NCBI GenBank assembly: GCA_963811105.1
Contig: CAWEPZ010000009.1
Span: forward strand, 1 to 64,000
DNA length: 64,000 nt
Source of the DNA: Candidatus Bathyarchaeota archaeon
GTDB lineage: Archaea > Thermoproteota > Bathyarchaeia > Bathyarchaeales > Bathycorpusculaceae
Reading direction: 5' to 3'
Part shown: positions 1 through 64,000 of the stretch, in pieces
Numbering within the stretch: position 1 is the stretch's first letter
Layout of the letters: every line of letters begins with the position of its first letter
Notes under the pieces: model-generated
The model's input: the letters and a program-made list of their open reading frames with translations, nothing else
What the model was told of the DNA's origin: nothing
Databases searched by the model: none
Translations under genes and position numbers: made by a program

Positions 1-191
1 CGTTCACTAAACTGAGACCTCCGATATGATCACCTGCTTAAGCTGGTCTGCCAGAAGAGAAAGTTGATGATTCTGGTATCTTACTTGGGTCCCAGCACGC
101 ATTGGGTTACCGCAGAAAATAGTGTGGTCAAAATCAACTGGTTCAAGAACACCATTAAGAAAAAAGAAAAACGAGGCTTATGGTGACATTT

Positions 192-560
192 CTACCTCGC
201 GATCAATCCTCCTATGAATCCGCCAATCGTTGAGGCAATTGCTCCAAAGATAGCAAGAATAATCGCTATTACTCCTATTGCCAAACCAGCCAAGCCTCCG
301 AAAAGTCCACCCAGGATTCCACCCGCGATTCCACCGACGACAGCAAGACCGAGAATTGCTAGGATTGCAATGATTATGCCGCCAAATATGCCTGCAAGAA
401 AACCTGCTAATGCTCCTCTCAACATTCCCCCGCGAGCTATTATGCCTGCCACAAACCCACCTATAAGTCCCCCTATTAAGTGCCCAATGCCCGGAAAGAG
501 AAAACCCAGAACCAATGTTATCAAGAAACCAACGAAAGCTCCAAGCCATAAACTACCCAT
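192..560 (-). CDS. Gly/Ala-rich small membrane protein (DUF5518-like)
   Basis: 122 aa hydrophobic ORF with repeated GGxxGG motifs; SD-like GGAGGTGA just upstream on the minus strand. Confidence 0.7.
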   Translation of the reverse strand: MGSLWLGAFVGFLITLVLGFLFPGIGHLIGGLIGGFVAGIIARGGMLRGALAGFLAGIFGGIIIAILAILGLAVVGGIAGGILGGLFGGLAGLAIGVIAIILAIFGAIASTIGGFIGGLIAR

Positions 561-939
561 AAAATCACCTCCAATTTTTCAAACACACAGAAATCACTCA
601 CTTCCTCCTTATCGGTAAGTCGCTATTACTGACTTAAATATGTGTGACTGTGACCAGACAATAACAAGAAAAGCGGTCACAAGAACTAAAGTTAGCTATT
701 CAAAAATCTTAGATTATGCAACTTCACTTCAAGAAAAGCTAACTTAACAGCTGAAAAGCTAAGCAATAAAAAAAAGAAGACGCTTATATTTTGAATTAAC
801 CATATTTTTTATGGAATAGATTTTTGATAAACTTAAAGATGGCATTTCGGGTCATATGTTGGATTAAAACTTGGAGTTGAGGTTGTTTTACTTGAAGCGA
901 CGAAGAAATATTATTAATAAGATTTAATTCTTGAGATGA

Positions 940-993
940 AATGCTAAAGAAGTAGCTAAATCCTGTCCTTTATCTGCCATAACAGCAATATAA
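940..993 (+). pseudogene. Ferredoxin C-terminal remnant
   Basis: Translates NAKEVAKSCPLSAITAI*, resembling DAQEAAKNCPVSAITV of the ferredoxin at 6083-6313; in-frame stop immediately upstream and no start. Confidence 0.5.
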
Positions 994-1105
994 AAATAAT
1001 CCATTGCTTCAGAAAGTTTAGAAATATGCTAAGTAATTATTAGATTTAGCAATGTGTTAAATTCGTTCTTCACATTAGAAATTCGGTGGTTTTTTCTTTA
1101 TGCGA

Positions 1106-1429
1106 TTAACTATCCTGCCCCTCGATGTCCTCGCCTAAAAGTTTATCCAGCAACGACCTCAAAGTAAATGTTGTATTTTCAAAACTGGAATAGGGCTTTG
1201 TTTGAGTTAAATCGGCAGTTTTATTGGAGATTTTTGGTTTTGTTTCTTTCTGTCCTTCTCGTAAGAGCATTTTTGCTTCATCATTTGTGATTCCGAAAGG
1301 AAGTTCATATTTGTGAAAACTTTCAACATGTAACTTTACCTTTGAAATTGCGTAATCCATAATGCCAAACAATTCAAAATGGTATCCACAGGGACATTGA
1401 AATTCTAGCTTTCTCCGCAAACCCCTCAC
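1106..1429 (-). CDS. Small putative Zn-binding protein (DUF1059-like N-terminus)
   Basis: FQCPCGYHF...VKLHVESFH gives a CxC...HxxxxH pattern. Confidence 0.5.
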   Translation of the reverse strand: MRGLRRKLEFQCPCGYHFELFGIMDYAISKVKLHVESFHKYELPFGITNDEAKMLLREGQKETKPKISNKTADLTQTKPYSSFENTTFTLRSLLDKLLGEDIEGQDS

Positions 1430-1937
1430 CTAAAGCGACACTTAATGATCTACGTAAATCAACATAAGATATTAACTTCTGTGATTGCTTCAGCACTATT
1501 ACAATTATTAATACTTCCTAAACCTGGAATCTTTAAAATTTTCTTGTCTATAACCTTTTTGAAAATAAAGAATTATTTTGACTTTACAAGTTCTTATTAC
1601 TGTCAAAGTGATGATTATCCATGAAATCCAAAAACGGGTGTCTATTCGAAACGAACATTAATGCGAATCGTAATAATTACATTAACGTTTTTTGAAAGAC
1701 GAGGACGATAAACAATTCAAGTCAATCAGGCATAGTTATTCTTGTGGCTACTGACTTTTACTCTGTTCTTTTTAGTTCATTAGGATTTTGGACTTGGTTA
1801 GTAGCAGATGCATCCGGTAGTGTACTTCAGTTTTCATTAATAACCTATTTTAATAAAAAGAATAACGGCAAAATGTTCGATGAAGAAAAAATTAATTAGT
1901 GTAAATTCAAAGATATCATTTGATTGAGGTATTAATA

Positions 1938-2292
1938 ATGAAAAAAACGATTTTTCCATCATTGGCAGAACTTTTATAGCCGACTTTGGCGAGATAAGCC
2001 TTCACATTGTTATATGAGAACGACAAAAACCGATCTTAACCGCCATTAGAGGCCCAGAGGTCCTGGAAGAATTTAGAGCTTGATTGTAAAAATCTTTGAG
2101 TTGATACCCAAGTATTTCATGGTTAACTGGCAGGAAGAAAACAAGCTAACAGTCACGGACATAGAGGATAATGAAAACGGAATTGTTTATGACAACATGA
2201 CTACGCCAAATAATAATTTCGTCTCTGCGAAAGGAACTTTGCAAGAAAAAACAAGAGAAGAAAGTCAACCCAATGCTTTACTAAAGCTCTAA
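1938..2292 (+). pseudogene. Frameshifted paralogue of the MoaF-like beta-barrel gene at 5395-5733
   Basis: C-terminal FMVNWQEENKLTVTDIEDNENG nearly identical to 5395-5733; the upstream part (IIGRTFIADFGE/AFTLLYEN/GPEV) is broken by indels and stops. Confidence 0.8.
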
Positions 2293-2333
2293 AATCTGTT
2301 AAGCTTTTTATTTTAGCATCAACAATTCTTTAT

Positions 2334-3242
2334 TTGGTCTTGCTTTTGAATCTCGGCAGCCACATTTTCTTTGCTGGTGTCGTCACCGCAGTCTTGACAG
2401 GGAATCCTTATTTCGCTCTCTTAGCTGGCATAGGTAGCTTCATTCCCGACCTTGACAGAGAATACATTTTTGTAAGCTCTGTGACTTTTCGAGAAGAACA
2501 GTTTCATCGCGCGCTTTTCCATAATCTTCTCTTTCTGTCGGGACTGTTTTTAGTCAATGTCTGGCTTGCATTTGGCGCATTCTTACACAGTTTTCTAGAT
2601 TCTTTCACAACAGAAAAAGACAGGGGCGTAGAGTGGCTCTTTCCATTTTCAAGATTAGTTAAGCGAGGTCGCTTCGCTTTAGCAGCAAAGTCGAAGGAAG
2701 GCGCATGCAATCTGGAATTAGTGGACATGAAGCCGCCTGATCGAGTGGTTTTTATAAATGAAGATTCTCCTGAAGCTACCAAGCTTTCCGATCCTGATTT
2801 AAAAGAGTATAAGGCTGTTCCTTGGCGTAGGACCTATGGACCTGCATCGAATGGGCAACTTCTTGATAAATGGTTAGCGTTTGCATCTTTTTCATTGTTT
2901 GGGGTTTACGCTTTGGTCAACCCTGATTTTGCTTTAGCTGGCAAGAATCTTCTTTTTTCCACCCAAATTATTCCACCTATGAGTCTTCTGACTGGATTAG
3001 TGTTGTTTTTTCTAGGAGGCTGGGTTAAAAAGAACAAGAGAAACAGAAAACTCTATCTTACATTCTTTATTGTCGGCGTTTTTTTCATTGTGTTATCGGC
3101 TGCACTGTCAATTAATGGAGTTTTGACTTACATGTTTCCGTTAAATCCCACTTTTATTCTAGGTTCAAGTGTGGTTTTATTTTTTGAAGCGCTTCTCGTG
3201 TGGCAACTTAGTACCCGGAAAGGCAGAAAAGCAACAGTTTAA
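2334..3242 (+). CDS. Membrane-bound metal-dependent hydrolase (YdjM/DUF457-like)
   Basis: H...GSFIPDLD...HRALFHN...HSFLDSFT...GVEWLFPF motifs; TM helices. Confidence 0.8.
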   Translation: MVLLLNLGSHIFFAGVVTAVLTGNPYFALLAGIGSFIPDLDREYIFVSSVTFREEQFHRALFHNLLFLSGLFLVNVWLAFGAFLHSFLDSFTTEKDRGVEWLFPFSRLVKRGRFALAAKSKEGACNLELVDMKPPDRVVFINEDSPEATKLSDPDLKEYKAVPWRRTYGPASNGQLLDKWLAFASFSLFGVYALVNPDFALAGKNLLFSTQIIPPMSLLTGLVLFFLGGWVKKNKRNRKLYLTFFIVGVFFIVLSAALSINGVLTYMFPLNPTFILGSSVVLFFEALLVWQLSTRKGRKATV

Positions 3243-3405
3243 TGCCACAAAATGAACTAAAACTAGTCCTGACCGAAAACCAATAATCGTTACCATTCAA
3301 AGTGTTCTCGCAAAAAGGGAAAATGCAAAGACTATCCGAATATGACGAAGATTAATTGACCAAGAAAATGGCTTATAACTATTAAGAATGGCAATTCCTA
3401 GTTAG

Positions 3406-3546
3406 ATGACAACTTCCTTTGGGAAGCGTGGTGAACTAAAAAGTGGCAGAAGCGGAAAAACCGTAAAAAGTAAAGAACAGGCAGTTGCAATTGGGCTTTC
3501 TGAAGCTCGAAAGAAAGGAGCTAAAGTTCCACCAAAGGAAAATTAG
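3406..3546 (+). CDS. 46-aa basic microprotein, DUF6496-like (not in ORF track)
   Basis: MTTSFGKRGELKSGRSGKTVKSKEQAVAIGLSEARKKGAKVPPKEN. Confidence 0.75.
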   Translation: MTTSFGKRGELKSGRSGKTVKSKEQAVAIGLSEARKKGAKVPPKEN

Positions 3547-3644
3547 CCTTTCAATCCAATGAAAAGGCATCAATTGTTGTAGCAAAGACACAGTAACATA
3601 CACTAAAAGCCTAGCTTTCTAATCCTATTAGAGGTGAGTTCTTT

Positions 3645-3872
3645 ATGGAAAATGAGCCTAAGCAAAAAGGAAATTTGAGCAACAACACCTATGATTTGAT
3701 GTCCCAACTTCTGGAGGAAAATCAGAGTCTTTGGCGAATAAAAAACAGCTACAAGAATGATGCCAAAGGAGATTCTGAAGCAGAAGAGTTTTGGGCGGAA
3801 TTAGAAAAAGACAAGGAAGCACACATTAAACGGTTAACCGAACTATTAGTAAACCGGATTTCCCCCAAATAA
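3645..3872 (+). CDS. Small helical ferritin-like/hypothetical protein
   Basis: 75 aa, NNTYDLMSQLLEENQSLWRI...YKNDA...EKDKEAHIKRL; SD GAGGTGA upstream. Confidence 0.7.
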   Translation: MENEPKQKGNLSNNTYDLMSQLLEENQSLWRIKNSYKNDAKGDSEAEEFWAELEKDKEAHIKRLTELLVNRISPK

Positions 3873-3892
3873 TTAGATTGAGTTGATTTTTG

Positions 3893-4057
3893 ATGCCTGT
3901 ACCCAATCCTAAAGCTGGCGAATCAGAACAAGAATATATCTCTCGATGCGAAAAATTCATGCATGAAGAAAACGAAAATAAACCTGAAGGCGAAAAACGT
4001 TCAAATGAGCAGATGAGCGCTATTTGCTATTCAACTTGGCGAAAAAACAAAGGCTAA
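3893..4057 (+). CDS. 54-aa microprotein (not in ORF track)
   Basis: MPVPNPKAGESEQEYISRCEKFMHEENENKPEGEKRSNEQMSAICYSTWRKNKG; closely spaced between co-oriented genes. Confidence 0.7.
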   Translation: MPVPNPKAGESEQEYISRCEKFMHEENENKPEGEKRSNEQMSAICYSTWRKNKG

Positions 4058-4100
4058 ATTTAAAGCATCCAAACAAAGTTTTTAGTTTTACCAATTTCTG

Positions 4101-4631
4101 GTGAAAAAGTTGAAGTTGAAGAAAATATTAATTCTATTAGAAAAGGGCGTTGAGGATTCAGAATTTATCTATCCATACTACCGATTTCAAGAAGAAGGCT
4201 TCAAGATGGATATTGTTGCGCCGCAAGCAAAAAAAGAGTATGTCGGCAAGCGAGGTGTCCCTTTCACATCAGAGTTTTCACCCAGCGACGTAGATGTTAA
4301 TGATTACGATGCAGTAATTATTCCTGGTGGTCAAGCACCTGACCGTATGCGGATTCATCCAGATCTAGTGCAACTGGTAAAGGAAGCAAATAGTAAAGGC
4401 AAAGTTATTGCTGCAGTTTGCCATGGCCCTCAAATGCTCATAGAGGCGGATATTGTTCGCGGAAAGACAGTCACAAGCTGGCCTTCAGTTAGAACGGATC
4501 TTAAAAATGCCGGCGCAAATGTTGTAGATGAAGCTTCTGTGGTGGACGGAAATATTGTGACTTCGCGTTCTCCGGATGACTTGCCAGATTTTTGCAAAGC
4601 AACCATAAAGCTCCTATCTGCAAAACGTTAA
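4101..4631 (+). CDS. pfpI: PfpI/DJ-1 family protein (type 1 glutamine amidotransferase-like)
   Basis: GVEDSEFIYPY, IIPGGQAPD, AVCHGPQML nucleophile elbow, VVDGNIVTSRSPDDLP. Confidence 0.92.
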   Translation: MKKLKLKKILILLEKGVEDSEFIYPYYRFQEEGFKMDIVAPQAKKEYVGKRGVPFTSEFSPSDVDVNDYDAVIIPGGQAPDRMRIHPDLVQLVKEANSKGKVIAAVCHGPQMLIEADIVRGKTVTSWPSVRTDLKNAGANVVDEASVVDGNIVTSRSPDDLPDFCKATIKLLSAKR

Positions 4632-4711
4632 GACCAAATTCTTTTTATGAGTAGAAAATACTATTGTCATTAGCGATATTTTTGTTAAATAAAGTAAGTT
4701 AGTGATGTTTT

Positions 4712-5206
4712 ATGGTGAACAAAACTAAAATTATTGCTGAGCCTGGAAAACAGGAAATCTTTATCGTTAGAGAACTTGATGCTCCCAGAGAACTCGTGTT
4801 CAAGGCATTTATTGACCCAGCGCTCTATTCGCAGTGGCTGGGGCCAAGAAGACTAACAACAAAATTTGAAAAGCTCGAAGCAAAAAATGGTGGAAGTTAC
4901 CGATTTATTAATGAAGATGAAAAGGGCAATAAATTCGCATTCCATGGAGTCTACCATGAAGTTCTCGCGCCAGAACGAATTATTGGCACTTTTGAATTTG
5001 AAGGTTTGCCAGAAAAAGGGCACGTAAGTTTAGAAATTACGAAATTTGAAGAGTTACCGGGAGGAAGGACCAAGTTGACTAGTCAAGACGTTTTTATGTC
5101 AGTTGCCGACCGGGATGGAATGATTCAAAGCGGTATGGAAGAAGGAGTCAATGATTCTTATGACCGACTTGAAGAGCTCTTGGCGACAATGAAATCTAAA
5201 TCTTAG
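4712..5206 (+). CDS. SRPBCC/AHSA1 family protein
   Basis: [14 protein letters not shown]...QWLGP...GGSYRF...HGVYHEV.APERII.TFEFEG...GMEEG. Confidence 0.9.
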
Positions 5207-5218
5207 GGAGTTGGCTTC

Positions 5219-5356
5219 ATGATTGTTAAGCGTGAAGATGGATATTATGTTATATCTGAAAAAACAGAAAAGAATTTAGGCGGTCCATACAAAACTCGGG
5301 AAGAAGCTGAAAAGAGGCTTCGGCAAGTGGAATACTTTAAGCATAAAGGAAGCTGA
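5219..5356 (+). CDS. 45-aa microprotein (not in ORF track)
   Basis: MIVKREDGYYVISEKTEKNLGGPYKTREEAEKRLRQVEYFKHKGS; GGGAG upstream. Confidence 0.75.
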   Translation: MIVKREDGYYVISEKTEKNLGGPYKTREEAEKRLRQVEYFKHKGS

Positions 5357-5394
5357 TTTCTTTAAAAATTGAACCTTGAAACTTTCTAAACAAT

Positions 5395-5733
5395 TTGGAA
5401 GTGCAACTTTTGAACAGTACAAATAATAATTTATCAATAATCGGTAGATTATTTGAGGCTGATTTTGGGGAGAAAGCATTCACTTTGTTCTATGAAAATG
5501 CCAATAAATTAATCTTAACTGAAGTTAAAGGCCCAGAAGTTGGAAGAATCCAAAAGTTGACGGTAAATATTGTTGAGTTGAGATCTAATCTTTTCATGGT
5601 TAATTGGCAAGAAGAAAACAAACTGACAGTTACCGACTTAGAGGATTATGAAAAAGGCGTTGTATACGCCAACATGACGACACCAAGTGACAATTTTGTT
5701 TCAATTAAAGGAACCTTGAGAGAAATTAAATAA
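5395..5733 (+). CDS. MoaF N-terminal/calycin-like beta-barrel protein
   Basis: LFMVNWQEENKLTVTDLEDYEKGVVYANMT signature. Confidence 0.7.
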   Translation: MEVQLLNSTNNNLSIIGRLFEADFGEKAFTLFYENANKLILTEVKGPEVGRIQKLTVNIVELRSNLFMVNWQEENKLTVTDLEDYEKGVVYANMTTPSDNFVSIKGTLREIK

Positions 5734-5762
5734 CGATTTTTTGATTTGTTGCTTTTATGTTT

Positions 5763-5987
5763 TCATTTTTCCACTCTTACCGTTCCTTTTGGCTGACCCG
5801 ATTTGTATGAATACCAGCCATACACGAACACGAAGAGCGCTACAATCAATATTCCTATCCCTAATAGGACATTATAGCTTGTTAAAATGAAATTAAAGAA
5901 TCCTAACAGGACTGCAAAACCTAAAATTGCTAATAGAACTGCTAAAATTTCGAGTATTATGCCGCCAATGAACCTTCCAAAACCCAA
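5763..5987 (-). CDS. Small two-TM membrane protein
   Basis: 74 aa hydrophobic ORF; GGTGA SD upstream. Confidence 0.7.
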   Translation of the reverse strand: MGFGRFIGGIILEILAVLLAILGFAVLLGFFNFILTSYNVLLGIGILIVALFVFVYGWYSYKSGQPKGTVRVEK

Positions 5988-6082
5988 ACCTTATCACCGC
6001 CAACTCTAGCTATTTACCGCTTTTGAATTGTTTGCTGTCTTTTCGTACTTTAGTCTTTAAATATCCTTCTTATGAAATTGAG

Positions 6083-6313
6083 TTATTGCTGTGTTACAGT
6101 TATGGCTGATACTGGGCAATTTTTGGCTGCTTCTTGTGCATCAGCTATTTGGTTATCGTCAAATATGTTTGAGGATTTTGATTCGTCTGTTTGTCCGCCA
6201 ATAATGTTTGATTGCTGTTTTTTACCGGATTGAAAATGCAGCTTGTCACTGGCATAACAGGCTCCTGTTGAAACACATGTTTTGAGGTCAACTTCAACTT
6301 TATACTTAACCAT
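6083..6313 (-). CDS. Single-cluster ferredoxin, probably [3Fe-4S]
   Basis: CVSTGAC (second Cys replaced by Thr) ... AAKNCPVSAI. Confidence 0.85.
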   Translation of the reverse strand: MVKYKVEVDLKTCVSTGACYASDKLHFQSGKKQQSNIIGGQTDESKSSNIFDDNQIADAQEAAKNCPVSAITVTQQ

Positions 6314-6364
6314 TAAATTATAGCACCTCCGTAACTATATTTTCCTAGTTTGATTGGTATTGTT

Positions 6365-6709
6365 TTAGGTGTATTCTCTAAAAGTGTAGCTACAGTTTGT
6401 GCATCTTAGGAATTGGGTGGATGATTCATCTGCACCTCTTGTTTGCACCTGCCACGCGTAAGCGATGTTGTTTCCACATCTTAAGCATGTGATTTTTATG
6501 GTTGGGAGAGTGCTTAGCTGTTTTTCTTTGTCTATTACTGAGACCATTTGTTTGGGATTATGTGTTATGATTTTGCTGTTGATTTTGGTTTCATTTGGCT
6601 GGTTTGTTTTTTCTCCGCACTTGTTGCATGCAAGTACTAGCATTGTTTGTTTTCCTGACCTGATCTTTTTTGGTTCAAGGCGGGAACCGCATTCTTTACA
6701 AAAATCCAT
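6365..6709 (-). CDS. tfs: Transcription factor S (TFS/RpoM family)
   Basis: MDFCKECG...CNKCG and CLRCGN...QTRGADESSTQFLRCTNC zinc ribbons with the DE catalytic pair. Confidence 0.92.
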   Translation of the reverse strand: MDFCKECGSRLEPKKIRSGKQTMLVLACNKCGEKTNQPNETKINSKIITHNPKQMVSVIDKEKQLSTLPTIKITCLRCGNNIAYAWQVQTRGADESSTQFLRCTNCSYTFREYT

Positions 6710-6854
6710 TCAACCAACTCCTCCTTTGCTGTGTTATATTCGTTGATTCATGAATAAAGATCATAGACAAATAAGAAAAAATGTGATAGTTGTTGTACAA
6801 CAACACAGCCTTAAGTACCTCAAGAGAGTTGATGCAAACAAAGAGGAATTAAAT

Positions 6855-7091
6855 ATGGTTTCTGCAGTTGTTTTAGTAAATACCGAATTAGGGTCATCTC
6901 AAGATAGATTAATAGAAAGTCTAAGAAATATTGAGGGCGTTGAAGAAGCACATGCCTTATACGGAGTATATGACCTTATAATCAAAATCAAAGCCCTAAC
7001 TCTCGATAAACTAAAGGAAATAATAAAACTGCACATAAGACAGACAGCCGGCGTAATCAGTTCACTGACACTTATGATAATTGATCACTAA
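6855..7091 (+). CDS. Stand-alone Lrp/AsnC ligand-binding (RAM) domain
   Basis: MVSAVVLVNTE...GVEEAHALYGVYDLIIKI...GVISSLTL; ATG 6855 preferred over the track start 6750. Confidence 0.85.
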   Translation: MVSAVVLVNTELGSSQDRLIESLRNIEGVEEAHALYGVYDLIIKIKALTLDKLKEIIKLHIRQTAGVISSLTLMIIDH

Positions 7092-7352
7092 GAAAAAAGC
7101 ATTTCTTTTTTCAAATTTCTCAACTATAGGACCAGGAAAGATGGACTTTTTTTGCAGAAGCATCCCAACAAGCTTAATGAGCTTAGCTAACTTGGCTGAA
7201 TCGGCGGTCTTTCCCGAAATAATATAGTCAGATGTTTTTCCGAAAGGTTGATGTCGGCTAACGGCAAACTCCTCTTGAATCGAGGATGTTTATTGCTGAT
7301 GAATGTTTCTTTAAGCTTGCAAATTTGCTTTTTGTTTAGACTTTCAAGCCGT

Positions 7353-7815
7353 TTCAATTGGCAAAACTAACTTATCAAGGGTAGTTGTTGATGGCGTGTT
7401 TTTTTCACCTCATCATCATCTTCTAAGCCTAAGCTTCGTCTGCAGGATTCAATTGGCAAAACTAACTTATCAAGGGTAGTTGTTGATGGCGTGTTTTTTT
7501 CACCTCATCATCATCTTCTAAGCCTAAGCTTCGTCTGCAGGATTCAATTGGCAAAACTAACTTATCAAGGGTAGTTGTTGATGGCGTGTTTTTTTCACCT
7601 CATCATCATCTTCTAAGCCTAAGCTTCGTCTGCAGGATTCAATTGGCAAAACTAACTTATCAAGGGTAGTTGTTGATGGCGTGTTTTTTTCACCTCATCA
7701 TCATCTTCTAAGCCTAAGCTTCGTCTGCAGGATTCAATTGGCAAAACTAACTTATCAAGGGTAGATGTTGATGGCGTGTTTTTTTCACTCCCATCAACAA
7801 CTACTAAGCCTAAGC
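7353..7815. repeat. 95-bp tandem repeat: four identical copies plus a divergent fifth
   Basis: CAATTGGCAAAACTAAC recurs at 7355, 7450, 7545, 7640 and 7735. Confidence 0.97.
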
Positions 7816-7949
7816 GCGAGTGCTTTCATTTGTACAGAGGTAAGGCTTTTGCCCAGGACCTTTGCAATAGAACGCATAGACTTCTTTTCTGTTAACAGTT
7901 GCCGAAGTTGCCGTTCATCCTCAACGGTCCAAGGTTTGCCCCTGGCCAT
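7355..7949 (-). pseudogene. Myb/HTH-like DNA-binding gene, frameshifted and disrupted by the 95-bp repeat
   Basis: MARGKPWTVEDERQLRQLLTEKKSMRSIAKVLGKSLTSVQMKA, frameshift, then RLGLVVVDGSEKNTPSTSTLDKLVLPIE running into the repeats. Confidence 0.7.
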
Positions 7950-7974
7950 TAAGCTTGGTTCTACCTGTTAAGAA

Positions 7975-8669
7975 TCAATGTTTTTTCCCCACAAATAGCC
8001 CAATAATAATTCCAGTTAGGCCTGTGATGGCTGCGAAAACTTCACTTATCCAACTACCCAGAAAGCCATATGAGCAACCTCGAGAAATGATAGGCAAATG
8101 GCCATTGCAATCGCAAATTCCACGCCCAGAACTAAGCGTTCGTCCGGTAATTCAACTTCAGGTGTTGTGCGGCCACGGACTTGGCGGCGTCGCGTCACAG
8201 TACGTTTAATTAGATTTTCTGCCAAGGAAGCCTCGTCCTCATTCTCACCCTTTGCATTCGATGACATAAATATCCTGGGAGCATGCGGGTTTAGAAGATT
8301 GGATGAAATAATGCTCGAGCGAGGCTGTCCTGAATTGCTTTTGGCGAAGCTGTGAATCATGCAATCTGCAATTTCCCTGTTTACGTTTGCGGGAACTAGA
8401 ACTTTAACTCCGACTGTCCAGCCTACTGGGATAGAGGTGTAATCTAGGTCAAAGATTGTTTCTGTGAAGGAGAAACTGTTCTTGGCTAAAATGATGTGTT
8501 GAACACAGCCTGCTATTACTCCAAGAAAAATACCCCAGCTTTTCATCGGAACATCAACGGCACCACCGTTCATACTACTTCTTCCAGTGGATGCATCACA
8601 CCAATCAACTGCAATGAGATCCCCTGGCTTAACATAATCCAAGAGCCTAAAGTCTTCCTTTTTACTCAA
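7975..8669 (-). pseudogene. Provirus-like hypothetical gene(s), apparently fused, with a frameshifted small membrane-protein C-terminus
   Basis: Track ORF 8046-8669 ends EVAHMAFWVVG; the shifted frame continues LGSWISEVFAAITGLTGIIIGLFVGKKH* to 7975. Confidence 0.55.
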
Positions 8670-8940
8670 AAACAGCCAACCAAGTACACCACTCCTGTAG
8701 TATGCTAACTACTTTTATGTCTTAATATTGCATTAACGATACTAGCACTAATACACCAACAAAAAAAAGCCTATTAACTGAACGATTGATTAATAAATTT
8801 TAAATGTAGCTTGGTTAAAGAAATAAGCGTTGACCGATTTGCCTTACAAGTCAGGTAGTTGGGGACCAGAAGCGCAGCAACGAATTAGAAAGAAAGCGAG
8901 GCAAAAACTTAAACTGGAAATAATAAGCATTATCTAATGA

Positions 8941-9525
8941 TTGAAAATGTCAAAACAGATTTTCGTCTCTCATAGTAAATATGATGAGGAAATGGTTGCT
9001 TCTTTTGACAGGGTTTTTGCAAGAACTGGCGTTAAGTCTGTTTGCATGGAATTTGAAAAAATGAATTCGCCCGAATGGAAAGCTATTCGAGATGCAGTAT
9101 CTTTTTCAACAGCCACTTTTGTTTTACTTGGTCAAAATGTTAATCGCTCAATTTATACACAAAATTGGGTTGCTTTTGAAGTTGGATTAGCATGTGCAAT
9201 GGATAAAAAAGTTTGGGTATTCGAACAAACAAGTTCAAACGTAAATTTTCCAATTCCATATGTTACTGATTATATGCTTTACAATAGCCTTGAAAAGACC
9301 GATGCTTTTGATTACATTAGAAGAATAATTGAAGGTTATGGTGAAAGGACTTATTTTAATAAGGTAGGTGTTCCCATCGTAGAAATTCCCAAAGGACAAG
9401 CAATTAAATGCTCAGAATGTGACTCTCGCTTTAATTTTCATTACGTTCTTGATAGTAGTTCGAAACAGCGTTTTGCAAAATTTGTTTTGACATGTCCCTT
9501 GTGCCGTCAAAATATTAGCCTTTAG
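8941..9525 (+). CDS. TIR-domain protein (ThsB/TIR_2-like) with C-terminal Zn ribbon
   Basis: IFVSHSKYD start, TFVLLG, NWVAFEVGLA with putative catalytic Glu, then CSEC...CPLC. Confidence 0.8.
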   Translation: MKMSKQIFVSHSKYDEEMVASFDRVFARTGVKSVCMEFEKMNSPEWKAIRDAVSFSTATFVLLGQNVNRSIYTQNWVAFEVGLACAMDKKVWVFEQTSSNVNFPIPYVTDYMLYNSLEKTDAFDYIRRIIEGYGERTYFNKVGVPIVEIPKGQAIKCSECDSRFNFHYVLDSSSKQRFAKFVLTCPLCRQNISL

Positions 9526-9624
9526 TCATTATTTTTTGACTTTGGAAAAATTGGATTTTGATTGTTGGTTTCACTTTTCTTGCAGTGTTTCCTTTAGCAT
9601 TTTCATAAATCATAAAAGCTCTTC

Positions 9625-10722
9625 ATGAACATTAGAGATTGTATGCTTTGGAAAACTCACATAAAGATTACCTTTTCAGTTTTTAGGGAATTAGGGATAT
9701 ATCTTTCAGACGATGAGAAAGAGAGGGTCAAAGAAGGTGTTATAGCGCCAGATAAGTGGGGATTAGCAGACACTCCTCACCATTATGGTAAGGAAAAAAA
9801 GATTTGTGATTATCTGCTGCTTTCTAGGAAATATTTTCTTAGGTATGATTTATTGGGTGCTTACTATTACCTTGGAATTGCACTTCACTATATCCAAGAC
9901 TCTTACGTGTCAATGGCTTCTTTTTATCCGAAACACCACAGTTGGGAAGAGAGTATTGAGAATTCTACCTATGAATCTGACTTGCAGAAGACTATACGCT
10001 ATTGGCTAAGAAACAACAGTTTTGAGAGAGACAGATGTTTGGGAATAGCTAGTTCTTTAACAATTGAAGTTCAAGGTAGAGATAATACATTATACATCGC
10101 TACTCTGAGTGGGCATAAACAGCTTACTAGTTATGCTAAACCAATAATAGATTATAATTTGGGTTTTAGGGCTAGTTACTTAGTTGCCAAGTCTGTTCTT
10201 AGCCCAAGAAGTAGCACTGAACTAGATTTTGCTCTTAAACAATTATTAAAGTACTATGAGAATCTACTGCATGAGTCTGAATCATCAAGTTCAACAGAAA
10301 TAATTGACATAGTTAATCAGGTTGAAAATCTCAAAAGAAAGAAGACAGCTAAATCAGGTTTTGTTCCAAAGCTAAAAAATGGATTTCTGAGTTTAAAAGT
10401 TAAGGTGAAAGAGTTTCAGTTAAACTCCAAGTACAATAATTACCTCCAAAAAAGACACCTTTTTGCTGTTTATGATAGGTATAAAGAAGCAGCTAAAAGA
10501 ATCATTAATCCTCATATTGGCTGGTATAATTTCCATATCCTTGAGAAAGATATTAGAATAATTAAAAGTGAATTAATTCCAATTCAGGAAGCACTCAGGA
10601 ACTTTGATATTAACGAAGAAGTATTAGCAGTACTTATTTGGAATGGAAGAATAAATTGTTACAAAATAGGAAATAAAAAATTAGTTAATAGAAGAGAAGT
10701 TCATTTAGTCCTGAAAGCTTAA
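9625..10722 (+). CDS. Zn-dependent phospholipase C / S1-P1 nuclease-like protein with C-terminal coiled coil and possible HTH
   Basis: WKTH, GVIAPDKW, PHH, YYLGIALHYIQD, HHSWEE metal ligands; the C-terminus (IPIQEA...GRINCYKIGNKKLVNR) resembles excisionase-type HTH. Confidence 0.75.
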   Translation: MNIRDCMLWKTHIKITFSVFRELGIYLSDDEKERVKEGVIAPDKWGLADTPHHYGKEKKICDYLLLSRKYFLRYDLLGAYYYLGIALHYIQDSYVSMASFYPKHHSWEESIENSTYESDLQKTIRYWLRNNSFERDRCLGIASSLTIEVQGRDNTLYIATLSGHKQLTSYAKPIIDYNLGFRASYLVAKSVLSPRSSTELDFALKQLLKYYENLLHESESSSSTEIIDIVNQVENLKRKKTAKSGFVPKLKNGFLSLKVKVKEFQLNSKYNNYLQKRHLFAVYDRYKEAAKRIINPHIGWYNFHILEKDIRIIKSELIPIQEALRNFDINEEVLAVLIWNGRINCYKIGNKKLVNRREVHLVLKA

Positions 10723-10773
10723 GCTTTTAAGTGCTGACGGACAACCAGTTTAAAGAAATAGAAGCGATTAACT

Positions 10774-11511
10774 ATGGCTAAGGATAGCAAGTATTCAATT
10801 GACAAATTGAATGAACTGCATCCAAAGTTTATCAAAGCAATTAAGGAAACATCACCTTTAGCTGTTCTCAGTTCTCTTTGTATTGCTGTATCAGCTTTCA
10901 CAAACCAGAGTTTTCCTGACGCTCAACCTTTTGCAATCACAGCTGCAATTTTGTTTTTAATCTCATTTTCTTCCTCAATTATTTTTAAAATTTTAAATGG
11001 AACTGTTTATGCCCCTTTATTTTCATTGACTTCCTTTGTAACAACCACAATGGCAATAATCATGCTTTTTGGAGCACTTTATTATTTTGGGACAAAACTT
11101 CCTTTGGTCAGTGATACAGTTTCAGCAATTCTACCTATAATGTTAATCATCTTTAGCGTGGTTTTTGGTCTTTTTTATTGGGAAGTCAAGGCTAAACTTA
11201 GGATTAAGTTGCAGTCTATTTTACCCTTTTATTTTCAATTGGGTTATTTTATATTAATAGTTTCAATATTGGGGCTGGCTTGTGCTGGAATAATAGGAAT
11301 AATTCAAGTGTTAGGTCACTTTCCTGATACCTTTTATTTGTTGCCATACCTGCAAATAAGAAGTACAACGTTAGCACTGCTTGACTTTTTTGCTGGTGCC
11401 AATTTTCTTTTCTTCTTTTCACTCAGAAAGGCTAGTAAGTTACGGAAGGAAATTAAAGATCCTGCAGACGAACTTGATTCTTTACCTAGTAGGGTGTCAA
11501 TACTAAGATAA
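10774..11511 (+). CDS. Multi-pass membrane protein
   Basis: 245 aa, about six hydrophobic segments. Confidence 0.75.
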   Translation: MAKDSKYSIDKLNELHPKFIKAIKETSPLAVLSSLCIAVSAFTNQSFPDAQPFAITAAILFLISFSSSIIFKILNGTVYAPLFSLTSFVTTTMAIIMLFGALYYFGTKLPLVSDTVSAILPIMLIIFSVVFGLFYWEVKAKLRIKLQSILPFYFQLGYFILIVSILGLACAGIIGIIQVLGHFPDTFYLLPYLQIRSTTLALLDFFAGANFLFFFSLRKASKLRKEIKDPADELDSLPSRVSILR

Positions 11512-11660
11512 TTAGGTCATACATCTCAATGTCTGTTTATGACACTTTTTTCACTGATTAGAATGGTCAAGTCCCAAAGTTTCCAAAGTTTTATCTGTTT
11601 AATAGTCTCTAAAAGAATTTACTCTAACAATATCTAAAGCATATTCAAGAAGGTTGAAAT

Positions 11661-11921
11661 TTGGAAAAGGTTGATAGCAAAGATTTGCAAGACTTTGTTT
11701 CCTCAGCAGTCAGCAAGATTGAATCTGGACTTAAAGAACACAATTACATTGTTGCAGGAGCGATTGAATTTGACCTTGCTGTTATTAAACAAGGAAAAAA
11801 AGGTTTGGGACTTAAAGTATTTGTAGTAGATGCTTCAATGAATCGAAAGACAGAAGTTATTACAAGAATTAAATTCATGGCTGTTCCTACAGACTCCAGT
11901 TTTGGCAGAGCGCTAAAATAA
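11661..11921 (+). CDS. Trypsin-co-occurring domain 2 (Trypco2)-like protein
   Basis: DLQDFVSSAVSKIESGL...IEFDLAV...GLGLKVFVV...TRIKF pattern. Confidence 0.6.
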   Translation: MEKVDSKDLQDFVSSAVSKIESGLKEHNYIVAGAIEFDLAVIKQGKKGLGLKVFVVDASMNRKTEVITRIKFMAVPTDSSFGRALK

Positions 11922-12366
11922 GATGAGCTAGAGAGATTATGTGAGCAAAGTTTTCTCTAAGTTAATTCACAGATTCTATGCTGTCTAAAGCAAATTGTAT
12001 ACCTAATGGTTTTGCCTTGGCTATTCCGCTCCTTTGGAAGATGAGACCTATTTTGCTGGATACGCTAATAAGCGCTAGCTTTTCCAGTACAAAATTCCAC
12101 AAAATAAATTATTATGCTCATAACCACAGTCGCCAATACTTCGCATATAACTGCAAAGAACCATTATCAGAAGTAACTATCTTAGCCATAAAGCCGTGAA
12201 CAGTCAGTATTATTGCACCTAAAATGTAGAAAATCAATGCGTACATCAAACTATCCATTGCTTTTAGTCTCTGCATAGAGGCGGCTAATTTTGTTTAAAA
12301 CGCTTATTGCATAACTCCAAAGACAAAGAAAAGAAAAATTGGTTTGTGGCACCCCAAAAAAGTGGC

Positions 12367-12573
12367 TTAGACGGTTGTACGTATATCATAGCTGACTATT
12401 GCTATTTCTCCGTTGGCGATTGCTTGGTTAACTGCGTCATGGGCAACCAAGAAATAACGTTGTGTACCAGCACTATCTATTTGGGAAATTGCTATGCCGA
12501 CTTCTCTAATTGTTATAGTTCCACCGCTGCCATTTACGAGTACTCTGTAGTTTCTAATTGCCGTACGCTTATA
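12367..12573 (-). pseudogene. Start-less C-terminal fragment resembling a virion structural (tail/baseplate-type) protein
   Basis: YKRTAIRNYRVLVNGSGGTITIREVGIAISQIDSAGTQRYFLVAHDAVNQAIANGEIAIVSYDIRTTV*; stop codon directly upstream. Confidence 0.5.
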
Positions 12574-13627
12574 CTACCTTAGTTTTGCGTTTCTTAAGGT
12601 AGACAAGCAAACCCAAACCGACAACAGCCACTGTAGTCACGGATCCGATGAGTAGTGTTGTTGAGAAAAGCTCTGGTTCTGTCTCCCCATTGAAGTATAC
12701 AACCACGTTGTGTACGCTGTGTGAATATCCAATATCTAAAATCCATGATTGACTTGTTGATGCTATTGCGTATTCGATTGGTTTGTAATCTAAGAACACA
12801 CTGACGGCTTCAGGGTTAAATTCAGGGTCTTTTTCGAGAGTGATCTTGACGTAACCGTTTGTTCCACTTGGACCCTCAGCAGAAAAACTAAGAATACGGG
12901 TACTCGCATTAAAATTCAGCTCAGTTATTGTTGAGTTTGAAGAAAACTCGGTAATGAAATCCCCAAACGATTTAACACCAAGATTAACGCTTACACTTGT
13001 CTCGGGATAAGTGGAGTTTCCAATCCATGTTGCTTTAACCTGATAAGCTCCGCGCGAGGGCTTCCAGACAGTTGAATACTTGCCGTGATCATCAGTTTTA
13101 ACTGATACTATTTCATTCCACACGGCGTTCTCAATGTAAGTCTTGCTCGAAAGAACAATCCAAGCATTTGGCACGCCCACGCCATTATAGGTTAGATTTC
13201 CGCTGATTGTGACTTCTTGTCCAGTGTAGATTGAGTCACTGCTCAAAGAAATATGAACGGTGACAGGTGTTTGCTCCCTTACCTCTATTTCCATTTCGCT
13301 ACTGCCTCCAGTCCCAAGAGCATCGTCAACAGTAACGCCAACGCTATAAGTACCTGGTTTAGTATAAGTATGGTTTACAGTAGCGCCAGTTGCGAAGGTG
13401 CCATCTCCAAAATTCCAACTGTAAGAAAAAGTACGGGGGTCATGATTTTCGTTCCAGTATTGTTCCCACCAAAAAGCATCGAAACTGACAACATCTCCAA
13501 CCCTTGGCGTAAGCGGAGAGTAAACAAATGAAGGAGTCGCATGAACAATTTGCGCATTCACAGTAAACGGATGAGCTAACGAAATTAATGAAAAAACCAT
13601 TATGATTGCTAAAACTGTTTTCTTCAT
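12569..13627 (-). CDS. Secreted PKD/Ig-like domain surface protein with C-terminal TM anchor
   Basis: Signal peptide; SYSWNFGDGT..TG.TVNHTYTKPGTYSV PKD motif; ends LGLLVYLKKRK. Confidence 0.88.
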   Translation of the reverse strand: MKKTVLAIIMVFSLISLAHPFTVNAQIVHATPSFVYSPLTPRVGDVVSFDAFWWEQYWNENHDPRTFSYSWNFGDGTFATGATVNHTYTKPGTYSVGVTVDDALGTGGSSEMEIEVREQTPVTVHISLSSDSIYTGQEVTISGNLTYNGVGVPNAWIVLSSKTYIENAVWNEIVSVKTDDHGKYSTVWKPSRGAYQVKATWIGNSTYPETSVSVNLGVKSFGDFITEFSSNSTITELNFNASTRILSFSAEGPSGTNGYVKITLEKDPEFNPEAVSVFLDYKPIEYAIASTSQSWILDIGYSHSVHNVVVYFNGETEPELFSTTLLIGSVTTVAVVGLGLLVYLKKRKTKVV

Positions 13628-16004
13628 AGACTCTTGCTCCTCTGACGTTTCTTGAAGTAGACCATTAGAACTACAGCTAAAGCAGCCACTGACAAAATGG
13701 ATACTATAACTAATGTTGTTGGGAAAGGCTCTATTTGTGGGGGTTCTGGACTGGTATTAATGGTTGGATATTGTGCTGGAGGAGGAGAAACATCCGATGA
13801 ATTTGGAGGAATAGTTATTGTTTGGGTGTTGCTCCAACCGCTTGATTCACCAGTAAAAACATATGGATACATTTCTAATTGGTTTGTTGCATTAGGGTTA
13901 AAAATTCGATGGATAGACCCAATCATTGCTTGTACTTGAAAATCTACTTTATCGCCTGCAAATAAGTCATGTAAGCCACCTACATAATATTGGTATTCAA
14001 CAACGGGTTGGCCAGAAGGGTAAGACAAGTTTGTATATTCACCATTTGATTGACTTGGTACATCATTAGTAGGGTACTGCAGCCTCCAATTCCCGTCATT
14101 AATTCTTGTGCGGACATTATAGAAAAACCCGTAGTTAGGAAAGGAGGGTTGATTCTTGATTGACACTTCTATTGTTTTGTTTACAAAATCGCTGTCAGGA
14201 GGAGGAGAGATAAGCGTTACAGTAAATTCTGGGGTAGACGGTTTAGGTATTGACTGAGCCAATGCAGATTCAGCAACTATCCAGACTGTGTTAAAACTGA
14301 TAGCTAATTCCTAAGGGCATTTAGCATCCGAACTATTATTTGCAAGACTCTTTTACTTGTCTTCTCTTTCTTTACGTCTTCATCAAATTTATTATCGTTC
14401 CAACTCCAAAAATGTTGATGACTCGTCTCATGTTGTAAGCAAGCATCGTAAAACCCACTTCTCCCTTAACCTTCCTAAATCCCTTCAACAGCAAATAACC
14501 CTGATTGAAAGCCCGCTTGATGGTTCCAAACGGATGCTCAACAATCGTCCTTCTTAAACGGCACTTCTCTTTGCCTTCGGAAGTCTCCAATCTCGTCCTG
14601 AGACGATCAACCGCGCCATCAAACTCTCCTCTAAACATATACCTTCCATGCCTATTCAGAGTGCATTTACTCCTCACAGAACAAGCAAGAACAAAACGCT
14701 GTTCGATACAACCTACCTTTAAGACCGCCGTCTACGACCACCATGCTTCCAAAAAGGCATCTCCATTCCCAGCAGGACAAACATATACATCTTTATCTGC
14801 GTTGTAAACGAACTTGTCAGAATAAAACTCAGGTGCAGGAACCCCAACACTCTTGTATGGATTAAAAGCCGCGGGAATAGGCATGAAAACTCTAATCCCA
14901 TTATTCTCACAATCAGAAACGTCTTTCTCAACGTAAAATCCCTTATCGCTCAAAACATCAAGCTCATCAACACCCAAAGTCTCCTTCGCCGACTAAAGCA
15001 TCCCTGGTGAGTTGATGATGATCAGTCGAGATATTGATTACATCATAATCGACAATGAGATGTTGTTTTGCATCAACTGATGTTTGAATATTGTAGCCTA
15101 CTTCAAGCCTTTGGCAGTCAACTCGCATTAAACGGCTATCTGGATCCACAAGTGAAATCTCCTTCTGGCCTGTTGCCTTCATCTGGTTCTGAATTTGCTC
15201 GTATCGTTGCTTTTCTTCTTCAAGCTTGCCTATTTTCTCATTGAGCTCATTAATCTTGATGCTTTCATCTTCATCTGAGTTAGCTGTGTCGTTTTGGTCC
15301 ATTTCTTTGAGGTACTCTGCTATTTTGTCTTCTGTTTTTTTGAGCCTCAAAGCAACTGCTTTCTCGTTGAGGTTATTACTTCTTGAGTTCACTGCTTTGA
15401 ATTTGGTGCCATCAATGGCAACGAGTTGAGCTCCATACAAGATCGAGGTTTCTACAGAGGTAAACGAATTCTTTGAAGACGCGGTTTGATGCAGTCAACA
15501 TTGTCTTTTCTGAAGTCAGCGATGGTTTTGTGATCTGGAGCAAGTTTCTTCATAAGCCACATGACTTCAACGTTGCGGTGGCATTCTTTCTCCAGTTTCC
15601 TGCTGGATCTAATCTGGTTGAGGTAGCCGTAAACGTAGAGTTTGAGCAGGTCTGAAGGGTTGTAGGAAGGTCTTCCTGTGTCAGCTAGTACTGAGTGCTT
15701 GAAACCAAGCTTTTCCATGTTGAGGCTGTCTACGAAAGCGTCGATGAATCTGTACTGGGTTTTCTCTGTCAACATACTTCTCAATTGTGTCTGGGAAGAG
15801 AACGGTCTGGTCTCTGTTCTGTTCCGTTTACGTGTTCGCTCATGGCTTTTCAACTGCTCTTTCTGTTGCTCTAAAACTAGTCTAGATTTAAGCTTAACGG
15901 TAAATAGCCATCAAAGAAGAGACTTTTCACACAGTCTCTTTCAGGATTGAGCCAATTAAGATAACAACAAAAAGTAACGAGACCTCTTTGCTGATGCTGC
16001 CCAT
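13624..16004 (-). pseudogene. Surface protein gene split by IS1182 within its signal-peptide sequence
   Basis: 5' part 16004-15939 (MGSISKEVSLLFVVILIGSIL) rejoins in frame with IVAESALAQSIPKPSTPEF... (14280-13624, ends MVYFKKRQRSKSL) after removing the IS and one target copy. Confidence 0.85.
14282..15938 (-). mobile_element. IS1182-family insertion sequence, transposase frameshifted
   Basis: Terminal IRs CAGACTGTGTTAAAA (14282) and TTTTCACACAGTCTC (15938); imperfect 4-bp TSD TATC/TTTC; fragments GRPSY, SSRKLEKEC, PDHKTIADFR, AIDGTK, DPDSRLM, DKGF, VEHPFGTIK, AYNMRR. Confidence 0.92.
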
Positions 16005-16184
16005 GCTTGAGATTAGGGTTGATTTGGAGATAAAAGAGTACTCGTATAGGGTTCTTTACTGATTTGATTAAGGTTTTCTCTATGTAAGGAAACGAGCCTG
16101 AAGACCTAACCAGATAGGCCTCTAAACCATACTTCACCTCATTAGCATTCAGATTCTTTTATTCCAAATGTATTTCAGACAACA

Positions 16185-16407
16185 TTCTCCCATCAGCGAA
16201 CCAAGTCGCACTACGGCTTCAGCCAACAGCCAAGGAAAACTCCATTCTTGACTAAGCAGACAAAGCTGCAGTAAACCTGAGGAGATCCCTGAGCTGTTTG
16301 TCCTACTTTACCGTGAATTCCTTCCCAGACGTCCAAACAGCCCAAACAACATTCACCAGCTTACGAGCAACAATCTTAATCGCGTCACGACTATCTTCCT
16401 TACGTTG
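16185..16407 (-). mobile_element. IS110-family remnant: last 34 residues of the recombinase plus structured 3' non-coding end
   Basis: QRKEDSRDAIKIVARKLVNVVWAVWTSGKEFTVK* (16407-16303) has the ARKL..VWA IS110 C-terminal motif; followed by stem-loops. Confidence 0.6.
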
Positions 16408-16453
16408 TCAAGCCTCTTTGAAAACCAAAGCCTGAATAAGACAAACTCTTTTA

Positions 16454-17786
16454 TTAGTAAAAATTTTCTTTAGTTTTTCCATTTAGCGTTTTTCTAAACT
16501 TCAACGTCACAATTGCAACTGCAACAACGGCAACGCCCGTTATTGTTCCGAGCAGGTAAACTTCAGGTAGTTGACCAATGCTTTTGTTAGAGCTTGAAAT
16601 TGGAGATAGTGACTCGTTGGAGTAGAACACGTTTTGGTACCCTATTGATTCGATTGGTTGGGGCGTAGCGGGGTAAATTATGTCTAGATTAGAGCCATAA
16701 CTTTGCAGAAGGCTAGATACGTTCATGCAGATGTTGTTTGTTAGTGCGTCTGGTCCCCATAATCCCCATATACTATCGTTTGGCCCGCGAAAGCCGTAGG
16801 CGTAGTCTTGTGGAAGAACGTAAGCAGTTCTATCACTGGTGGGGCTAATAGTTCGTGGGATTGCTTTGAACATACTGCCAAAACTGCTTCATGGCATCAA
16901 GATGTTCCTGTTGTAAGATGCTTTGAGAGTAGTCTTTGTTGCTATCAAAAATTAGGATGTATTTTGCGCCGTTTTGATAAGCAAGAACCATGTCTTTATA
17001 GAGTTCTGGACCTGATTCAATGTATGGTGGTTGCCTGTAGGTCCAAGCTATTATGGCTCCCCAATCCTTGTTGAACGCAGTGGCGGCGCCTCTACATTGG
17101 GCTACATTCACTTGCCTGCTGTAGTTCCAGCCGAACTGAGCAAACACGGTATCATATCCTGCCTGATAATCGTACCAGTAAAATGCGTAGTCAGAGGTGA
17201 ATAACTTGTATTGGGTGGGGTAAGCGAAGCTTTGGGTGATTGAGTGGTTTCCGCGAATCCACCCATTTATCCCTTTAACATATTTAGTGGAAGCATCACT
17301 ATAATTGTTTGCAGCTTTGACAATTGGATAATTTTGCTGGTCAAGTTGTTTTCCTCCTTCTTCATCAAGGTAATAGATTCCTAGGAACTTGTCACCCCAT
17401 CTTTTGCCCGCGTCTGCAAGCCACTGTTGAGATGGATACCGGCGGCTATCACTATAGACTATGAATGACATGCCTTTATCGAAAGAGTATTGGCTTAGGG
17501 TGGTCAGTCTATCAAGATTGTAGTATCCGGTGCATCCGATAACGAAAATATTAGTATAAGAGCTAACCTTATCGATTAATTGCTCAGTTTCGGAAACGCT
17601 TTCGTAAGCAACATCAACACCTACGTATAAGCCAGGCGTAGTCTGTGCGTTAGCTGCTCTAGCTTGATAATTAGAGTTTAAGAAGAAAGGTAAAACTAGA
17701 AACGCAGTAAGCAGAATTGTCAATACCTTGATTTTCATTTGTATATAGTGGAATTTTGAAAGTAAATAAGAGTTTTCCAAAATCAA
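16454..17786 (-). pseudogene. Secreted, TM-anchored conserved hypothetical protein split by a 1-nt frameshift near 16858
   Basis: Track ORFs 16845-17786 (signal peptide, YVGVD, YYLDEEGG, TSDYAFYWYDY) and 16454-16873 (C-terminal TM) join if one base of the GGG at 16857-16859 is removed. Confidence 0.75.
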
Positions 17787-17954
17787 TCCGAATAAAACAA
17801 AATGGTAACGGAGCAGTTTGGCATATCACACTGGCATGAAGTAATCATAGATTTTGTACGGTAAACTATTCCGTGTTGCTTTTCTAAAATTCTAATCAGA
17901 GGGTGTAATTGGCAAAGCCTTTTTAGCATATCGGAGGTTTTTAATATATTTGTC

Positions 17955-18242
17955 GTGAGTAAAGAGGAGAAAATTATGTCATGGGATTGTGGCTTTTTTA
18001 TCTCTAAGAACAACCTCTTTCAAAAACAAGAGGCAAATGAGGAAGTAAAAAGCGAAAATAAAACTGTGCATTGCTCAGCTTGTAATCAGCCAATCGGCAT
18101 AGTATCCACTACGCTATATGAGATTGAAGGAAAACAATACTGCGTAGATTGCTATTCTAACATGATTATCAAAGAGGACATAGAAAGAGATCATTTTGAC
18201 GTAAAACAACAAAAAATTGCAATTCAAAAAACATCAATATAA
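17955..18242 (+). CDS. Small Zn-finger protein (LIM-like half domain)
   Basis: CSACNQPI...EIEGKQYCVDCY. Confidence 0.6.
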   Translation: MSKEEKIMSWDCGFFISKNNLFQKQEANEEVKSENKTVHCSACNQPIGIVSTTLYEIEGKQYCVDCYSNMIIKEDIERDHFDVKQQKIAIQKTSI

Positions 18243-18267
18243 TCCTTCATAGATTTCCTTTACTGCG

Positions 18268-19722
18268 TTATTCCGCACCCACGGGCATTGCTGTTTGAGT
18301 TTTTTTGATTCTGCCTCCTATCACTGCGGGTATCAGTGCGAACGTGTTAACTATTGCGAATGCCAAGTAAGTGTTTTTGAGGCTAGCTAAAAAGAGTGCT
18401 TTTGATGCAATAGATATCGACTGGGTATTAACGGCCGTTAGTATTTGAGTTATAAGATCGTATGGTGCTGTGAAGGACATTATTAAGACTGCGAAGTTTA
18501 AGCTTATAGTTAAACCGATGTTTAAGAAAAGCGTGAAGAGTGCTGAGCCGATTCCGTGTCTTTCTGGGGGAACTGAACTCATAACTGCCCTTAAGTTTGG
18601 AGCAACAAAAAGTCCGGTGCCAAGGCCTAATAGTATCATATAAGCACTGAGAACAAAGTAGGATGTTGTTGCATTTGTGGTTGAGAAAAGAAACAGCGCG
18701 ATGCTGCTAAGAACTAAACCTGTTATTGTAAATTGTGATTGACCATATTTGTCTGCTAATCGGCCACTTAAAGGTCCAATTGCCAAAAAGGCAATTTCAA
18801 AGGGAATGATCCTTAAACCTGCGTCTAAGGGACTAAGGTTTTCAACCAGTTGGAATTGCAAGCTTAACAGCAAGAGAACTCCTGTCCAGGTAATAATGTT
18901 AAACAATAAGGCGAACAAACCGCCCGAAACTTCACGGATTCTGAATACTTTCAGATAAATTAGTTGACATTCAACTTTCCTTTCGTAAAGTATGAAAATG
19001 ATAATTAATGCGGCTGAGGCTCCCAAAAGAATGTAGGATGTTGTAAATCCGTTAGTGCCGTAAGCGCCATATGTTAACCCAACCATTAAGCAGGACAGAA
19101 AAGCAGTGAAGATTGCGAAGCCTCCCCAATCAATATGTCTATCTTTGTCTAGAGGGGCAGTATCTTTGAGGCGTCTTCGAGCCCATAGAGTTCCGAATAT
19201 TCCTATTGGAATGTTAATATAAAATAAAGCGCGCCAATCAAGAAATGACAGAATTAACCCGCTAAGTGTCAAACCCAAAAGCGCCCCTGCGCGGAAAGCA
19301 ATCTGGTTTACTCCTAAAAACAATCCCAGTTGTCCCCTTGGCGCCGCGTCCGTTGCTATTGCGATGCTATTAGTGAATACTAATGCAGCTCCAATTCCTT
19401 GAATTCCTCTGAAAATGATGACTTCAGTAGGGTTTGTTCCTAAACTGGTTAAGGCTGAACCGACAGTAAATAAAGCGAAACCATAAGTGTAGATTTTTAC
19501 TCTTCCAAAGATATCGCCCAACCGTCCAATTATCGAAAGTGTTAGAGTGTTGGTCAAAACATATGCTTGCGTTATCCAAATTGCCTGCTCAATATTGGCG
19601 CGTAATTGTTGGGAGACTTGGGGCAGACCAATTATTACAATTCGAGTATCTATGCCAACCATTAATATTCCGATTGTTGTGACTGTCAAAGCTAACCATT
19701 TGTACTCCATGAAAATCACCAA
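18268..19722 (-). CDS. MFS transporter, DHA2 (EmrB/QacA-like)
   Basis: GRLGDIFGRVK motif A, WRALFYINIPIG, about 14 TMs. Confidence 0.92.
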   Translation of the reverse strand: MVIFMEYKWLALTVTTIGILMVGIDTRIVIIGLPQVSQQLRANIEQAIWITQAYVLTNTLTLSIIGRLGDIFGRVKIYTYGFALFTVGSALTSLGTNPTEVIIFRGIQGIGAALVFTNSIAIATDAAPRGQLGLFLGVNQIAFRAGALLGLTLSGLILSFLDWRALFYINIPIGIFGTLWARRRLKDTAPLDKDRHIDWGGFAIFTAFLSCLMVGLTYGAYGTNGFTTSYILLGASAALIIIFILYERKVECQLIYLKVFRIREVSGGLFALLFNIITWTGVLLLLSLQFQLVENLSPLDAGLRIIPFEIAFLAIGPLSGRLADKYGQSQFTITGLVLSSIALFLFSTTNATTSYFVLSAYMILLGLGTGLFVAPNLRAVMSSVPPERHGIGSALFTLFLNIGLTISLNFAVLIMSFTAPYDLITQILTAVNTQSISIASKALFLASLKNTYLAFAIVNTFALIPAVIGGRIKKTQTAMPVGAE

Positions 19723-19852
19723 AAAAGCAAATCCGTTAAGAATCCGCAGAATAATTATGTAAAATGTGGTAAATAACTCTTCACTGAAAACACTAGCTTA
19801 GAAAGCGTATTTAGCAAAAAAGAGTTTTCTGAAAAATTAAACAGATACTTTT

Positions 19853-20983
19853 TTATGCTGCTGGTCTTTGCCCGAGGATAACAGTTACTTGAACTTGGGC
19901 AGTTCCTCTAAATGCAGTTATTAGTAAGCTAGCGCCTGGCATAGTGTTTTCTTCTAAGTAGCTTGCTAAGTCATCTTGGTTTTTTATTGTTTGGTTGTTC
20001 ATAGCGATAATGATGTCGCCGACTTGTAATTTGCCATCTGATGGTCCTCCACTCGTTATTGAAGAAATCTTCCAGCCGTAAGTTACACTATCACTATTTT
20101 GTTGAGCTAAATCAAAGCTCATGTCTTGCCCCATGACGCCTAGATACGAGTGTCCATGGTAGGTGCCTGTTGAGATCAAAGAGTCTATTTCACGTAGAAT
20201 AGTATTTGATGGAATCGCAAAGCCTAATCCTTGTGAATCGGTGACTATTGCTGTTGTAATGCCCACGACATTTCCAACCGAGTTAAGAAGTGGACCACCT
20301 GAGTTTCCAGGATTTATCGGCGTGCTTGTTTGAATAATGTTTGCAATCGAAAATCCTCCTGCCGTATCTTCAGTTATCGTTCTTCCCAGTGCACTTACAG
20401 TGCCAGTGGTCAACGAACCTATGAGTCCATAGGGATTTCCAATAGCTATAACTGGTTCACCGACGCTTAATGGGGAGGAGCTTACTATAGTGACTGGTTT
20501 CAGCTCTGACGCGGGCGCATTATTAACTGAAACTACAGCTAAATCAGAGTATGGGTCTGTTCCAAGTACTGTTGCTGCGTAGCCATTTCCATCTGGAAAA
20601 GTGACGCTCAAACCGCTTGTTCCTTGGACTACATGATAATTAGTTAATACAACGGTTCTATCTGAAAACTTGTAGACAAACCCTGAGCCTTGAACACCAC
20701 CGCCGCTAGTCGTACCTTGTATTAGAACGACCGAGTCGCGCACTCCTTGATAAATGTCGGCTAGGGACGTGCCGTTTTGAAGGATGGTGATGTTTTGGTA
20801 GGTAGCATTTTGGAAGCCTTTGAGGCCTGAGACTTGATTTTGCAGATCTGTTACTTGGTTGTTTAAGCTGTCTACTTCCCTCATGGTGAAAACATAAACT
20901 CCTAATGCCCCGAGAAGTAAGCCCGCGGCAAACAGGAATATTAGAATGCTGGCAGTTGTTTTGGTAGATCCGTTGGTTGTCAT
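19853..20983 (-). CDS. htrA: HtrA/DegP-like S1C serine protease with PDZ domain
   Basis: N-terminal TM, GSGF, TNYHVV, DLAV, INPGNSGGPL, C-terminal PDZ. Confidence 0.93.
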   Translation of the reverse strand: MTTNGSTKTTASILIFLFAAGLLLGALGVYVFTMREVDSLNNQVTDLQNQVSGLKGFQNATYQNITILQNGTSLADIYQGVRDSVVLIQGTTSGGGVQGSGFVYKFSDRTVVLTNYHVVQGTSGLSVTFPDGNGYAATVLGTDPYSDLAVVSVNNAPASELKPVTIVSSSPLSVGEPVIAIGNPYGLIGSLTTGTVSALGRTITEDTAGGFSIANIIQTSTPINPGNSGGPLLNSVGNVVGITTAIVTDSQGLGFAIPSNTILREIDSLISTGTYHGHSYLGVMGQDMSFDLAQQNSDSVTYGWKISSITSGGPSDGKLQVGDIIIAMNNQTIKNQDDLASYLEENTMPGASLLITAFRGTAQVQVTVILGQRPAA

Positions 20984-21032
20984 CTTTCAATTACCTTTAG
21001 AGAGAATTCACTTGTATAAGAAATAAAAGTTG

Positions 21033-22034
21033 CTATTTTCGGCGGTCCACTATCTCCAGCGCTTCAGGTCCCGTGCCAATTAATGTGATGGGTACGCCTG
21101 TTTTGTCTTCAACTTCCTTGACGAAGTTTTTTGCATCTTTAGGCAAATCATTGTATTTCTTGGCTCCTCTGCAACTTGGGAAAATAACGTCCAATTTTGT
21201 CATTGCCGCCTGTGTAGCACCGTTTATCTTAGCAGTTTTTTTTGCCAAGTCGAAGTCAAATGGTGCTGAACGCCGGTCTCTTCCTGTTCCTGCGGCTACT
21301 TCAAACCAACCTCTTTGTTGTGCTTCTTCTTTTGTTATTTCTCCCGGAAGTGGTCCTGCGCCGACTCTTGTTATAAATGATTTGAAAACTATAAGGACGT
21401 CGTCAACTCTCGTAGGTCCTACTCCTGCTTCTGATGCGATTGCTGAGGCGCCCGTATCTCTTGCAGTTACGTACGGGTAACCGCCGCCTAAAAACAGTGA
21501 TAACATGAATCCTTGTGTGCCTTCGAGAAGAACCTTTTTTCCGCTATCTAAACCATCGTTGACTTCCTGCACCTGGTCCGTAACATAAGGTTTCAATTCA
21601 GGGATGTCTTTCGCAAGTTTCGCAGTACGTCTAACACGTTCTTCAATGGCAGGACCAACACCTCGACCTGTGGTTCCAATGCCTTTGTTGACCGCGCTTG
21701 CCTTATCGGCGGCCCCATGCTTCTCTTCAATTATTGAAGCACTTTGGTCTATACCAATTCTGCCTTTCACCTTAGTTAATTCAACTTCATCAAAAAACGT
21801 TTTAACATCAACGTTTGCCCCTGCTGCGATAAGAAGACGCGTTTTTGGATTAATGAAGGCAGCGGGAACCATATGCAGAGCGTATTTTTTGCCTTCAAAC
21901 CAGACAGTATGGGCTGCGTTTACCGAGCCGGTTCTCACGCAGAAATCAAGATTATCTTTTAAGGCCAAATACGAGATTATTTTTCCTTTGCCCTCGTCTC
22001 CCCAGAAGGCGCCGACAATTACAGTACAAGGCAT
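21033..22034 (-). CDS. purA: Adenylosuccinate synthetase (short archaeal type)
   Basis: GAFWGDEGKGK, IGTTGRGVGPA, LEGTQG, YPYVT, TRVGAGP, TKLD. Confidence 0.97.
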   Translation of the reverse strand: MPCTVIVGAFWGDEGKGKIISYLALKDNLDFCVRTGSVNAAHTVWFEGKKYALHMVPAAFINPKTRLLIAAGANVDVKTFFDEVELTKVKGRIGIDQSASIIEEKHGAADKASAVNKGIGTTGRGVGPAIEERVRRTAKLAKDIPELKPYVTDQVQEVNDGLDSGKKVLLEGTQGFMLSLFLGGGYPYVTARDTGASAIASEAGVGPTRVDDVLIVFKSFITRVGAGPLPGEITKEEAQQRGWFEVAAGTGRDRRSAPFDFDLAKKTAKINGATQAAMTKLDVIFPSCRGAKKYNDLPKDAKNFVKEVEDKTGVPITLIGTGPEALEIVDRRK

Positions 22035-22102
22035 CTATTGTTTCACCGCTTGACAAGTCATCTCAAGAATTATTTAAAGTTGTAGTGGTTTCAATCTGAT
22101 TT

Positions 22103-22282
22103 TTATTCGCGACTTTGTTTCTTACATTCGTTAATTAGTTGGGCTAAGAGACAGGTTACACAGTCTGAGAAGCTGTGTATTCCTTATTTTATTAAATATT
22201 CTTCTTTTACTTTGAGCCATTCTTTAAAGAAGTAACCGTAGACTTCCGCCCTGACAGTGATGCTCTATTAGCCTTTTCTTAT
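22103..22282 (-). pseudogene. Decayed ribbon-helix-helix-like regulator
   Basis: IRKG**SITVRAEVYGYFFKEWLKVKEEYLIK*GIHSFSDCVTCLLAQLINE; three in-frame stops; N-terminus resembles RKGYECVTV of the divergent gene. Confidence 0.55.
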
Positions 22283-22442
22283 GCGTTATCGTTTCCCTTC
22301 ATAAGCATAGTTAACAAACGTACATTACAAAGTACTCTACTTCTACGGTAAGAGCGGTCAGTCGATTGATATATTATTGTTGAAACGATTAAACGTTGAT
22401 AATTTTATGTAAGATTTTACAATAAACTGGATACGCCGTTAA

Positions 22443-22474
22443 TTATATATTGAATAGTACCGTAAAGTACGGTA
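22443..22474 (+). promoter_or_regulatory. TATA box plus perfect operator-like palindrome
   Basis: TTATATAT at 22443, then TACCGTA-AAG-TACGGTA at 22458-22474. Confidence 0.65.
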
Positions 22475-22489
22475 TTGAAATTGGACATT

Positions 22490-22639
22490 TTGCCACGAAA
22501 AGGATACGAATGCGTAACGGTCACCGATAAAATACACGAAGAAATAAGGCAAAAAGCCAAAGAAAACAACTACTCAATAAGACAATATATTGAAGACTTA
22601 AAGGCTAAAGATAAAGCAGCCGAAAAAGAAGGAAACTGA
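22490..22639 (+). CDS. 49-aa ribbon-helix-helix-like DNA-binding microprotein (not in ORF track)
   Basis: TTG start; MPRKGYECVTVTDKIHEEIRQKAKENNYSIRQYIEDLKAKDKAAEKEGN. Confidence 0.7.
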   Translation: MPRKGYECVTVTDKIHEEIRQKAKENNYSIRQYIEDLKAKDKAAEKEGN

Positions 22640-22828
22640 TATTTACCTATTAAGGTGATTCAATACAACAACCACGTTCTTGAAGCACAACTAATTTGTG
22701 ACTGATATTGTAAAATAGAAGGTAGCGGTCTAATATCCAGAAAAGTCTAATCTAAAAATACCAAAGAATAAGCTGCTGCTAGTTTAGATGTGTTTTAGGA
22801 AAAAACAAAGTTCAATACAATAGAACTT

Positions 22829-23209
22829 CTAAGAACGCTTTCTTGCTGCTTCGTAATCTATTCTTTCCAACAGTTTAATGACTCTTTTACCTTTTGATTT
22901 TTTTTCTTTATGAGTTATCGTACCTACATTAGGACAAATGTCATCCAAAATAGTTCCTACCGATTCATCTAAGATAACAGGATATACACGACAACCCGAA
23001 GGTCTATCACAGTAAACACTGCATCGCTGTTTGACTCGATTATAGAAAACGCAATAACCTTCCCGATTCCTAAGTTGAGCATATCCTTGACGATCAAATT
23101 TTACAAAGTAACCTCTGCCAAAGCCCCGCTTTTTTAAACGAACGATGTCTTCTTTTGATAGAAGCATTTCGGTTTCTTTACAACAAACCCCACAGTGTGA
23201 ACAACGCAT
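22829..23209 (-). CDS. YkgJ family cysteine cluster protein
   Basis: CSHCGVCC...CVFY...CSVY..RP.GCRVYP...CP. Confidence 0.9.
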   Translation of the reverse strand: MRCSHCGVCCKETEMLLSKEDIVRLKKRGFGRGYFVKFDRQGYAQLRNREGYCVFYNRVKQRCSVYCDRPSGCRVYPVILDESVGTILDDICPNVGTITHKEKKSKGKRVIKLLERIDYEAARKRS

Positions 23210-23262
23210 AAACTTGAAAAAGTGTTTGCTTGTATTTTTGGTTTTGTTTCTTCAAAGTATTC

Positions 23263-23499
23263 TTAGCCTGCTGATTGCAGTATGTTTGAGTTTAGTAATT
23301 CAGCATAAGCGATGTTTCTTAATGGTATACAAGTAGTTCCGTGTCTTTTGTTAAGAGCGTACTCAAGTAGGAAGCTTTTTCCTGCGCCTTTTAAGATTGC
23401 CGTCAATTGCACATTTATTATGACGGCTCCGTCTTTAAGATGCAGGTTGACGTTTCTTCCGATGTATGATTTGGCACAGTTAACGCTGAAATTCTCCAA
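23263..23499 (-). CDS. Small Sm/LSm-like beta-barrel hypothetical protein
   Basis: YIGRNVNLHLKDGAVI.NV...IPLRNIAYAE. Confidence 0.6.
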   Translation of the reverse strand: MENFSVNCAKSYIGRNVNLHLKDGAVIINVQLTAILKGAGKSFLLEYALNKRHGTTCIPLRNIAYAELLNSNILQSAG

Positions 23500-23506
23500 A
23501 GCCTTT

Positions 23507-23644
23507 TCACCACTCTTTTTCTTGGTCAGCTATCTTAACCCAGCATTGCTGGCAGATAGGCAGTTTTTCGCCTTTTAATTGGATGTATAATTTGATATTT
23601 TCGCTTTTGCAAACGTCGTTCCAGGGGTTTTTGCAATGTTCCAT
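23507..23644 (-). CDS. 45-aa Cys4 microprotein (not in ORF track)
   Basis: MEHCKNPWNDVCKSENIKLYIQLKGEKLPICQQCWVKIADQEKEW; GAGGT SD. Confidence 0.75.
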   Translation of the reverse strand: MEHCKNPWNDVCKSENIKLYIQLKGEKLPICQQCWVKIADQEKEW

Positions 23645-23778
23645 TTTATTTACCTCTAACTCACGGTTTGGCGTTGATTGCTTTTAAAGCGCTTGCAGAG
23701 GCGACTGTTTGAGGTGGTGGAGGGGTGAGTGAAAGTGAAGCTTTATACCTTTACTTTCAAAGTGGTTAATGGAGGATC

Positions 23779-24219
23779 ATGTTTAATCTTGCTAGTCCTT
23801 ATGTGTTCATTCCCACAATCGGCTTATTTATCCAAATTATTGTTTTGGCATTGTTGATTTACGGGTATTTTCTCTACAGGCGACTGGTTTTTCAGAGGCA
23901 TGGCCGAGTAATGGCTGTAGCGGTTTTCTTACATTTGATTGTTATATTTGCAGTCATGATTCCTTCTTTTGTTCTAGCAATAATTCCAGAGTACATCCTT
24001 CGACATGCTTCTGGACTCGTATCAGTCGTTACTTTGATTCATGTACCGTTTGGCACATTAGCAGCTTTGTTTGGCATCTGGTTTGTAGTTTCTTGGAGGC
24101 TTCAAGGCTTGAAAGGCTGCTTCAACAGAAAAAGAAAAATGCTGTTAACAATGATATGTTGGCTGGTTTCAACCGTTCTAGGAATTGCACTTTACACTAT
24201 TTTCTATTTGCCTTTTTGA
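23779..24219 (+). CDS. Four-TM membrane protein (DUF420-like)
   Basis: His-containing helices (RHGRVM, FLHLIV, LIHVPFG). Confidence 0.7.
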   Translation: MFNLASPYVFIPTIGLFIQIIVLALLIYGYFLYRRLVFQRHGRVMAVAVFLHLIVIFAVMIPSFVLAIIPEYILRHASGLVSVVTLIHVPFGTLAALFGIWFVVSWRLQGLKGCFNRKRKMLLTMICWLVSTVLGIALYTIFYLPF

Positions 24220-24225
24220 TAAGGT

Positions 24226-24768
24226 CTAAAGTTCTATTATTTGTGGAGAAATATTTTCCTTTGTTATTTTTAGCAACCCGACTGAAGGCTTATTTACCAA
24301 AGATGCTGGATCCGTCGGGCTACCTGGGTTAATGTAAAGAATTTTTCCCTCCCATTTAATTCTGGAGCTATGTGTGTGCCCGTAGACAAAAACATTAAAT
24401 CCATATTGCTTAGCTATAAGTTCCATTTCATTTGTCCCATGCACAATATCAGGGTCATGCATAACTCCAATTTTCCACTCAAAAATCTTAAGCGAATCAA
24501 GCTTTGGCAACCCAATGCCAACTTCAGGCCCGTCCATATTGCCGTGTACCGCCAAAACTGGAGCAATTTGCTCCAATTCATCAATAACAGTTAACTCCAC
24601 TAAGTCACCAGCGTGGATGATGAAGTCAACGTTCTTGAAAATCTCAAAAACCCTTTGAGGTATACAAATAGCTCTTTTAGGGATATGGGTGTCTGAGATT
24701 AAACCGATGCTTTTTGAGGCTTCGAAATTTTGGTTTGATTTATTAATTATTGTTTGCTCACTAGACAT
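24226..24768 (-). CDS. YfcE/MJ0936-family metallophosphoesterase
   Basis: SDTH, HAGD, GNMD, GHTH, NPGS motifs. Confidence 0.93.
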   Translation of the reverse strand: MSSEQTIINKSNQNFEASKSIGLISDTHIPKRAICIPQRVFEIFKNVDFIIHAGDLVELTVIDELEQIAPVLAVHGNMDGPEVGIGLPKLDSLKIFEWKIGVMHDPDIVHGTNEMELIAKQYGFNVFVYGHTHSSRIKWEGKILYINPGSPTDPASLVNKPSVGLLKITKENISPQIIEL

Positions 24769-24904
24769 TTTTAGGGTGACACCAAGTAATAGGCATCCTG
24801 CTAGTTACATGGATAGGTTTGGTATAAATAATTTTATATCAAAATGTTAAAATGTAAACATGAGCTCGAGCACAAAAAAGCAATGGAAGAAATGAGAAGT
24901 TAGT

Positions 24905-26263
24905 TTAAGTCAAGAACCTTTTCACGGTCTCGTACAATACGCTTGTGCCAAAGACAAGGTTCTCGATAGTTATCCGCTCATCAATTCCATGCATCCGTTT
25001 CTCTAGTTGGTCTTTTGGTTCATCTGGAATCATCGGTTGAAAACCATAACATATGCTGCCCTCTTCCCTGAAGAAGCGCGAATCCGTTCCACCTGTAGTC
25101 AATGAAGGGGCTATTCCGCAATCAGGCTCAAACTCACGAAGAACCTCTGTGATAGTGTGATAAAGCTGTGTTTCAGTAGTTGATTCGGAGCCGTCATGGG
25201 CTTGAATAAACTCAAAACTTAACTTATCCAAACCCACATCCTCAAGCATACCCTTAATCAAATCAATGGTTGCGGTAACGCTTTGCCCTGGAAGAATTCG
25301 GCAATCAAAAACCGCTTCACACTCAGAAGGAATAATGTTTTCTTTGACTCCGCCTTTGATGATTGTTGGTGTAATTGTCATTTTGGTTCTCGGTCTAATT
25401 TCCTCAGCTAAAGCATGATCCTTCAGTGCTAACTCATCTAATATTTCCTCGCTTTCCGTTGGGCAGCTAAGTAAACGCGTTATTAATTCGTTTAAGTCAG
25501 GGTTATGGTTGGCAATTTCAGCAAGGTACTGCTTAAGTGTCGGAACATAGATGGTGGCTGGCTTGAAATCGCGGAGTTTATCAATGACTTTGCTTATGCG
25601 AATAATTGCGTTATCCGCCGTGTTAGGGGTTGAGCCGTGGCCTGGGGTGCCTTTTGCTGTTATTTTAAGCCACAGAATTCCTTTTTCAGCTGTCTGCACT
25701 GTGAAGACGTTGCCTTTTTTGGTTGGGGTGGCTAATCCTCCGCCTTCATTTAGCAAGTATGGGCACCAAACTTTTTCTCGGTAGTTCCGCAAGAGGTAGC
25801 CTGCGCCTTCTTCGCCGCCTTTTTCCTCATCTGCAGTTGCTGCCAAAACTATGTCGCCTTTAAGCTTGATGTTGTTTTTCTTTAACAGTTTGAGTATCAT
25901 GATTTCGATGGCTGTCATGCATTTCATATCGTAAGCTCCTCTGCCGTAAACGTAGCCATCTGAAACCTTTCCTTCAAATGGAGGCACGGACCACTCATTT
26001 GGGTTTGCTGCAACCACATCAAGATGAGACAACAGTAACAAACTGGGTTTTTCTCCTGTACCCTTCAACCTGGTGATTACGCTGCCTCTTCCAGGCGCTG
26101 ACTCAATAATTTCAGTTTTGAAGCCTTCTTTGGATAGCATTTTTGCTATGTATGTTGCTGCTTGTGTTTCGTTGCCTGGGGGATTAGTTGTGTTAAAACG
26201 AATTAAATCGCTAAGCAAATTTGTAATTTCTCGCTCTATATCTTTTAGAATTGCAGGTGACAT
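24905..26263 (-). CDS. M20/M25/M40 family metallopeptidase/deacylase
   Basis: SHLDVV, GRGAYDMK, DEEKGG, GHGS, GGTDSRF, HGIDERI. Confidence 0.93.
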   Translation of the reverse strand: MSPAILKDIEREITNLLSDLIRFNTTNPPGNETQAATYIAKMLSKEGFKTEIIESAPGRGSVITRLKGTGEKPSLLLLSHLDVVAANPNEWSVPPFEGKVSDGYVYGRGAYDMKCMTAIEIMILKLLKKNNIKLKGDIVLAATADEEKGGEEGAGYLLRNYREKVWCPYLLNEGGGLATPTKKGNVFTVQTAEKGILWLKITAKGTPGHGSTPNTADNAIIRISKVIDKLRDFKPATIYVPTLKQYLAEIANHNPDLNELITRLLSCPTESEEILDELALKDHALAEEIRPRTKMTITPTIIKGGVKENIIPSECEAVFDCRILPGQSVTATIDLIKGMLEDVGLDKLSFEFIQAHDGSESTTETQLYHTITEVLREFEPDCGIAPSLTTGGTDSRFFREEGSICYGFQPMIPDEPKDQLEKRMHGIDERITIENLVFGTSVLYETVKRFLT

Positions 26264-26441
26264 TAATTCTTCAACTCCTTAATCGTGAGTCTAGGCGTTT
26301 TTTCTCTTAAGAGTATCGATCACATTGTTAGTGTTGGACTCCCTTTATCTAAAATGGGCTTCGAGCTTTTTCGAGAAAATTTTGTTTTTCAAAGAGTTGA
26401 GATTGTTATTGACATCATAGCCTTGTACGTTCACAAGTTGA

Positions 26442-26666
26442 TTGAGGGGTAACTTGTTGGAGAGAAAAGAGGCGATAGCTCTTTTAGCTGAATTAGGTAC
26501 ATTTCAACTTGTTAGTCCTGACTTTGTTATTCTTGAACAAGGAAACATAGGTAATTATCAACTGAAAATTAGAGGTAATTACAGCTTCAAAGACGTAGTA
26601 ACGTTTCTAAAAAATAGGTTCTGTTCAGAAGAAATCAATAATTACTTAATTATTTTTAAGCCGTAG
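26442..26666 (+). CDS. Small hypothetical protein
   Basis: ORF with LERKEAIALLAEL...YQLKIRG...YLIIFKP; the true start is probably a few codons downstream. Confidence 0.55.
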   Translation: MRGNLLERKEAIALLAELGTFQLVSPDFVILEQGNIGNYQLKIRGNYSFKDVVTFLKNRFCSEEINNYLIIFKP

Positions 26667-27191
26667 AAAACTATTGTTAAACGTTTTGTGTGCTCTAAAA
26701 ATTGCAGACTTACCAAGTCATTTAGTTTTTAGAAGTTCATCCATCAGCGTAAGTAAGAAATATCCTTGTTCTTTATCTAACTTGGTACATGATAGACCAT
26801 GAAACAAGTTATAGACTTCGACACCATATTTCTCTTTGAGTTGTTTCCCATTTTGTTCAATAATCTCGGTGCTTGAATTTTTAATCATTAAAGACCCTCA
26901 CTTCTTCTATTTTACGATAGCAAATTTAAGATTTGTTGCCTTCTCAAATATAAGTTATTGAAACCCAATTTGGTATAGAGAAAGCCTCAAGTTTTGCAGA
27001 GTATTTTGTTTCGGTGCTACTCTGAATTAAATCAATAATCCATTCAGAAAATTCTTCTTTTATCTGTTTGTAGAAATATTCTTCTTTGCTTTTTTCAATT
27101 GTAACAGTGGAATACAAAAGTTTTAGAAATGAGGAAGAGTTTTAGTCCTCTAAGCAATGTAACGACAATGCATTCTTGTGCTCCAAAACTG

Positions 27192-28334
27192 TTAGTACCG
27201 TTCTGGCTCTTTCTCAACAAGCCCCTTTAGTTTAGTTAGGGTTTCCTGCATCGATTCCCGTTTCGATGCGCCTCCATCCCTGAATGTTACTCTTGAATAG
27301 ATTTGAGTAAATACTATTCGCGTTTTGCGCCCTTCTTCAAAGGGTTCAAAATCAAATGTTGTGTCAGTTGTGAAGGCTCCAGAAGAGTAGTAATGAACTT
27401 TCTTTGGCGGATCAAAAGGTTGCACAATTGTCGAGAAACCACCATCTTCTAAATTCATTCTGCCGCCAACTTTCCAATCTACAGATTTAAAGCTGAAGCC
27501 TATCCAGTCTTTCCAGCGTTCAATTTGTATAAAGAATCGCCAAACGGTTTCAGGGGAACGTGCGACTATAATTTGCTCAGACATTCCTCCTACGGGTTGG
27601 GGCAAGTCGGGTATTATTAAGGATTTATCAAGATTTTCAAAATAGGCTGGATTAGGGTGCTTAAAATAATGAATGCCATATACTTTTCTTTGGTCATAAG
27701 ACCAGAAGTTCATCTCTTCATCTTTCCCGCTTCTTAAATCCTCTAAAACCACTATTTGTCTAAGGATTTTTACAGGACCCTCTAACTCTCTTGAATTAAA
27801 ATATTTATCCTTGAAACCCACAACTTTCCACCACCACCCTTCACTCCACCCCTTTTCATGAGAAATAGGTCTCATGTCAAACCATGTTCGAATTACATCG
27901 CCTTCTTTTAGATCTGAAGAAGAAAAAACCTCTATGAAAGACTCGCTTTCGTTGAAAGTCTCATCCAGCGGAGGAACCCATTTTGCAGTCCTAACGGTAT
28001 CCAGATAAGTGTGATCGACAGTGGTATCAAAGCCGTATATGTTTTGTTTGCTTGCAATTAGAACATTCTTGCCTTTACTTGTTAATTTGAAATAAGTGGT
28101 TTTTTTGAACAGCCCTTTTTTCTCAAAGGTCGTCCACAAGCTTCCATCAAGGTGATTCAGATGGTCAATTTGGATAGGTACAGCGATACCTTTCACTATT
28201 AGCATTTGCTGCAACGTTGCTTGCTCTATGGGTTCACTGCTTCCATAATATGATTTTCTGGTTCCATCGATTGTTGTGAGTATCTCCAAGCATATATTGC
28301 ATTCTAATAAAGCAAATTCATCCATCCAAATCAC
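27192..28334 (-). CDS. Hypothetical protein with C-terminal SRPBCC-like domain
   Basis: C-terminal IIVARSPETVWRFF...WKDW...WKVGG...TRIVFTQ...LTKLKGLVE. Confidence 0.65.
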   Translation of the reverse strand: MIWMDEFALLECNICLEILTTIDGTRKSYYGSSEPIEQATLQQMLIVKGIAVPIQIDHLNHLDGSLWTTFEKKGLFKKTTYFKLTSKGKNVLIASKQNIYGFDTTVDHTYLDTVRTAKWVPPLDETFNESESFIEVFSSSDLKEGDVIRTWFDMRPISHEKGWSEGWWWKVVGFKDKYFNSRELEGPVKILRQIVVLEDLRSGKDEEMNFWSYDQRKVYGIHYFKHPNPAYFENLDKSLIIPDLPQPVGGMSEQIIVARSPETVWRFFIQIERWKDWIGFSFKSVDWKVGGRMNLEDGGFSTIVQPFDPPKKVHYYSSGAFTTDTTFDFEPFEEGRKTRIVFTQIYSRVTFRDGGASKRESMQETLTKLKGLVEKEPERY

Positions 28335-28378
28335 AATCCTTAGTATCTCTGCCTTTAGAATATAAAGTGAGTCATCCG

Positions 28379-28609
28379 TTACGACCTTGGAATGGTTGTT
28401 TTCCCTTTTCCGTAAACTTCGACAGCACCCACTTGTCTGAAAATATTTAGGTTGTCAGTGACGTTCCAGTACTCCGCTAGTTTGCCGTTCACGATGCGAT
28501 AGATATCTACAGCTTTTGATGTTATCTTTTTTCCAGTTGGATTTAACCCCATAAATTCGCCTTTATGAGTTCCAGTGTAAATAAGGAGAACCCAAACTGC
28601 AAACATCAA
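28379..28609 (-). pseudogene. Truncated SnoaL-like ester cyclase
   Basis: TGTHKGEFMGLNPTGKKI...VDIYRIVNGKLAEYW; N-terminal half missing. Confidence 0.75.
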
Positions 28610-28847
28610 TTCGCTGGAACCACATGGAGCATCAAAGCGAAATGTTGGAATGTAACGGTTAATAATATGACTGATTTTAAAAATCTAAAAGATGATATAG
28701 AAAGATGGAATCAAAAAGAGCGATTTATAGCACCATATTAGATTTGATTCAATTAATCAATCTGCTCATGTGCTTTACCTTCAAGTTTGTGTAAAAATAT
28801 TGTTAAGATTTATATATGATAAAAAAAACGATAGTGGTTGGTAAAAG

Positions 28848-29363
28848 TTGATCATAATGAAAGAACTCAAACCCATAGACTACAAAATACTGTTTGAATT
28901 AATGAAGGATTCTCACAGGAGCGATAGGCAACTAGCAAAATCTCTTGGTGTCTCCCAACCTACAGTAACCCGAAGAAGAGCCATGCTTGAAGAAAACTTC
29001 ATCGAAGGATACACTGTTATTCCAAAATTTGGTCAAATCGGTTTTGAAATGGCCGCTTTAACTTTCCTAAAAAGTAAACTTAAATTTAAAACAGGCGAGG
29101 AAAAAACAGACGCTTTAAAGAAGATGCGCAACTGGTATATGAAGCAGCCCAACGTTATTCTAGTTTTAGACGGACGAGGAATGGGTTGGGATGCCGTCTG
29201 TATTTCACTACACGAAAACTTTGCTAATTTCGCCGATTTCATAAGGGCGCATGATTCAGAACTATCTGAATGGGTCCTTGAAAGCCAAACATTCCATTCT
29301 GACTTGAAAGCCGGAATAATAATCAAACCATTCCACCTAAAATATCTAGCATCACCAGAATAG
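28848..29363 (+). CDS. Lrp/AsnC family transcriptional regulator
   Basis: DYKILFELMKDSHRSDRQLAKSLGVSQPTVTRRR HTH. Confidence 0.92.
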   Translation: MIIMKELKPIDYKILFELMKDSHRSDRQLAKSLGVSQPTVTRRRAMLEENFIEGYTVIPKFGQIGFEMAALTFLKSKLKFKTGEEKTDALKKMRNWYMKQPNVILVLDGRGMGWDAVCISLHENFANFADFIRAHDSELSEWVLESQTFHSDLKAGIIIKPFHLKYLASPE

Positions 29364-29812
29364 ACTCCATATCGACTGGATAGGCTTAATCTCCAAGGAA
29401 GATGAGCTCTTCTTTCTTTATTGCTAAATTTGTTATAAGCGTTTGCTACGACATAGAGAACTGATATTTATTGATGAAAATTCCAGACAAGAAGCCATTT
29501 GAGAAGGACTAACCACCTTTTGACTGAAATCTGTTTAATAAGCATCTTCTTAGCTAAGAAACTAAAAAACTGGCTGCCAAAAAATCATTTGTGCTTTATC
29601 TTCTGTTTATTTTTTTGAGCAGTCTCTTTTTCGGAAGTTTTGGCTTTTTCGTTCTTTCTGCATCAACTGCCAATCCAATCTACCCATATTGCAATAGTTG
29701 TTAATTCGATATAAGGTTTATCACAGATTTTAACTGCGGTTTGTTCGATTGCATATGTTTTCTAAATTTGATCTTTTGCGTCAGAATATTTCGGCTGAAG
29801 ATTAATTTTGTT

Positions 29813-29948
29813 GTGTTGGAGGACTGGTTTTGTTTGTTGGCTACTCATAGCTATCCGTCAACGAGGAGAAAGGAGAAGGCTTCGAAAACGGAAAAACTGT
29901 ATTGGCTTGAGTGATCTCGCCTTCAACTTAAACCAGTCCTCCAATCAC
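29813..29948. ncRNA. Candidate structured non-coding element (ncRNA or MITE)
   Basis: Perfect 15-bp inverted repeat TTGGAGGACTGGTTT (29816) / AAACCAGTCCTCCAA (29930) enclosing smaller stems; TATA-like TTTTAAAT about 25 nt upstream on the minus strand. Confidence 0.4.
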
Positions 29949-30019
29949 TAACAAGACTTAAGATATTATGAAGCATTTAAAAGCCTTATGAATTAAATAT
30001 AAGACTTAGAAATACTAAA

Positions 30020-30583
30020 TCAGCTAAAAGCTAAAGTGCCTTCCAAAATATTCTGTTCAGAAACATCAAGCTGCTTAGATAGCGAAGCCTTAAGAAATGC
30101 TGAAAACTTCGGAAGAGCACCATTATAAGTTATGATTTGGTTACCCTTCAGTGCGTCAACATGGAAGACTTTCCCGTCTTCTTTATAGCTGAACGAAATA
30201 GTTTGCGCATGAAAAGCTAAAGTTTGAAAATCCTCCCACTGATTACAATTCAAAATCACAGAAGGACCACCTTGACCAACTGTTATTTTTGAAGGTGCTG
30301 ATTGATCTTGAGGTGCTTGGTCCCATATCAAAGTTGGTACTACTTCTTTTTGTGCATTTGATAAGACACTAATTAGGTTTGTTACTTCTTTTTGCAGATT
30401 GTTTATTTTTCCTTCAATTTTTTCCATTTTATCGTTTAATGCTCCGGTATCACTAAACTGTTCGGTAACTGTTGCTAAATCGTTAATTAATTTGTCTAAG
30501 TCTCTTTCATGCTCTTTAAGCACATTTACAATAAAATCTAGTGCCTCTAAGGCATCATCTCTTGTTTGCAGATTCTTCGCCAT
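30020..30583 (-). CDS. Hypothetical protein with N-terminal coiled coil
   Basis: 187 aa; DALEALDFIVNVLKEHERDLDKLI heptads; GAGGGGG SD. Confidence 0.75.
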   Translation of the reverse strand: MAKNLQTRDDALEALDFIVNVLKEHERDLDKLINDLATVTEQFSDTGALNDKMEKIEGKINNLQKEVTNLISVLSNAQKEVVPTLIWDQAPQDQSAPSKITVGQGGPSVILNCNQWEDFQTLAFHAQTISFSYKEDGKVFHVDALKGNQIITYNGALPKFSAFLKASLSKQLDVSEQNILEGTLAFS

Positions 30584-31006
30584 ATTTATGCCCCCTCAAT
30601 ATCTGACACATCAATACATGCAATAAATAAAGTTAACGAATCTCTAGATAGTATCTTTGTAATAGCATAATAATACTTATTATGAGTTTACAAGTTAAAA
30701 CTATGACGCTTTAGGCATCATTTTGCGCCGTTTTTCTTCGCTCTTCGCGTCTAAGGGGCAATTTGAGTTTTTGTGTTAGCGAAGGCATAGAATATTAACC
30801 CGATGTCGTCAATGTGGCCTTACATCAAATGCTATTGCATATACAGACAATTATCAGACCATTTATTGCAAAAGGCAAGCCGCATTTTTCATGAAATTGC
30901 TCAATGATATGACACTTGACATTCTTTACTGACAACAATCAACAAAAGAACTTTTAAAGATCATTTATCTATCTATAGACATGATTTTAAGTATCAATTT
31001 AATAGA

Positions 31007-31294
31007 CTAATTAGGAACCCATATGCACTTTATCGCTTTATAATCGCAAGTTACCTGGCATGGAGTATTATTGGTCTCAGGCTTGCAAGAAGAGCAAGTG
31101 TACTTTATCTTTTTCCTGTGCTCCTCTCTAACCGAAGCAACAATTTTGTCGTTAAGGTCAACAAATACGGTTTCTATCTGAAGCGCTGATTCTGGACACT
31201 GTTTAACGCATTTGCCACATCCGTCACATTTCTCAGTGTCAATCGTTATGTAATACTCGCCTGAACCATCACTGTAGCCATAATAAGTTATAAT
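31007..31294 (-). CDS. 4Fe-4S ferredoxin (BzdM-like), apparent non-canonical ATT start (not in ORF track)
   Basis: IITYYGYSDGSGEYYITIDTEKCDGCGKCVKQCP...YTCSSCKP...PCQVTCDYKAI; no in-frame ATG/GTG/TTG between the upstream TGA and the Cys motifs. Confidence 0.85.
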   Translation of the reverse strand: MITYYGYSDGSGEYYITIDTEKCDGCGKCVKQCPESALQIETVFVDLNDKIVASVREEHRKKIKYTCSSCKPETNNTPCQVTCDYKAIKCIWVPN

Positions 31295-31314
31295 AGACTT
31301 CGAGCACTCCTTCG

Positions 31315-32220
31315 CTAAGTTTTGTGCTCTTTTTCATATAGAGCTTTCGCAAACAACGCTGCTCCAAATGCGCCAGCCGCCATTGGGTCTAAGCCTCTTT
31401 CCTTCCACTTTGGCATTGGTAAACACTTAACGCCTAGAATAACTTCTATCCTGCTGGCAATGCCTATGTTTTTTGATTGTCCTCCAGTAATAACGAGTTC
31501 TTTTTGCAATCCAACCCTGTTAATCAAATTGGCCATTCGAACTGCCATTGCTCGCGTATATGCAGCCAAAACCTTCTCTTTTGACCAACCCTTACGCAAA
31601 AGCCCCATCGCTTCAGTCTTCGCAAACGCCACACATGTGCAGCTTACTGGCTCAGGCTCCTCATCAACCTTTAACGATATTACACCGATATCTTCAATAG
31701 GAATTTTTAGCAAATCGGCAAAAACTTCCATGCCTCTGCCGGTTCCTGCTGCGCATTTGTCATTCATTAGAAAAGAGACAACTCGTCCTGTTTCATCGAT
31801 GCTGATTGCTTTTATGTCTTGTCCGCCGACGTCAAGCACCGTGCGGACGCTTGGTCCCCAAATGTAATTGGCGCCTTTTGCATGGCAGGCTATTTCTGTT
31901 ATGGCTTTATTTGCCATTGGAACGTTAACACGTCCATAACCTGTGCCAACAGTGTATTTCAAGTCATTTACTTTAAGTCCAGTTCCTTCAAGAGCCCAAT
32001 CTAAAGCTTTTGTAGCGCTCTCAGGACTGTTGGACCCTGTTCTTGTTACTACCCAAGAATAGACTTCTCCATTGATCATTATGGCAGCCTTAGATCCAAC
32101 AGATCCAACATCAACGCCTGCCGTAATTATATCCTTGTTAGTCCATTTCATCCCTGGAACAATTCTATGGTATTCCTGCCACCGCCAATATTCAATGCAA
32201 AGGGTGCTTGGTTCCTTCAT
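31315..32220 (-). CDS. ASKHA ATPase activator, benzoyl-CoA reductase BzdQ/BcrA-like
   Basis: EYWRWQE, GVDVGSVGSK, GTGYGRVNVP, ITEIACHAKGA, DVGGQDIK, MNDKCAAGTGRGME, CVAFA. Confidence 0.9.
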   Translation of the reverse strand: MKEPSTLCIEYWRWQEYHRIVPGMKWTNKDIITAGVDVGSVGSKAAIMINGEVYSWVVTRTGSNSPESATKALDWALEGTGLKVNDLKYTVGTGYGRVNVPMANKAITEIACHAKGANYIWGPSVRTVLDVGGQDIKAISIDETGRVVSFLMNDKCAAGTGRGMEVFADLLKIPIEDIGVISLKVDEEPEPVSCTCVAFAKTEAMGLLRKGWSKEKVLAAYTRAMAVRMANLINRVGLQKELVITGGQSKNIGIASRIEVILGVKCLPMPKWKERGLDPMAAGAFGAALFAKALYEKEHKT

Positions 32221-33002
32221 TTTTGAACCCCTTTTGCTCTGTTAGATCCAATGATTGCTGCACCTAAAGCACCCGCAAACTCGGGGTACTCAGGTATCAA
32301 TACGGTGACATTCAACTTTCTGTTCAATGATGCAACAAAACCCACATCTTTAGCAACACCGCCCATTAGCACTACATCAGGGTTAACTCCTAACCTATGT
32401 ACCATTGAAGAAATTCGGTCAGCCATAGCATCGAAAACTGCTCGTGCAATTTCAGCTTTAGACTCCTGCCTGTGAATTAATGAAACAACGTCGGATTCAC
32501 CGAAAATCACGCATGAAGCGTTTATGGGACTTGCCCTTTCCGCCTCAAGAGACAGAGGCCCCATCTCTTCCAAGTTAACCTCTAAGGCCCTTGCCATAGC
32601 TTCGATAAATGTTCCTGCTCCAGCAGCACATCGTTCGTTGACAACAAAGTCAACCATAATTCCTTTTTCGTCACATTTAACCGCGCGTGCTTCTTCAGCG
32701 CCCACATCAATTATGGTTCTGGCGCTTCTAAAAAAGTAAATTGCTGCCTTAGCATCCGCCCCCATCATGCTTACTGTGCTGTTGGCGTACGGTGCCATTT
32801 CCATAGCCGTACCCGTTGCGACAAAATAGTCGACATCACTTAGCTTTATGTTTGCTCCTTGTAGGACTGCGTCCACTGCTTGTTTAGCTGCTTCAGTCGG
32901 GTCAAACCCTGAGAAAACCTGAGCTCTTGATAAAACATCGTTGTCTTTTAGAATTACAGCTTTTATTCTTTGAGTCCCCAAATCCATTCCAACAGTAATC
33001 AT
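32217..33002 (-). CDS. ASKHA ATPase activator, benzoyl-CoA reductase BzdP/BcrD-like
   Basis: GMDLGT, DVGAEEARA, NERCAAGAGTFIEAMARAL, CVIFGESDVVSLIH. Confidence 0.9.
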   Translation of the reverse strand: MITVGMDLGTQRIKAVILKDNDVLSRAQVFSGFDPTEAAKQAVDAVLQGANIKLSDVDYFVATGTAMEMAPYANSTVSMMGADAKAAIYFFRSARTIIDVGAEEARAVKCDEKGIMVDFVVNERCAAGAGTFIEAMARALEVNLEEMGPLSLEAERASPINASCVIFGESDVVSLIHRQESKAEIARAVFDAMADRISSMVHRLGVNPDVVLMGGVAKDVGFVASLNRKLNVTVLIPEYPEFAGALGAAIIGSNRAKGVQK

Positions 33003-33014
33003 GGACTCACCCTT

Positions 33015-34358
33015 TTAAATTTCGATTCTTGAAGTTAGCATTTCAAGGAACGCTTCAACGCGAGTTTTCATTTGACCAACATCTTCTCTAGTGTACTCGG
33101 TATCAAGATAGTAGACAGGGACATTGATTTTGTCAAGGGCTTTCTTGATGCTGGTGTATTCCATTGCGTAGAGCATGCAGCCACGGACAACATAGTAAAT
33201 GACGCCTTGAACATTCCATTCTTTAACCTTGTTTAATAGCCAGTTAATCCTGTCTTCATTGCCATCCTTGGAAGTAAAGCAAGGGCAGGTGGAAGCCATC
33301 AAATACCGGTCTCCAATAGCCCTAAGCATATCATCCATTGACCATTCATCAACTCCGACGGGATCATTTAGTATTCTTTCGCCTGAACACAATTCATCTG
33401 CAACAATAATGCCCTTTGGGTTAGCTTCTTCAACTAGATTGGGTAGCTTCCAGTTATCAGGCCAAAACATTGGTGTTCCTGTGATTAATACACGAGGCGT
33501 ATCTGGTGGACAAACCCATTCTTTGCGTTCTACTCGCTTATCGAGCTCACTGCATAAAGCTTCCGTTTTCTCAGTCCACCTCTTCTTATCATCCCACAAA
33601 TATGCTTGATTGACAAGCATAGCATCTCTACCCATAATCACCGGTGGCCCCTTACGCAAATCTTGCAGGCGGCGGAATGCTTTTGTTGCCCTTTGAGTTT
33701 GCTCAATAGCAGCTTTCAGATTATTACGAGTAATCTTGTGGCCAGTAAACTGTTCAATCTGTACTTTCATGTTCTTTATTTCATCGTTCCAGAAGCGAAG
33801 TGAATGCGTGGAATCTTTAACTCTTGGCGTATTCATGTTCCAAACAGTCTTGTAATCACTCAATATTTCGCTTAGTTTGGTCATCCCATCGCATGTTAGA
33901 ACGCTAATCAAAGCATCGCTTTGTTCAAGAAAAGGTGAGAGTTCAATCATTTTTGCACCAATGGTCGAACGAATAACTGGACAAACCTCCACTGGGACCA
34001 CTCTGTCTCCCAGTTTTGAAGTATCATACCAGCCAGAACTTACTCTTACCGGTATAGCATCAGCTGCTAAAATTAACTCTGTAGGTGCGAACAAGCACAT
34101 GTAACCAATAACTTTCTTTCCTTTTTCCTTCTCAGCCTGAATTTCTTGTTGGCGACTACCAAACAAGTTTGCCATCTTATCGAAATACTCCATTGCTTTG
34201 GGCCTGTTGGGGTCAGCTTTCTTCATGCGTTCGATGTTCTCAGCAATTACTTTCTGAGAGGCGGTTTTGATAGTGTTCCTAAGCTCTTCCATTTCTTTCT
34301 TGGGCATTTCGCTTGTATACTTTTTTTCTACTTTTTCGTTCTTCATTCTTACCTTCAC
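33015..34358 (-). CDS. Single-chain 2-hydroxyacyl-CoA dehydratase-family protein, double-cubane cluster protein (DCCP)-like
   Basis: GYMCLFAPTELI, CPVIRS, TCDG, PRVLITG, ELCSGER, CPCF, GCMLYAME, GQMKTRVEAFLEM. Confidence 0.85.
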   Translation of the reverse strand: MKVRMKNEKVEKKYTSEMPKKEMEELRNTIKTASQKVIAENIERMKKADPNRPKAMEYFDKMANLFGSRQQEIQAEKEKGKKVIGYMCLFAPTELILAADAIPVRVSSGWYDTSKLGDRVVPVEVCPVIRSTIGAKMIELSPFLEQSDALISVLTCDGMTKLSEILSDYKTVWNMNTPRVKDSTHSLRFWNDEIKNMKVQIEQFTGHKITRNNLKAAIEQTQRATKAFRRLQDLRKGPPVIMGRDAMLVNQAYLWDDKKRWTEKTEALCSELDKRVERKEWVCPPDTPRVLITGTPMFWPDNWKLPNLVEEANPKGIIVADELCSGERILNDPVGVDEWSMDDMLRAIGDRYLMASTCPCFTSKDGNEDRINWLLNKVKEWNVQGVIYYVVRGCMLYAMEYTSIKKALDKINVPVYYLDTEYTREDVGQMKTRVEAFLEMLTSRIEI

Positions 34359-35350
34359 TCACTTGATGACGGTTCTAACCAGTTTCTTGATTTGAACAAA
34401 GTTTTATTTGCAAACTTAACCTTCAAAGTGTCTTCATAAGGGCACATTTCAGCACAACGGGCGCAAACCACGCACATTGAAGTGTTTATTTTTCCTCCTT
34501 TTTGCTCGTAGACCTCTGTAACTTGTAATGGGCAAACTCTACTGCACACGCCGCATTTAGTGCATTTTTCTTCATCTTTTTCAATATAAAACAGCGGTGC
34601 CCACTTAAAACCATTAAATCTGTTCACGATCGCTAATGAGATGCCAGTGGGGCAGAAGCGGCACCAAAATCGCCTTGTAAAGAATGAGCCTGCCAATGTC
34701 AAACCGATAAACATAAGAGCTATTATTTGACCAAGGTTTTGACCAAAGTAAGCGATTATATCTTGGACGTATTGGTAGGTGAAATTAATTTGGAACAATG
34801 CTATAGCACCCCCCGTCCATGGTACAATATTTGGAATCAATGGGTCAATTAGAACGCTGTATGGTCGGAAAGGACCACCCAAAACTTTTGCCAAAATTAT
34901 GGCGGTGTTGAAATCTGTGGGTGGCTGAATTAACCATAAATAGATTGGAATAAGCAAGAAAAAAAGAGCAATTGCATACCTTGATTTGTGGAGACTCTTG
35001 TTGAGCTTTTCAGGTAGGCTTCTATGACGTATTTTGAATGCTTTCCTTAGAAGCGTAACCACATCCAAGAGAAAAGCGAATGGACAAACCCAACCGCAAT
35101 ACATTCGACCTAAAACAAGAGTTACTGCAAGAATAATTATCAATACATAGAGAAGTGGGACTGTAAAGGTAAAAAAATAAAATAGTGCTGCAAATGATAC
35201 CGCCTGAATTACTAGCCTTACGTAAGTAACTCTTGCAGTCAAGTTCTTCTTCCATATTAGAATGGCAGCTATCCCTGCTACCCCTAGGCCCACAAGCACT
35301 ATAGTTTTAAGTATGTTGCCGATTAGTTCCCAGTCCATTCTTTTCGCCAA
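34355..35350 (-). CDS. NapH/MauN-like membrane 4Fe-4S protein
   Basis: GRMYCGWVCP, RFWCRFCPTG, CTKCGVCSRVCP, CVVCARCAEMCP; several TMs. Confidence 0.88.
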   Translation of the reverse strand: MAKRMDWELIGNILKTIVLVGLGVAGIAAILIWKKNLTARVTYVRLVIQAVSFAALFYFFTFTVPLLYVLIIILAVTLVLGRMYCGWVCPFAFLLDVVTLLRKAFKIRHRSLPEKLNKSLHKSRYAIALFFLLIPIYLWLIQPPTDFNTAIILAKVLGGPFRPYSVLIDPLIPNIVPWTGGAIALFQINFTYQYVQDIIAYFGQNLGQIIALMFIGLTLAGSFFTRRFWCRFCPTGISLAIVNRFNGFKWAPLFYIEKDEEKCTKCGVCSRVCPLQVTEVYEQKGGKINTSMCVVCARCAEMCPYEDTLKVKFANKTLFKSRNWLEPSSSE

Positions 35351-35365
35351 TGTTCAACTTTTGAA

Positions 35366-37591
35366 TTACTGAATTATTCTCGTGTTGTAGTCTCTAAGGT
35401 ATGCTAAGTGTGCCGCATCGTACGGGTAAGTTTCTGTCGCAGGATATGGGAAGCCGCTCATATCCATGAAAGGCAAGGGATTCACTGTGAAAGTAAATCC
35501 GTAGCCCCATTGTCCTGGTGGATCCTTAAACCAGCATGCGACAATAAGGAAGTAGTCTCTCACCATGCCAGGTGCTGGTGCTGAGAGATTAGTTGTTGGG
35601 AATAGAAGTTCTACCTGGTCGCCTTGGCGTCCAATCGCAAACATGTCATCTGCATTTTGAATGAGCGGTGTTACGTCACCGTATCTTGTGAAGTTGCCTG
35701 TAGAGTTAGTTGCGAAATCCCACCATGGGCTAAGGGTTGCAGTGGGGCTAATTTTTTGAACTTTTATGGTTTGTTGAGTCGTTGTGTCAATTCCGATATA
35801 GTCGTATGTTACGTTCCAGGAGTTGGTGATTCTTATTTGAAAGTCTGTAATGCCCTTGGGAAATAGTCCTGTTAAGTCAACAACAAAAGTTCTAGGGTTA
35901 GAGTCTGAAGGTACTGGTATTTGTCTATCCGCGGGGGCTCGTACCCAACTACCGTCTAAAGTTTTGATTTCCATATAAGTTGGCGGAGTAACCTGAGTGC
36001 CATTTGGTAAAAGTCCTTGGGCAACTGCTGTTCGGAGCGTGTCTATCCAGTTGTAATACGCCTCATATGATCCCCAATCAACTATTCCAGTCATTACTAG
36101 CTTAATTTGCTGTGCAGAAGATAGATCTCCTAAATCAAGCGTCAATTGATTTATTGTTGGGTTGTTATAAGATGGACTGAGATTCACGTTATTTCCAGGA
36201 GTATAAACGCCGTCTGACTGTAAGATTTTGGAGAGAACATTTTGGCCTTTTTCGTTGGTCGCTGAAACTGGCGATAACGTATTGGTTTTGTTTACTGTAT
36301 AAATTTGTTCATTTAGGCCCTTGTAAAGATAATTGGTCATGGTTGTATAGGCATCGGTGCCTGCTGGGTGGTCTACTACAATCATGTACGCTGCATCTAA
36401 GTAGAAGAGTTCATCCCATTTTTGAGAAAGAGTCATGTCATAGTAGCTATCGCCATTAATTGTCTTAGTTGCTATTACATTGCTATCAAGCTTAACGTAA
36501 TCCCACGGGTTTCCTCCATTGAACACGACTTCGCCATTTGAATTTATATAGCCCGTATATCCTAGCCAGCCAGAGTTTGAAACATCAGTGACATACGAGT
36601 TCCCTGTTCCATTCCATACGTAAAGTGATGGGCAAGAGGCATAACCACTGATTGTTACATAGGATGCAACAAGTATTCTGTAATTGTCTAGGGTAAACGT
36701 CTTTGAAGGGCTCTCTGTACCATCATTCCAATGTGTAAACTGAACCACTCCAGTTCCAACATCATAAGGACTGGGCACGGTTACTGTATACTCTCCAACA
36801 GGTACCAACTCTCTATACGGAGTCCCATATGAATGTCCATTTAGGGTAAACGGTAAGGGTTTGCCGACACCACCATTCCTAGTAATAAATAACGTATGAT
36901 ACCCAGTTTTTACAACTTCAAATGATCCTGTAAGAGTGTTTATTTTGACGTTATGGTAACCTTCTGACGTTGCATTAACAGTAAATACAATTTCCTCACT
37001 TGCTTGAGCATCTAGCTGGATAAATTGCGTTTGCACTATCGTGTTATCAACGGTTAATTTAATCGTAATCTTATCGCTTTCCGGCGAGGAATTTTTTGCA
37101 GTGGCAGTTATGTTAACAGGTTGGTCGACCCAAACCTCAAATGGTTCAGATACTAAATTTGACAATATAATTTTGCTTGATTCAGGAGGGGCTGGTTTAA
37201 TTGTAAAGTTTCCAACCAAATTGTCAACTGAAACGTTATAGTTGCCTTCCGCAGTTTCGATGTCAGTGAACTGAACAGTCTGTGATGAGTTGCCGGCAAG
37301 TGTTATGTTTTCTGCATCTCTGATTATGTCATTAATTCTAAAGTTTACCGTTTTATTGCCTTCTAAATCGCCGGTATTAGTGACATTAACCGATATTAGC
37401 ACTGCCTCGCCTGGATACACCTCAAGAGGATCAATGATTAGGTCTTTTAGAGCAAATTTAGCTGGCCTTGAAGCACCCACTATCATACCTTGGCTCGTAA
37501 GAAAAATAAAAGCTCCTGCAGCAGCACCGACAATGATAACATCGATTAAGAGAATTGCCTTCAGTTTAACCATCGCTGAACGCGACAACAT
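35366..37591 (-). CDS. Membrane-anchored surface protein with two CARDB-like Ig domains and a C-terminal domain seen in ASPIC/UnbV-type proteins
   Basis: N-terminal TM; ISVNVTNTGDLEG; SCPSLYVWNG; FTRYGDVTPLI...DDMFAI...GD; PLPFMDMSGFPYP...YNTR. Confidence 0.75.
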   Translation of the reverse strand: MLSRSAMVKLKAILLIDVIIVGAAAGAFIFLTSQGMIVGASRPAKFALKDLIIDPLEVYPGEAVLISVNVTNTGDLEGNKTVNFRINDIIRDAENITLAGNSSQTVQFTDIETAEGNYNVSVDNLVGNFTIKPAPPESSKIILSNLVSEPFEVWVDQPVNITATAKNSSPESDKITIKLTVDNTIVQTQFIQLDAQASEEIVFTVNATSEGYHNVKINTLTGSFEVVKTGYHTLFITRNGGVGKPLPFTLNGHSYGTPYRELVPVGEYTVTVPSPYDVGTGVVQFTHWNDGTESPSKTFTLDNYRILVASYVTISGYASCPSLYVWNGTGNSYVTDVSNSGWLGYTGYINSNGEVVFNGGNPWDYVKLDSNVIATKTINGDSYYDMTLSQKWDELFYLDAAYMIVVDHPAGTDAYTTMTNYLYKGLNEQIYTVNKTNTLSPVSATNEKGQNVLSKILQSDGVYTPGNNVNLSPSYNNPTINQLTLDLGDLSSAQQIKLVMTGIVDWGSYEAYYNWIDTLRTAVAQGLLPNGTQVTPPTYMEIKTLDGSWVRAPADRQIPVPSDSNPRTFVVDLTGLFPKGITDFQIRITNSWNVTYDYIGIDTTTQQTIKVQKISPTATLSPWWDFATNSTGNFTRYGDVTPLIQNADDMFAIGRQGDQVELLFPTTNLSAPAPGMVRDYFLIVACWFKDPPGQWGYGFTFTVNPLPFMDMSGFPYPATETYPYDAAHLAYLRDYNTRIIQ

Positions 37592-37733
37592 CCTAATTTA
37601 TGCTCTCCTCAACAGTTAACTGCATAGACTACTATATAATTTATGCGAACTAATTTTTTTTAGAGCGATTTTTTCAGCAAAGCAGAATTTTTTCTTTTGG
37701 TTAGAACAAGATAATCGTAGCAATAATTTTCCA

Positions 37734-39107
37734 TTATGAGCATTCTGGCTCTATATGGACGGTAACAACTGCATTTGCAAAGCGCTCCTTAGTTTCTTTC
37801 TCAACCTGTGAAGCAATACTGTGAGCTTTTTTGATTTGAATGTGCTTAGTAAAACAGCAGTCAATATTGATATAGCGTTTCCCATCGGCAGCATAAGTAA
37901 CTATTCGCTTAATCCGCAGATGCTCACCTATACCTTTGCTAACTTCATTAACAACTTTTCGAAGTTGAGCCTCATCAACCTCAGAAGATGGAACCCCCCC
38001 TACACTTGAAGGCTCAACATGAACAGTGATGTTCGCTAGCGGCTTAATCTCCACATTCATTCTTCCTTCAATAGTTTCTGCAATTTTATGTGCTTCTTCA
38101 ACTGATAATTCAGGGTCAACGTAGGCGTGCAAAGTAATGTAGAATTTACCACCTGTATAAACAGTAGAGATTTCATGGACCTCTTTAACGCCATCTACTG
38201 TCGCAAGTTTCTCTATCATCTGATCCATTTTTGCGTCTTTTTCAGAAGGCTCAATATGTGTTGTGGCGTCAACGTTACCCAGAGACTGTTTGAGGTCTGC
38301 TTCAATTTTGGATGCCAAGGAATGTGCTTCTTCCAAGCTCATGTGACTTGAAACTTGAATAGTTGTTTCTATGAAGATTTTGGAGCTTACTTTGCGAACT
38401 TTGAGATTTTCTGTTTTAACAACTCCTTCGTGTGAAAGGATGACTTTTTTGGTTTTTTGCACTAGTTCTCTTGACGCGGTGTCACTAAGTTCCAATATGC
38501 TGGTTCTAACAAGTTTGGAACTCAAATAACTAAGCATGATTCCAAGGAAAATTGATGCAAGAGCGTCGCCATAGAAAAAGCCCAAGGTTGCCAAGCCAAA
38601 GCCCAATAATGCAATCAAAGTTGAACTCAAATCTGCGATAGCGTCGTAGAGGCCAGCTTTCATTGAGGCACTTTGGATATGCTGGGTTTTTCTAAAAACA
38701 GTAACTCGTAATGAAGCAACGAACAGCGCATAACCGATTGCAATGAAACCTGCAACTTCTATCCCTTGAGCAATCTGCGAATGCTGCATCAATCTTGAAG
38801 CTGCTTCATAGAAAATCAAGAATGCCACAGCGATTAAAACTATTCCACCGATAAGTCCACCTATTGTTTCAAACTTTTCGTGTCCATATGTGTGTTCTTC
38901 GTCAGGAGGCTTAATTGAAGCACGAACCGCAAGAAACAACATGACCGTTGAGACTGCATCAAGCAAAGCGTGCAAGCCATCGCTGAGTATGGCTAAACTG
39001 TTAACAAATAAACCTACAGAAACCTCAACTATTACAACACTGAAGATCGCCACCGCTGAGATCTGTAATGCCTTTAGTTTGTATTTTCCTTCTGAAGCGG
39101 ATTGCAT
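37734..39107 (-). CDS. Cation diffusion facilitator (FieF-like) with three C-terminal dimerisation domains
   Basis: SLAILSDGLH, PPDEEHTYGHEKFE; three AH..A...H(I/V)EP repeats. Confidence 0.92.
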   Translation of the reverse strand: MQSASEGKYKLKALQISAVAIFSVVIVEVSVGLFVNSLAILSDGLHALLDAVSTVMLFLAVRASIKPPDEEHTYGHEKFETIGGLIGGIVLIAVAFLIFYEAASRLMQHSQIAQGIEVAGFIAIGYALFVASLRVTVFRKTQHIQSASMKAGLYDAIADLSSTLIALLGFGLATLGFFYGDALASIFLGIMLSYLSSKLVRTSILELSDTASRELVQKTKKVILSHEGVVKTENLKVRKVSSKIFIETTIQVSSHMSLEEAHSLASKIEADLKQSLGNVDATTHIEPSEKDAKMDQMIEKLATVDGVKEVHEISTVYTGGKFYITLHAYVDPELSVEEAHKIAETIEGRMNVEIKPLANITVHVEPSSVGGVPSSEVDEAQLRKVVNEVSKGIGEHLRIKRIVTYAADGKRYINIDCCFTKHIQIKKAHSIASQVEKETKERFANAVVTVHIEPECS

Positions 39108-39393
39108 TGGATTTAATCTAAATATGCTCGTTTTAAGGGCGATTTAAGAATTGTGGGTTAAACTTAATTCTTTGTCATACTTTTATAAGAAAGCATGGTT
39201 CCTGGCTTTCAATTGAAATAGCTATAAAATTTAGGGGTACGGTTACTTGCTGCGTGTTTTCAAATTTTAGTCGGTTTCCTTAAACATTTTTGGCTCCTTA
39301 ACTTCCATTTATATTATTAGCGGTTGCTCCGCTACCGTTTTCCATATTTGTTTTTCTAAAAGTGCATGAACCGAGCGTTGAGAAATATAGTAT

Positions 39394-40248
39394 TTAATCA
39401 ATCGGTTCTTCAAGGATTACCGATAAAGTCCTTGCCCTTTTAGGTGGATATATGGTGGCTGCTTTGGAGTTATTCCAGGATCTGTCAAAGCTCTTTTGGA
39501 AGAACATTACCATTTTTTTGTCGTTTGTCCATAAAATGCATGGAAGTTCTGTCTCAGTTTTCTTTTGCAAGGTTATCCAAAGTTCATTTTGGTCAATAAC
39601 ATAGTAAGATAAAAGTTCATTTGTGTTGGCTATTTTTACTTCGAAATTGCGGTTTTTTGGGATGATGGGTGTAATAACTTTCATAACTTCATTTTTACTA
39701 GAGTTTTCTACGATCATGCGAGTTTTTACTTTTTTCGTTAGTTGCTCTAAATGACTACGTAAATTCTTTGTGATGGCTGTAATTAATTCAAGATTGACAA
39801 TTAAATCATATGAAAGATTAGCGCCTTCAAAAGTCATAGCCGCTCTGTTCTTTACTTGTTCATCGGTTATCAGAGGAATGAATAAATCTTCACAACGCGT
39901 TTTCTCTTTTGGCTGATGGTTCTCGATTTCTTCCGTTAGCTCTCTCAAGTTGTTTTCCAAATGAGAAATTTTTTTACATGTCTTTTCTTTTTCAGTTGCA
40001 ACCAAACGGCCTAATGCTTTTTGTATAGGGATCGCTCCGACCAAAGCTGGTTTGTCTATTGTTCTTGTGATTAAGCCTTTTTTTTCGAGCGTTGGAATTA
40101 TTTTGTAGATGTCTTGGCGATGTAGTTGACTGATTTTAGAAATTTCGCCGACTGTAATTGACCCATTCTGGACTACGCTCAGATATACTTTTGCCTGATT
40201 AATTGTAAAGCCAAACTCTGCTAATTTGGAAACCAAGTCTTCCTGCAT
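39394..40248 (-). CDS. TrmB-family transcriptional regulator
   Basis: LAEFGFTINQAKVYL...EISKISQLHRQDIYKII.TLEKKGLI wHTH plus PLD-like effector domain (YYVIDQNE...FDRSWNNS); ATG 40248 preferred over the track start 40344. Confidence 0.88.
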   Translation of the reverse strand: MQEDLVSKLAEFGFTINQAKVYLSVVQNGSITVGEISKISQLHRQDIYKIIPTLEKKGLITRTIDKPALVGAIPIQKALGRLVATEKEKTCKKISHLENNLRELTEEIENHQPKEKTRCEDLFIPLITDEQVKNRAAMTFEGANLSYDLIVNLELITAITKNLRSHLEQLTKKVKTRMIVENSSKNEVMKVITPIIPKNRNFEVKIANTNELLSYYVIDQNELWITLQKKTETELPCILWTNDKKMVMFFQKSFDRSWNNSKAATIYPPKRARTLSVILEEPID

Positions 40249-40380
40249 ATGCCCTACCAGCGTCTGATCTTTCCTCTCATGTTGAAATGCTTTAACCCTG
40301 CTACAAGAATTGCGCTTTTGGTAATAATACTTTCGATAGTCCACTTGATTTCAAGGTCAAAATGAACATTTATGGCACCT

Positions 40381-40417
40381 TGTCACAAGTGGCTACTTTC
40401 CACTCACAATTATAAGC
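40381..40417 (+). promoter_or_regulatory. Conserved operator plus TATA box of paralogue 1
   Basis: TGTCACAAGTGGCTACTTTCCAC-N6-TTATAAGC. Confidence 0.8.
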
Positions 40418-40514
40418 GCCAATAAGATATAATGTGCGCTTGGTAGGAGGGCTTAATGTTTCTTAAGAAGCTTTTGCCCTCCCACAAACAAAATTTCAGG
40501 AAAAGAAAAGAAAA

Positions 40515-43112
40515 ATGACAAACCTAAACAAAAATTTAATGAACACCTCATTTAATAGAACAAAGGCAATAACTGCAATCGTTTTGATACTACTGATGGC
40601 TTCTGCTGCTTTTATTGCACTAAAGCCAGTCAACGCTCAAGGCGTAACGGGGGACGTAGGTGGAACACCATCAACTTATGAATATTCTACTGCAAAACCA
40701 TCCAACGGCACTAGTATAACCTTTGGTGATCCCGACCTCAAAGCTTACCTCGCCATTTCACCTAACCCTGTAGGAGTTGGCCAAACCATTCTAGTTAACA
40801 TTTGGATGACGGTGGCTCCTGCGGCGGAACGACAACTTCAGCATTACACTGTCACATTTACGAGACCAGACGGAACAATAGACAAAATTGAGAATCTGAA
40901 GTCTTATGAAGCAGACGGAACATCCTGGTTCCAATACGTAGTTGACCAAGTTGGCACATGGCAAGCTGTATTTAGTTTCCCTGGGCAATTTTTCCCAGCA
41001 GGACGATACGCTAACGGTGTGCCAAACAGCACAGGTACGCAGAACTATGCTTATGATATGTACTATGAACCCGCTACTAGCCCAGTTACAAATCTTACTG
41101 TGCAGAGTGAACCTGTGATGTCTTGGTATTCTCCGTTGCCAACCGACTATTGGACTCGACCAATATCGATGAACAACAGAGAATGGAATGCGATTGCCGG
41201 AAACTTCCCATGGGATAAAATGGAGCTGTCTTCCTCAATGAACGGGAAGCAATCCTATTTGGGTCCATACATTACTGCGTCAAAGACGGCGCACGTAGTG
41301 TGGAAGAGACTGGACGCTTTTCCAACAGGCATTATCGGCGGTGAAGCAGGAAATTACGGCAACAAAGGCTCTGGCGACACTCCAAATGTAATCTTTGAGG
41401 GAAGATGCTACGACACTAGGACGGTAAGATGGTACAACGGGACGATGCTTAGCTGCGCTGTTTGCTACGACTTACGCACCGGAGAAATGTATTACATGAA
41501 TCCCACAGCTGCACCGTTCAATGGTTTGACGCCTACATGGATCGAATACACCAAAGGAACCAGCGCTGAAGTAGAGGGCGGTGGCGATGTCAACACTGTC
41601 ACGGCAAGTCTCAAATTGATTTCAGGCAACTTTATGTACGTTATCAACCCATCCACTGGAGCCATAACAAGCAACATAACGCTCGGTGGCTTGACAGCAA
41701 CAATCCGCCACGGCGACTGGGCATTAATGTTCCAGACAAACAACACAGCGCTATTCTCCGCAACCGCTCCCCTCAACACCACAGGCAGCGCCATAATCAA
41801 CTGGACCACACGCGGAACCAGCAACAACCCCCTGACTAGAATAACCAGCAACGTAACCAACGCTGAATTCAGATCCCTAGCGACTGGAGGAGTCGACCCA
41901 GAAGCAGGAACAAACATTGTTCAGACTAGATTCACAATTGGAAGCGTAGGCGGAGGACGCCTAGTAGGCTACAGTTTGGTAACAGGCAAATTGCTTTGGA
42001 ACAATTCGTATTCAGACAGCCCATTCAACCCAGGAACAAACTGTGCTGACGACGGAAAATACTTCTGTGTCTTTGAAAACGGGGTTGTTAGAGGCTTCGA
42101 CGCGTTTACTGGAAAAACACTATGGGAGACTCATACGGACTATCCTTGGGGTGAATTCTGGACATACTATGTTGCCTCAGGTCCTGTAGATCCTCGTTAT
42201 CCTAAAGCGGGCATATTCGTCGCAGACAGCTACGCTGGCACCTACGCTTTTAACTGGTCGACAGGCGCAATAGTCTGGCGCAGTTCTCACTTGGCACCCC
42301 CATTCGAAACTGGCTACAGCATCAACGGTACAGCGGGCACAAGCACCTATCCAGGCACCGGCACTCCAATCATTGCTGACGGGGTGGTATACATACAATC
42401 TAGCGAGCACACACAGACGGCACCATACGCCAGAGGCTACGGAACTTACTGCATCAACGCTACTACAGGAGAACTCATGTGGAAGTTAGACGAGCCCTGT
42501 GTCCTAGGAGCTGCAGCTGACGGCTACTCTATGGTAGGCGATCAATACAGCGGTTACATGTACGTCTTAGGCAAAAGCAAAAGCATGACAACAGTCGAAG
42601 CACCGCTGACCGCCATAAGCCAAGGACAAAGCATGATAATAAAAGGCACAGTTACTGACTTGTCTCCAGCTTCGCCGGGCGCAGCATGCGTTTCGGAAAA
42701 GTCGATGGGCGCATACATGAGCTATCTACATATGCAGTCCCAAATGCAAAACCTGCTACATCCTGACACAGTTACTGGGGTTCCAGTATCGATTGATGCT
42801 ATTGATCCAAACGGCAACTACATGCACATCGCAGACGTTACAAGTGACGTAAGCGGATCTTACAGCTACATGTGGAAACCTGACGCGGTAGGCAAATATG
42901 ATATTACTGCCGCATTCGTGGGAAGCCCATCTTACGGCAGCTCATTCGCAGAAACCGCAGTCGGCGTAACAGAAGCACCAGCAACATCAACACCAGTGCC
43001 AACACAGCAAGCAACAGTTCTACCACCATATGACATATACATCTTCGCAGCAGCCATAGCGATAATCATTGCAGTAGCCATCGCAACAGTGCTTATACTC
43101 CGAAAGAAATAA
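40515..43112 (+). CDS. PQQ-like beta-propeller surface protein, paralogue 1
   Basis: Signal peptide; PNPVGVGQ, DYWTRPI, TG..LW/TG.IVW blade repeats, SEHT; Thr/Pro linker, TM, RKK. Confidence 0.88.
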   Translation: MTNLNKNLMNTSFNRTKAITAIVLILLMASAAFIALKPVNAQGVTGDVGGTPSTYEYSTAKPSNGTSITFGDPDLKAYLAISPNPVGVGQTILVNIWMTVAPAAERQLQHYTVTFTRPDGTIDKIENLKSYEADGTSWFQYVVDQVGTWQAVFSFPGQFFPAGRYANGVPNSTGTQNYAYDMYYEPATSPVTNLTVQSEPVMSWYSPLPTDYWTRPISMNNREWNAIAGNFPWDKMELSSSMNGKQSYLGPYITASKTAHVVWKRLDAFPTGIIGGEAGNYGNKGSGDTPNVIFEGRCYDTRTVRWYNGTMLSCAVCYDLRTGEMYYMNPTAAPFNGLTPTWIEYTKGTSAEVEGGGDVNTVTASLKLISGNFMYVINPSTGAITSNITLGGLTATIRHGDWALMFQTNNTALFSATAPLNTTGSAIINWTTRGTSNNPLTRITSNVTNAEFRSLATGGVDPEAGTNIVQTRFTIGSVGGGRLVGYSLVTGKLLWNNSYSDSPFNPGTNCADDGKYFCVFENGVVRGFDAFTGKTLWETHTDYPWGEFWTYYVASGPVDPRYPKAGIFVADSYAGTYAFNWSTGAIVWRSSHLAPPFETGYSINGTAGTSTYPGTGTPIIADGVVYIQSSEHTQTAPYARGYGTYCINATTGELMWKLDEPCVLGAAADGYSMVGDQYSGYMYVLGKSKSMTTVEAPLTAISQGQSMIIKGTVTDLSPASPGAACVSEKSMGAYMSYLHMQSQMQNLLHPDTVTGVPVSIDAIDPNGNYMHIADVTSDVSGSYSYMWKPDAVGKYDITAAFVGSPSYGSSFAETAVGVTEAPATSTPVPTQQATVLPPYDIYIFAAAIAIIIAVAIATVLILRKK

Positions 43113-43134
43113 GCCGCAAAACCAAAACATCAAA

Positions 43135-43148
43135 CCCTTTCTTTTTTT
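43135..43148 (+). terminator. Oligo-T terminator
   Basis: CCCTTTCTTTTTTT after the stop; similar tracts follow paralogues 2 and 3. Confidence 0.6.
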
Positions 43149-43251
43149 AGAACAATTAGAACTATATGGGCTCTTACTGGGAAGCTTTTTTCATTGGTTC
43201 TTTTCTCTTTTTGGGGTCACGTCTCAAATTATAATAAAATTTAACTTTCTG

Positions 43252-43375
43252 CAGTTGTGTTGTCAGTGCTCCCTTTCCACAGTTGTGTTGTCAGTGCTCC
43301 CTTTCCACAGTTGTGTTGTCAGTGCCTTTCCACAGTTGTGTTGTCAGTGCCCACTTTCCACTAAGCTTTATAAGC
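43252..43375 (+). repeat. Four tandem copies (28/28/25/28 bp) of the operator, abutting the TATA box of paralogue 2
   Basis: CAGTTGTGTTGTCAGTGC(TC/CC)..TTTCCA at 43252, 43280, 43308, 43333, then C-N6-TTATAAGC. Confidence 0.93.
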
Positions 43376-43469
43376 ACACCAAACGCACTGTGTGGACCAT
43401 CGGGGGAGGCAATTCTCTTAATAGAAGACTTGTTATTCCTCGAAGAAATTAAACGGGAGAGAAAAAAAA

Positions 43470-46055
43470 TTGAAAAACACAATAAGTAAAACAAAAATCA
43501 CAACCGCGATCATATTAGTTCTATTAATGGCTTCTTCAGCTTTGGTAGTAATGCATGAACCACTCATTGCACCAGCACGCGCTTATACACCGCTTCCAGG
43601 CGAATTCGGTGGATCATACTTCAACATTACAGGCGTAATGACCGCTCCACCCGCGGGAACAACACCCGCATGGTCATGGACACCCATAGCTTACCTCAGC
43701 GTTTCACCAGGCACCATAGGACAAGGTCAACAATTGCTAGTTAACATGTGGACTACACCTCCGTCAGGCGCAAACCGTTGCCGAGTCGGATACAAAGTGA
43801 CATTCACAAAGCCCGATGGCACTACTGATGTAGTTGGCCCGTTGAATTCTTATGTTGCAGACGGAACCTCTTGGTTTGATTATTATCCAGATCAAGTAGG
43901 CAATTGGACTGCAATCTTTGAAACACCAGCACAATATTACCCAGCAGGATCGTATCTGAACGGAAACCTAAACGGCTCAGCAGTTCCAGGAGTTAGTGGA
44001 TTTGGCGGCGGACCAACAACCTATCCTTCAGAATACTATGGCGATGCAATATCTGAAGTAACTACGTTCACAGTACAACAAAACCCAGTTTCCGGATGGT
44101 ACTCAACACTACCTACAAGTCAATACTGGACGCGCCCAATATCTATGAACAACAGAGAATGGCAAACAATCAGCGGAAACTATCCATGGACACAATGGAA
44201 TGCAGGCGGAATGATGAGTGCCGGTCCACGATACATGGGTCCATTCATCACCGGTTCTAACACTGCACACATACTATGGTCTCAACAGCAAGTCACAACA
44301 TTCCCAGCAGGCCTCATCGGCGGCGAAACCGGGAACTATGGAAACAAAGCAACTCCTGCTATGCCGAGTGTAATCTTTGAAGGAAGAGCATATGCAACTC
44401 AAACAGTCCAATGGTATAACGGGTCATTCCTTAGCTGCGCTGTCAGCTATGATTTACAAACTGGCCAATTCTACTACAAGATTCCTACAGCGGCGCCTTA
44501 CTATGGTATGACACCTACATTCATAGACTACTCACAGGCAACCAGCGGTGAAGTCCTTGACTCAGGCGATACAAATACTTACAACTCATATCTTTGCTTG
44601 CTCTCAGGAAACTTCCTGTACACGATTAATCCTGCAACTGGCGCCATAGCATCCAACGTAACAGTACCAACGAGCACTACTGCAGGAACATATCTATCAG
44701 GTGGCACACAACATAACGGATACGTACTGAACTTCCAGAACTTAGGTAGCGGAAACTACCGAATCATCAACTGGACAACATACCCGCCAACATCAACCAA
44801 CAGCAGTGCAAGGATAGTAAGCAACATAACATCCACATTCGGCAGCGCAAGTCAAATAGACTGGAGCACAGGCATTTCAATTACCCAAGTCCGATTCACC
44901 GAAGGCAATCTTAACGGCGGAGGAATCGTCGGCTACAACCTGGAAACAGGAAAAATGCAATTCAATGTATCAACCGGAGACGTTTCACCATTCAATGCAG
45001 GCACAGCAGTAGCTGACAGTGGACATTACTATTGCGTTATGGAAAATATGCAAGTTTGGGCATTCGATGTTTTCACTGGAGCCGTTGTGTGGAAGACACA
45101 AACAGAGTATCCGTGGGGAGACTTCTGGGGCTATACACAGGCTTCAGACGGTCAAACGTTCATTGCAATAGGTTATGGTGGAGTATACGCATTTAACGAG
45201 ACAAACGGCGCTATAGAATGGATCTTCAAGGGAGCATCTGTCCCATTCGAAACTCCATATGTTCAGAATGGCACAGGTCTTAATCCTGGCACAGGCTCAC
45301 CCGAAATTGCTAATGGAATCTGCTATATTGACAGCAACGAACATACGCCAAGCGCACCTTACACCCGTGGATGGAGTACATATGCAATCAACATGACTGA
45401 CGGTTCACTCGTTTACAAACTTGATGAACCAATGGTGGCGGGAGCAATGTCTGACGGATACACAATGTATCAGGATGGATATGACGGATTCATGTACGTT
45501 GTGGGCAAAGGTCCAAGCACAACAACCGTTTCAGCACCACAGCTCGCAGTCACCGCAGGAACAAGCGCAGTCATAACGGGATCAGTTCTTGATCAATCAG
45601 TAGCATCGCCAGATACGCCATGCGTTTCAGAAGCATCTATGGGCGACTACATGAGCTACATACACCTACAGACTACATGGCCAGGCTGGAGTATGGCAAA
45701 TGTTACTGGAGTTCCAGTATCTATTGATACTGTAGATCCAAATGGCAACTTTGTCCATATTGCAACCGTAACAAGTGACGCAACAGGACACTTTGGAGCC
45801 ACATGGACACCAGCAATCGCAGGCGACTACCATATATCCGCAACTTTCCCAGGCAGCAATTCATACGGAGCTTCATGGTCAGAAACATACGCAACAGTAG
45901 CATCAGCAACATCACCAACAACAACTCCAACACAAGCACCAGCTCAACCAGCAGTCGCAACTCAATCTGACGTAATGACATATGTCGCAATCGCTGCAGT
46001 AGCCATAATCATCGCAATAGCTATCGCAACAGTCTTAATGCTCAGAAAGAAATAA
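43470..46055 (+). CDS. PQQ-like beta-propeller surface protein, paralogue 2
   Basis: Same architecture; YWTRPISMNNREW, NEHTPSAPYTRGW, ends LMLRKK. Confidence 0.88.
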   Translation: MKNTISKTKITTAIILVLLMASSALVVMHEPLIAPARAYTPLPGEFGGSYFNITGVMTAPPAGTTPAWSWTPIAYLSVSPGTIGQGQQLLVNMWTTPPSGANRCRVGYKVTFTKPDGTTDVVGPLNSYVADGTSWFDYYPDQVGNWTAIFETPAQYYPAGSYLNGNLNGSAVPGVSGFGGGPTTYPSEYYGDAISEVTTFTVQQNPVSGWYSTLPTSQYWTRPISMNNREWQTISGNYPWTQWNAGGMMSAGPRYMGPFITGSNTAHILWSQQQVTTFPAGLIGGETGNYGNKATPAMPSVIFEGRAYATQTVQWYNGSFLSCAVSYDLQTGQFYYKIPTAAPYYGMTPTFIDYSQATSGEVLDSGDTNTYNSYLCLLSGNFLYTINPATGAIASNVTVPTSTTAGTYLSGGTQHNGYVLNFQNLGSGNYRIINWTTYPPTSTNSSARIVSNITSTFGSASQIDWSTGISITQVRFTEGNLNGGGIVGYNLETGKMQFNVSTGDVSPFNAGTAVADSGHYYCVMENMQVWAFDVFTGAVVWKTQTEYPWGDFWGYTQASDGQTFIAIGYGGVYAFNETNGAIEWIFKGASVPFETPYVQNGTGLNPGTGSPEIANGICYIDSNEHTPSAPYTRGWSTYAINMTDGSLVYKLDEPMVAGAMSDGYTMYQDGYDGFMYVVGKGPSTTTVSAPQLAVTAGTSAVITGSVLDQSVASPDTPCVSEASMGDYMSYIHLQTTWPGWSMANVTGVPVSIDTVDPNGNFVHIATVTSDATGHFGATWTPAIAGDYHISATFPGSNSYGASWSETYATVASATSPTTTPTQAPAQPAVATQSDVMTYVAIAAVAIIIAIAIATVLMLRKK

Positions 46056-46245
46056 ACAAAAAAAATCAAACCCTTTTCTTTTTTTAGTTTTTATTACAGT
46101 AAGAGTTTTTAAGGCTCTCTGACGGGGGCATTTTACAGTTTCCAATAGGTTTTTTCTGCTTAAAATCTGAAAAATTTCAAACAGACTCACTATTCGGCTC
46201 AAAAATTGAAGTTTTGATAACCAAACACGTGTGTCTCTGTACTTG

Positions 46246-46282
46246 TGTCGTCAGTGGTCACTTTCCACACAAAGTTATAAGC
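46246..46282 (+). promoter_or_regulatory. Conserved operator plus TATA box of paralogue 3
   Basis: TGTCGTCAGTGGTCACTTTCCAC-N6-TTATAAGC. Confidence 0.8.
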
Positions 46283-46367
46283 AATTATCCTTCAATGTAT
46301 TTCCATGAGGAAGGCATAATTTTACTAAGAAAATTGTTTTCCTCAATAAACTATAGGAAGAGAAAAA

Positions 46368-48956
46368 ATGAAAAACCAAAAAATAATTGCGATAACCACA
46401 ATAATGCTTATGATTGCATCTATGATGCTAATGACTAATGGATTCGTGAAAGCGGCTGCACCGACAGTACCGACTTCAGGACCACTAGCTAGCGATGTTA
46501 GCGTTAACCAAACCGTAGTTTCTGCACACTTAAGCTTCAGACCTAACCCAGTCGGCGTTGGACAACCAGTACTAGTGAACATTTGGACCAGCCCCGCACC
46601 AGGCACAAATCGAAACCACCCACACTACTTAGTAACAATCACTCATCCTGACGGAACAAAAGACGTAATAGACAAGCCCTCATACGTAGCGGACGGAACA
46701 CAATGGTTCGAGTTCACACCAGACGTAGCTGGAGCATGGACTATTCAATTCGCATTTCCAGGCACATACTTCCCCGCAGGAACATACCTTTCTGGCACGT
46801 GGCTAAACAGTAGTACTAACCTAGGTAGCTTAGGATTAGGCGCAGTAGGGCCATCATCATATGCCCAAGCAGCTTACTACATGCCCGATACCACCCCAGT
46901 ACAAAACTTAACAGTGCAACAAGACATGGTTGGTTCTTGGCCGGTAGCTCCGTTACCAACAGACTATTGGACAAGACCAGTAAGCTTTAACATGAGAGAA
47001 TGGTGGCCAATCCTAGGCGCTTTTCCATGGTATGGACCAAGCGGGGTAACAGACCAGTTATGGCAACAATACTATCCTAATACCAGCTCAGTTTACAATC
47101 CAAGATCACAGTTCACTCCGTGGGTTCAAGGACCAAACAGCTGCCATGTAGTTTGGAAACAGATGCGAAACATTGATGGAATAGTCGGCGGAGACCAGAC
47201 AATCGCAGCATTAGGCTTCGAACTCAACGGGTACGGCGGAAAACCAAGCATAATATACGATGGCAGAGCCTATCAAACTATTAGCAAAGTGAATACAACT
47301 GGATCCAATAGTCTAACTTATTGGCAATGCTATGATATACGCACGGGACAACTTTACTGGGAACGCCCAATGTACCCAGGAGAAACAGCTCCAACAATCC
47401 TTGAATACACAACCGTTTCATATTCAGGTTCAGGAGTAATCGGCGCTGACATCACACCAAACACACCAGTTCTATTGTCCATAGGCAGTTCTGCTTTACG
47501 AACGTACAATCCTTTGACAGGTGCTATGACGGGAAACTATTCGATTGCTCCATTGACAACAGGCACATACTACATGAACGGATACTGCTTAAGTGTACAA
47601 AACATTGGTACAACTCAAGTCCCTAGCTATCGTTTGATCAACTGGACAACACAAGGAACAAGTGCAACAATTAATTCTAGAGTTGCAAGCAACACAACCT
47701 ACGCTTTGAGTGCACTTCCAAGCATTGTTGATTATGGCTCAGGCTATGGCGCAGCGGTCTCTGATGTCTCAGATGCTGGTACAGGCTCTTACACTAGAAT
47801 GAGGATAATTGGCTACAACCTCTGGACTGGCGAAATAACATTTAATACAACAATCAACGAACCACAATACAGCGGTTCTGCTAACCTTGCTGACCATGGC
47901 AAAGTCGCCGTATTATCCGCAAACGGATACTACGTAGCGTATGACCTAGCTACTGGCCACCTAGCATGGACAGGTCAAAAGATGGATTATCCATGGGATA
48001 GTTCAGGCTTTGGCACTTACGGTGTGCAATCAGCCTATGGTATGCTGTACAGAGAAGCTTATTCTGGCATTTACGCTTTTGACTGGAACACTGGCAAAAT
48101 AGTGTGGAAGTTCGAAGATCAAGCAGCATTCCCATATGAAGGTTCATACACCCTGCCTAACGGAACAACAACCTATCCATTTGACGACACTGCAATAATC
48201 GTCGACGGCAAAATGTACGTGTATAACGGCGAACATACCCCTAACGTTCCATTTACAAGAGGCTGGAGAACTTACGCAATCAACGCCACCAATGGCCAAC
48301 AAATCTGGGCTGTTTCAATTCCTGGATCTTCATATTTTAGCAGTACAGACTTAGTAGCAGCTGAAGGTTACTTATCTCTTGGTGGTGCTGACGGTTACCA
48401 ATACTGGTTCGGAAGAGGCTTAAGCGCTACTACTGTAACCGCTTCGCCAAAAGTCGTTGCAGATGGCTCACAAGTCCTCATCGAAGGCACTGTACTAGAT
48501 CAATCACCTGCTCAAATAGGAACACCCTGCGTATCTGATGCTTCGATGGCGACAGCTATGAATCACATCCATCAACAATTTCCAATCAACGGCATCACTG
48601 GCACTGAAACAATAACAGGTGTCCCATTAACGCTAACAGCTATTGGCACAGATGGTTCAGTTATCCCAATTGGCACAGTCACAACAAACGGCTACTACGG
48701 CACATACAGTTACGCATGGCAACCAACAAAACAAGATACTTACACTATTACAGCTTCATTTGCAGCAACAGACTCATACGGTAGCTCTTCTGCAGCAACC
48801 AGCGTCGTGGTAGGCGCAGCGGCATTAACTCCAACAGCAACACCAACACAAATAGCAACAGCGATAACAGACTACACCATAACAATTGTTGGCATGGGGA
48901 TCGCAGTAATTATTGCAGTTGCAATAGTCGGTCTCTTAATCCTTAGGAAAAGATAA
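46368..48956 (+). CDS. PQQ-like beta-propeller surface protein, paralogue 3
   Basis: Same architecture; PNPVGVGQ, DYWTRPV, GEHTPNVPFTRGW, ends LILRKR. Confidence 0.88.
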   Translation: MKNQKIIAITTIMLMIASMMLMTNGFVKAAAPTVPTSGPLASDVSVNQTVVSAHLSFRPNPVGVGQPVLVNIWTSPAPGTNRNHPHYLVTITHPDGTKDVIDKPSYVADGTQWFEFTPDVAGAWTIQFAFPGTYFPAGTYLSGTWLNSSTNLGSLGLGAVGPSSYAQAAYYMPDTTPVQNLTVQQDMVGSWPVAPLPTDYWTRPVSFNMREWWPILGAFPWYGPSGVTDQLWQQYYPNTSSVYNPRSQFTPWVQGPNSCHVVWKQMRNIDGIVGGDQTIAALGFELNGYGGKPSIIYDGRAYQTISKVNTTGSNSLTYWQCYDIRTGQLYWERPMYPGETAPTILEYTTVSYSGSGVIGADITPNTPVLLSIGSSALRTYNPLTGAMTGNYSIAPLTTGTYYMNGYCLSVQNIGTTQVPSYRLINWTTQGTSATINSRVASNTTYALSALPSIVDYGSGYGAAVSDVSDAGTGSYTRMRIIGYNLWTGEITFNTTINEPQYSGSANLADHGKVAVLSANGYYVAYDLATGHLAWTGQKMDYPWDSSGFGTYGVQSAYGMLYREAYSGIYAFDWNTGKIVWKFEDQAAFPYEGSYTLPNGTTTYPFDDTAIIVDGKMYVYNGEHTPNVPFTRGWRTYAINATNGQQIWAVSIPGSSYFSSTDLVAAEGYLSLGGADGYQYWFGRGLSATTVTASPKVVADGSQVLIEGTVLDQSPAQIGTPCVSDASMATAMNHIHQQFPINGITGTETITGVPLTLTAIGTDGSVIPIGTVTTNGYYGTYSYAWQPTKQDTYTITASFAATDSYGSSSAATSVVVGAAALTPTATPTQIATAITDYTITIVGMGIAVIIAVAIVGLLILRKR

Positions 48957-49096
48957 TAAAACAGCAACCAAAAAATCAGCACCCCTTTTCTTTTTTTATG
49001 TTTTGCAAATGCTTTTTTTAGCTGACCAGCATATCTGAAATTCAAAGCGTAATCGATAGGCATTTAGGCTTGAGAATAAGTATTAGATGAAAACAG

Positions 49097-50389
49097 TTGA
49101 TTCACATGGCTTTGAAGAAAATTACCGATGTATTGGAAGGACGCTGCACAGAGCAAAACGTGACAGTGCGAGGTTGGGTTTACCGTAAACGTGAAGGGAA
49201 AGAGCTAATTTTTCTGGTAGTTCGCGATTCAACAGGCTTTATCCAATGTACAGTAAAAAAAACCAGCTCTGGCTGGAGCGAAGCACAGCGTTTAACAATT
49301 GAATCATCTTTAACACTAGAAGGCACAGCAAAAGAAGATAAGCGAGCACCTGGCGGATACGAAATAAGCGCAGAAAGCATAACAATTATTGGTTTAGCGG
49401 AAACTTTTCCAATAGCAAAGGACAAAAGCGAGGAATTCATTCGCGACATGCGTCACCTTTGGCTCCGCAGCCGAAAAATGAATTTGGTCATGAGAGTTCG
49501 CGGAGATGTGTTAGAAGCAGCACGCCAATACTTCAAAAGCCAAAATTATACTGAAGTTTCACCGCCAATGTTTATTTCCGCAGCTGTTGAAGGCGGCTCA
49601 ACATTGTTCGGCTTGAAATATTTTGATCAAGACCTATACCTAACACAGAGCAGCCAGCTCTACCTTGAAATTCTAATCTACTCTTTAGAAAACGTCTATT
49701 GTATTGCACCCTCGTTCAGAGCTGAAAAAAGTAGAACAATCCGACATTTAACTGAGTATTGGCACATTGAAGGCGAATGGCCTTTTGCCGATATGAATGA
49801 TTTGATGAAATTTGAAGAAGGATTAATGTTGCATATTTGCAAAACCGTCGGCGATAAATGCGAAAAAGAATTCAAAGAATTGGGTGCTGATATAAACAAG
49901 CTAAGAGAAGTTAAAACTCCGTTTCCACGCATAACTTACGCCGAGGCAATTAACAGGTTGAAAGTCAAAAATCCCGCGTTGAGTTGGGGTGTTGACTTAG
50001 GTTATGAGGATGAGAAAGTCTTGGCTGAAGAATTTGGCATGCCATTCTTCGTTTACGATTATCCGACTGCGATTAAAGCGTTTTACTGCAAAACCTACAA
50101 AGATCACCCTGAGGTTGCCATGTCAGTTGATATGATGGTGCCTCGCATCGGCGAAATCAGCACAGGTGGGGCGAGAGAAGAAAATAAAGACACACTTATT
50201 GCTCGAATGAAAGAGCAAGACCTCAAGCCTGAAGAGTACGAATGGTATCTTGACCTGAGGCGTTATGGTACGGTGCCGCACGTTGGTTTTGGCATGGGAC
50301 TTGAACGGCTGATTACGTGGATGCTTGACTTAGACAACATAATGGACTCTATTCCTTTTCCAAGAACAACTCGTAGATTCTACCCTTAA
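49097..50389 (+). CDS. asnS: Asparagine--tRNA ligase
   Basis: OB fold VRGWVYRKR, RHLWLRS, EGGSTLF, LTQSSQLYLE, FRAEKSRTIRHLTEYWHIE, YLDLRRYGTVPHVGFGMGLER. Confidence 0.95.
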   Translation: MIHMALKKITDVLEGRCTEQNVTVRGWVYRKREGKELIFLVVRDSTGFIQCTVKKTSSGWSEAQRLTIESSLTLEGTAKEDKRAPGGYEISAESITIIGLAETFPIAKDKSEEFIRDMRHLWLRSRKMNLVMRVRGDVLEAARQYFKSQNYTEVSPPMFISAAVEGGSTLFGLKYFDQDLYLTQSSQLYLEILIYSLENVYCIAPSFRAEKSRTIRHLTEYWHIEGEWPFADMNDLMKFEEGLMLHICKTVGDKCEKEFKELGADINKLREVKTPFPRITYAEAINRLKVKNPALSWGVDLGYEDEKVLAEEFGMPFFVYDYPTAIKAFYCKTYKDHPEVAMSVDMMVPRIGEISTGGAREENKDTLIARMKEQDLKPEEYEWYLDLRRYGTVPHVGFGMGLERLITWMLDLDNIMDSIPFPRTTRRFYP

Positions 50390-50518
50390 CCCACCTTCTT
50401 TTTGGGTTAAGCAAAGGCTCAATTTATATTTGTTAGCCGCTTTTGCTCTAAGAAATGGATTTTTCGTCTCTCCTACGTCGATCTGCCATTAAGAATTGCT
50501 TAATAGCTAATTGACAAC

Positions 50519-51220
50519 TCATGGATATCCTGTAAAGTATTCCTGTTTCATCTGTGTTTTCGGTAATCCAATGCCTTCGATTAACATTTCCATGGCTTTA
50601 ACCATCGGCGGCGGTCCACATGTATAAAATACGTTTTCTTTGTAATCAGGCAACTCCTGTTTAATCAAGTCAGCAGTAACAACGCCGGTTGCACCTTTCC
50701 ATTGACTGCTAGCTTGATCAAGTATGAAAACCAATTTTAAATTCTTGTTCACTTTCTGCATATTTTCAAGTTCTTGTCGGAACACAATGTCATTTTCTGT
50801 GCGGCAGCCATAAAACAATGTAATCGTTGAATTCAAGCTCATATCTGTAGCATATTTGCAGATGCTAACGAAAGGAGTTATGCCTATGCCTCCAGCAAGC
50901 AATGCTATTTTTGGGTATTCCCCTTTAAAAGTGAACTGCCCATATGGAGCATCTATTCTTGCCCAATCGCCCTCTTTGGCGGCTCTTAGAGCTATTGAAT
51001 ATTCGTGGTCGGTAAATTTTTTTGTAAATTCAAAGTATTCTTTTTCTGTTGGGCTGCTGCTGAAACTAAAATGGTGAGTTAACTCTTTGTCGTCCTGTCT
51101 TATGGTTACAACGAAGAATTGCCCTGGCATGTAAGATAGATCCAACGGTTTTGGAAATCTGTAGCTGCTTATGTCTGCTGTTCTGGGGATTACTTGTTTA
51201 ATTTGTGTTTCGAACTTCAT
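50519..51220 (-). CDS. Ferredoxin-NADP reductase-like FAD/NAD(P) oxidoreductase
   Basis: PGQF, HFSFSSSP, PYGQF, AGGIGITPF, CGPPPMV. Confidence 0.9.
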   Translation of the reverse strand: MKFETQIKQVIPRTADISSYRFPKPLDLSYMPGQFFVVTIRQDDKELTHHFSFSSSPTEKEYFEFTKKFTDHEYSIALRAAKEGDWARIDAPYGQFTFKGEYPKIALLAGGIGITPFVSICKYATDMSLNSTITLFYGCRTENDIVFRQELENMQKVNKNLKLVFILDQASSQWKGATGVVTADLIKQELPDYKENVFYTCGPPPMVKAMEMLIEGIGLPKTQMKQEYFTGYP

Positions 51221-51374
51221 GGAAATCAGTTACCTTTTTAGAAACTGCAGAATTTTAGTATGTTTACCGTTACAATAAACTTTGCGGCTAAGTCTTTCTA
51301 TATTCTTTATATGTAAGTTCATAAATTTAAGCAAGTTTGTAAGCCATAACTTTAGGAAGAAAGGGTAGAAAAGA

Positions 51375-54155
51375 ATGCTGACACCAAAAAAATGGCATTC
51401 ACTTAGTACGCAAGAAGTCTTGACTAAACTTGATTCTGGCCCTAATGGATTAACCCTTCAAGAAGCTGAGAGGCGTCTCGAAGTTTATGGACCCAACGAG
51501 CTGAAGAAGCAGAAAGGAAGATCGTCCTTCAAACTTCTGTTTGAACAATTTACCGATGTGCTTATGGTTATCTTGTTAATAGCCATCGGGCTTTCGTTTG
51601 CTGTGGGTGAAGCAACCGACGCCGCAATCATCTTAGCTATCGTGATTGCAAGCGCAGCTTTGGGGTTCACTCAAGAATATCGTAGTGAAAAAGCCGTTGA
51701 AGCGCTCAAAAAGATGACTGCCCCCACTGCTAATGTTCTCCGTGATGGAAAAGAAATGAAGGTTCCCGCCTCCCAGCTGATTCCTGGAGATATAATCCTG
51801 CTTTATACTGGCGACAAAGTTCCCGCTGATGCAAGACTAATTGAAGTCTTCACTTTAAAGGCGGATGAAGCATCGTTAACTGGAGAATCAGCTCCGGTTA
51901 ACAAGTTTACAGCAGAAGTGGCTGAACAAACCCAACTGAATGATAGACGTAACATGGTTTTTATGGGTACAATCATCGCTTACGGAAGAGGTAAAGCCGT
52001 CGTCACTGAGAGCGGCATGAATACTGAATTTGGTAAAATCGCTGAGATGGTTCAAGCTACGCCTCAGGAGCACACCCCATTGGAAAAGCGGTTGGCAGGT
52101 GTTGGTAAGTGGATAGGCATCTTAGTCATAGTCATTGCGCTCAGCGTAGGAGTTGTTGGAACAGTGGTTGAGCATCGTCCCATTGTCGATATGATACTAT
52201 GGGCTGTCAGTCTCGCTGTTGCTGCCGTTCCGGAAGCATTGCCCGCCATTGTGACCGGAGCCCTGGCTATAGGCATGTATCGCATGGCTAAAGTTAACAC
52301 TATAGTTAAACGGTTGCCTGCTGTGGAAACGCTTGGAAGCACCAGCGTCATTTGCAGCGACAAAACAGGAACTATGACTAAAGGCGAAATGACAGTTCAA
52401 CAAATCTACGTTAACAATCAATCGATAAAAGTAACAGGAATAGGATACGCTCCAACAGGCGAGTTCCAACTTGAAAATAAACCAGTCTCGCCTGAGGACC
52501 GCGTTAAAATTCTCCTAAAAGCCGCTGTTTTATGCAACGACTCAAACATTGAAAGCGACGTGAAAACAGGCGCCTGGGCCGTTAAAGGTGACCCTACCGA
52601 GGGCGCATTAATAGTTGTCGCAAGAAAAGCAGGCATCAGCAAAGAAGAGCTTGAAGCGCAAGAGCCAAGAATAGCTGAAATCCCCTTCTCTTCTGAAAGA
52701 AAACGCATGACCACCATCCACGATTCAAACGGCAAAAAAATCGCCTACATGAAAGGCGCCCCCGAAATAATCTTAGAACGTTGCAACAAAATCTTCTTAG
52801 ACGGAAAAGTGCAGCCGCTAAACAATGAAATTGTCGCTAAGCATCATAAAGTTACAGAAGCAATGGCTCTTCAAGCGTTAAGAAACTTGGGTTTTGCCTA
52901 CAAAGAATTTCCAAACGAAACGAGCAAATTCGATGAGACGCTTGAACATGACTTTGTTTTCGTTGGCATCATGGGCATGATTGATCCGCCTCGCCCTGAA
53001 GTCAGAGATGCCATCGGTATATGTAGGAACGCTGGAATTCGCGTTGTAATGATTACAGGCGACCACAAACTTACCGCGATAGCCGTAGCGAAGGAATTGC
53101 GCTTGCTCGGCGAAAAAGAAGATAACCGTGTACTAACAGGCAAAGAACTTGAAGAAATGACCGATGACCAATTGGCCTCGGTTGTTGAGAAAGTGGTTGT
53201 TTACGCGAGGGTGTCGCCTGAACATAAAATGCGAATTATCAAAGCTTGGAAGAAAAAAGATGAAGTAGTAGCGATGACAGGTGACGGCGTAAACGATGCT
53301 CCAGCCTTGAAGATGAGCGACATAGGTATAGCCATGGGCATAACAGGCACCGAAGTTACAAAGGAAGCCGCAGACATGATATTGGCAGATGACAACTTTG
53401 CAAGCATTGTAAAGGCTGTTAAAGAAGGCAGAGAAATCTACGAAAACATCAAAAAATACCTTACTTACCTTCTGCAATGTAACATAATGGAAATTCTTGT
53501 AATATTCTTCGCCGTAGTTAGTGTTCCCTATTTGGCTCGATTATTTACGTCAAATCCTGACGCTAGCTTAGTGAGCAGCGCTGGAATTGCATTGACAGCT
53601 GTGCAGCTTCTTTGGGTAAACTTGGTTACCGATGGCTTACCCGCTATTGCTTTAGGCGTTGACCCCGGTGACCCAGATTTGATGCAACGAAAACCACGCA
53701 AACCTAAGGAAAGCCTGTTTAGCAGAGACGTGAAAATTTACCTTACAGCAATGCCCATCTTCATGGCTGTTCTATTACTGCTCGCATTTTTTTCAAACAC
53801 ACCTTGGGTAAACTCATTCCAGCTGGCAGAGGCTCGAACACAACTGTTTACCGCCATGGTCATGATGGAATTAGCAGTAGCATTATCCTCTCGTTCATTA
53901 AAGTACCCCGTATTAAAGGTAGGACTATTCAAGAACAAGTTCCTCTGGATTGCCGTAATTTCTTCATTTGCTCTGCAATTATTCGTGCTCTACACGCCAG
54001 GAATACAAACTCTTTTCAACGTTCACATGCCTGAGTTGAATGACTGGATCATCGCTATATTATTTGCATCTGCTGTATTTGCCGTTCTGGAAATCGGAAA
54101 ATATTTAGCTTCCAAAACGCAACGCATCATCAGCGTTCCGCAAGCTTTAAAATAG
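51375..54155 (+). CDS. P-type IIA (Ca2+-like) cation-transporting ATPase
   Basis: TGES, PEALP, DKTGT, KGAPE, MITGD, GDGVNDAPAL, QLLWVNLVTDG. Confidence 0.96.
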   Translation: MLTPKKWHSLSTQEVLTKLDSGPNGLTLQEAERRLEVYGPNELKKQKGRSSFKLLFEQFTDVLMVILLIAIGLSFAVGEATDAAIILAIVIASAALGFTQEYRSEKAVEALKKMTAPTANVLRDGKEMKVPASQLIPGDIILLYTGDKVPADARLIEVFTLKADEASLTGESAPVNKFTAEVAEQTQLNDRRNMVFMGTIIAYGRGKAVVTESGMNTEFGKIAEMVQATPQEHTPLEKRLAGVGKWIGILVIVIALSVGVVGTVVEHRPIVDMILWAVSLAVAAVPEALPAIVTGALAIGMYRMAKVNTIVKRLPAVETLGSTSVICSDKTGTMTKGEMTVQQIYVNNQSIKVTGIGYAPTGEFQLENKPVSPEDRVKILLKAAVLCNDSNIESDVKTGAWAVKGDPTEGALIVVARKAGISKEELEAQEPRIAEIPFSSERKRMTTIHDSNGKKIAYMKGAPEIILERCNKIFLDGKVQPLNNEIVAKHHKVTEAMALQALRNLGFAYKEFPNETSKFDETLEHDFVFVGIMGMIDPPRPEVRDAIGICRNAGIRVVMITGDHKLTAIAVAKELRLLGEKEDNRVLTGKELEEMTDDQLASVVEKVVVYARVSPEHKMRIIKAWKKKDEVVAMTGDGVNDAPALKMSDIGIAMGITGTEVTKEAADMILADDNFASIVKAVKEGREIYENIKKYLTYLLQCNIMEILVIFFAVVSVPYLARLFTSNPDASLVSSAGIALTAVQLLWVNLVTDGLPAIALGVDPGDPDLMQRKPRKPKESLFSRDVKIYLTAMPIFMAVLLLLAFFSNTPWVNSFQLAEARTQLFTAMVMMELAVALSSRSLKYPVLKVGLFKNKFLWIAVISSFALQLFVLYTPGIQTLFNVHMPELNDWIIAILFASAVFAVLEIGKYLASKTQRIISVPQALK

Positions 54156-54201
54156 AAAACATCGCATTGAAGTGTTAAAAAAACCTTCGGAGAAACACTA
54201 A

Positions 54202-54804
54202 ATGAGCAATGAACTTATAACAAAACTAGCAAACCCTGCACCGCTAGGATTACTCGGCTTTGGCATAACAACTGTTCTGTTGAACTTGGTTAACGCTGGC
54301 GCTTTTCCGGCAGACACTATGATTCTTGCCATGGGTTTGGCTTACGGTGGATTAGCACAGGTTATCGTTGGAATCATGGAGTTTAGAAAAGGCAATACGT
54401 TTGGGTTAGTAGCTTTCATGTCTTATGGTTTGTTCTGGTGGAGTCTAGTGCTACTTTTGGTTTTACCGCAGCTTTCCTTCTTCAGCGGATTCAGCGCTCC
54501 AACTAATGCTGCAATGGCGGCCTACTTTACGATGTGGGGAATCTTTACTTTCGGCATGTTCTTCGGTACATTAAAAGCTAATCGGGCACTCCAGTTTGTC
54601 TTCATAAGTTTAACAATACTATTCTTCATGCTAACTATAAGAGAGCTAACTGGCAACCCAGTCCTTACTGGAACAATAACATTCAACACAATTACCGGCA
54701 TTGAAGGCGTCATTTGCGGCTTAAGCGCAGTATATCTTGGAATAGCTGAAGTCATAAACGAAACGAACCAAAAAACGGTGCTTCCCATTTGCCCAGTAAA
54801 GTAA
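54202..54804 (+). CDS. satP: Acetate uptake channel, GPR1/FUN34/SatP family
   Basis: [30 protein letters not shown]. Confidence 0.92.
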
Positions 54805-54899
54805 AATAGCTAAATTCTTTTTCTATTTCTTGCAATTTTTCCGCAAAAACTTATATTCTAATGTATGATAGCTCTTCAAGCAAATTTAAGGTTGAGACA

Positions 54900-56858
54900 A
54901 TGTCGGAATCTAGTTTACCATTTAACGAAAAATTTAGCCCAAGTGGCGCAAAAATTTCTTCTGGAGATAAGCGCAAAAAAGATTGGGAAAATTCAATAAA
55001 AAACCCAGAGGAGTACTGGGCAGAAAAAGCCAAAGCCATTGACTGGTATAAACCATTCAATACAGTGCTTGATGACTCAGACGCGCCTTTTTACAAGTGG
55101 TTCCCTGATGGCGAACTAAATATTTCGTATAATGCCCTAGATAGACACGTAAATGGTGGCCGCAAAAACAAACTTGCCTATATTTGGGAAGGCGAAATGG
55201 GCGAAGTAAAAACTTACACTTACTATCAACTTTATCGTGAAGTAAACAAACTTGCGAAAGCCCTGAAGGACTTAGGCATCCAAAAAGGCGACCGCGTCGC
55301 AGTTTTCCTGCCCGTTATCCCTGAGCTGCCAATAACTCTGCTAGCTACGGCAAGAATAGGCGGAGTTCACGCAGTAGTGTTCTCAGGATTTAGTGCTGAA
55401 GCATTGGCTGACAGAGTAAACGACTGTGGAGCAAAAATCCTAGTCACCTCAGACGGGTCTTTCCGAAGGGGAAAACCAGTTGCCATCAAAGATACTGCTG
55501 ACCGAGCATTACCAAACTTACCCACAGTTGAAAAAGTTATTGTCGTCAAGCGAACTGGTCAAGCTGTTCAGATGAAGGAAGGCAGAGACATATGGTACCA
55601 GGACGCCCTTGCCAATGCGGGTCCAAATGCATATGTTAAACCAGAAAGTTTGAAATCCACAGACCCCTTATTTATACTTTATACTTCTGGAACAACAGGA
55701 AAACCAAAAGGTGTTCAACATGGAACTGGCGGCTACCTTGTTTGGGCTTACTGGACACTAAAATGGGCTTTTAACCCAACTGACGAGGATATCTATTGGT
55801 GCGTTGCGGACATAGGCTGGATTACAGGACACACATACAATGTCTACGCTCCATTGAGTATGGGCATAACAGCGTTTCTCTTTGAAGGCACGCCTGATTA
55901 CCCAGCACAAGACCGATGGTGGGATATTATTGAAAGACACGGCATAACCATCCTTTATGGGACACCAACTGCAGTCCGGATGTTCATGAAATTCGGCGAG
56001 TCATTAGTACTAAAACATGACCTTAGCAGCTTACGCATCTTAGGCACTGTCGGTGAACCGATAAACCCTGAAGCGTGGAAATGGTATTATCGCGTAGTAG
56101 GTAAAGAGAAACTTGCAATAATTGACACTTGGTGGCAGACAGAAACGGGCGGATTCATGATTTCACCAGCTTCAGGTATAGAACTCACTCCACTCAAACC
56201 AGGTTCAGCAACATTCCCATTACCTTCCATCGACGCTGTCATCTACGATGAAAAAGGACAGCCCGTCCCAGCCGGCACCAAAGGTGTTCTAGTTATAAAA
56301 TCACCTTGGCCAGGAATGCTGCAAACTCTTTGGAAAGACCCAGAACGGTTCAAGCAAACTTACTTTGGCAGATGGCCAGGAATCTATTACTCTGGCGATT
56401 ACGCAGTTAAAGACACTGAAGGCTACTTCTGGTTACTCGGCAGATCAGATGAAGTTCTGAAAGTTGCAGGACATCGCATAGGCACAGTGGAACTTGAAAG
56501 CGCATTAGTGGCACACCCATCCGTCTCTGAAGCGGCAGTAATGGGCAAAGAAGACCCCATCAAAGGCGAAGTTCCAGTTGCATTCGTAGTATTGCGAAGC
56601 GGCTTCACACCATCGGATGAACTGAGAACTGAACTCATAAAGCACGTAAGAAACACAATTGGACCTATAGCAACTCCGGAAGCTGTTGTATTTGTTAACA
56701 AAATGCCAAAAACACGAAGCGGCAAAATCATGCGCAGGCTCCTCAAAGCCGTGCTATCAGGAGCGCCACTGGGCGACACATCAACAATTGAAGACGAAGG
56801 TTCAATTGAAGACATAAAAGCAACCTACAACGACCTGCGAAAGCAGCTAACCAAATAG
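54900..56858 (+). CDS. acs: AMP-forming acetyl-CoA synthetase
   Basis: YTSGTTGKPKG, DIGWITGH, VGEPINP, DTWWQTETG, PKTRSGKIMRR; ATG 54900 preferred over the track start 54861. Confidence 0.96.
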   Translation: MSESSLPFNEKFSPSGAKISSGDKRKKDWENSIKNPEEYWAEKAKAIDWYKPFNTVLDDSDAPFYKWFPDGELNISYNALDRHVNGGRKNKLAYIWEGEMGEVKTYTYYQLYREVNKLAKALKDLGIQKGDRVAVFLPVIPELPITLLATARIGGVHAVVFSGFSAEALADRVNDCGAKILVTSDGSFRRGKPVAIKDTADRALPNLPTVEKVIVVKRTGQAVQMKEGRDIWYQDALANAGPNAYVKPESLKSTDPLFILYTSGTTGKPKGVQHGTGGYLVWAYWTLKWAFNPTDEDIYWCVADIGWITGHTYNVYAPLSMGITAFLFEGTPDYPAQDRWWDIIERHGITILYGTPTAVRMFMKFGESLVLKHDLSSLRILGTVGEPINPEAWKWYYRVVGKEKLAIIDTWWQTETGGFMISPASGIELTPLKPGSATFPLPSIDAVIYDEKGQPVPAGTKGVLVIKSPWPGMLQTLWKDPERFKQTYFGRWPGIYYSGDYAVKDTEGYFWLLGRSDEVLKVAGHRIGTVELESALVAHPSVSEAAVMGKEDPIKGEVPVAFVVLRSGFTPSDELRTELIKHVRNTIGPIATPEAVVFVNKMPKTRSGKIMRRLLKAVLSGAPLGDTSTIEDEGSIEDIKATYNDLRKQLTK

Positions 56859-57024
56859 TTCCCTTTTTTGTTTCTATTTTTTTGATTTCCTCAATTTTGA
56901 TGGAGAAAATCAACAAGTTTTTTTGCTTTAAGTGTCTTTAGCCAACTAAAGCAAACTACGTGCTTCATCAAACCATCTAGACAGCAAAAATAATAGACAG
57001 CAAAAATAATGGAAAAAGAGCTTT

Positions 57025-58140
57025 CTACAAGTGGAATTTTCGGTTTTTTGATTGTACGTCAGAACCAAATTCTTTGGCTAACTGTTCCAGAAGCCCTCGC
57101 TGCTGGTCCGTTAGTTTTTCTGGGACCGAAATTCCTATACGTACCATTAAGTCGCCTCTCCCATAAGACCTGAACCGTGGCATGCCTTTCCCCCTTAGAG
57201 TTATAACTTCGCCAATTTGAGTTCCTGGATGAATTCTAACAGTTGTTTGTCCTTCAAGCGTCGGAACAGAAATTTCTGCGCCTAAGGCTGCTTGTGGATA
57301 AGTAATAATAGAAACATGCCAAAGGTCATCTCCTTCCCGCATGAACTGCTGATTAGGCTTAACATGAACGACCACATAAAGGTCACCTGCTTCCCCACCG
57401 TTAGGGGCCATTTCCCCTTCACCTCTTAGCCTAAGCTGGTTGCCTTCATCTATGCCCGCTGGGATGTGTACGCTGATTTTTCTTCGTTTCCTAACCAATC
57501 CTGAGCCACGACAGTTATTGCATGGTGTCTCAATCAATCTGCCTTTACCTCTGCATGTCGGACAAGCTACAACCTGCACATACATGGCAAAGCTGCTTCT
57601 GTGTTGTACCTGGACTTGACCTGAACCTCCGCATCTCGGACAAACCTTGGCTGACGTTCCTGGAGCTGCTCCGGAACCACCGCACACATCACATCTTTCT
57701 GTGCGAGGAATTTCTATTTCTTTTTCTGCTCCTTTAGCGGATTCTTCCAAAGTTATTTCCAGGTCATAAGCCAAATCTTGGCCTACGTTGTTTCTCTCAG
57801 CGCCCCCAAATCCTCCACCGCCAAAAAATGTTCGGAAAATGTCGCCAAAACCCATATCTCTAAAAACACTATCGAAGTCGGCACCTCTGAAAATGTCTTC
57901 TTGCCTATATCTTTGGTCAAATCCTGAATGGCCTAAGGTATCGTATTGTTGTCTTTTTTGGTCATCAGAGAGAACTGCGTAGGCTTCGCTGATTTCTTTG
58001 AATTTTTCTTCTGCTCCGGTCTCTTTGTTGCGGTCTGGATGAAATTGCATTGCGAGTTTTCGGTAAGTGTCTTTGATTTCGTCTTTTGATGCGTTACGCT
58101 GAACGCCGAGAATTTCGTAGTAGTCTCTTTTTTCAGCCAT
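57025..58140 (-). CDS. dnaJ: Chaperone DnaJ
   Basis: J-domain HPD, G/F region, four CxxCxGxG repeats. Confidence 0.97.
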
Positions 58141-58275
58141 CAGTTATTTACCTAAATTAACATTTTTTTATTGACTTAAAGTATGCTGTATAGACTGGGA
58201 TTTATACCATTTCCTGTTTTTCGCACAGTTTTCTGGTTCAAAGAAGTTTAAAAAATGAAAGAAAAGGAGATGTGA

Positions 58276-60192
58276 CTATTTTACTTTATAGTCTTCTGAA
58301 TCAACCACTTTTTCTTCGCCAGAAGTCTCGGGGCCTGGCGCGCCGCTTGGAGGCATCTCTGGACCAGCTTGTGGTCCTTGGCCTGGTTGTTGTTGCCCCT
58401 GCTGTTTGGCATATTCTGAGGCTGCTTGCTGGTAAACCTTAGTTCCAACGTCCTGCAACACTTTTTGAAGTACGTCTGATTTTGCCTTAACCTGTGCCAT
58501 ATCATTGCTAGCTAAAGCGTTTTTGAGTTCTGTTACGGCTGCATCGATTTTGCCAGTTTCTTCAGGTGTGATTTTTCCTGTAAGGTCTGTCTTTGTTCTT
58601 TCAGCCGTGTAAACTAAGCTGTCAGCAGTGTTTCGTATTTCAGCTTCCTCTCTTTTCTTTTTGTCTTGTTCCGCGAACTGCTCGGCGTCTTTGATTAATC
58701 GGTCCTTTTCCTCTTTTGAAAGCTTTGTGGATGCGGTGATGCGAATTTTTGATTCTTTTCCTGTGCCCAGATCTTTGGCGGTTACATTCATTATTCCGTT
58801 TGAGTCTATATCAAAAGTTACCTCTATTTGTGGAACGCCTCGGGGTGCTGGAGGCAAATCTACTAGATTAAACATGCCGAGGGAAACGTTGTCGCCTGCC
58901 ATTGCACGTTCGCCTTGAAGTACATGGATGGTGACGGCTGTTTGGAAGTCTGCTGCTGTGGTGAAGATTTGGCTGCGCTTCGTTGGAATAGTCGTATTCT
59001 TATCCATTACTTTGGTGAATACGCTGCCCATGGTTTCAACACCGAGTGATAATGGTGTAACGTCCAATAAGAGTAGGTCTGTGACTTCGCCAGTGATAAC
59101 TGCTGCTTGAATAGCTGCGCCTATGGCGACGCATTCCATGGGGTCGAGTCCGCGTTCAGGTGATTTGCCTAGGATTTGTTCAACGAATCTTTGAACGAGT
59201 GGCATTCGGGTCATTCCTCCGATGAGGATGATTTTGTCGATTCCTTGTGGTGTTAGTTTTGCGTCTTCAAGAGCTTTCAGAAGTGTTGGTTGTGTCCGCT
59301 GAACTATTGGCTGTGCTAACGACTCTAGTTTTGTACGTGTCAATGCAAGGTGTAGGTGTTTGGGTCCTGAAGCATCGGCTGTTAAGAATGGTAGATCAAT
59401 GTCGGTGCTCATCAGAGTCGAGAGTTCAATTTTGGCTTTTTCCGCAGCATCTTTAAGCCTTGGCATTGCCATTCTGTCACTTGAAATATCTATTCCTGTT
59501 TGACGTTTAAATTCGCCAAGAATGTAGTCCATGACTGCTTTATCAACGTCCGTTCCGCCAAGTTGAGTGTCACCGCTAGTGCTGAGCACTTGGAAAACTC
59601 CTTTGCCAAAATCCATAACTGTAACATCGTGAGTGCCGCCGCCGAAGCTGAAAACGAGGATTTTCATTTCTTGTTGCACCTTGTCTATGCCATATGCAAG
59701 GCACGCAGCTGTGGGTTCGTTGACTATTCTCATAACTTGGAATCCTGCGATTTCTCCGGCGTCTTTGGTTGCTTGGCGTTGGTTGTCGTTGAAGTGGGCT
59801 GGAACGGTGATGACTGCCTTACGCATGGTTCCGCCAAGATACGTTTCGGCGTCTTTCTTTATTTTCTGCAAAATAAAGGCTGAGATTTGCTGAGGAGTGT
59901 ACTCTTTTCCGTAAATGTTTGCTTTGTAATCGCTTCCCATTTTACGTTTTATCTCAAAAACTGTTCCTTCTGGGTTTGTGGCTGCTTGGCGCTTTGCTGG
60001 TTCACCTACTAAGAGTTGTCCGTCTTTGGTGAAGGCAACGACCGAGGGAAACATTTTTCCCGCCATCGTTGGGCCTTCAGCACTTGGAATAACCGTTGCG
60101 TGTCCGCCTTCATAAATGGCGGCCGCTGAATTGGTTGTTCCTAAGTCTATTCCTAATACTTTCTCGTTTGTTTTTTGATTTTGATTACTCAT
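58276..60192 (-). CDS. dnaK: Chaperone DnaK (Hsp70)
   Basis: [56 protein letters not shown]. Confidence 0.98.
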
Positions 60193-60725
60193 TTATTTTT
60201 TTCCTCCATTTGGTTACTTTCATTCTTTTTTGGTTTTATTGATACTTTGACGATGCTGGGTCGGATTACTTTGCCCCTCATCATGTACCCTTTTCTTATT
60301 TCTTCAATCACGGTGCCATCCGCAACATCGTCTTGTTCTACAGCGGCAATAGCGTTATGCCGTGAGGGGTCAAAAACTCTTCCTTCAGAGTTATCTATTG
60401 CAGTGACACCTTCTTGCTCAAGAACTTTTCTGAGTTTCTTTAGGGTCATCTCGACTCCTTCTAACATGGATTCAGTTGAGGTTGAGATTTCACCATTCTT
60501 AACGGCTAACTCTAACTCATCAACAACTTCCAATAGCCCAGTTACCAACCGTTCCGTACAGTAATTCTTTATCTGTTCTGCTTCCCTGTCGGAGCGTTTT
60601 TTGAAGTTTTCAAGGTCAGCTTGCATGTACTTGAGTCTAGTCAAATAATCTTCTGAACGCTTTCGCTCGCCTTCCAAAAGCTGCTCCAAGTGGTCTACAG
60701 ACTGTTCTTCTTGCTCTTCAACCAT
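60189..60725 (-). CDS. grpE: Nucleotide exchange factor GrpE
   Basis: [34 protein letters not shown]. Confidence 0.96.
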
Positions 60726-60751
60726 TTTGACTGATTCCTCATTGTTCTATT

Positions 60752-61168
60752 CTATGCGATGTATTTTTCCTTTTTTGATTCTCTAGACCTTGTTTGCTCA
60801 GAAGATAATGCATGAGTTTGACATTTCTGGATTTGGTTGCCTGATGCTAAATTAGATTGTTCAACGAGTTTTCTGAATATGATTTCTGCGACTTGGTCTC
60901 CTACTGCCTCTTCTTTAAGTTCAGCATTAAAGAAGTGTTTTTTGAAAGAATCCACAATCTCATTTTTGTCAACGACCACATTGGAATTTGCGCTGTCGTT
61001 CCATGCTGAAGTCATTAGTTTGTGGCCGAGTTCTATTAAGATGTTTACTAGTGTTGTGTAGTCCATGTCAAAGGGTGCGTCTCCAGTCAAGAATCTTCCT
61101 TTCGTTAATAATATTTTTTTATCGTTTTCGGGGGTTACAGTTAAACTTCTGCGCATACACTTCACCAA
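60752..61168 (-). CDS. Hypothetical protein leading the grpE-dnaK-dnaJ operon, possible RHH-type regulator
   Basis: 26 bp upstream of grpE on the same strand; MRRSLTVTPENDKKI reads like an RHH beta-strand/helix. Confidence 0.6.
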   Translation of the reverse strand: MVKCMRRSLTVTPENDKKILLTKGRFLTGDAPFDMDYTTLVNILIELGHKLMTSAWNDSANSNVVVDKNEIVDSFKKHFFNAELKEEAVGDQVAEIIFRKLVEQSNLASGNQIQKCQTHALSSEQTRSRESKKEKYIA

Positions 61169-61411
61169 TACTCAAGCGATTTTGCACCGCTTCACCTATC
61201 GCACACTTGTGCTTTCGCTCTTATAAGTTTTCCGCACAAAGAACTCTGAAATAAGGCAAATATTGCTTGTAGTAGCTGAGTCTCAAATCATTTTGAAGAA
61301 ACCTTTTCAGTTCTCAGAAAAATTAGCCCCTGAATCTGCCATTTGGATGCCTTTTTCCAGTTTTAGACTTTAAGGTTAAAGCTTAGAAAATATCTTTTAT
61401 TGCTAAATACT

Positions 61412-61834
61412 CTATTTTTCTGGTTTTTTCTTTCCAGTTTTCTTCCATGGTCGTTTAACGGCTTCATTATCCCAGTAGGCACAACACATTCGAACAGTAA
61501 CATCCATTTTTATTTTGTCATTGTAACAAAACTTTTTGTTTGATGCATCAGCTTTAGAACCGCCTGGAAGCGTAATTAAATCCGCTTTTTTTGCTCGGTC
61601 CATCTCTTCTTCGTTTCTTGGGTCAATGCCGCCTTCCTCGTTTAGCTCTTTTAGATTTACAGGTTCCTCGTTGTTAGCAACAAATAGGCAGTTATAACAA
61701 TTAGTCCCAATAACCTTGCTTTTGTTTGGTTCTGTTTTGCTCAAAAAAATCCTCGTTAATAAGGAAATGCATTTTCGGTTATAAGTTTTTTGGACGGCGA
61801 AATCGGATGTTCTTTTTGTATATTGATTCGGCAC
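61412..61834 (-). CDS. Small Cys-rich hypothetical protein
   Basis: GTNCYNCLF...C...RMCCAYWD; the true start is probably the TTG at about 61744. Confidence 0.6.
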   Translation of the reverse strand: MPNQYTKRTSDFAVQKTYNRKCISLLTRIFLSKTEPNKSKVIGTNCYNCLFVANNEEPVNLKELNEEGGIDPRNEEEMDRAKKADLITLPGGSKADASNKKFCYNDKIKMDVTVRMCCAYWDNEAVKRPWKKTGKKKPEK

Positions 61835-61891
61835 TCTTGATCCCCTTGTCTATAAAGATTTGGGCGGACCAGAAAGTGGAAATCGGCTTAA

Positions 61892-64000
61892 TCATTTAGT
61901 ATTTCGTTTTAGCTGTTTTTCTATCGCTTGCTCCGCTATATCAGCCGCTTCTTGAAGCTTCTCAGGTTTTGTTCCACCGCCTTGCGCAAAATTAGGTCTT
62001 CCACCGCCTCCGCCGCCAAAAAGTGGAGCAACTTCCCGCATTATTTCAGCGGCGTTGAACCCTCGGTTTACAGCCATCGATCCAGACATGATTAATAAGT
62101 TAGCGGTTTTATCGGTTTTGTCAGTGAAAACAGATATTGTCGAATCATCTTTTTTTATCATTAGGCTTCCGGTTTGAATCAATCGAGCCATATTTCCTTC
62201 AGAAAAATCTCTTCTTACGACTTTTATTTCACGTATTATCTTAACGCCTTCTGTCTCCTTTATCACAAGGTCAGGTCTGGCATGTCCATTTTGCTTTGTT
62301 ATAACTACGCTCTCTTTTTGAGCTAACTCTTTGATTAGGCGTCGTTTCTCTATTTGTGCTTCTTTGAGTTCTTTGACAACTTTCTCAGCGGTCTTATCGA
62401 GTTTGTCACTTGGGGCATTGAGAACTTCAGACACCTTCGAGAGTATGTTTTCCTGTTTCTGCACTGCCTTCAGCGCCTCCAACCCAACTGCGTAGCCTAA
62501 ACGTTCCACTCCGTCCTGCACACGTTCAGTATAAACGATTTTTACGAAGCAAACTTCCAATGTGCTTGCAAGGTGTGTTCCAGCGCATGCTTCCACATCC
62601 CAATCGCCCGTTTTCACAACGCGGATATCTTTGCCTGGAACTGCACCGCCTTGATAGAGCCTGAAACCGTAGCGTGCTTCTGCCTCGTTGCGTGGATACC
62701 AATTGATGTCAATTTTCATGTTAGCTGCAATCGCTCCATTTGCTAACTGCTCAATTTTATGGACTTCCTCTTGGCTTAATCTTTTGTAATGTGTAATGTC
62801 AAGTCGAGACATTTCTAAGCCTTTTTGGGTGCCTGATTGCCAAACATGTTCACCTAAAACTCGTCTTGCAGCACCATTGATTAGATGAGTAACTGTATGA
62901 GCTTTCATGAGGGAGTAGCGTCTGTTCCAATCCAAAATTCCATGAATTGTGCTGCCTTCCTTGAATCTTGTGGTTTCGCTGAGCTTGTGAATTATGACTT
63001 TGCCGATCTTCTGAGTGTCGACCAATTCGAACTTTTGGTTGTCTGCCGTTAGCCACCCGTGGTCTGCAGGTTGCCCGCCACCTTCAGGATAAAAGCATGT
63101 CCGATCCAAAACAACATATTTGTCGTTTACAACTTTGAGGACTTTTGCATCAAACTCCTTCATATAAGTATCGGCATAGTAAAGTTGCTCTGTTGCAGGC
63201 AACTGCTCAGCCACTTTCTCAAGTGTTTTTTCTGCTTGCGTTTCTTCCTCTTCCGCAGGTTTACTTGATTGCATATGCCGTTGGGCGATTAATGCATAGA
63301 AGTTCTCAGGCAACACAACTTCAACGCCTTCTTTCTCCGCCGCTTGCTTAACGATTTCTGGCGGAAGCCCATGCGAATCGTAGAGTTCTGTCAACGTATC
63401 CATCGGCAGCTTGCCTGTGCCTTTAGTTTTTAGATCATTGGCGATTCGTTTAACCATGCCCTCACCCCGTTTGAGGGTATCTTCAAATTTTTCCTCTTCT
63501 ACTTTGAGCATTTCCACGATTTCATTTTGCATTTCTTTGAGGCGCGGAAAATCTTTACCCCAATAACCGACTTGCATGTCTACGATATCATAGAGTTTTG
63601 CTGGCTCAATGTTTAGGGTTCGCATTAGACGGTAAACTCTGCGGAACAACAACCTTGCCAAGTAGCCTTCTTGAATGTTGGAAGGCACTACACCTTCGCT
63701 AAGAATGAAGCTTAACGTTTTGGTGTGGTCGGTTACTGCCCAAGCGTTCTCAATAGGAACCAACACTTTTTCAAGTGTTTGAATGTCTATGCCTGAAAGC
63801 TCAGCTACACGCCTACGGGTAACCATACGGTTTGCGTTTTTGTCAACGCTTACCAAACCTGAATACTTGGCGACTTGAGCCAAGAAATAGTTATCAACGT
63901 TAGTTATTCCTGCCATGCCGAGAACTTTATCTACTAAATCGCCGTAGATTGCTTGAAACGCACTTGGTACTCCCTGGCTTATCCAGGCAAAGCGGTCTAT
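61892..64000 (-). CDS. alaS: Alanine--tRNA ligase (archaeal type), 5' end beyond the window
   Basis: Frame open to 64000; DHTKTL, VVPSN..EGYLARLL, LYDSHGLPPE, FYPEGGGQ, HTVTH, EACAGTH, GGGGGRPNFAQGGG. Confidence 0.97.
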   Translation of the reverse strand: MDRFAWISQGVPSAFQAIYGDLVDKVLGMAGITNVDNYFLAQVAKYSGLVSVDKNANRMVTRRRVAELSGIDIQTLEKVLVPIENAWAVTDHTKTLSFILSEGVVPSNIQEGYLARLLFRRVYRLMRTLNIEPAKLYDIVDMQVGYWGKDFPRLKEMQNEIVEMLKVEEEKFEDTLKRGEGMVKRIANDLKTKGTGKLPMDTLTELYDSHGLPPEIVKQAAEKEGVEVVLPENFYALIAQRHMQSSKPAEEEETQAEKTLEKVAEQLPATEQLYYADTYMKEFDAKVLKVVNDKYVVLDRTCFYPEGGGQPADHGWLTADNQKFELVDTQKIGKVIIHKLSETTRFKEGSTIHGILDWNRRYSLMKAHTVTHLINGAARRVLGEHVWQSGTQKGLEMSRLDITHYKRLSQEEVHKIEQLANGAIAANMKIDINWYPRNEAEARYGFRLYQGGAVPGKDIRVVKTGDWDVEACAGTHLASTLEVCFVKIVYTERVQDGVERLGYAVGLEALKAVQKQENILSKVSEVLNAPSDKLDKTAEKVVKELKEAQIEKRRLIKELAQKESVVITKQNGHARPDLVIKETEGVKIIREIKVVRRDFSEGNMARLIQTGSLMIKKDDSTISVFTDKTDKTANLLIMSGSMAVNRGFNAAEIMREVAPLFGGGGGGRPNFAQGGGTKPEKLQEAADIAEQAIEKQLKRNTK

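Follow-up and report, generated by a model that had tools for sequence, protein, structure and literature searches.

Genes of the operon

The window analysed here is a stretch of 64,000 nucleotides from a Candidatus Bathyarchaeota archaeon (contig CAWEPZ010000009.1), whose genome is 96.65% complete. Positions 31007..37591 hold six minus-strand open reading frames (ORFs) in the order CARDB surface protein, NapH-like membrane protein, double-cubane cluster protein (DCC), two activator subunits (P and Q) and ferredoxin. Their coordinates confirm what a sequence-only reading of this DNA had described, namely six co-oriented genes with gaps of 15, -4, 12, -4 and 20 bp. A TATA-like box read from the sequence (37633..37643, minus strand), 42-52 bp 5′ of the CARDB start, is the likely operon promoter. 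AT-rich boxes stand at a comparable distance in most of 20 aligned regions 5′ of the operon, and no conserved operator is seen in these regions. No Rfam family was found within 25000-45000 of the window, hence no riboswitch at the archaeal operon. Contigs from two soil runs match parts of the operon, mostly with less than 90% likeness.

The CARDB protein (35366..37591, 741 residues) has one N-terminal membrane helix by hydropathy and Ig-like CARDB-type domains (PF07705); its C-terminal part, about 420 residues, is an unnamed domain in which Cys320 is invariant across alignments. Its AF2 model (pLDDT 71.8) is mostly beta, and a fold search with the whole model gave generic multi-Ig matches only (TM <0.15). 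The C-terminal domain is found too in multiheme cytochrome, NosD and ASPIC/UnbV proteins, as well as in unnamed bacterial Atlas clusters (score 0.94). The NapH/MauN-like membrane protein (34355..35350, 331 residues) belongs to PF12801 and scores 75.4 against TIGR02163, below the cut-off of 213, and is thus called NapH-like only. Hydropathy predicts about 5 helices; the protein further carries a pair of Cys-Pro motifs and a domain for two [4Fe-4S] clusters, and 12 cysteines are unchanged across 47 orthologues from archaea and bacteria.

DCC (33015..34358, 447 residues) is a long-form protein of the DCCP type. That it would be a single DCCP-type chain is borne out by its identity of about 40% to 6ENO (E 1e-82, versus 3e-24 against BzdN), and the homology is full-length, aligned from residue 49 on, with the long N-terminal part kept. 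The cysteine motifs first taken to come from both halves of a two-subunit enzyme, which map to C88, C126, C156, C324, C358/C360 and C394, are however the six-ligand signature that a single DCCP chain normally carries: the six cluster ligands (C88, C126, C156, C324, C358 and C394) are invariant in 47 rows, and the six-Cys motifs are found in 61 of 63 orthologues. The seventh cysteine (Cys94 of the DCCP 7-Cys motif) is replaced by Ser107. At this position the 63 orthologues carry N (42), G (12), S (8) or another residue (1), never Cys; the column is Cys in 10/12 wider relatives. Class III DCCPs likewise lack the seventh cysteine, but are activator fusions (PMC7317905).

Against the DCCP model NF040772, DCC scores 342.5, under the cut-off of 350, which two of four cassette relatives pass; against TIGR03190 (BzdN) it reaches 100.2 for a cut-off of 453.8. 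In a careful tree made of 43 of the 126 rows, long branches and near-duplicates being left out, DCC and the NapH-linked members form one clade (98/98), apart from canonical DCCP (100/99) and BzdN (100/100). With FastTree and all 126 rows, the support of the NapH-linked clade is only 80, and three NapH-linked rows fall outside. A clade uniting DCC and BzdN is rejected by the AU test (p-AU 0.0005), so the proposed separation from BzdN has held up. So has the lack of a partner subunit: none encoded elsewhere was found in the source genome, where DCC is the single HGD-D gene. Homology, tree and AU test also dispose of the idea that DCC arose by fusion of N with O, or is a transitional form toward BzdN, and a single gene with six cysteines is not a 2-hydroxyacyl-CoA dehydratase (HgdAB/HadBC), an alpha/beta pair with three cysteines each. 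SelD in the same genome is the DCCP criterion of Haft and Gwadz; a selenium link was dropped, no SelD being found over the cut-off in the source genome (best 79.7 bits versus 125). Databases label DCC as BcrC/BadD/HgdB.

Trees and motifs uphold the assignment of the remaining genes to BzdP/Q/M-type partners. Q (31315..32220, 301 residues), a BzdQ-type ASKHA ATPase subunit with all ATPase and cluster motifs intact, lies inside the BzdQ clade (support 100) and with archaeal BzdQ at 92; it scores 347.8 against TIGR03192, whose cut-off of 380.2 is passed by some orthologous Q. P (32217..33002, 261 residues), a BzdP-type ASKHA subunit, sits among the BzdP rows listed in the tree and shares their GAEE-type motif. 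It keeps both cluster cysteines, but has lost catalytic residues found in true BzdP in 13/13, namely the Glu that matches E69 of DCCP-R and the TGYGR-motif Arg; this ATPase site has probably been silenced. The BzdM-type ferredoxin (31007..31294, 95 residues, 9 Cys) requires an ATT start, with a Shine-Dalgarno-like stretch directly 5′ and a Met at the same position in several orthologues. It is 39-50% identical to 18 ferredoxins from BzdPQ-linked loci, and compared with the archaeal bzd locus L061 identities are 48% for P, 62% for Q and 51% for the ferredoxin.

Conservation and bacterial relatives

Conservation was counted over 59 orthologous loci with enough flank. DCC is followed by P, Q and ferredoxin in 59/59, a gene order that is therefore not due to chance. 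The NapH-like gene is present in 45 loci and missing from 14, and CARDB, present in 34 and missing from 25, occurs only together with NapH (34/34). A DsbD_2 membrane gene, not found in this window, is present in 43 loci, at 10 of them without NapH; DsbD_2 proteins keep a Cys-x3-Cys and, in most, a Cys-Pro motif. NapH or DsbD_2 is kept at 55 of the 59 archaeal loci, and at the other four DCC-P-Q-Fd is still kept with neither membrane gene. DCC-P-Q-Fd is thus the invariant core, while NapH, DsbD_2 and CARDB are frequent yet dispensable. The expected co-conservation of NapH and CARDB with the reductase genes in Bathyarchaeia is real as a frequent association. As for the six-gene operon, its genes are present here but do not form a fixed unit, given the losses of CARDB and NapH and a seventh gene, DsbD_2, present in most relatives and lost here. 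A CDF gene lies 5′ of the operon at only 19/59 loci.

The operon is present in 39/87 genomes of the order sampled, far more often than true bzdO (2/61, neither carrying the operon's DCC), so that “bcrA/C/D” labels in Bathyarchaeia are misleading and such matches are no proof of aromatic-ring reduction. No published description of the operon was found in a literature search. A “BcrACD without BcrB” cluster with the same gene order is known from Bathyarchaeum tardum, which has been cultivated (PMC10477458); this cluster is probably the operon studied here, and its probable presence in a cultivated organism makes the operon testable.

Rather than being an innovation of the archaea, the link to NapH belongs to a DCC clade that spans several phyla. 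Among 24 Gram-negative loci, picked for this link, a TonB receptor is found in 17, a periplasmic K4/K13 protein in 20 (with weak DUF4198 matches in the members scanned) and DsbD_2 in 18; 22 have one activator and none has two, and ExbBD/TonB genes also occur at several. A cobalamin riboswitch lies upstream on the cassette strand at 3/32 loci, all three in one subclade, and at none of the other 29; CbiK, CbiZ and ChlI-like chelatase genes stand beside two of these three. Other members adjoin FeoB, NosL, SCO1/SenC, MntP or PepSY_TM. Copper was rejected as cargo, with SCO1/NosL neighbours at three bacterial loci and nothing at the archaeal operon. No paper describing this cassette was found in the literature search, and a full-text search did not pair double-cubane proteins with NapH-like/CcoG-type families.

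What the operon may do

What, then, could such an assembly be for? Tentatively, and with a little less than even confidence, we read the operon as a system that spends ATP to mobilise a chelated metal by reduction at the membrane, for uptake; the substrate is putative, cobalt or a corrinoid being the likely candidate, possibly iron or nickel. By analogy with BCR and DCCP-R, the ferredoxin would deliver electrons to a [4Fe-4S] cluster bridging P and Q, each of which keeps two cluster cysteines. ATP hydrolysis, likely at Q only because P is without catalytic residues, would drive an electron onto the [8Fe-9S] clusters of a homodimeric DCC, with cluster and homodimer both predicted from 6ENO/7YYL. 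DCC may then pass electrons to the NapH-like protein, as suggested by the order and overlap of their genes, which archaea and bacteria share; the NapH-like protein, with DsbD_2, would reduce the chelated metal brought by the surface protein. CARDB would occupy the place of the Gram-negative TonB receptor and DUF4198-like protein. The archaeal lineage may have retained DCC and NapH from the cassette and swapped the single activator for a BzdPQM module, the most likely source being an archaeal bzd operon, with support from the tree for Q.

In favour of a metal, CbiM is found in 31/39 operon-bearing versus 10/36 other genomes of the order, although kin are not independent, and the source genome carries CbiD, CbiZ and CFeSP and thus needs cobalt. 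Against it, the archaeal operon holds no metal clue (no riboswitch, no conserved operator), it is not seen to replace the ECF permease CbiM, and the loci above with neither membrane gene (4/59) or with DsbD_2 alone (10/59) indicate that the core can do without the exit route proposed here. To our knowledge, the only activity demonstrated for DCCP is small-molecule reduction in the cytoplasm. NapH-like proteins, for their part, are mostly interpreted as carriers on the quinol side that serve respiratory enzymes (PMC8238504).

On another view, which we find unlikely, DCC itself would be the catalyst on a small cytoplasmic substrate, as class I DCCP reduces acetylene, azide and hydrazine in vitro, the membrane and surface proteins importing the substrate or feeding electrons. 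This view fits the long N-terminal part kept by DCC, the segment that shuts the CoA channel of DCCP (PMC7317905), as well as the four loci where the core stays without membrane genes and the organic cargo also carried by TonB receptors. However, the cysteine beside the cluster opening is missing in 63/63 orthologues, the cassette neighbours are metal-handling genes, and no conserved catabolic gene lies downstream.

Quite improbable is that the system serves not uptake but the export of electrons at very low potential, either to an acceptor outside the cell or to an enzyme on its surface, for thiol, sulfoxide or humic chemistry. CARDB's strict association with NapH, the fusion of its C-terminal domain in multiheme cytochromes and the NapH paralogues of the source genome, which adjoin or are fused with secreted-looking proteins, all speak for it, and NapH-like and DsbD-type proteins do move electrons across membranes (PMC8238504). 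Yet a cell limited in energy would pay a high price if it spent ATP per exported electron, 25/59 loci have no CARDB, and importers form the bacterial context.

Very doubtful, too, is an ATP-dependent corrinoid reductase, converting Co(II) to Co(I) in place of RACE/RamA activators or for B12 synthesis. RACo (PF14574) is present in 3/39 operon-bearing versus 160/262 other genomes of the class sample, CFeSP in 36/39 operon-bearing genomes, the Bathyarchaeum tardum paper notes no activating enzyme (PMC10477458), and one bacterial subclade has a B12 context. This near-exclusion of RACo and operon is real, but RACo tracks MtaC-type corrinoid proteins, whose absence from 38/39 operon-bearing genomes at the threshold used explains its rarity, and RACE replacement was rejected. 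CFeSP also persists in 12/15 family members having neither operon nor RACo, two operon-bearing genomes of another class are without it, and the membrane and surface genes are left unexplained.

Aromatic-ring reduction by a BZD-type benzoyl-CoA reductase is strongly disfavoured, despite the Bzd-type P, Q and ferredoxin, the orthologous Q over the BzdQ cut-off, the database names of DCC and the double cubane that BzdN holds too (PMC11971306), since BzdO is absent from the source genome and 36/36 genus members, Oah is present in 1/36, the source genome (with one HGD-D gene only) has no match for BzdO, Oah or Dch and generic matches only (24-35%) for Had and BzdV, the DCC-BzdN clade is rejected, and Bathyarchaeum tardum, without BcrB, is inhibited in growth by benzoate (PMC10477458).

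The metal-mobilisation reading may be extended, on a possible if rather less than probable view, to “super-reducing” ATP-driven metal-acquisition machines common to bacteria and archaea. In these the double cubane would energise electrons and a membrane reductase would strip metals such as Co(III) or Fe(III) from chelates whose stability puts them beyond the reach of known siderophore reductases, the Bathyarchaeia version being re-powered by a half-active BzdPQ at one ATP per electron. If true, this would give homodimeric double-cubane proteins, whose natural job is an open question (PMC11971306, PMC7317905), a first role in physiology. The NapH-linked clade offers a testable lead on that job through its fixed link to membrane proteins, in bacteria importers, some behind B12 riboswitches. 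The BzdPQM motor, for its part, appears portable and able to serve a homodimer, as DCC is predicted to be.

Comparison with known systems

With DCCP/DCCP-R of Carboxydothermus hydrogenoformans (6ENO, 7YYL; PMC7317905, PMC9351452; NF040772) the operon shares six ligands, a long N-terminus, a single catalytic gene and an adjacent ASKHA activator. In contrast to the DCCP-R homodimer, its activator is made of two different subunits, falling inside BzdP and BzdQ, plus a dedicated ferredoxin; its DCC differs from DCCP in the seventh cysteine, the score below the NF040772 cut-off and the separate clade, and it adds membrane and surface partners in a genome with no SelD over the cut-off. The BZD-type class I reductase BzdNOPQ with BzdM (PMC11971306; archaeal L061) has P, Q and ferredoxin of the same family in the same P-Q-M order, and BzdN contains the double cubane predicted in DCC. 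Here, however, BzdO, BzdV, Dch and Oah are lacking, the catalytic chain is not BzdN and P has lost residues.

CcoG-type metal reductases combine a PF12801 membrane Fe-S protein with an outside partner. The same pairing, as in this operon, is found in NapH-like extracytosolic electron-transfer systems (PMC8238504). Unlike either, the operon is tied to an ATP-driven double-cubane protein, and a domain search detected no FMN-binding domain. Finally, the bacterial cassette (TonB receptor/DUF4198-like/NapH/DCC/activator/DsbD_2) has the same DCC clade, NapH directly upstream and the same DsbD_2 Cys pattern; it differs in its one activator of its own clade, in an outer-membrane importer in place of CARDB, and in having no BzdM.

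A single double-cubane chain in a conserved operon

The six co-oriented genes and their gaps were found as the sequence-only reading had described them, at 31007..37591 on the minus strand, with ATT as the start codon of the BzdM-type ferredoxin (Fd). This operon is real and conserved, and it belongs to the double-cubane/BCR family. Close homologues at 84-87% carry the NCBI names Bathyarchaeia or Thermoproteota, the same operon occurs in named records including Bathyarchaeum and Bathycorpusculum, and the source genome is 96.65% complete. The claim that the catalytic protein is one DCCP-like chain also held: residues 49-441 of this double-cubane protein (DCC) align with the DCCP of C. hydrogenoformans (E 1e-82), against weaker matches to BzdN (3e-24), HadC (4e-17) and MbdN (4e-16), and DCC is the only HGD-D gene in the genome. 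Its NF040772 score (342.5) lies slightly below the cut-off of 350, and six of six cluster ligands are retained. The seventh, non-ligand cysteine, described as part of the DCCP motif (PMC7317905), is Ser107 in DCC, a position assigned by counting along the DCCP alignment, and is Cys in none of 63 distinct orthologues.

In an IQ-TREE phylogeny of 43 rows, picked from 126 with long branches and near-duplicates left out, the archaeal DCC orthologues form a clade (100/100) nested with NapH-linked DCCs (98/98, NapH not being directly adjacent in two rows of this group) and separate from canonical DCCPs (100/99) and BzdN (100/100). A comparable NapH-linked group has a support of only 80 in a FastTree of all 126 rows. 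The phylogenetic check suggested earlier thus sets DCC apart from BzdN, a joint clade of the two being rejected (p-AU 0.0005). As judged from these trees, the archaeal operon and a bacterial cassette described below are one DCC clade. Two DCC relatives, P0126 (759 aa) and P0142 (837 aa), have an activator-like domain fused at the C-terminus. The clade that holds the operon's DCC also has members at L107, L132 and L135, in records labelled Patescibacteria, Pacearchaeota and Nanoarchaeia, which would be surprising given their reduced genomes.

Activator and ferredoxin

The BzdP/Q- and BzdM-like partners proposed from the sequence were recovered too. In a FastTree of 111 rows, Q falls within the BzdQ clade (100), together with archaeal BzdQ from true bzd operons (92), and P is placed among BzdP rows in the part of the tree listed; single activators from the bacterial NapH cassettes group by themselves (86). 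Fd is 39-50% identical to 18 ferredoxins from BzdPQ-linked loci. The simplest history would be that a BzdPQM module supplanted the activator native to the cassette. Q retains its ATPase and cluster motifs in full. In 15 of 15 rows of P, neither the Glu corresponding to E69 of DCCP-R nor the TGYGR Arg is present, while true BzdP retains an acidic residue and Arg/Lys in 13 of 13; in this, P is degenerate beyond true BzdP. Since E69 variants of DCCP-R are reported to hydrolyze ATP about tenfold more slowly (PMC9351452), PQ is likely a motor with one working ATPase site.

This BzdPQ(M) motor looks portable. Such modules without adjacent BzdN/O occur in Desulfobacterota (L201:2411-11364, L202, L193, L195, L197, L198, L204), beside what we take to be oah/dch-like genes and an AOR/BamB-like tungsten enzyme in L201 and L202. 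Many genus members have a second, canonical 7-Cys DCCP with no activator alongside (L051-L059, e.g. L051:9305-11728), presumably flanked by a DsrE-like gene on one side and a SelD-like gene on the other. In three genomes having it, the P/Q pair are the only PF01869 members, and the second DCCP may therefore share P/Q with DCC.

Membrane partners and a wider cassette

How constant is the gene set? Counts of genomes and loci here include kin and are hence not independent. A DCC orthologue (E <1e-150) occurs in 33 of 36 genus members, two of the 33 having stops or frameshifts, and the three members without it are 56-82% complete. DCC at >=67% identity is found in 39 of 301 class genomes, all in one order, and the full set also in two genomes of another class. 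Of 63 distinct loci, 59 have enough downstream flank, and in all 59 DCC is followed by P, Q and Fd. Upstream, NapH (45/59) and CARDB (34/59) are co-conserved as proposed, but the six-gene set is not constant: DsbD_2 (PF13386) is present in 43/59, all three in 24/59 and none in 4/59, and CARDB never without NapH (59 loci). DsbD_2 escaped the sequence-only reading because the source genome lost it from the operon; its sole copy there is on another contig, facing a NapH paralogue.

The genome holds four NapH-like paralogues (C11:433170-434768, C11:765667-767630, C6:20284-22709 and the split C1:114524-115338), adjoining or fused with secreted-looking proteins, one facing DsbD_2. The CARDB protein contains a domain of about 420 aa without Pfam match, in three genomic copies (window 35366-36650, C9:167127-169061, C11:689570-691510) and elsewhere as a fused part of giant multiheme cytochromes and of NosD and ASPIC/UnbV proteins. 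Another family in Bathyarchaeia (L095:8727-11652, L096:8246-11169) has a DsbD_2-like gene directly 5' of an HGD-D alpha/beta-like pair without activator. Around the operon lie a CDF metal transporter with three ZT_dimer domains (window 37734-39107; upstream on the same strand in 19/59 loci), a conserved 187-aa coiled-coil protein of unclear family (30020-30583), often downstream of the operon in genomes of the taxonomic family, and two tandem PQQ_2-type beta-propeller surface proteins (40515-43112, 43470-46055) from a large paralogue set of the source genome.

Searching with 12 aligned, more distant DCC relatives gave at least 546 candidates, 80 of them kept. Among the matches listed, 24 Gram-negative loci chosen for having NapH before DCC show a TonB-dependent receptor in 17, a periplasmic protein weakly like DUF4198 (described as metal-binding; PMC12663993) in 20, DsbD_2 in 18 and a single activator in 22, some misses being due to contig ends and the ORF filter. 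Thermoplasmata versions have beta-propeller surface proteins, then the cassette. In an Rfam scan, 3 of 32 loci, a single subclade, show a cobalamin riboswitch that precedes the cassette on its own strand, and two of the three are adjoined by CbiK or CbiZ/ChlI-like genes; neighbours of other cassettes are FeoB, NosL, SCO1, MntP or PepSY_TM. Because neighbours differ in this way, cargo may vary between clades. Neither the cassette nor the pairing of a BzdPQ activator with a DCC was found described in the literature searched, mostly open papers; the Fuchs and Haft supplements may list such sequences.

Proposed role and known systems

The analysis itself shows the parts, the motifs, the gene order, the trees and the lack of partners. 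The system that they suggest to us, possible though somewhat short of probable, is an ATP-driven double cubane feeding the NapH-like protein so that a chelated metal can be reduced at the membrane. Fd would pass electrons to PQ, ATP would drive an electron from PQ into the double cubane, and this would hand electrons to the NapH-like protein, where the metal would be reduced; DsbD_2 might form a site or channel lined by Cys, and CARDB might act as a catcher outside the cell. Clusters, protein contacts, electron direction and cargo are what we infer. Against metal reduction counts that no metal signal was found inside the archaeal operon, and against exit at the membrane that the core persists without both membrane genes in 4/59 loci.

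That the operon replaces RACE would fit the rarity of RACo in operon genomes (3/39 vs 160/262 others, kin not independent), but this is unlikely, as RACo tracks MtaC-type proteins and CFeSP is kept by 12 of the 15 genomes that have neither operon nor RACo. A benzoyl-CoA reductase is very unlikely: of 61 relatives, the 2 that have BzdO both lack the operon's DCC, and Oah turned up in one genus member out of 36. True bzdNOPQM clusters are present in some Bathyarchaeia (L061, L177, L182). In B. tardum, which benzoate inhibits, the published account describes three adjacent 'BcrACD' genes without BcrB (PMC10477458); according to its supplement, bcrC, bcrD and bcrA are WGM90206, 205 and 204, in the order of DCC-P-Q. 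From gene order and genus, these 'BcrACD' genes are presumably the same operon.
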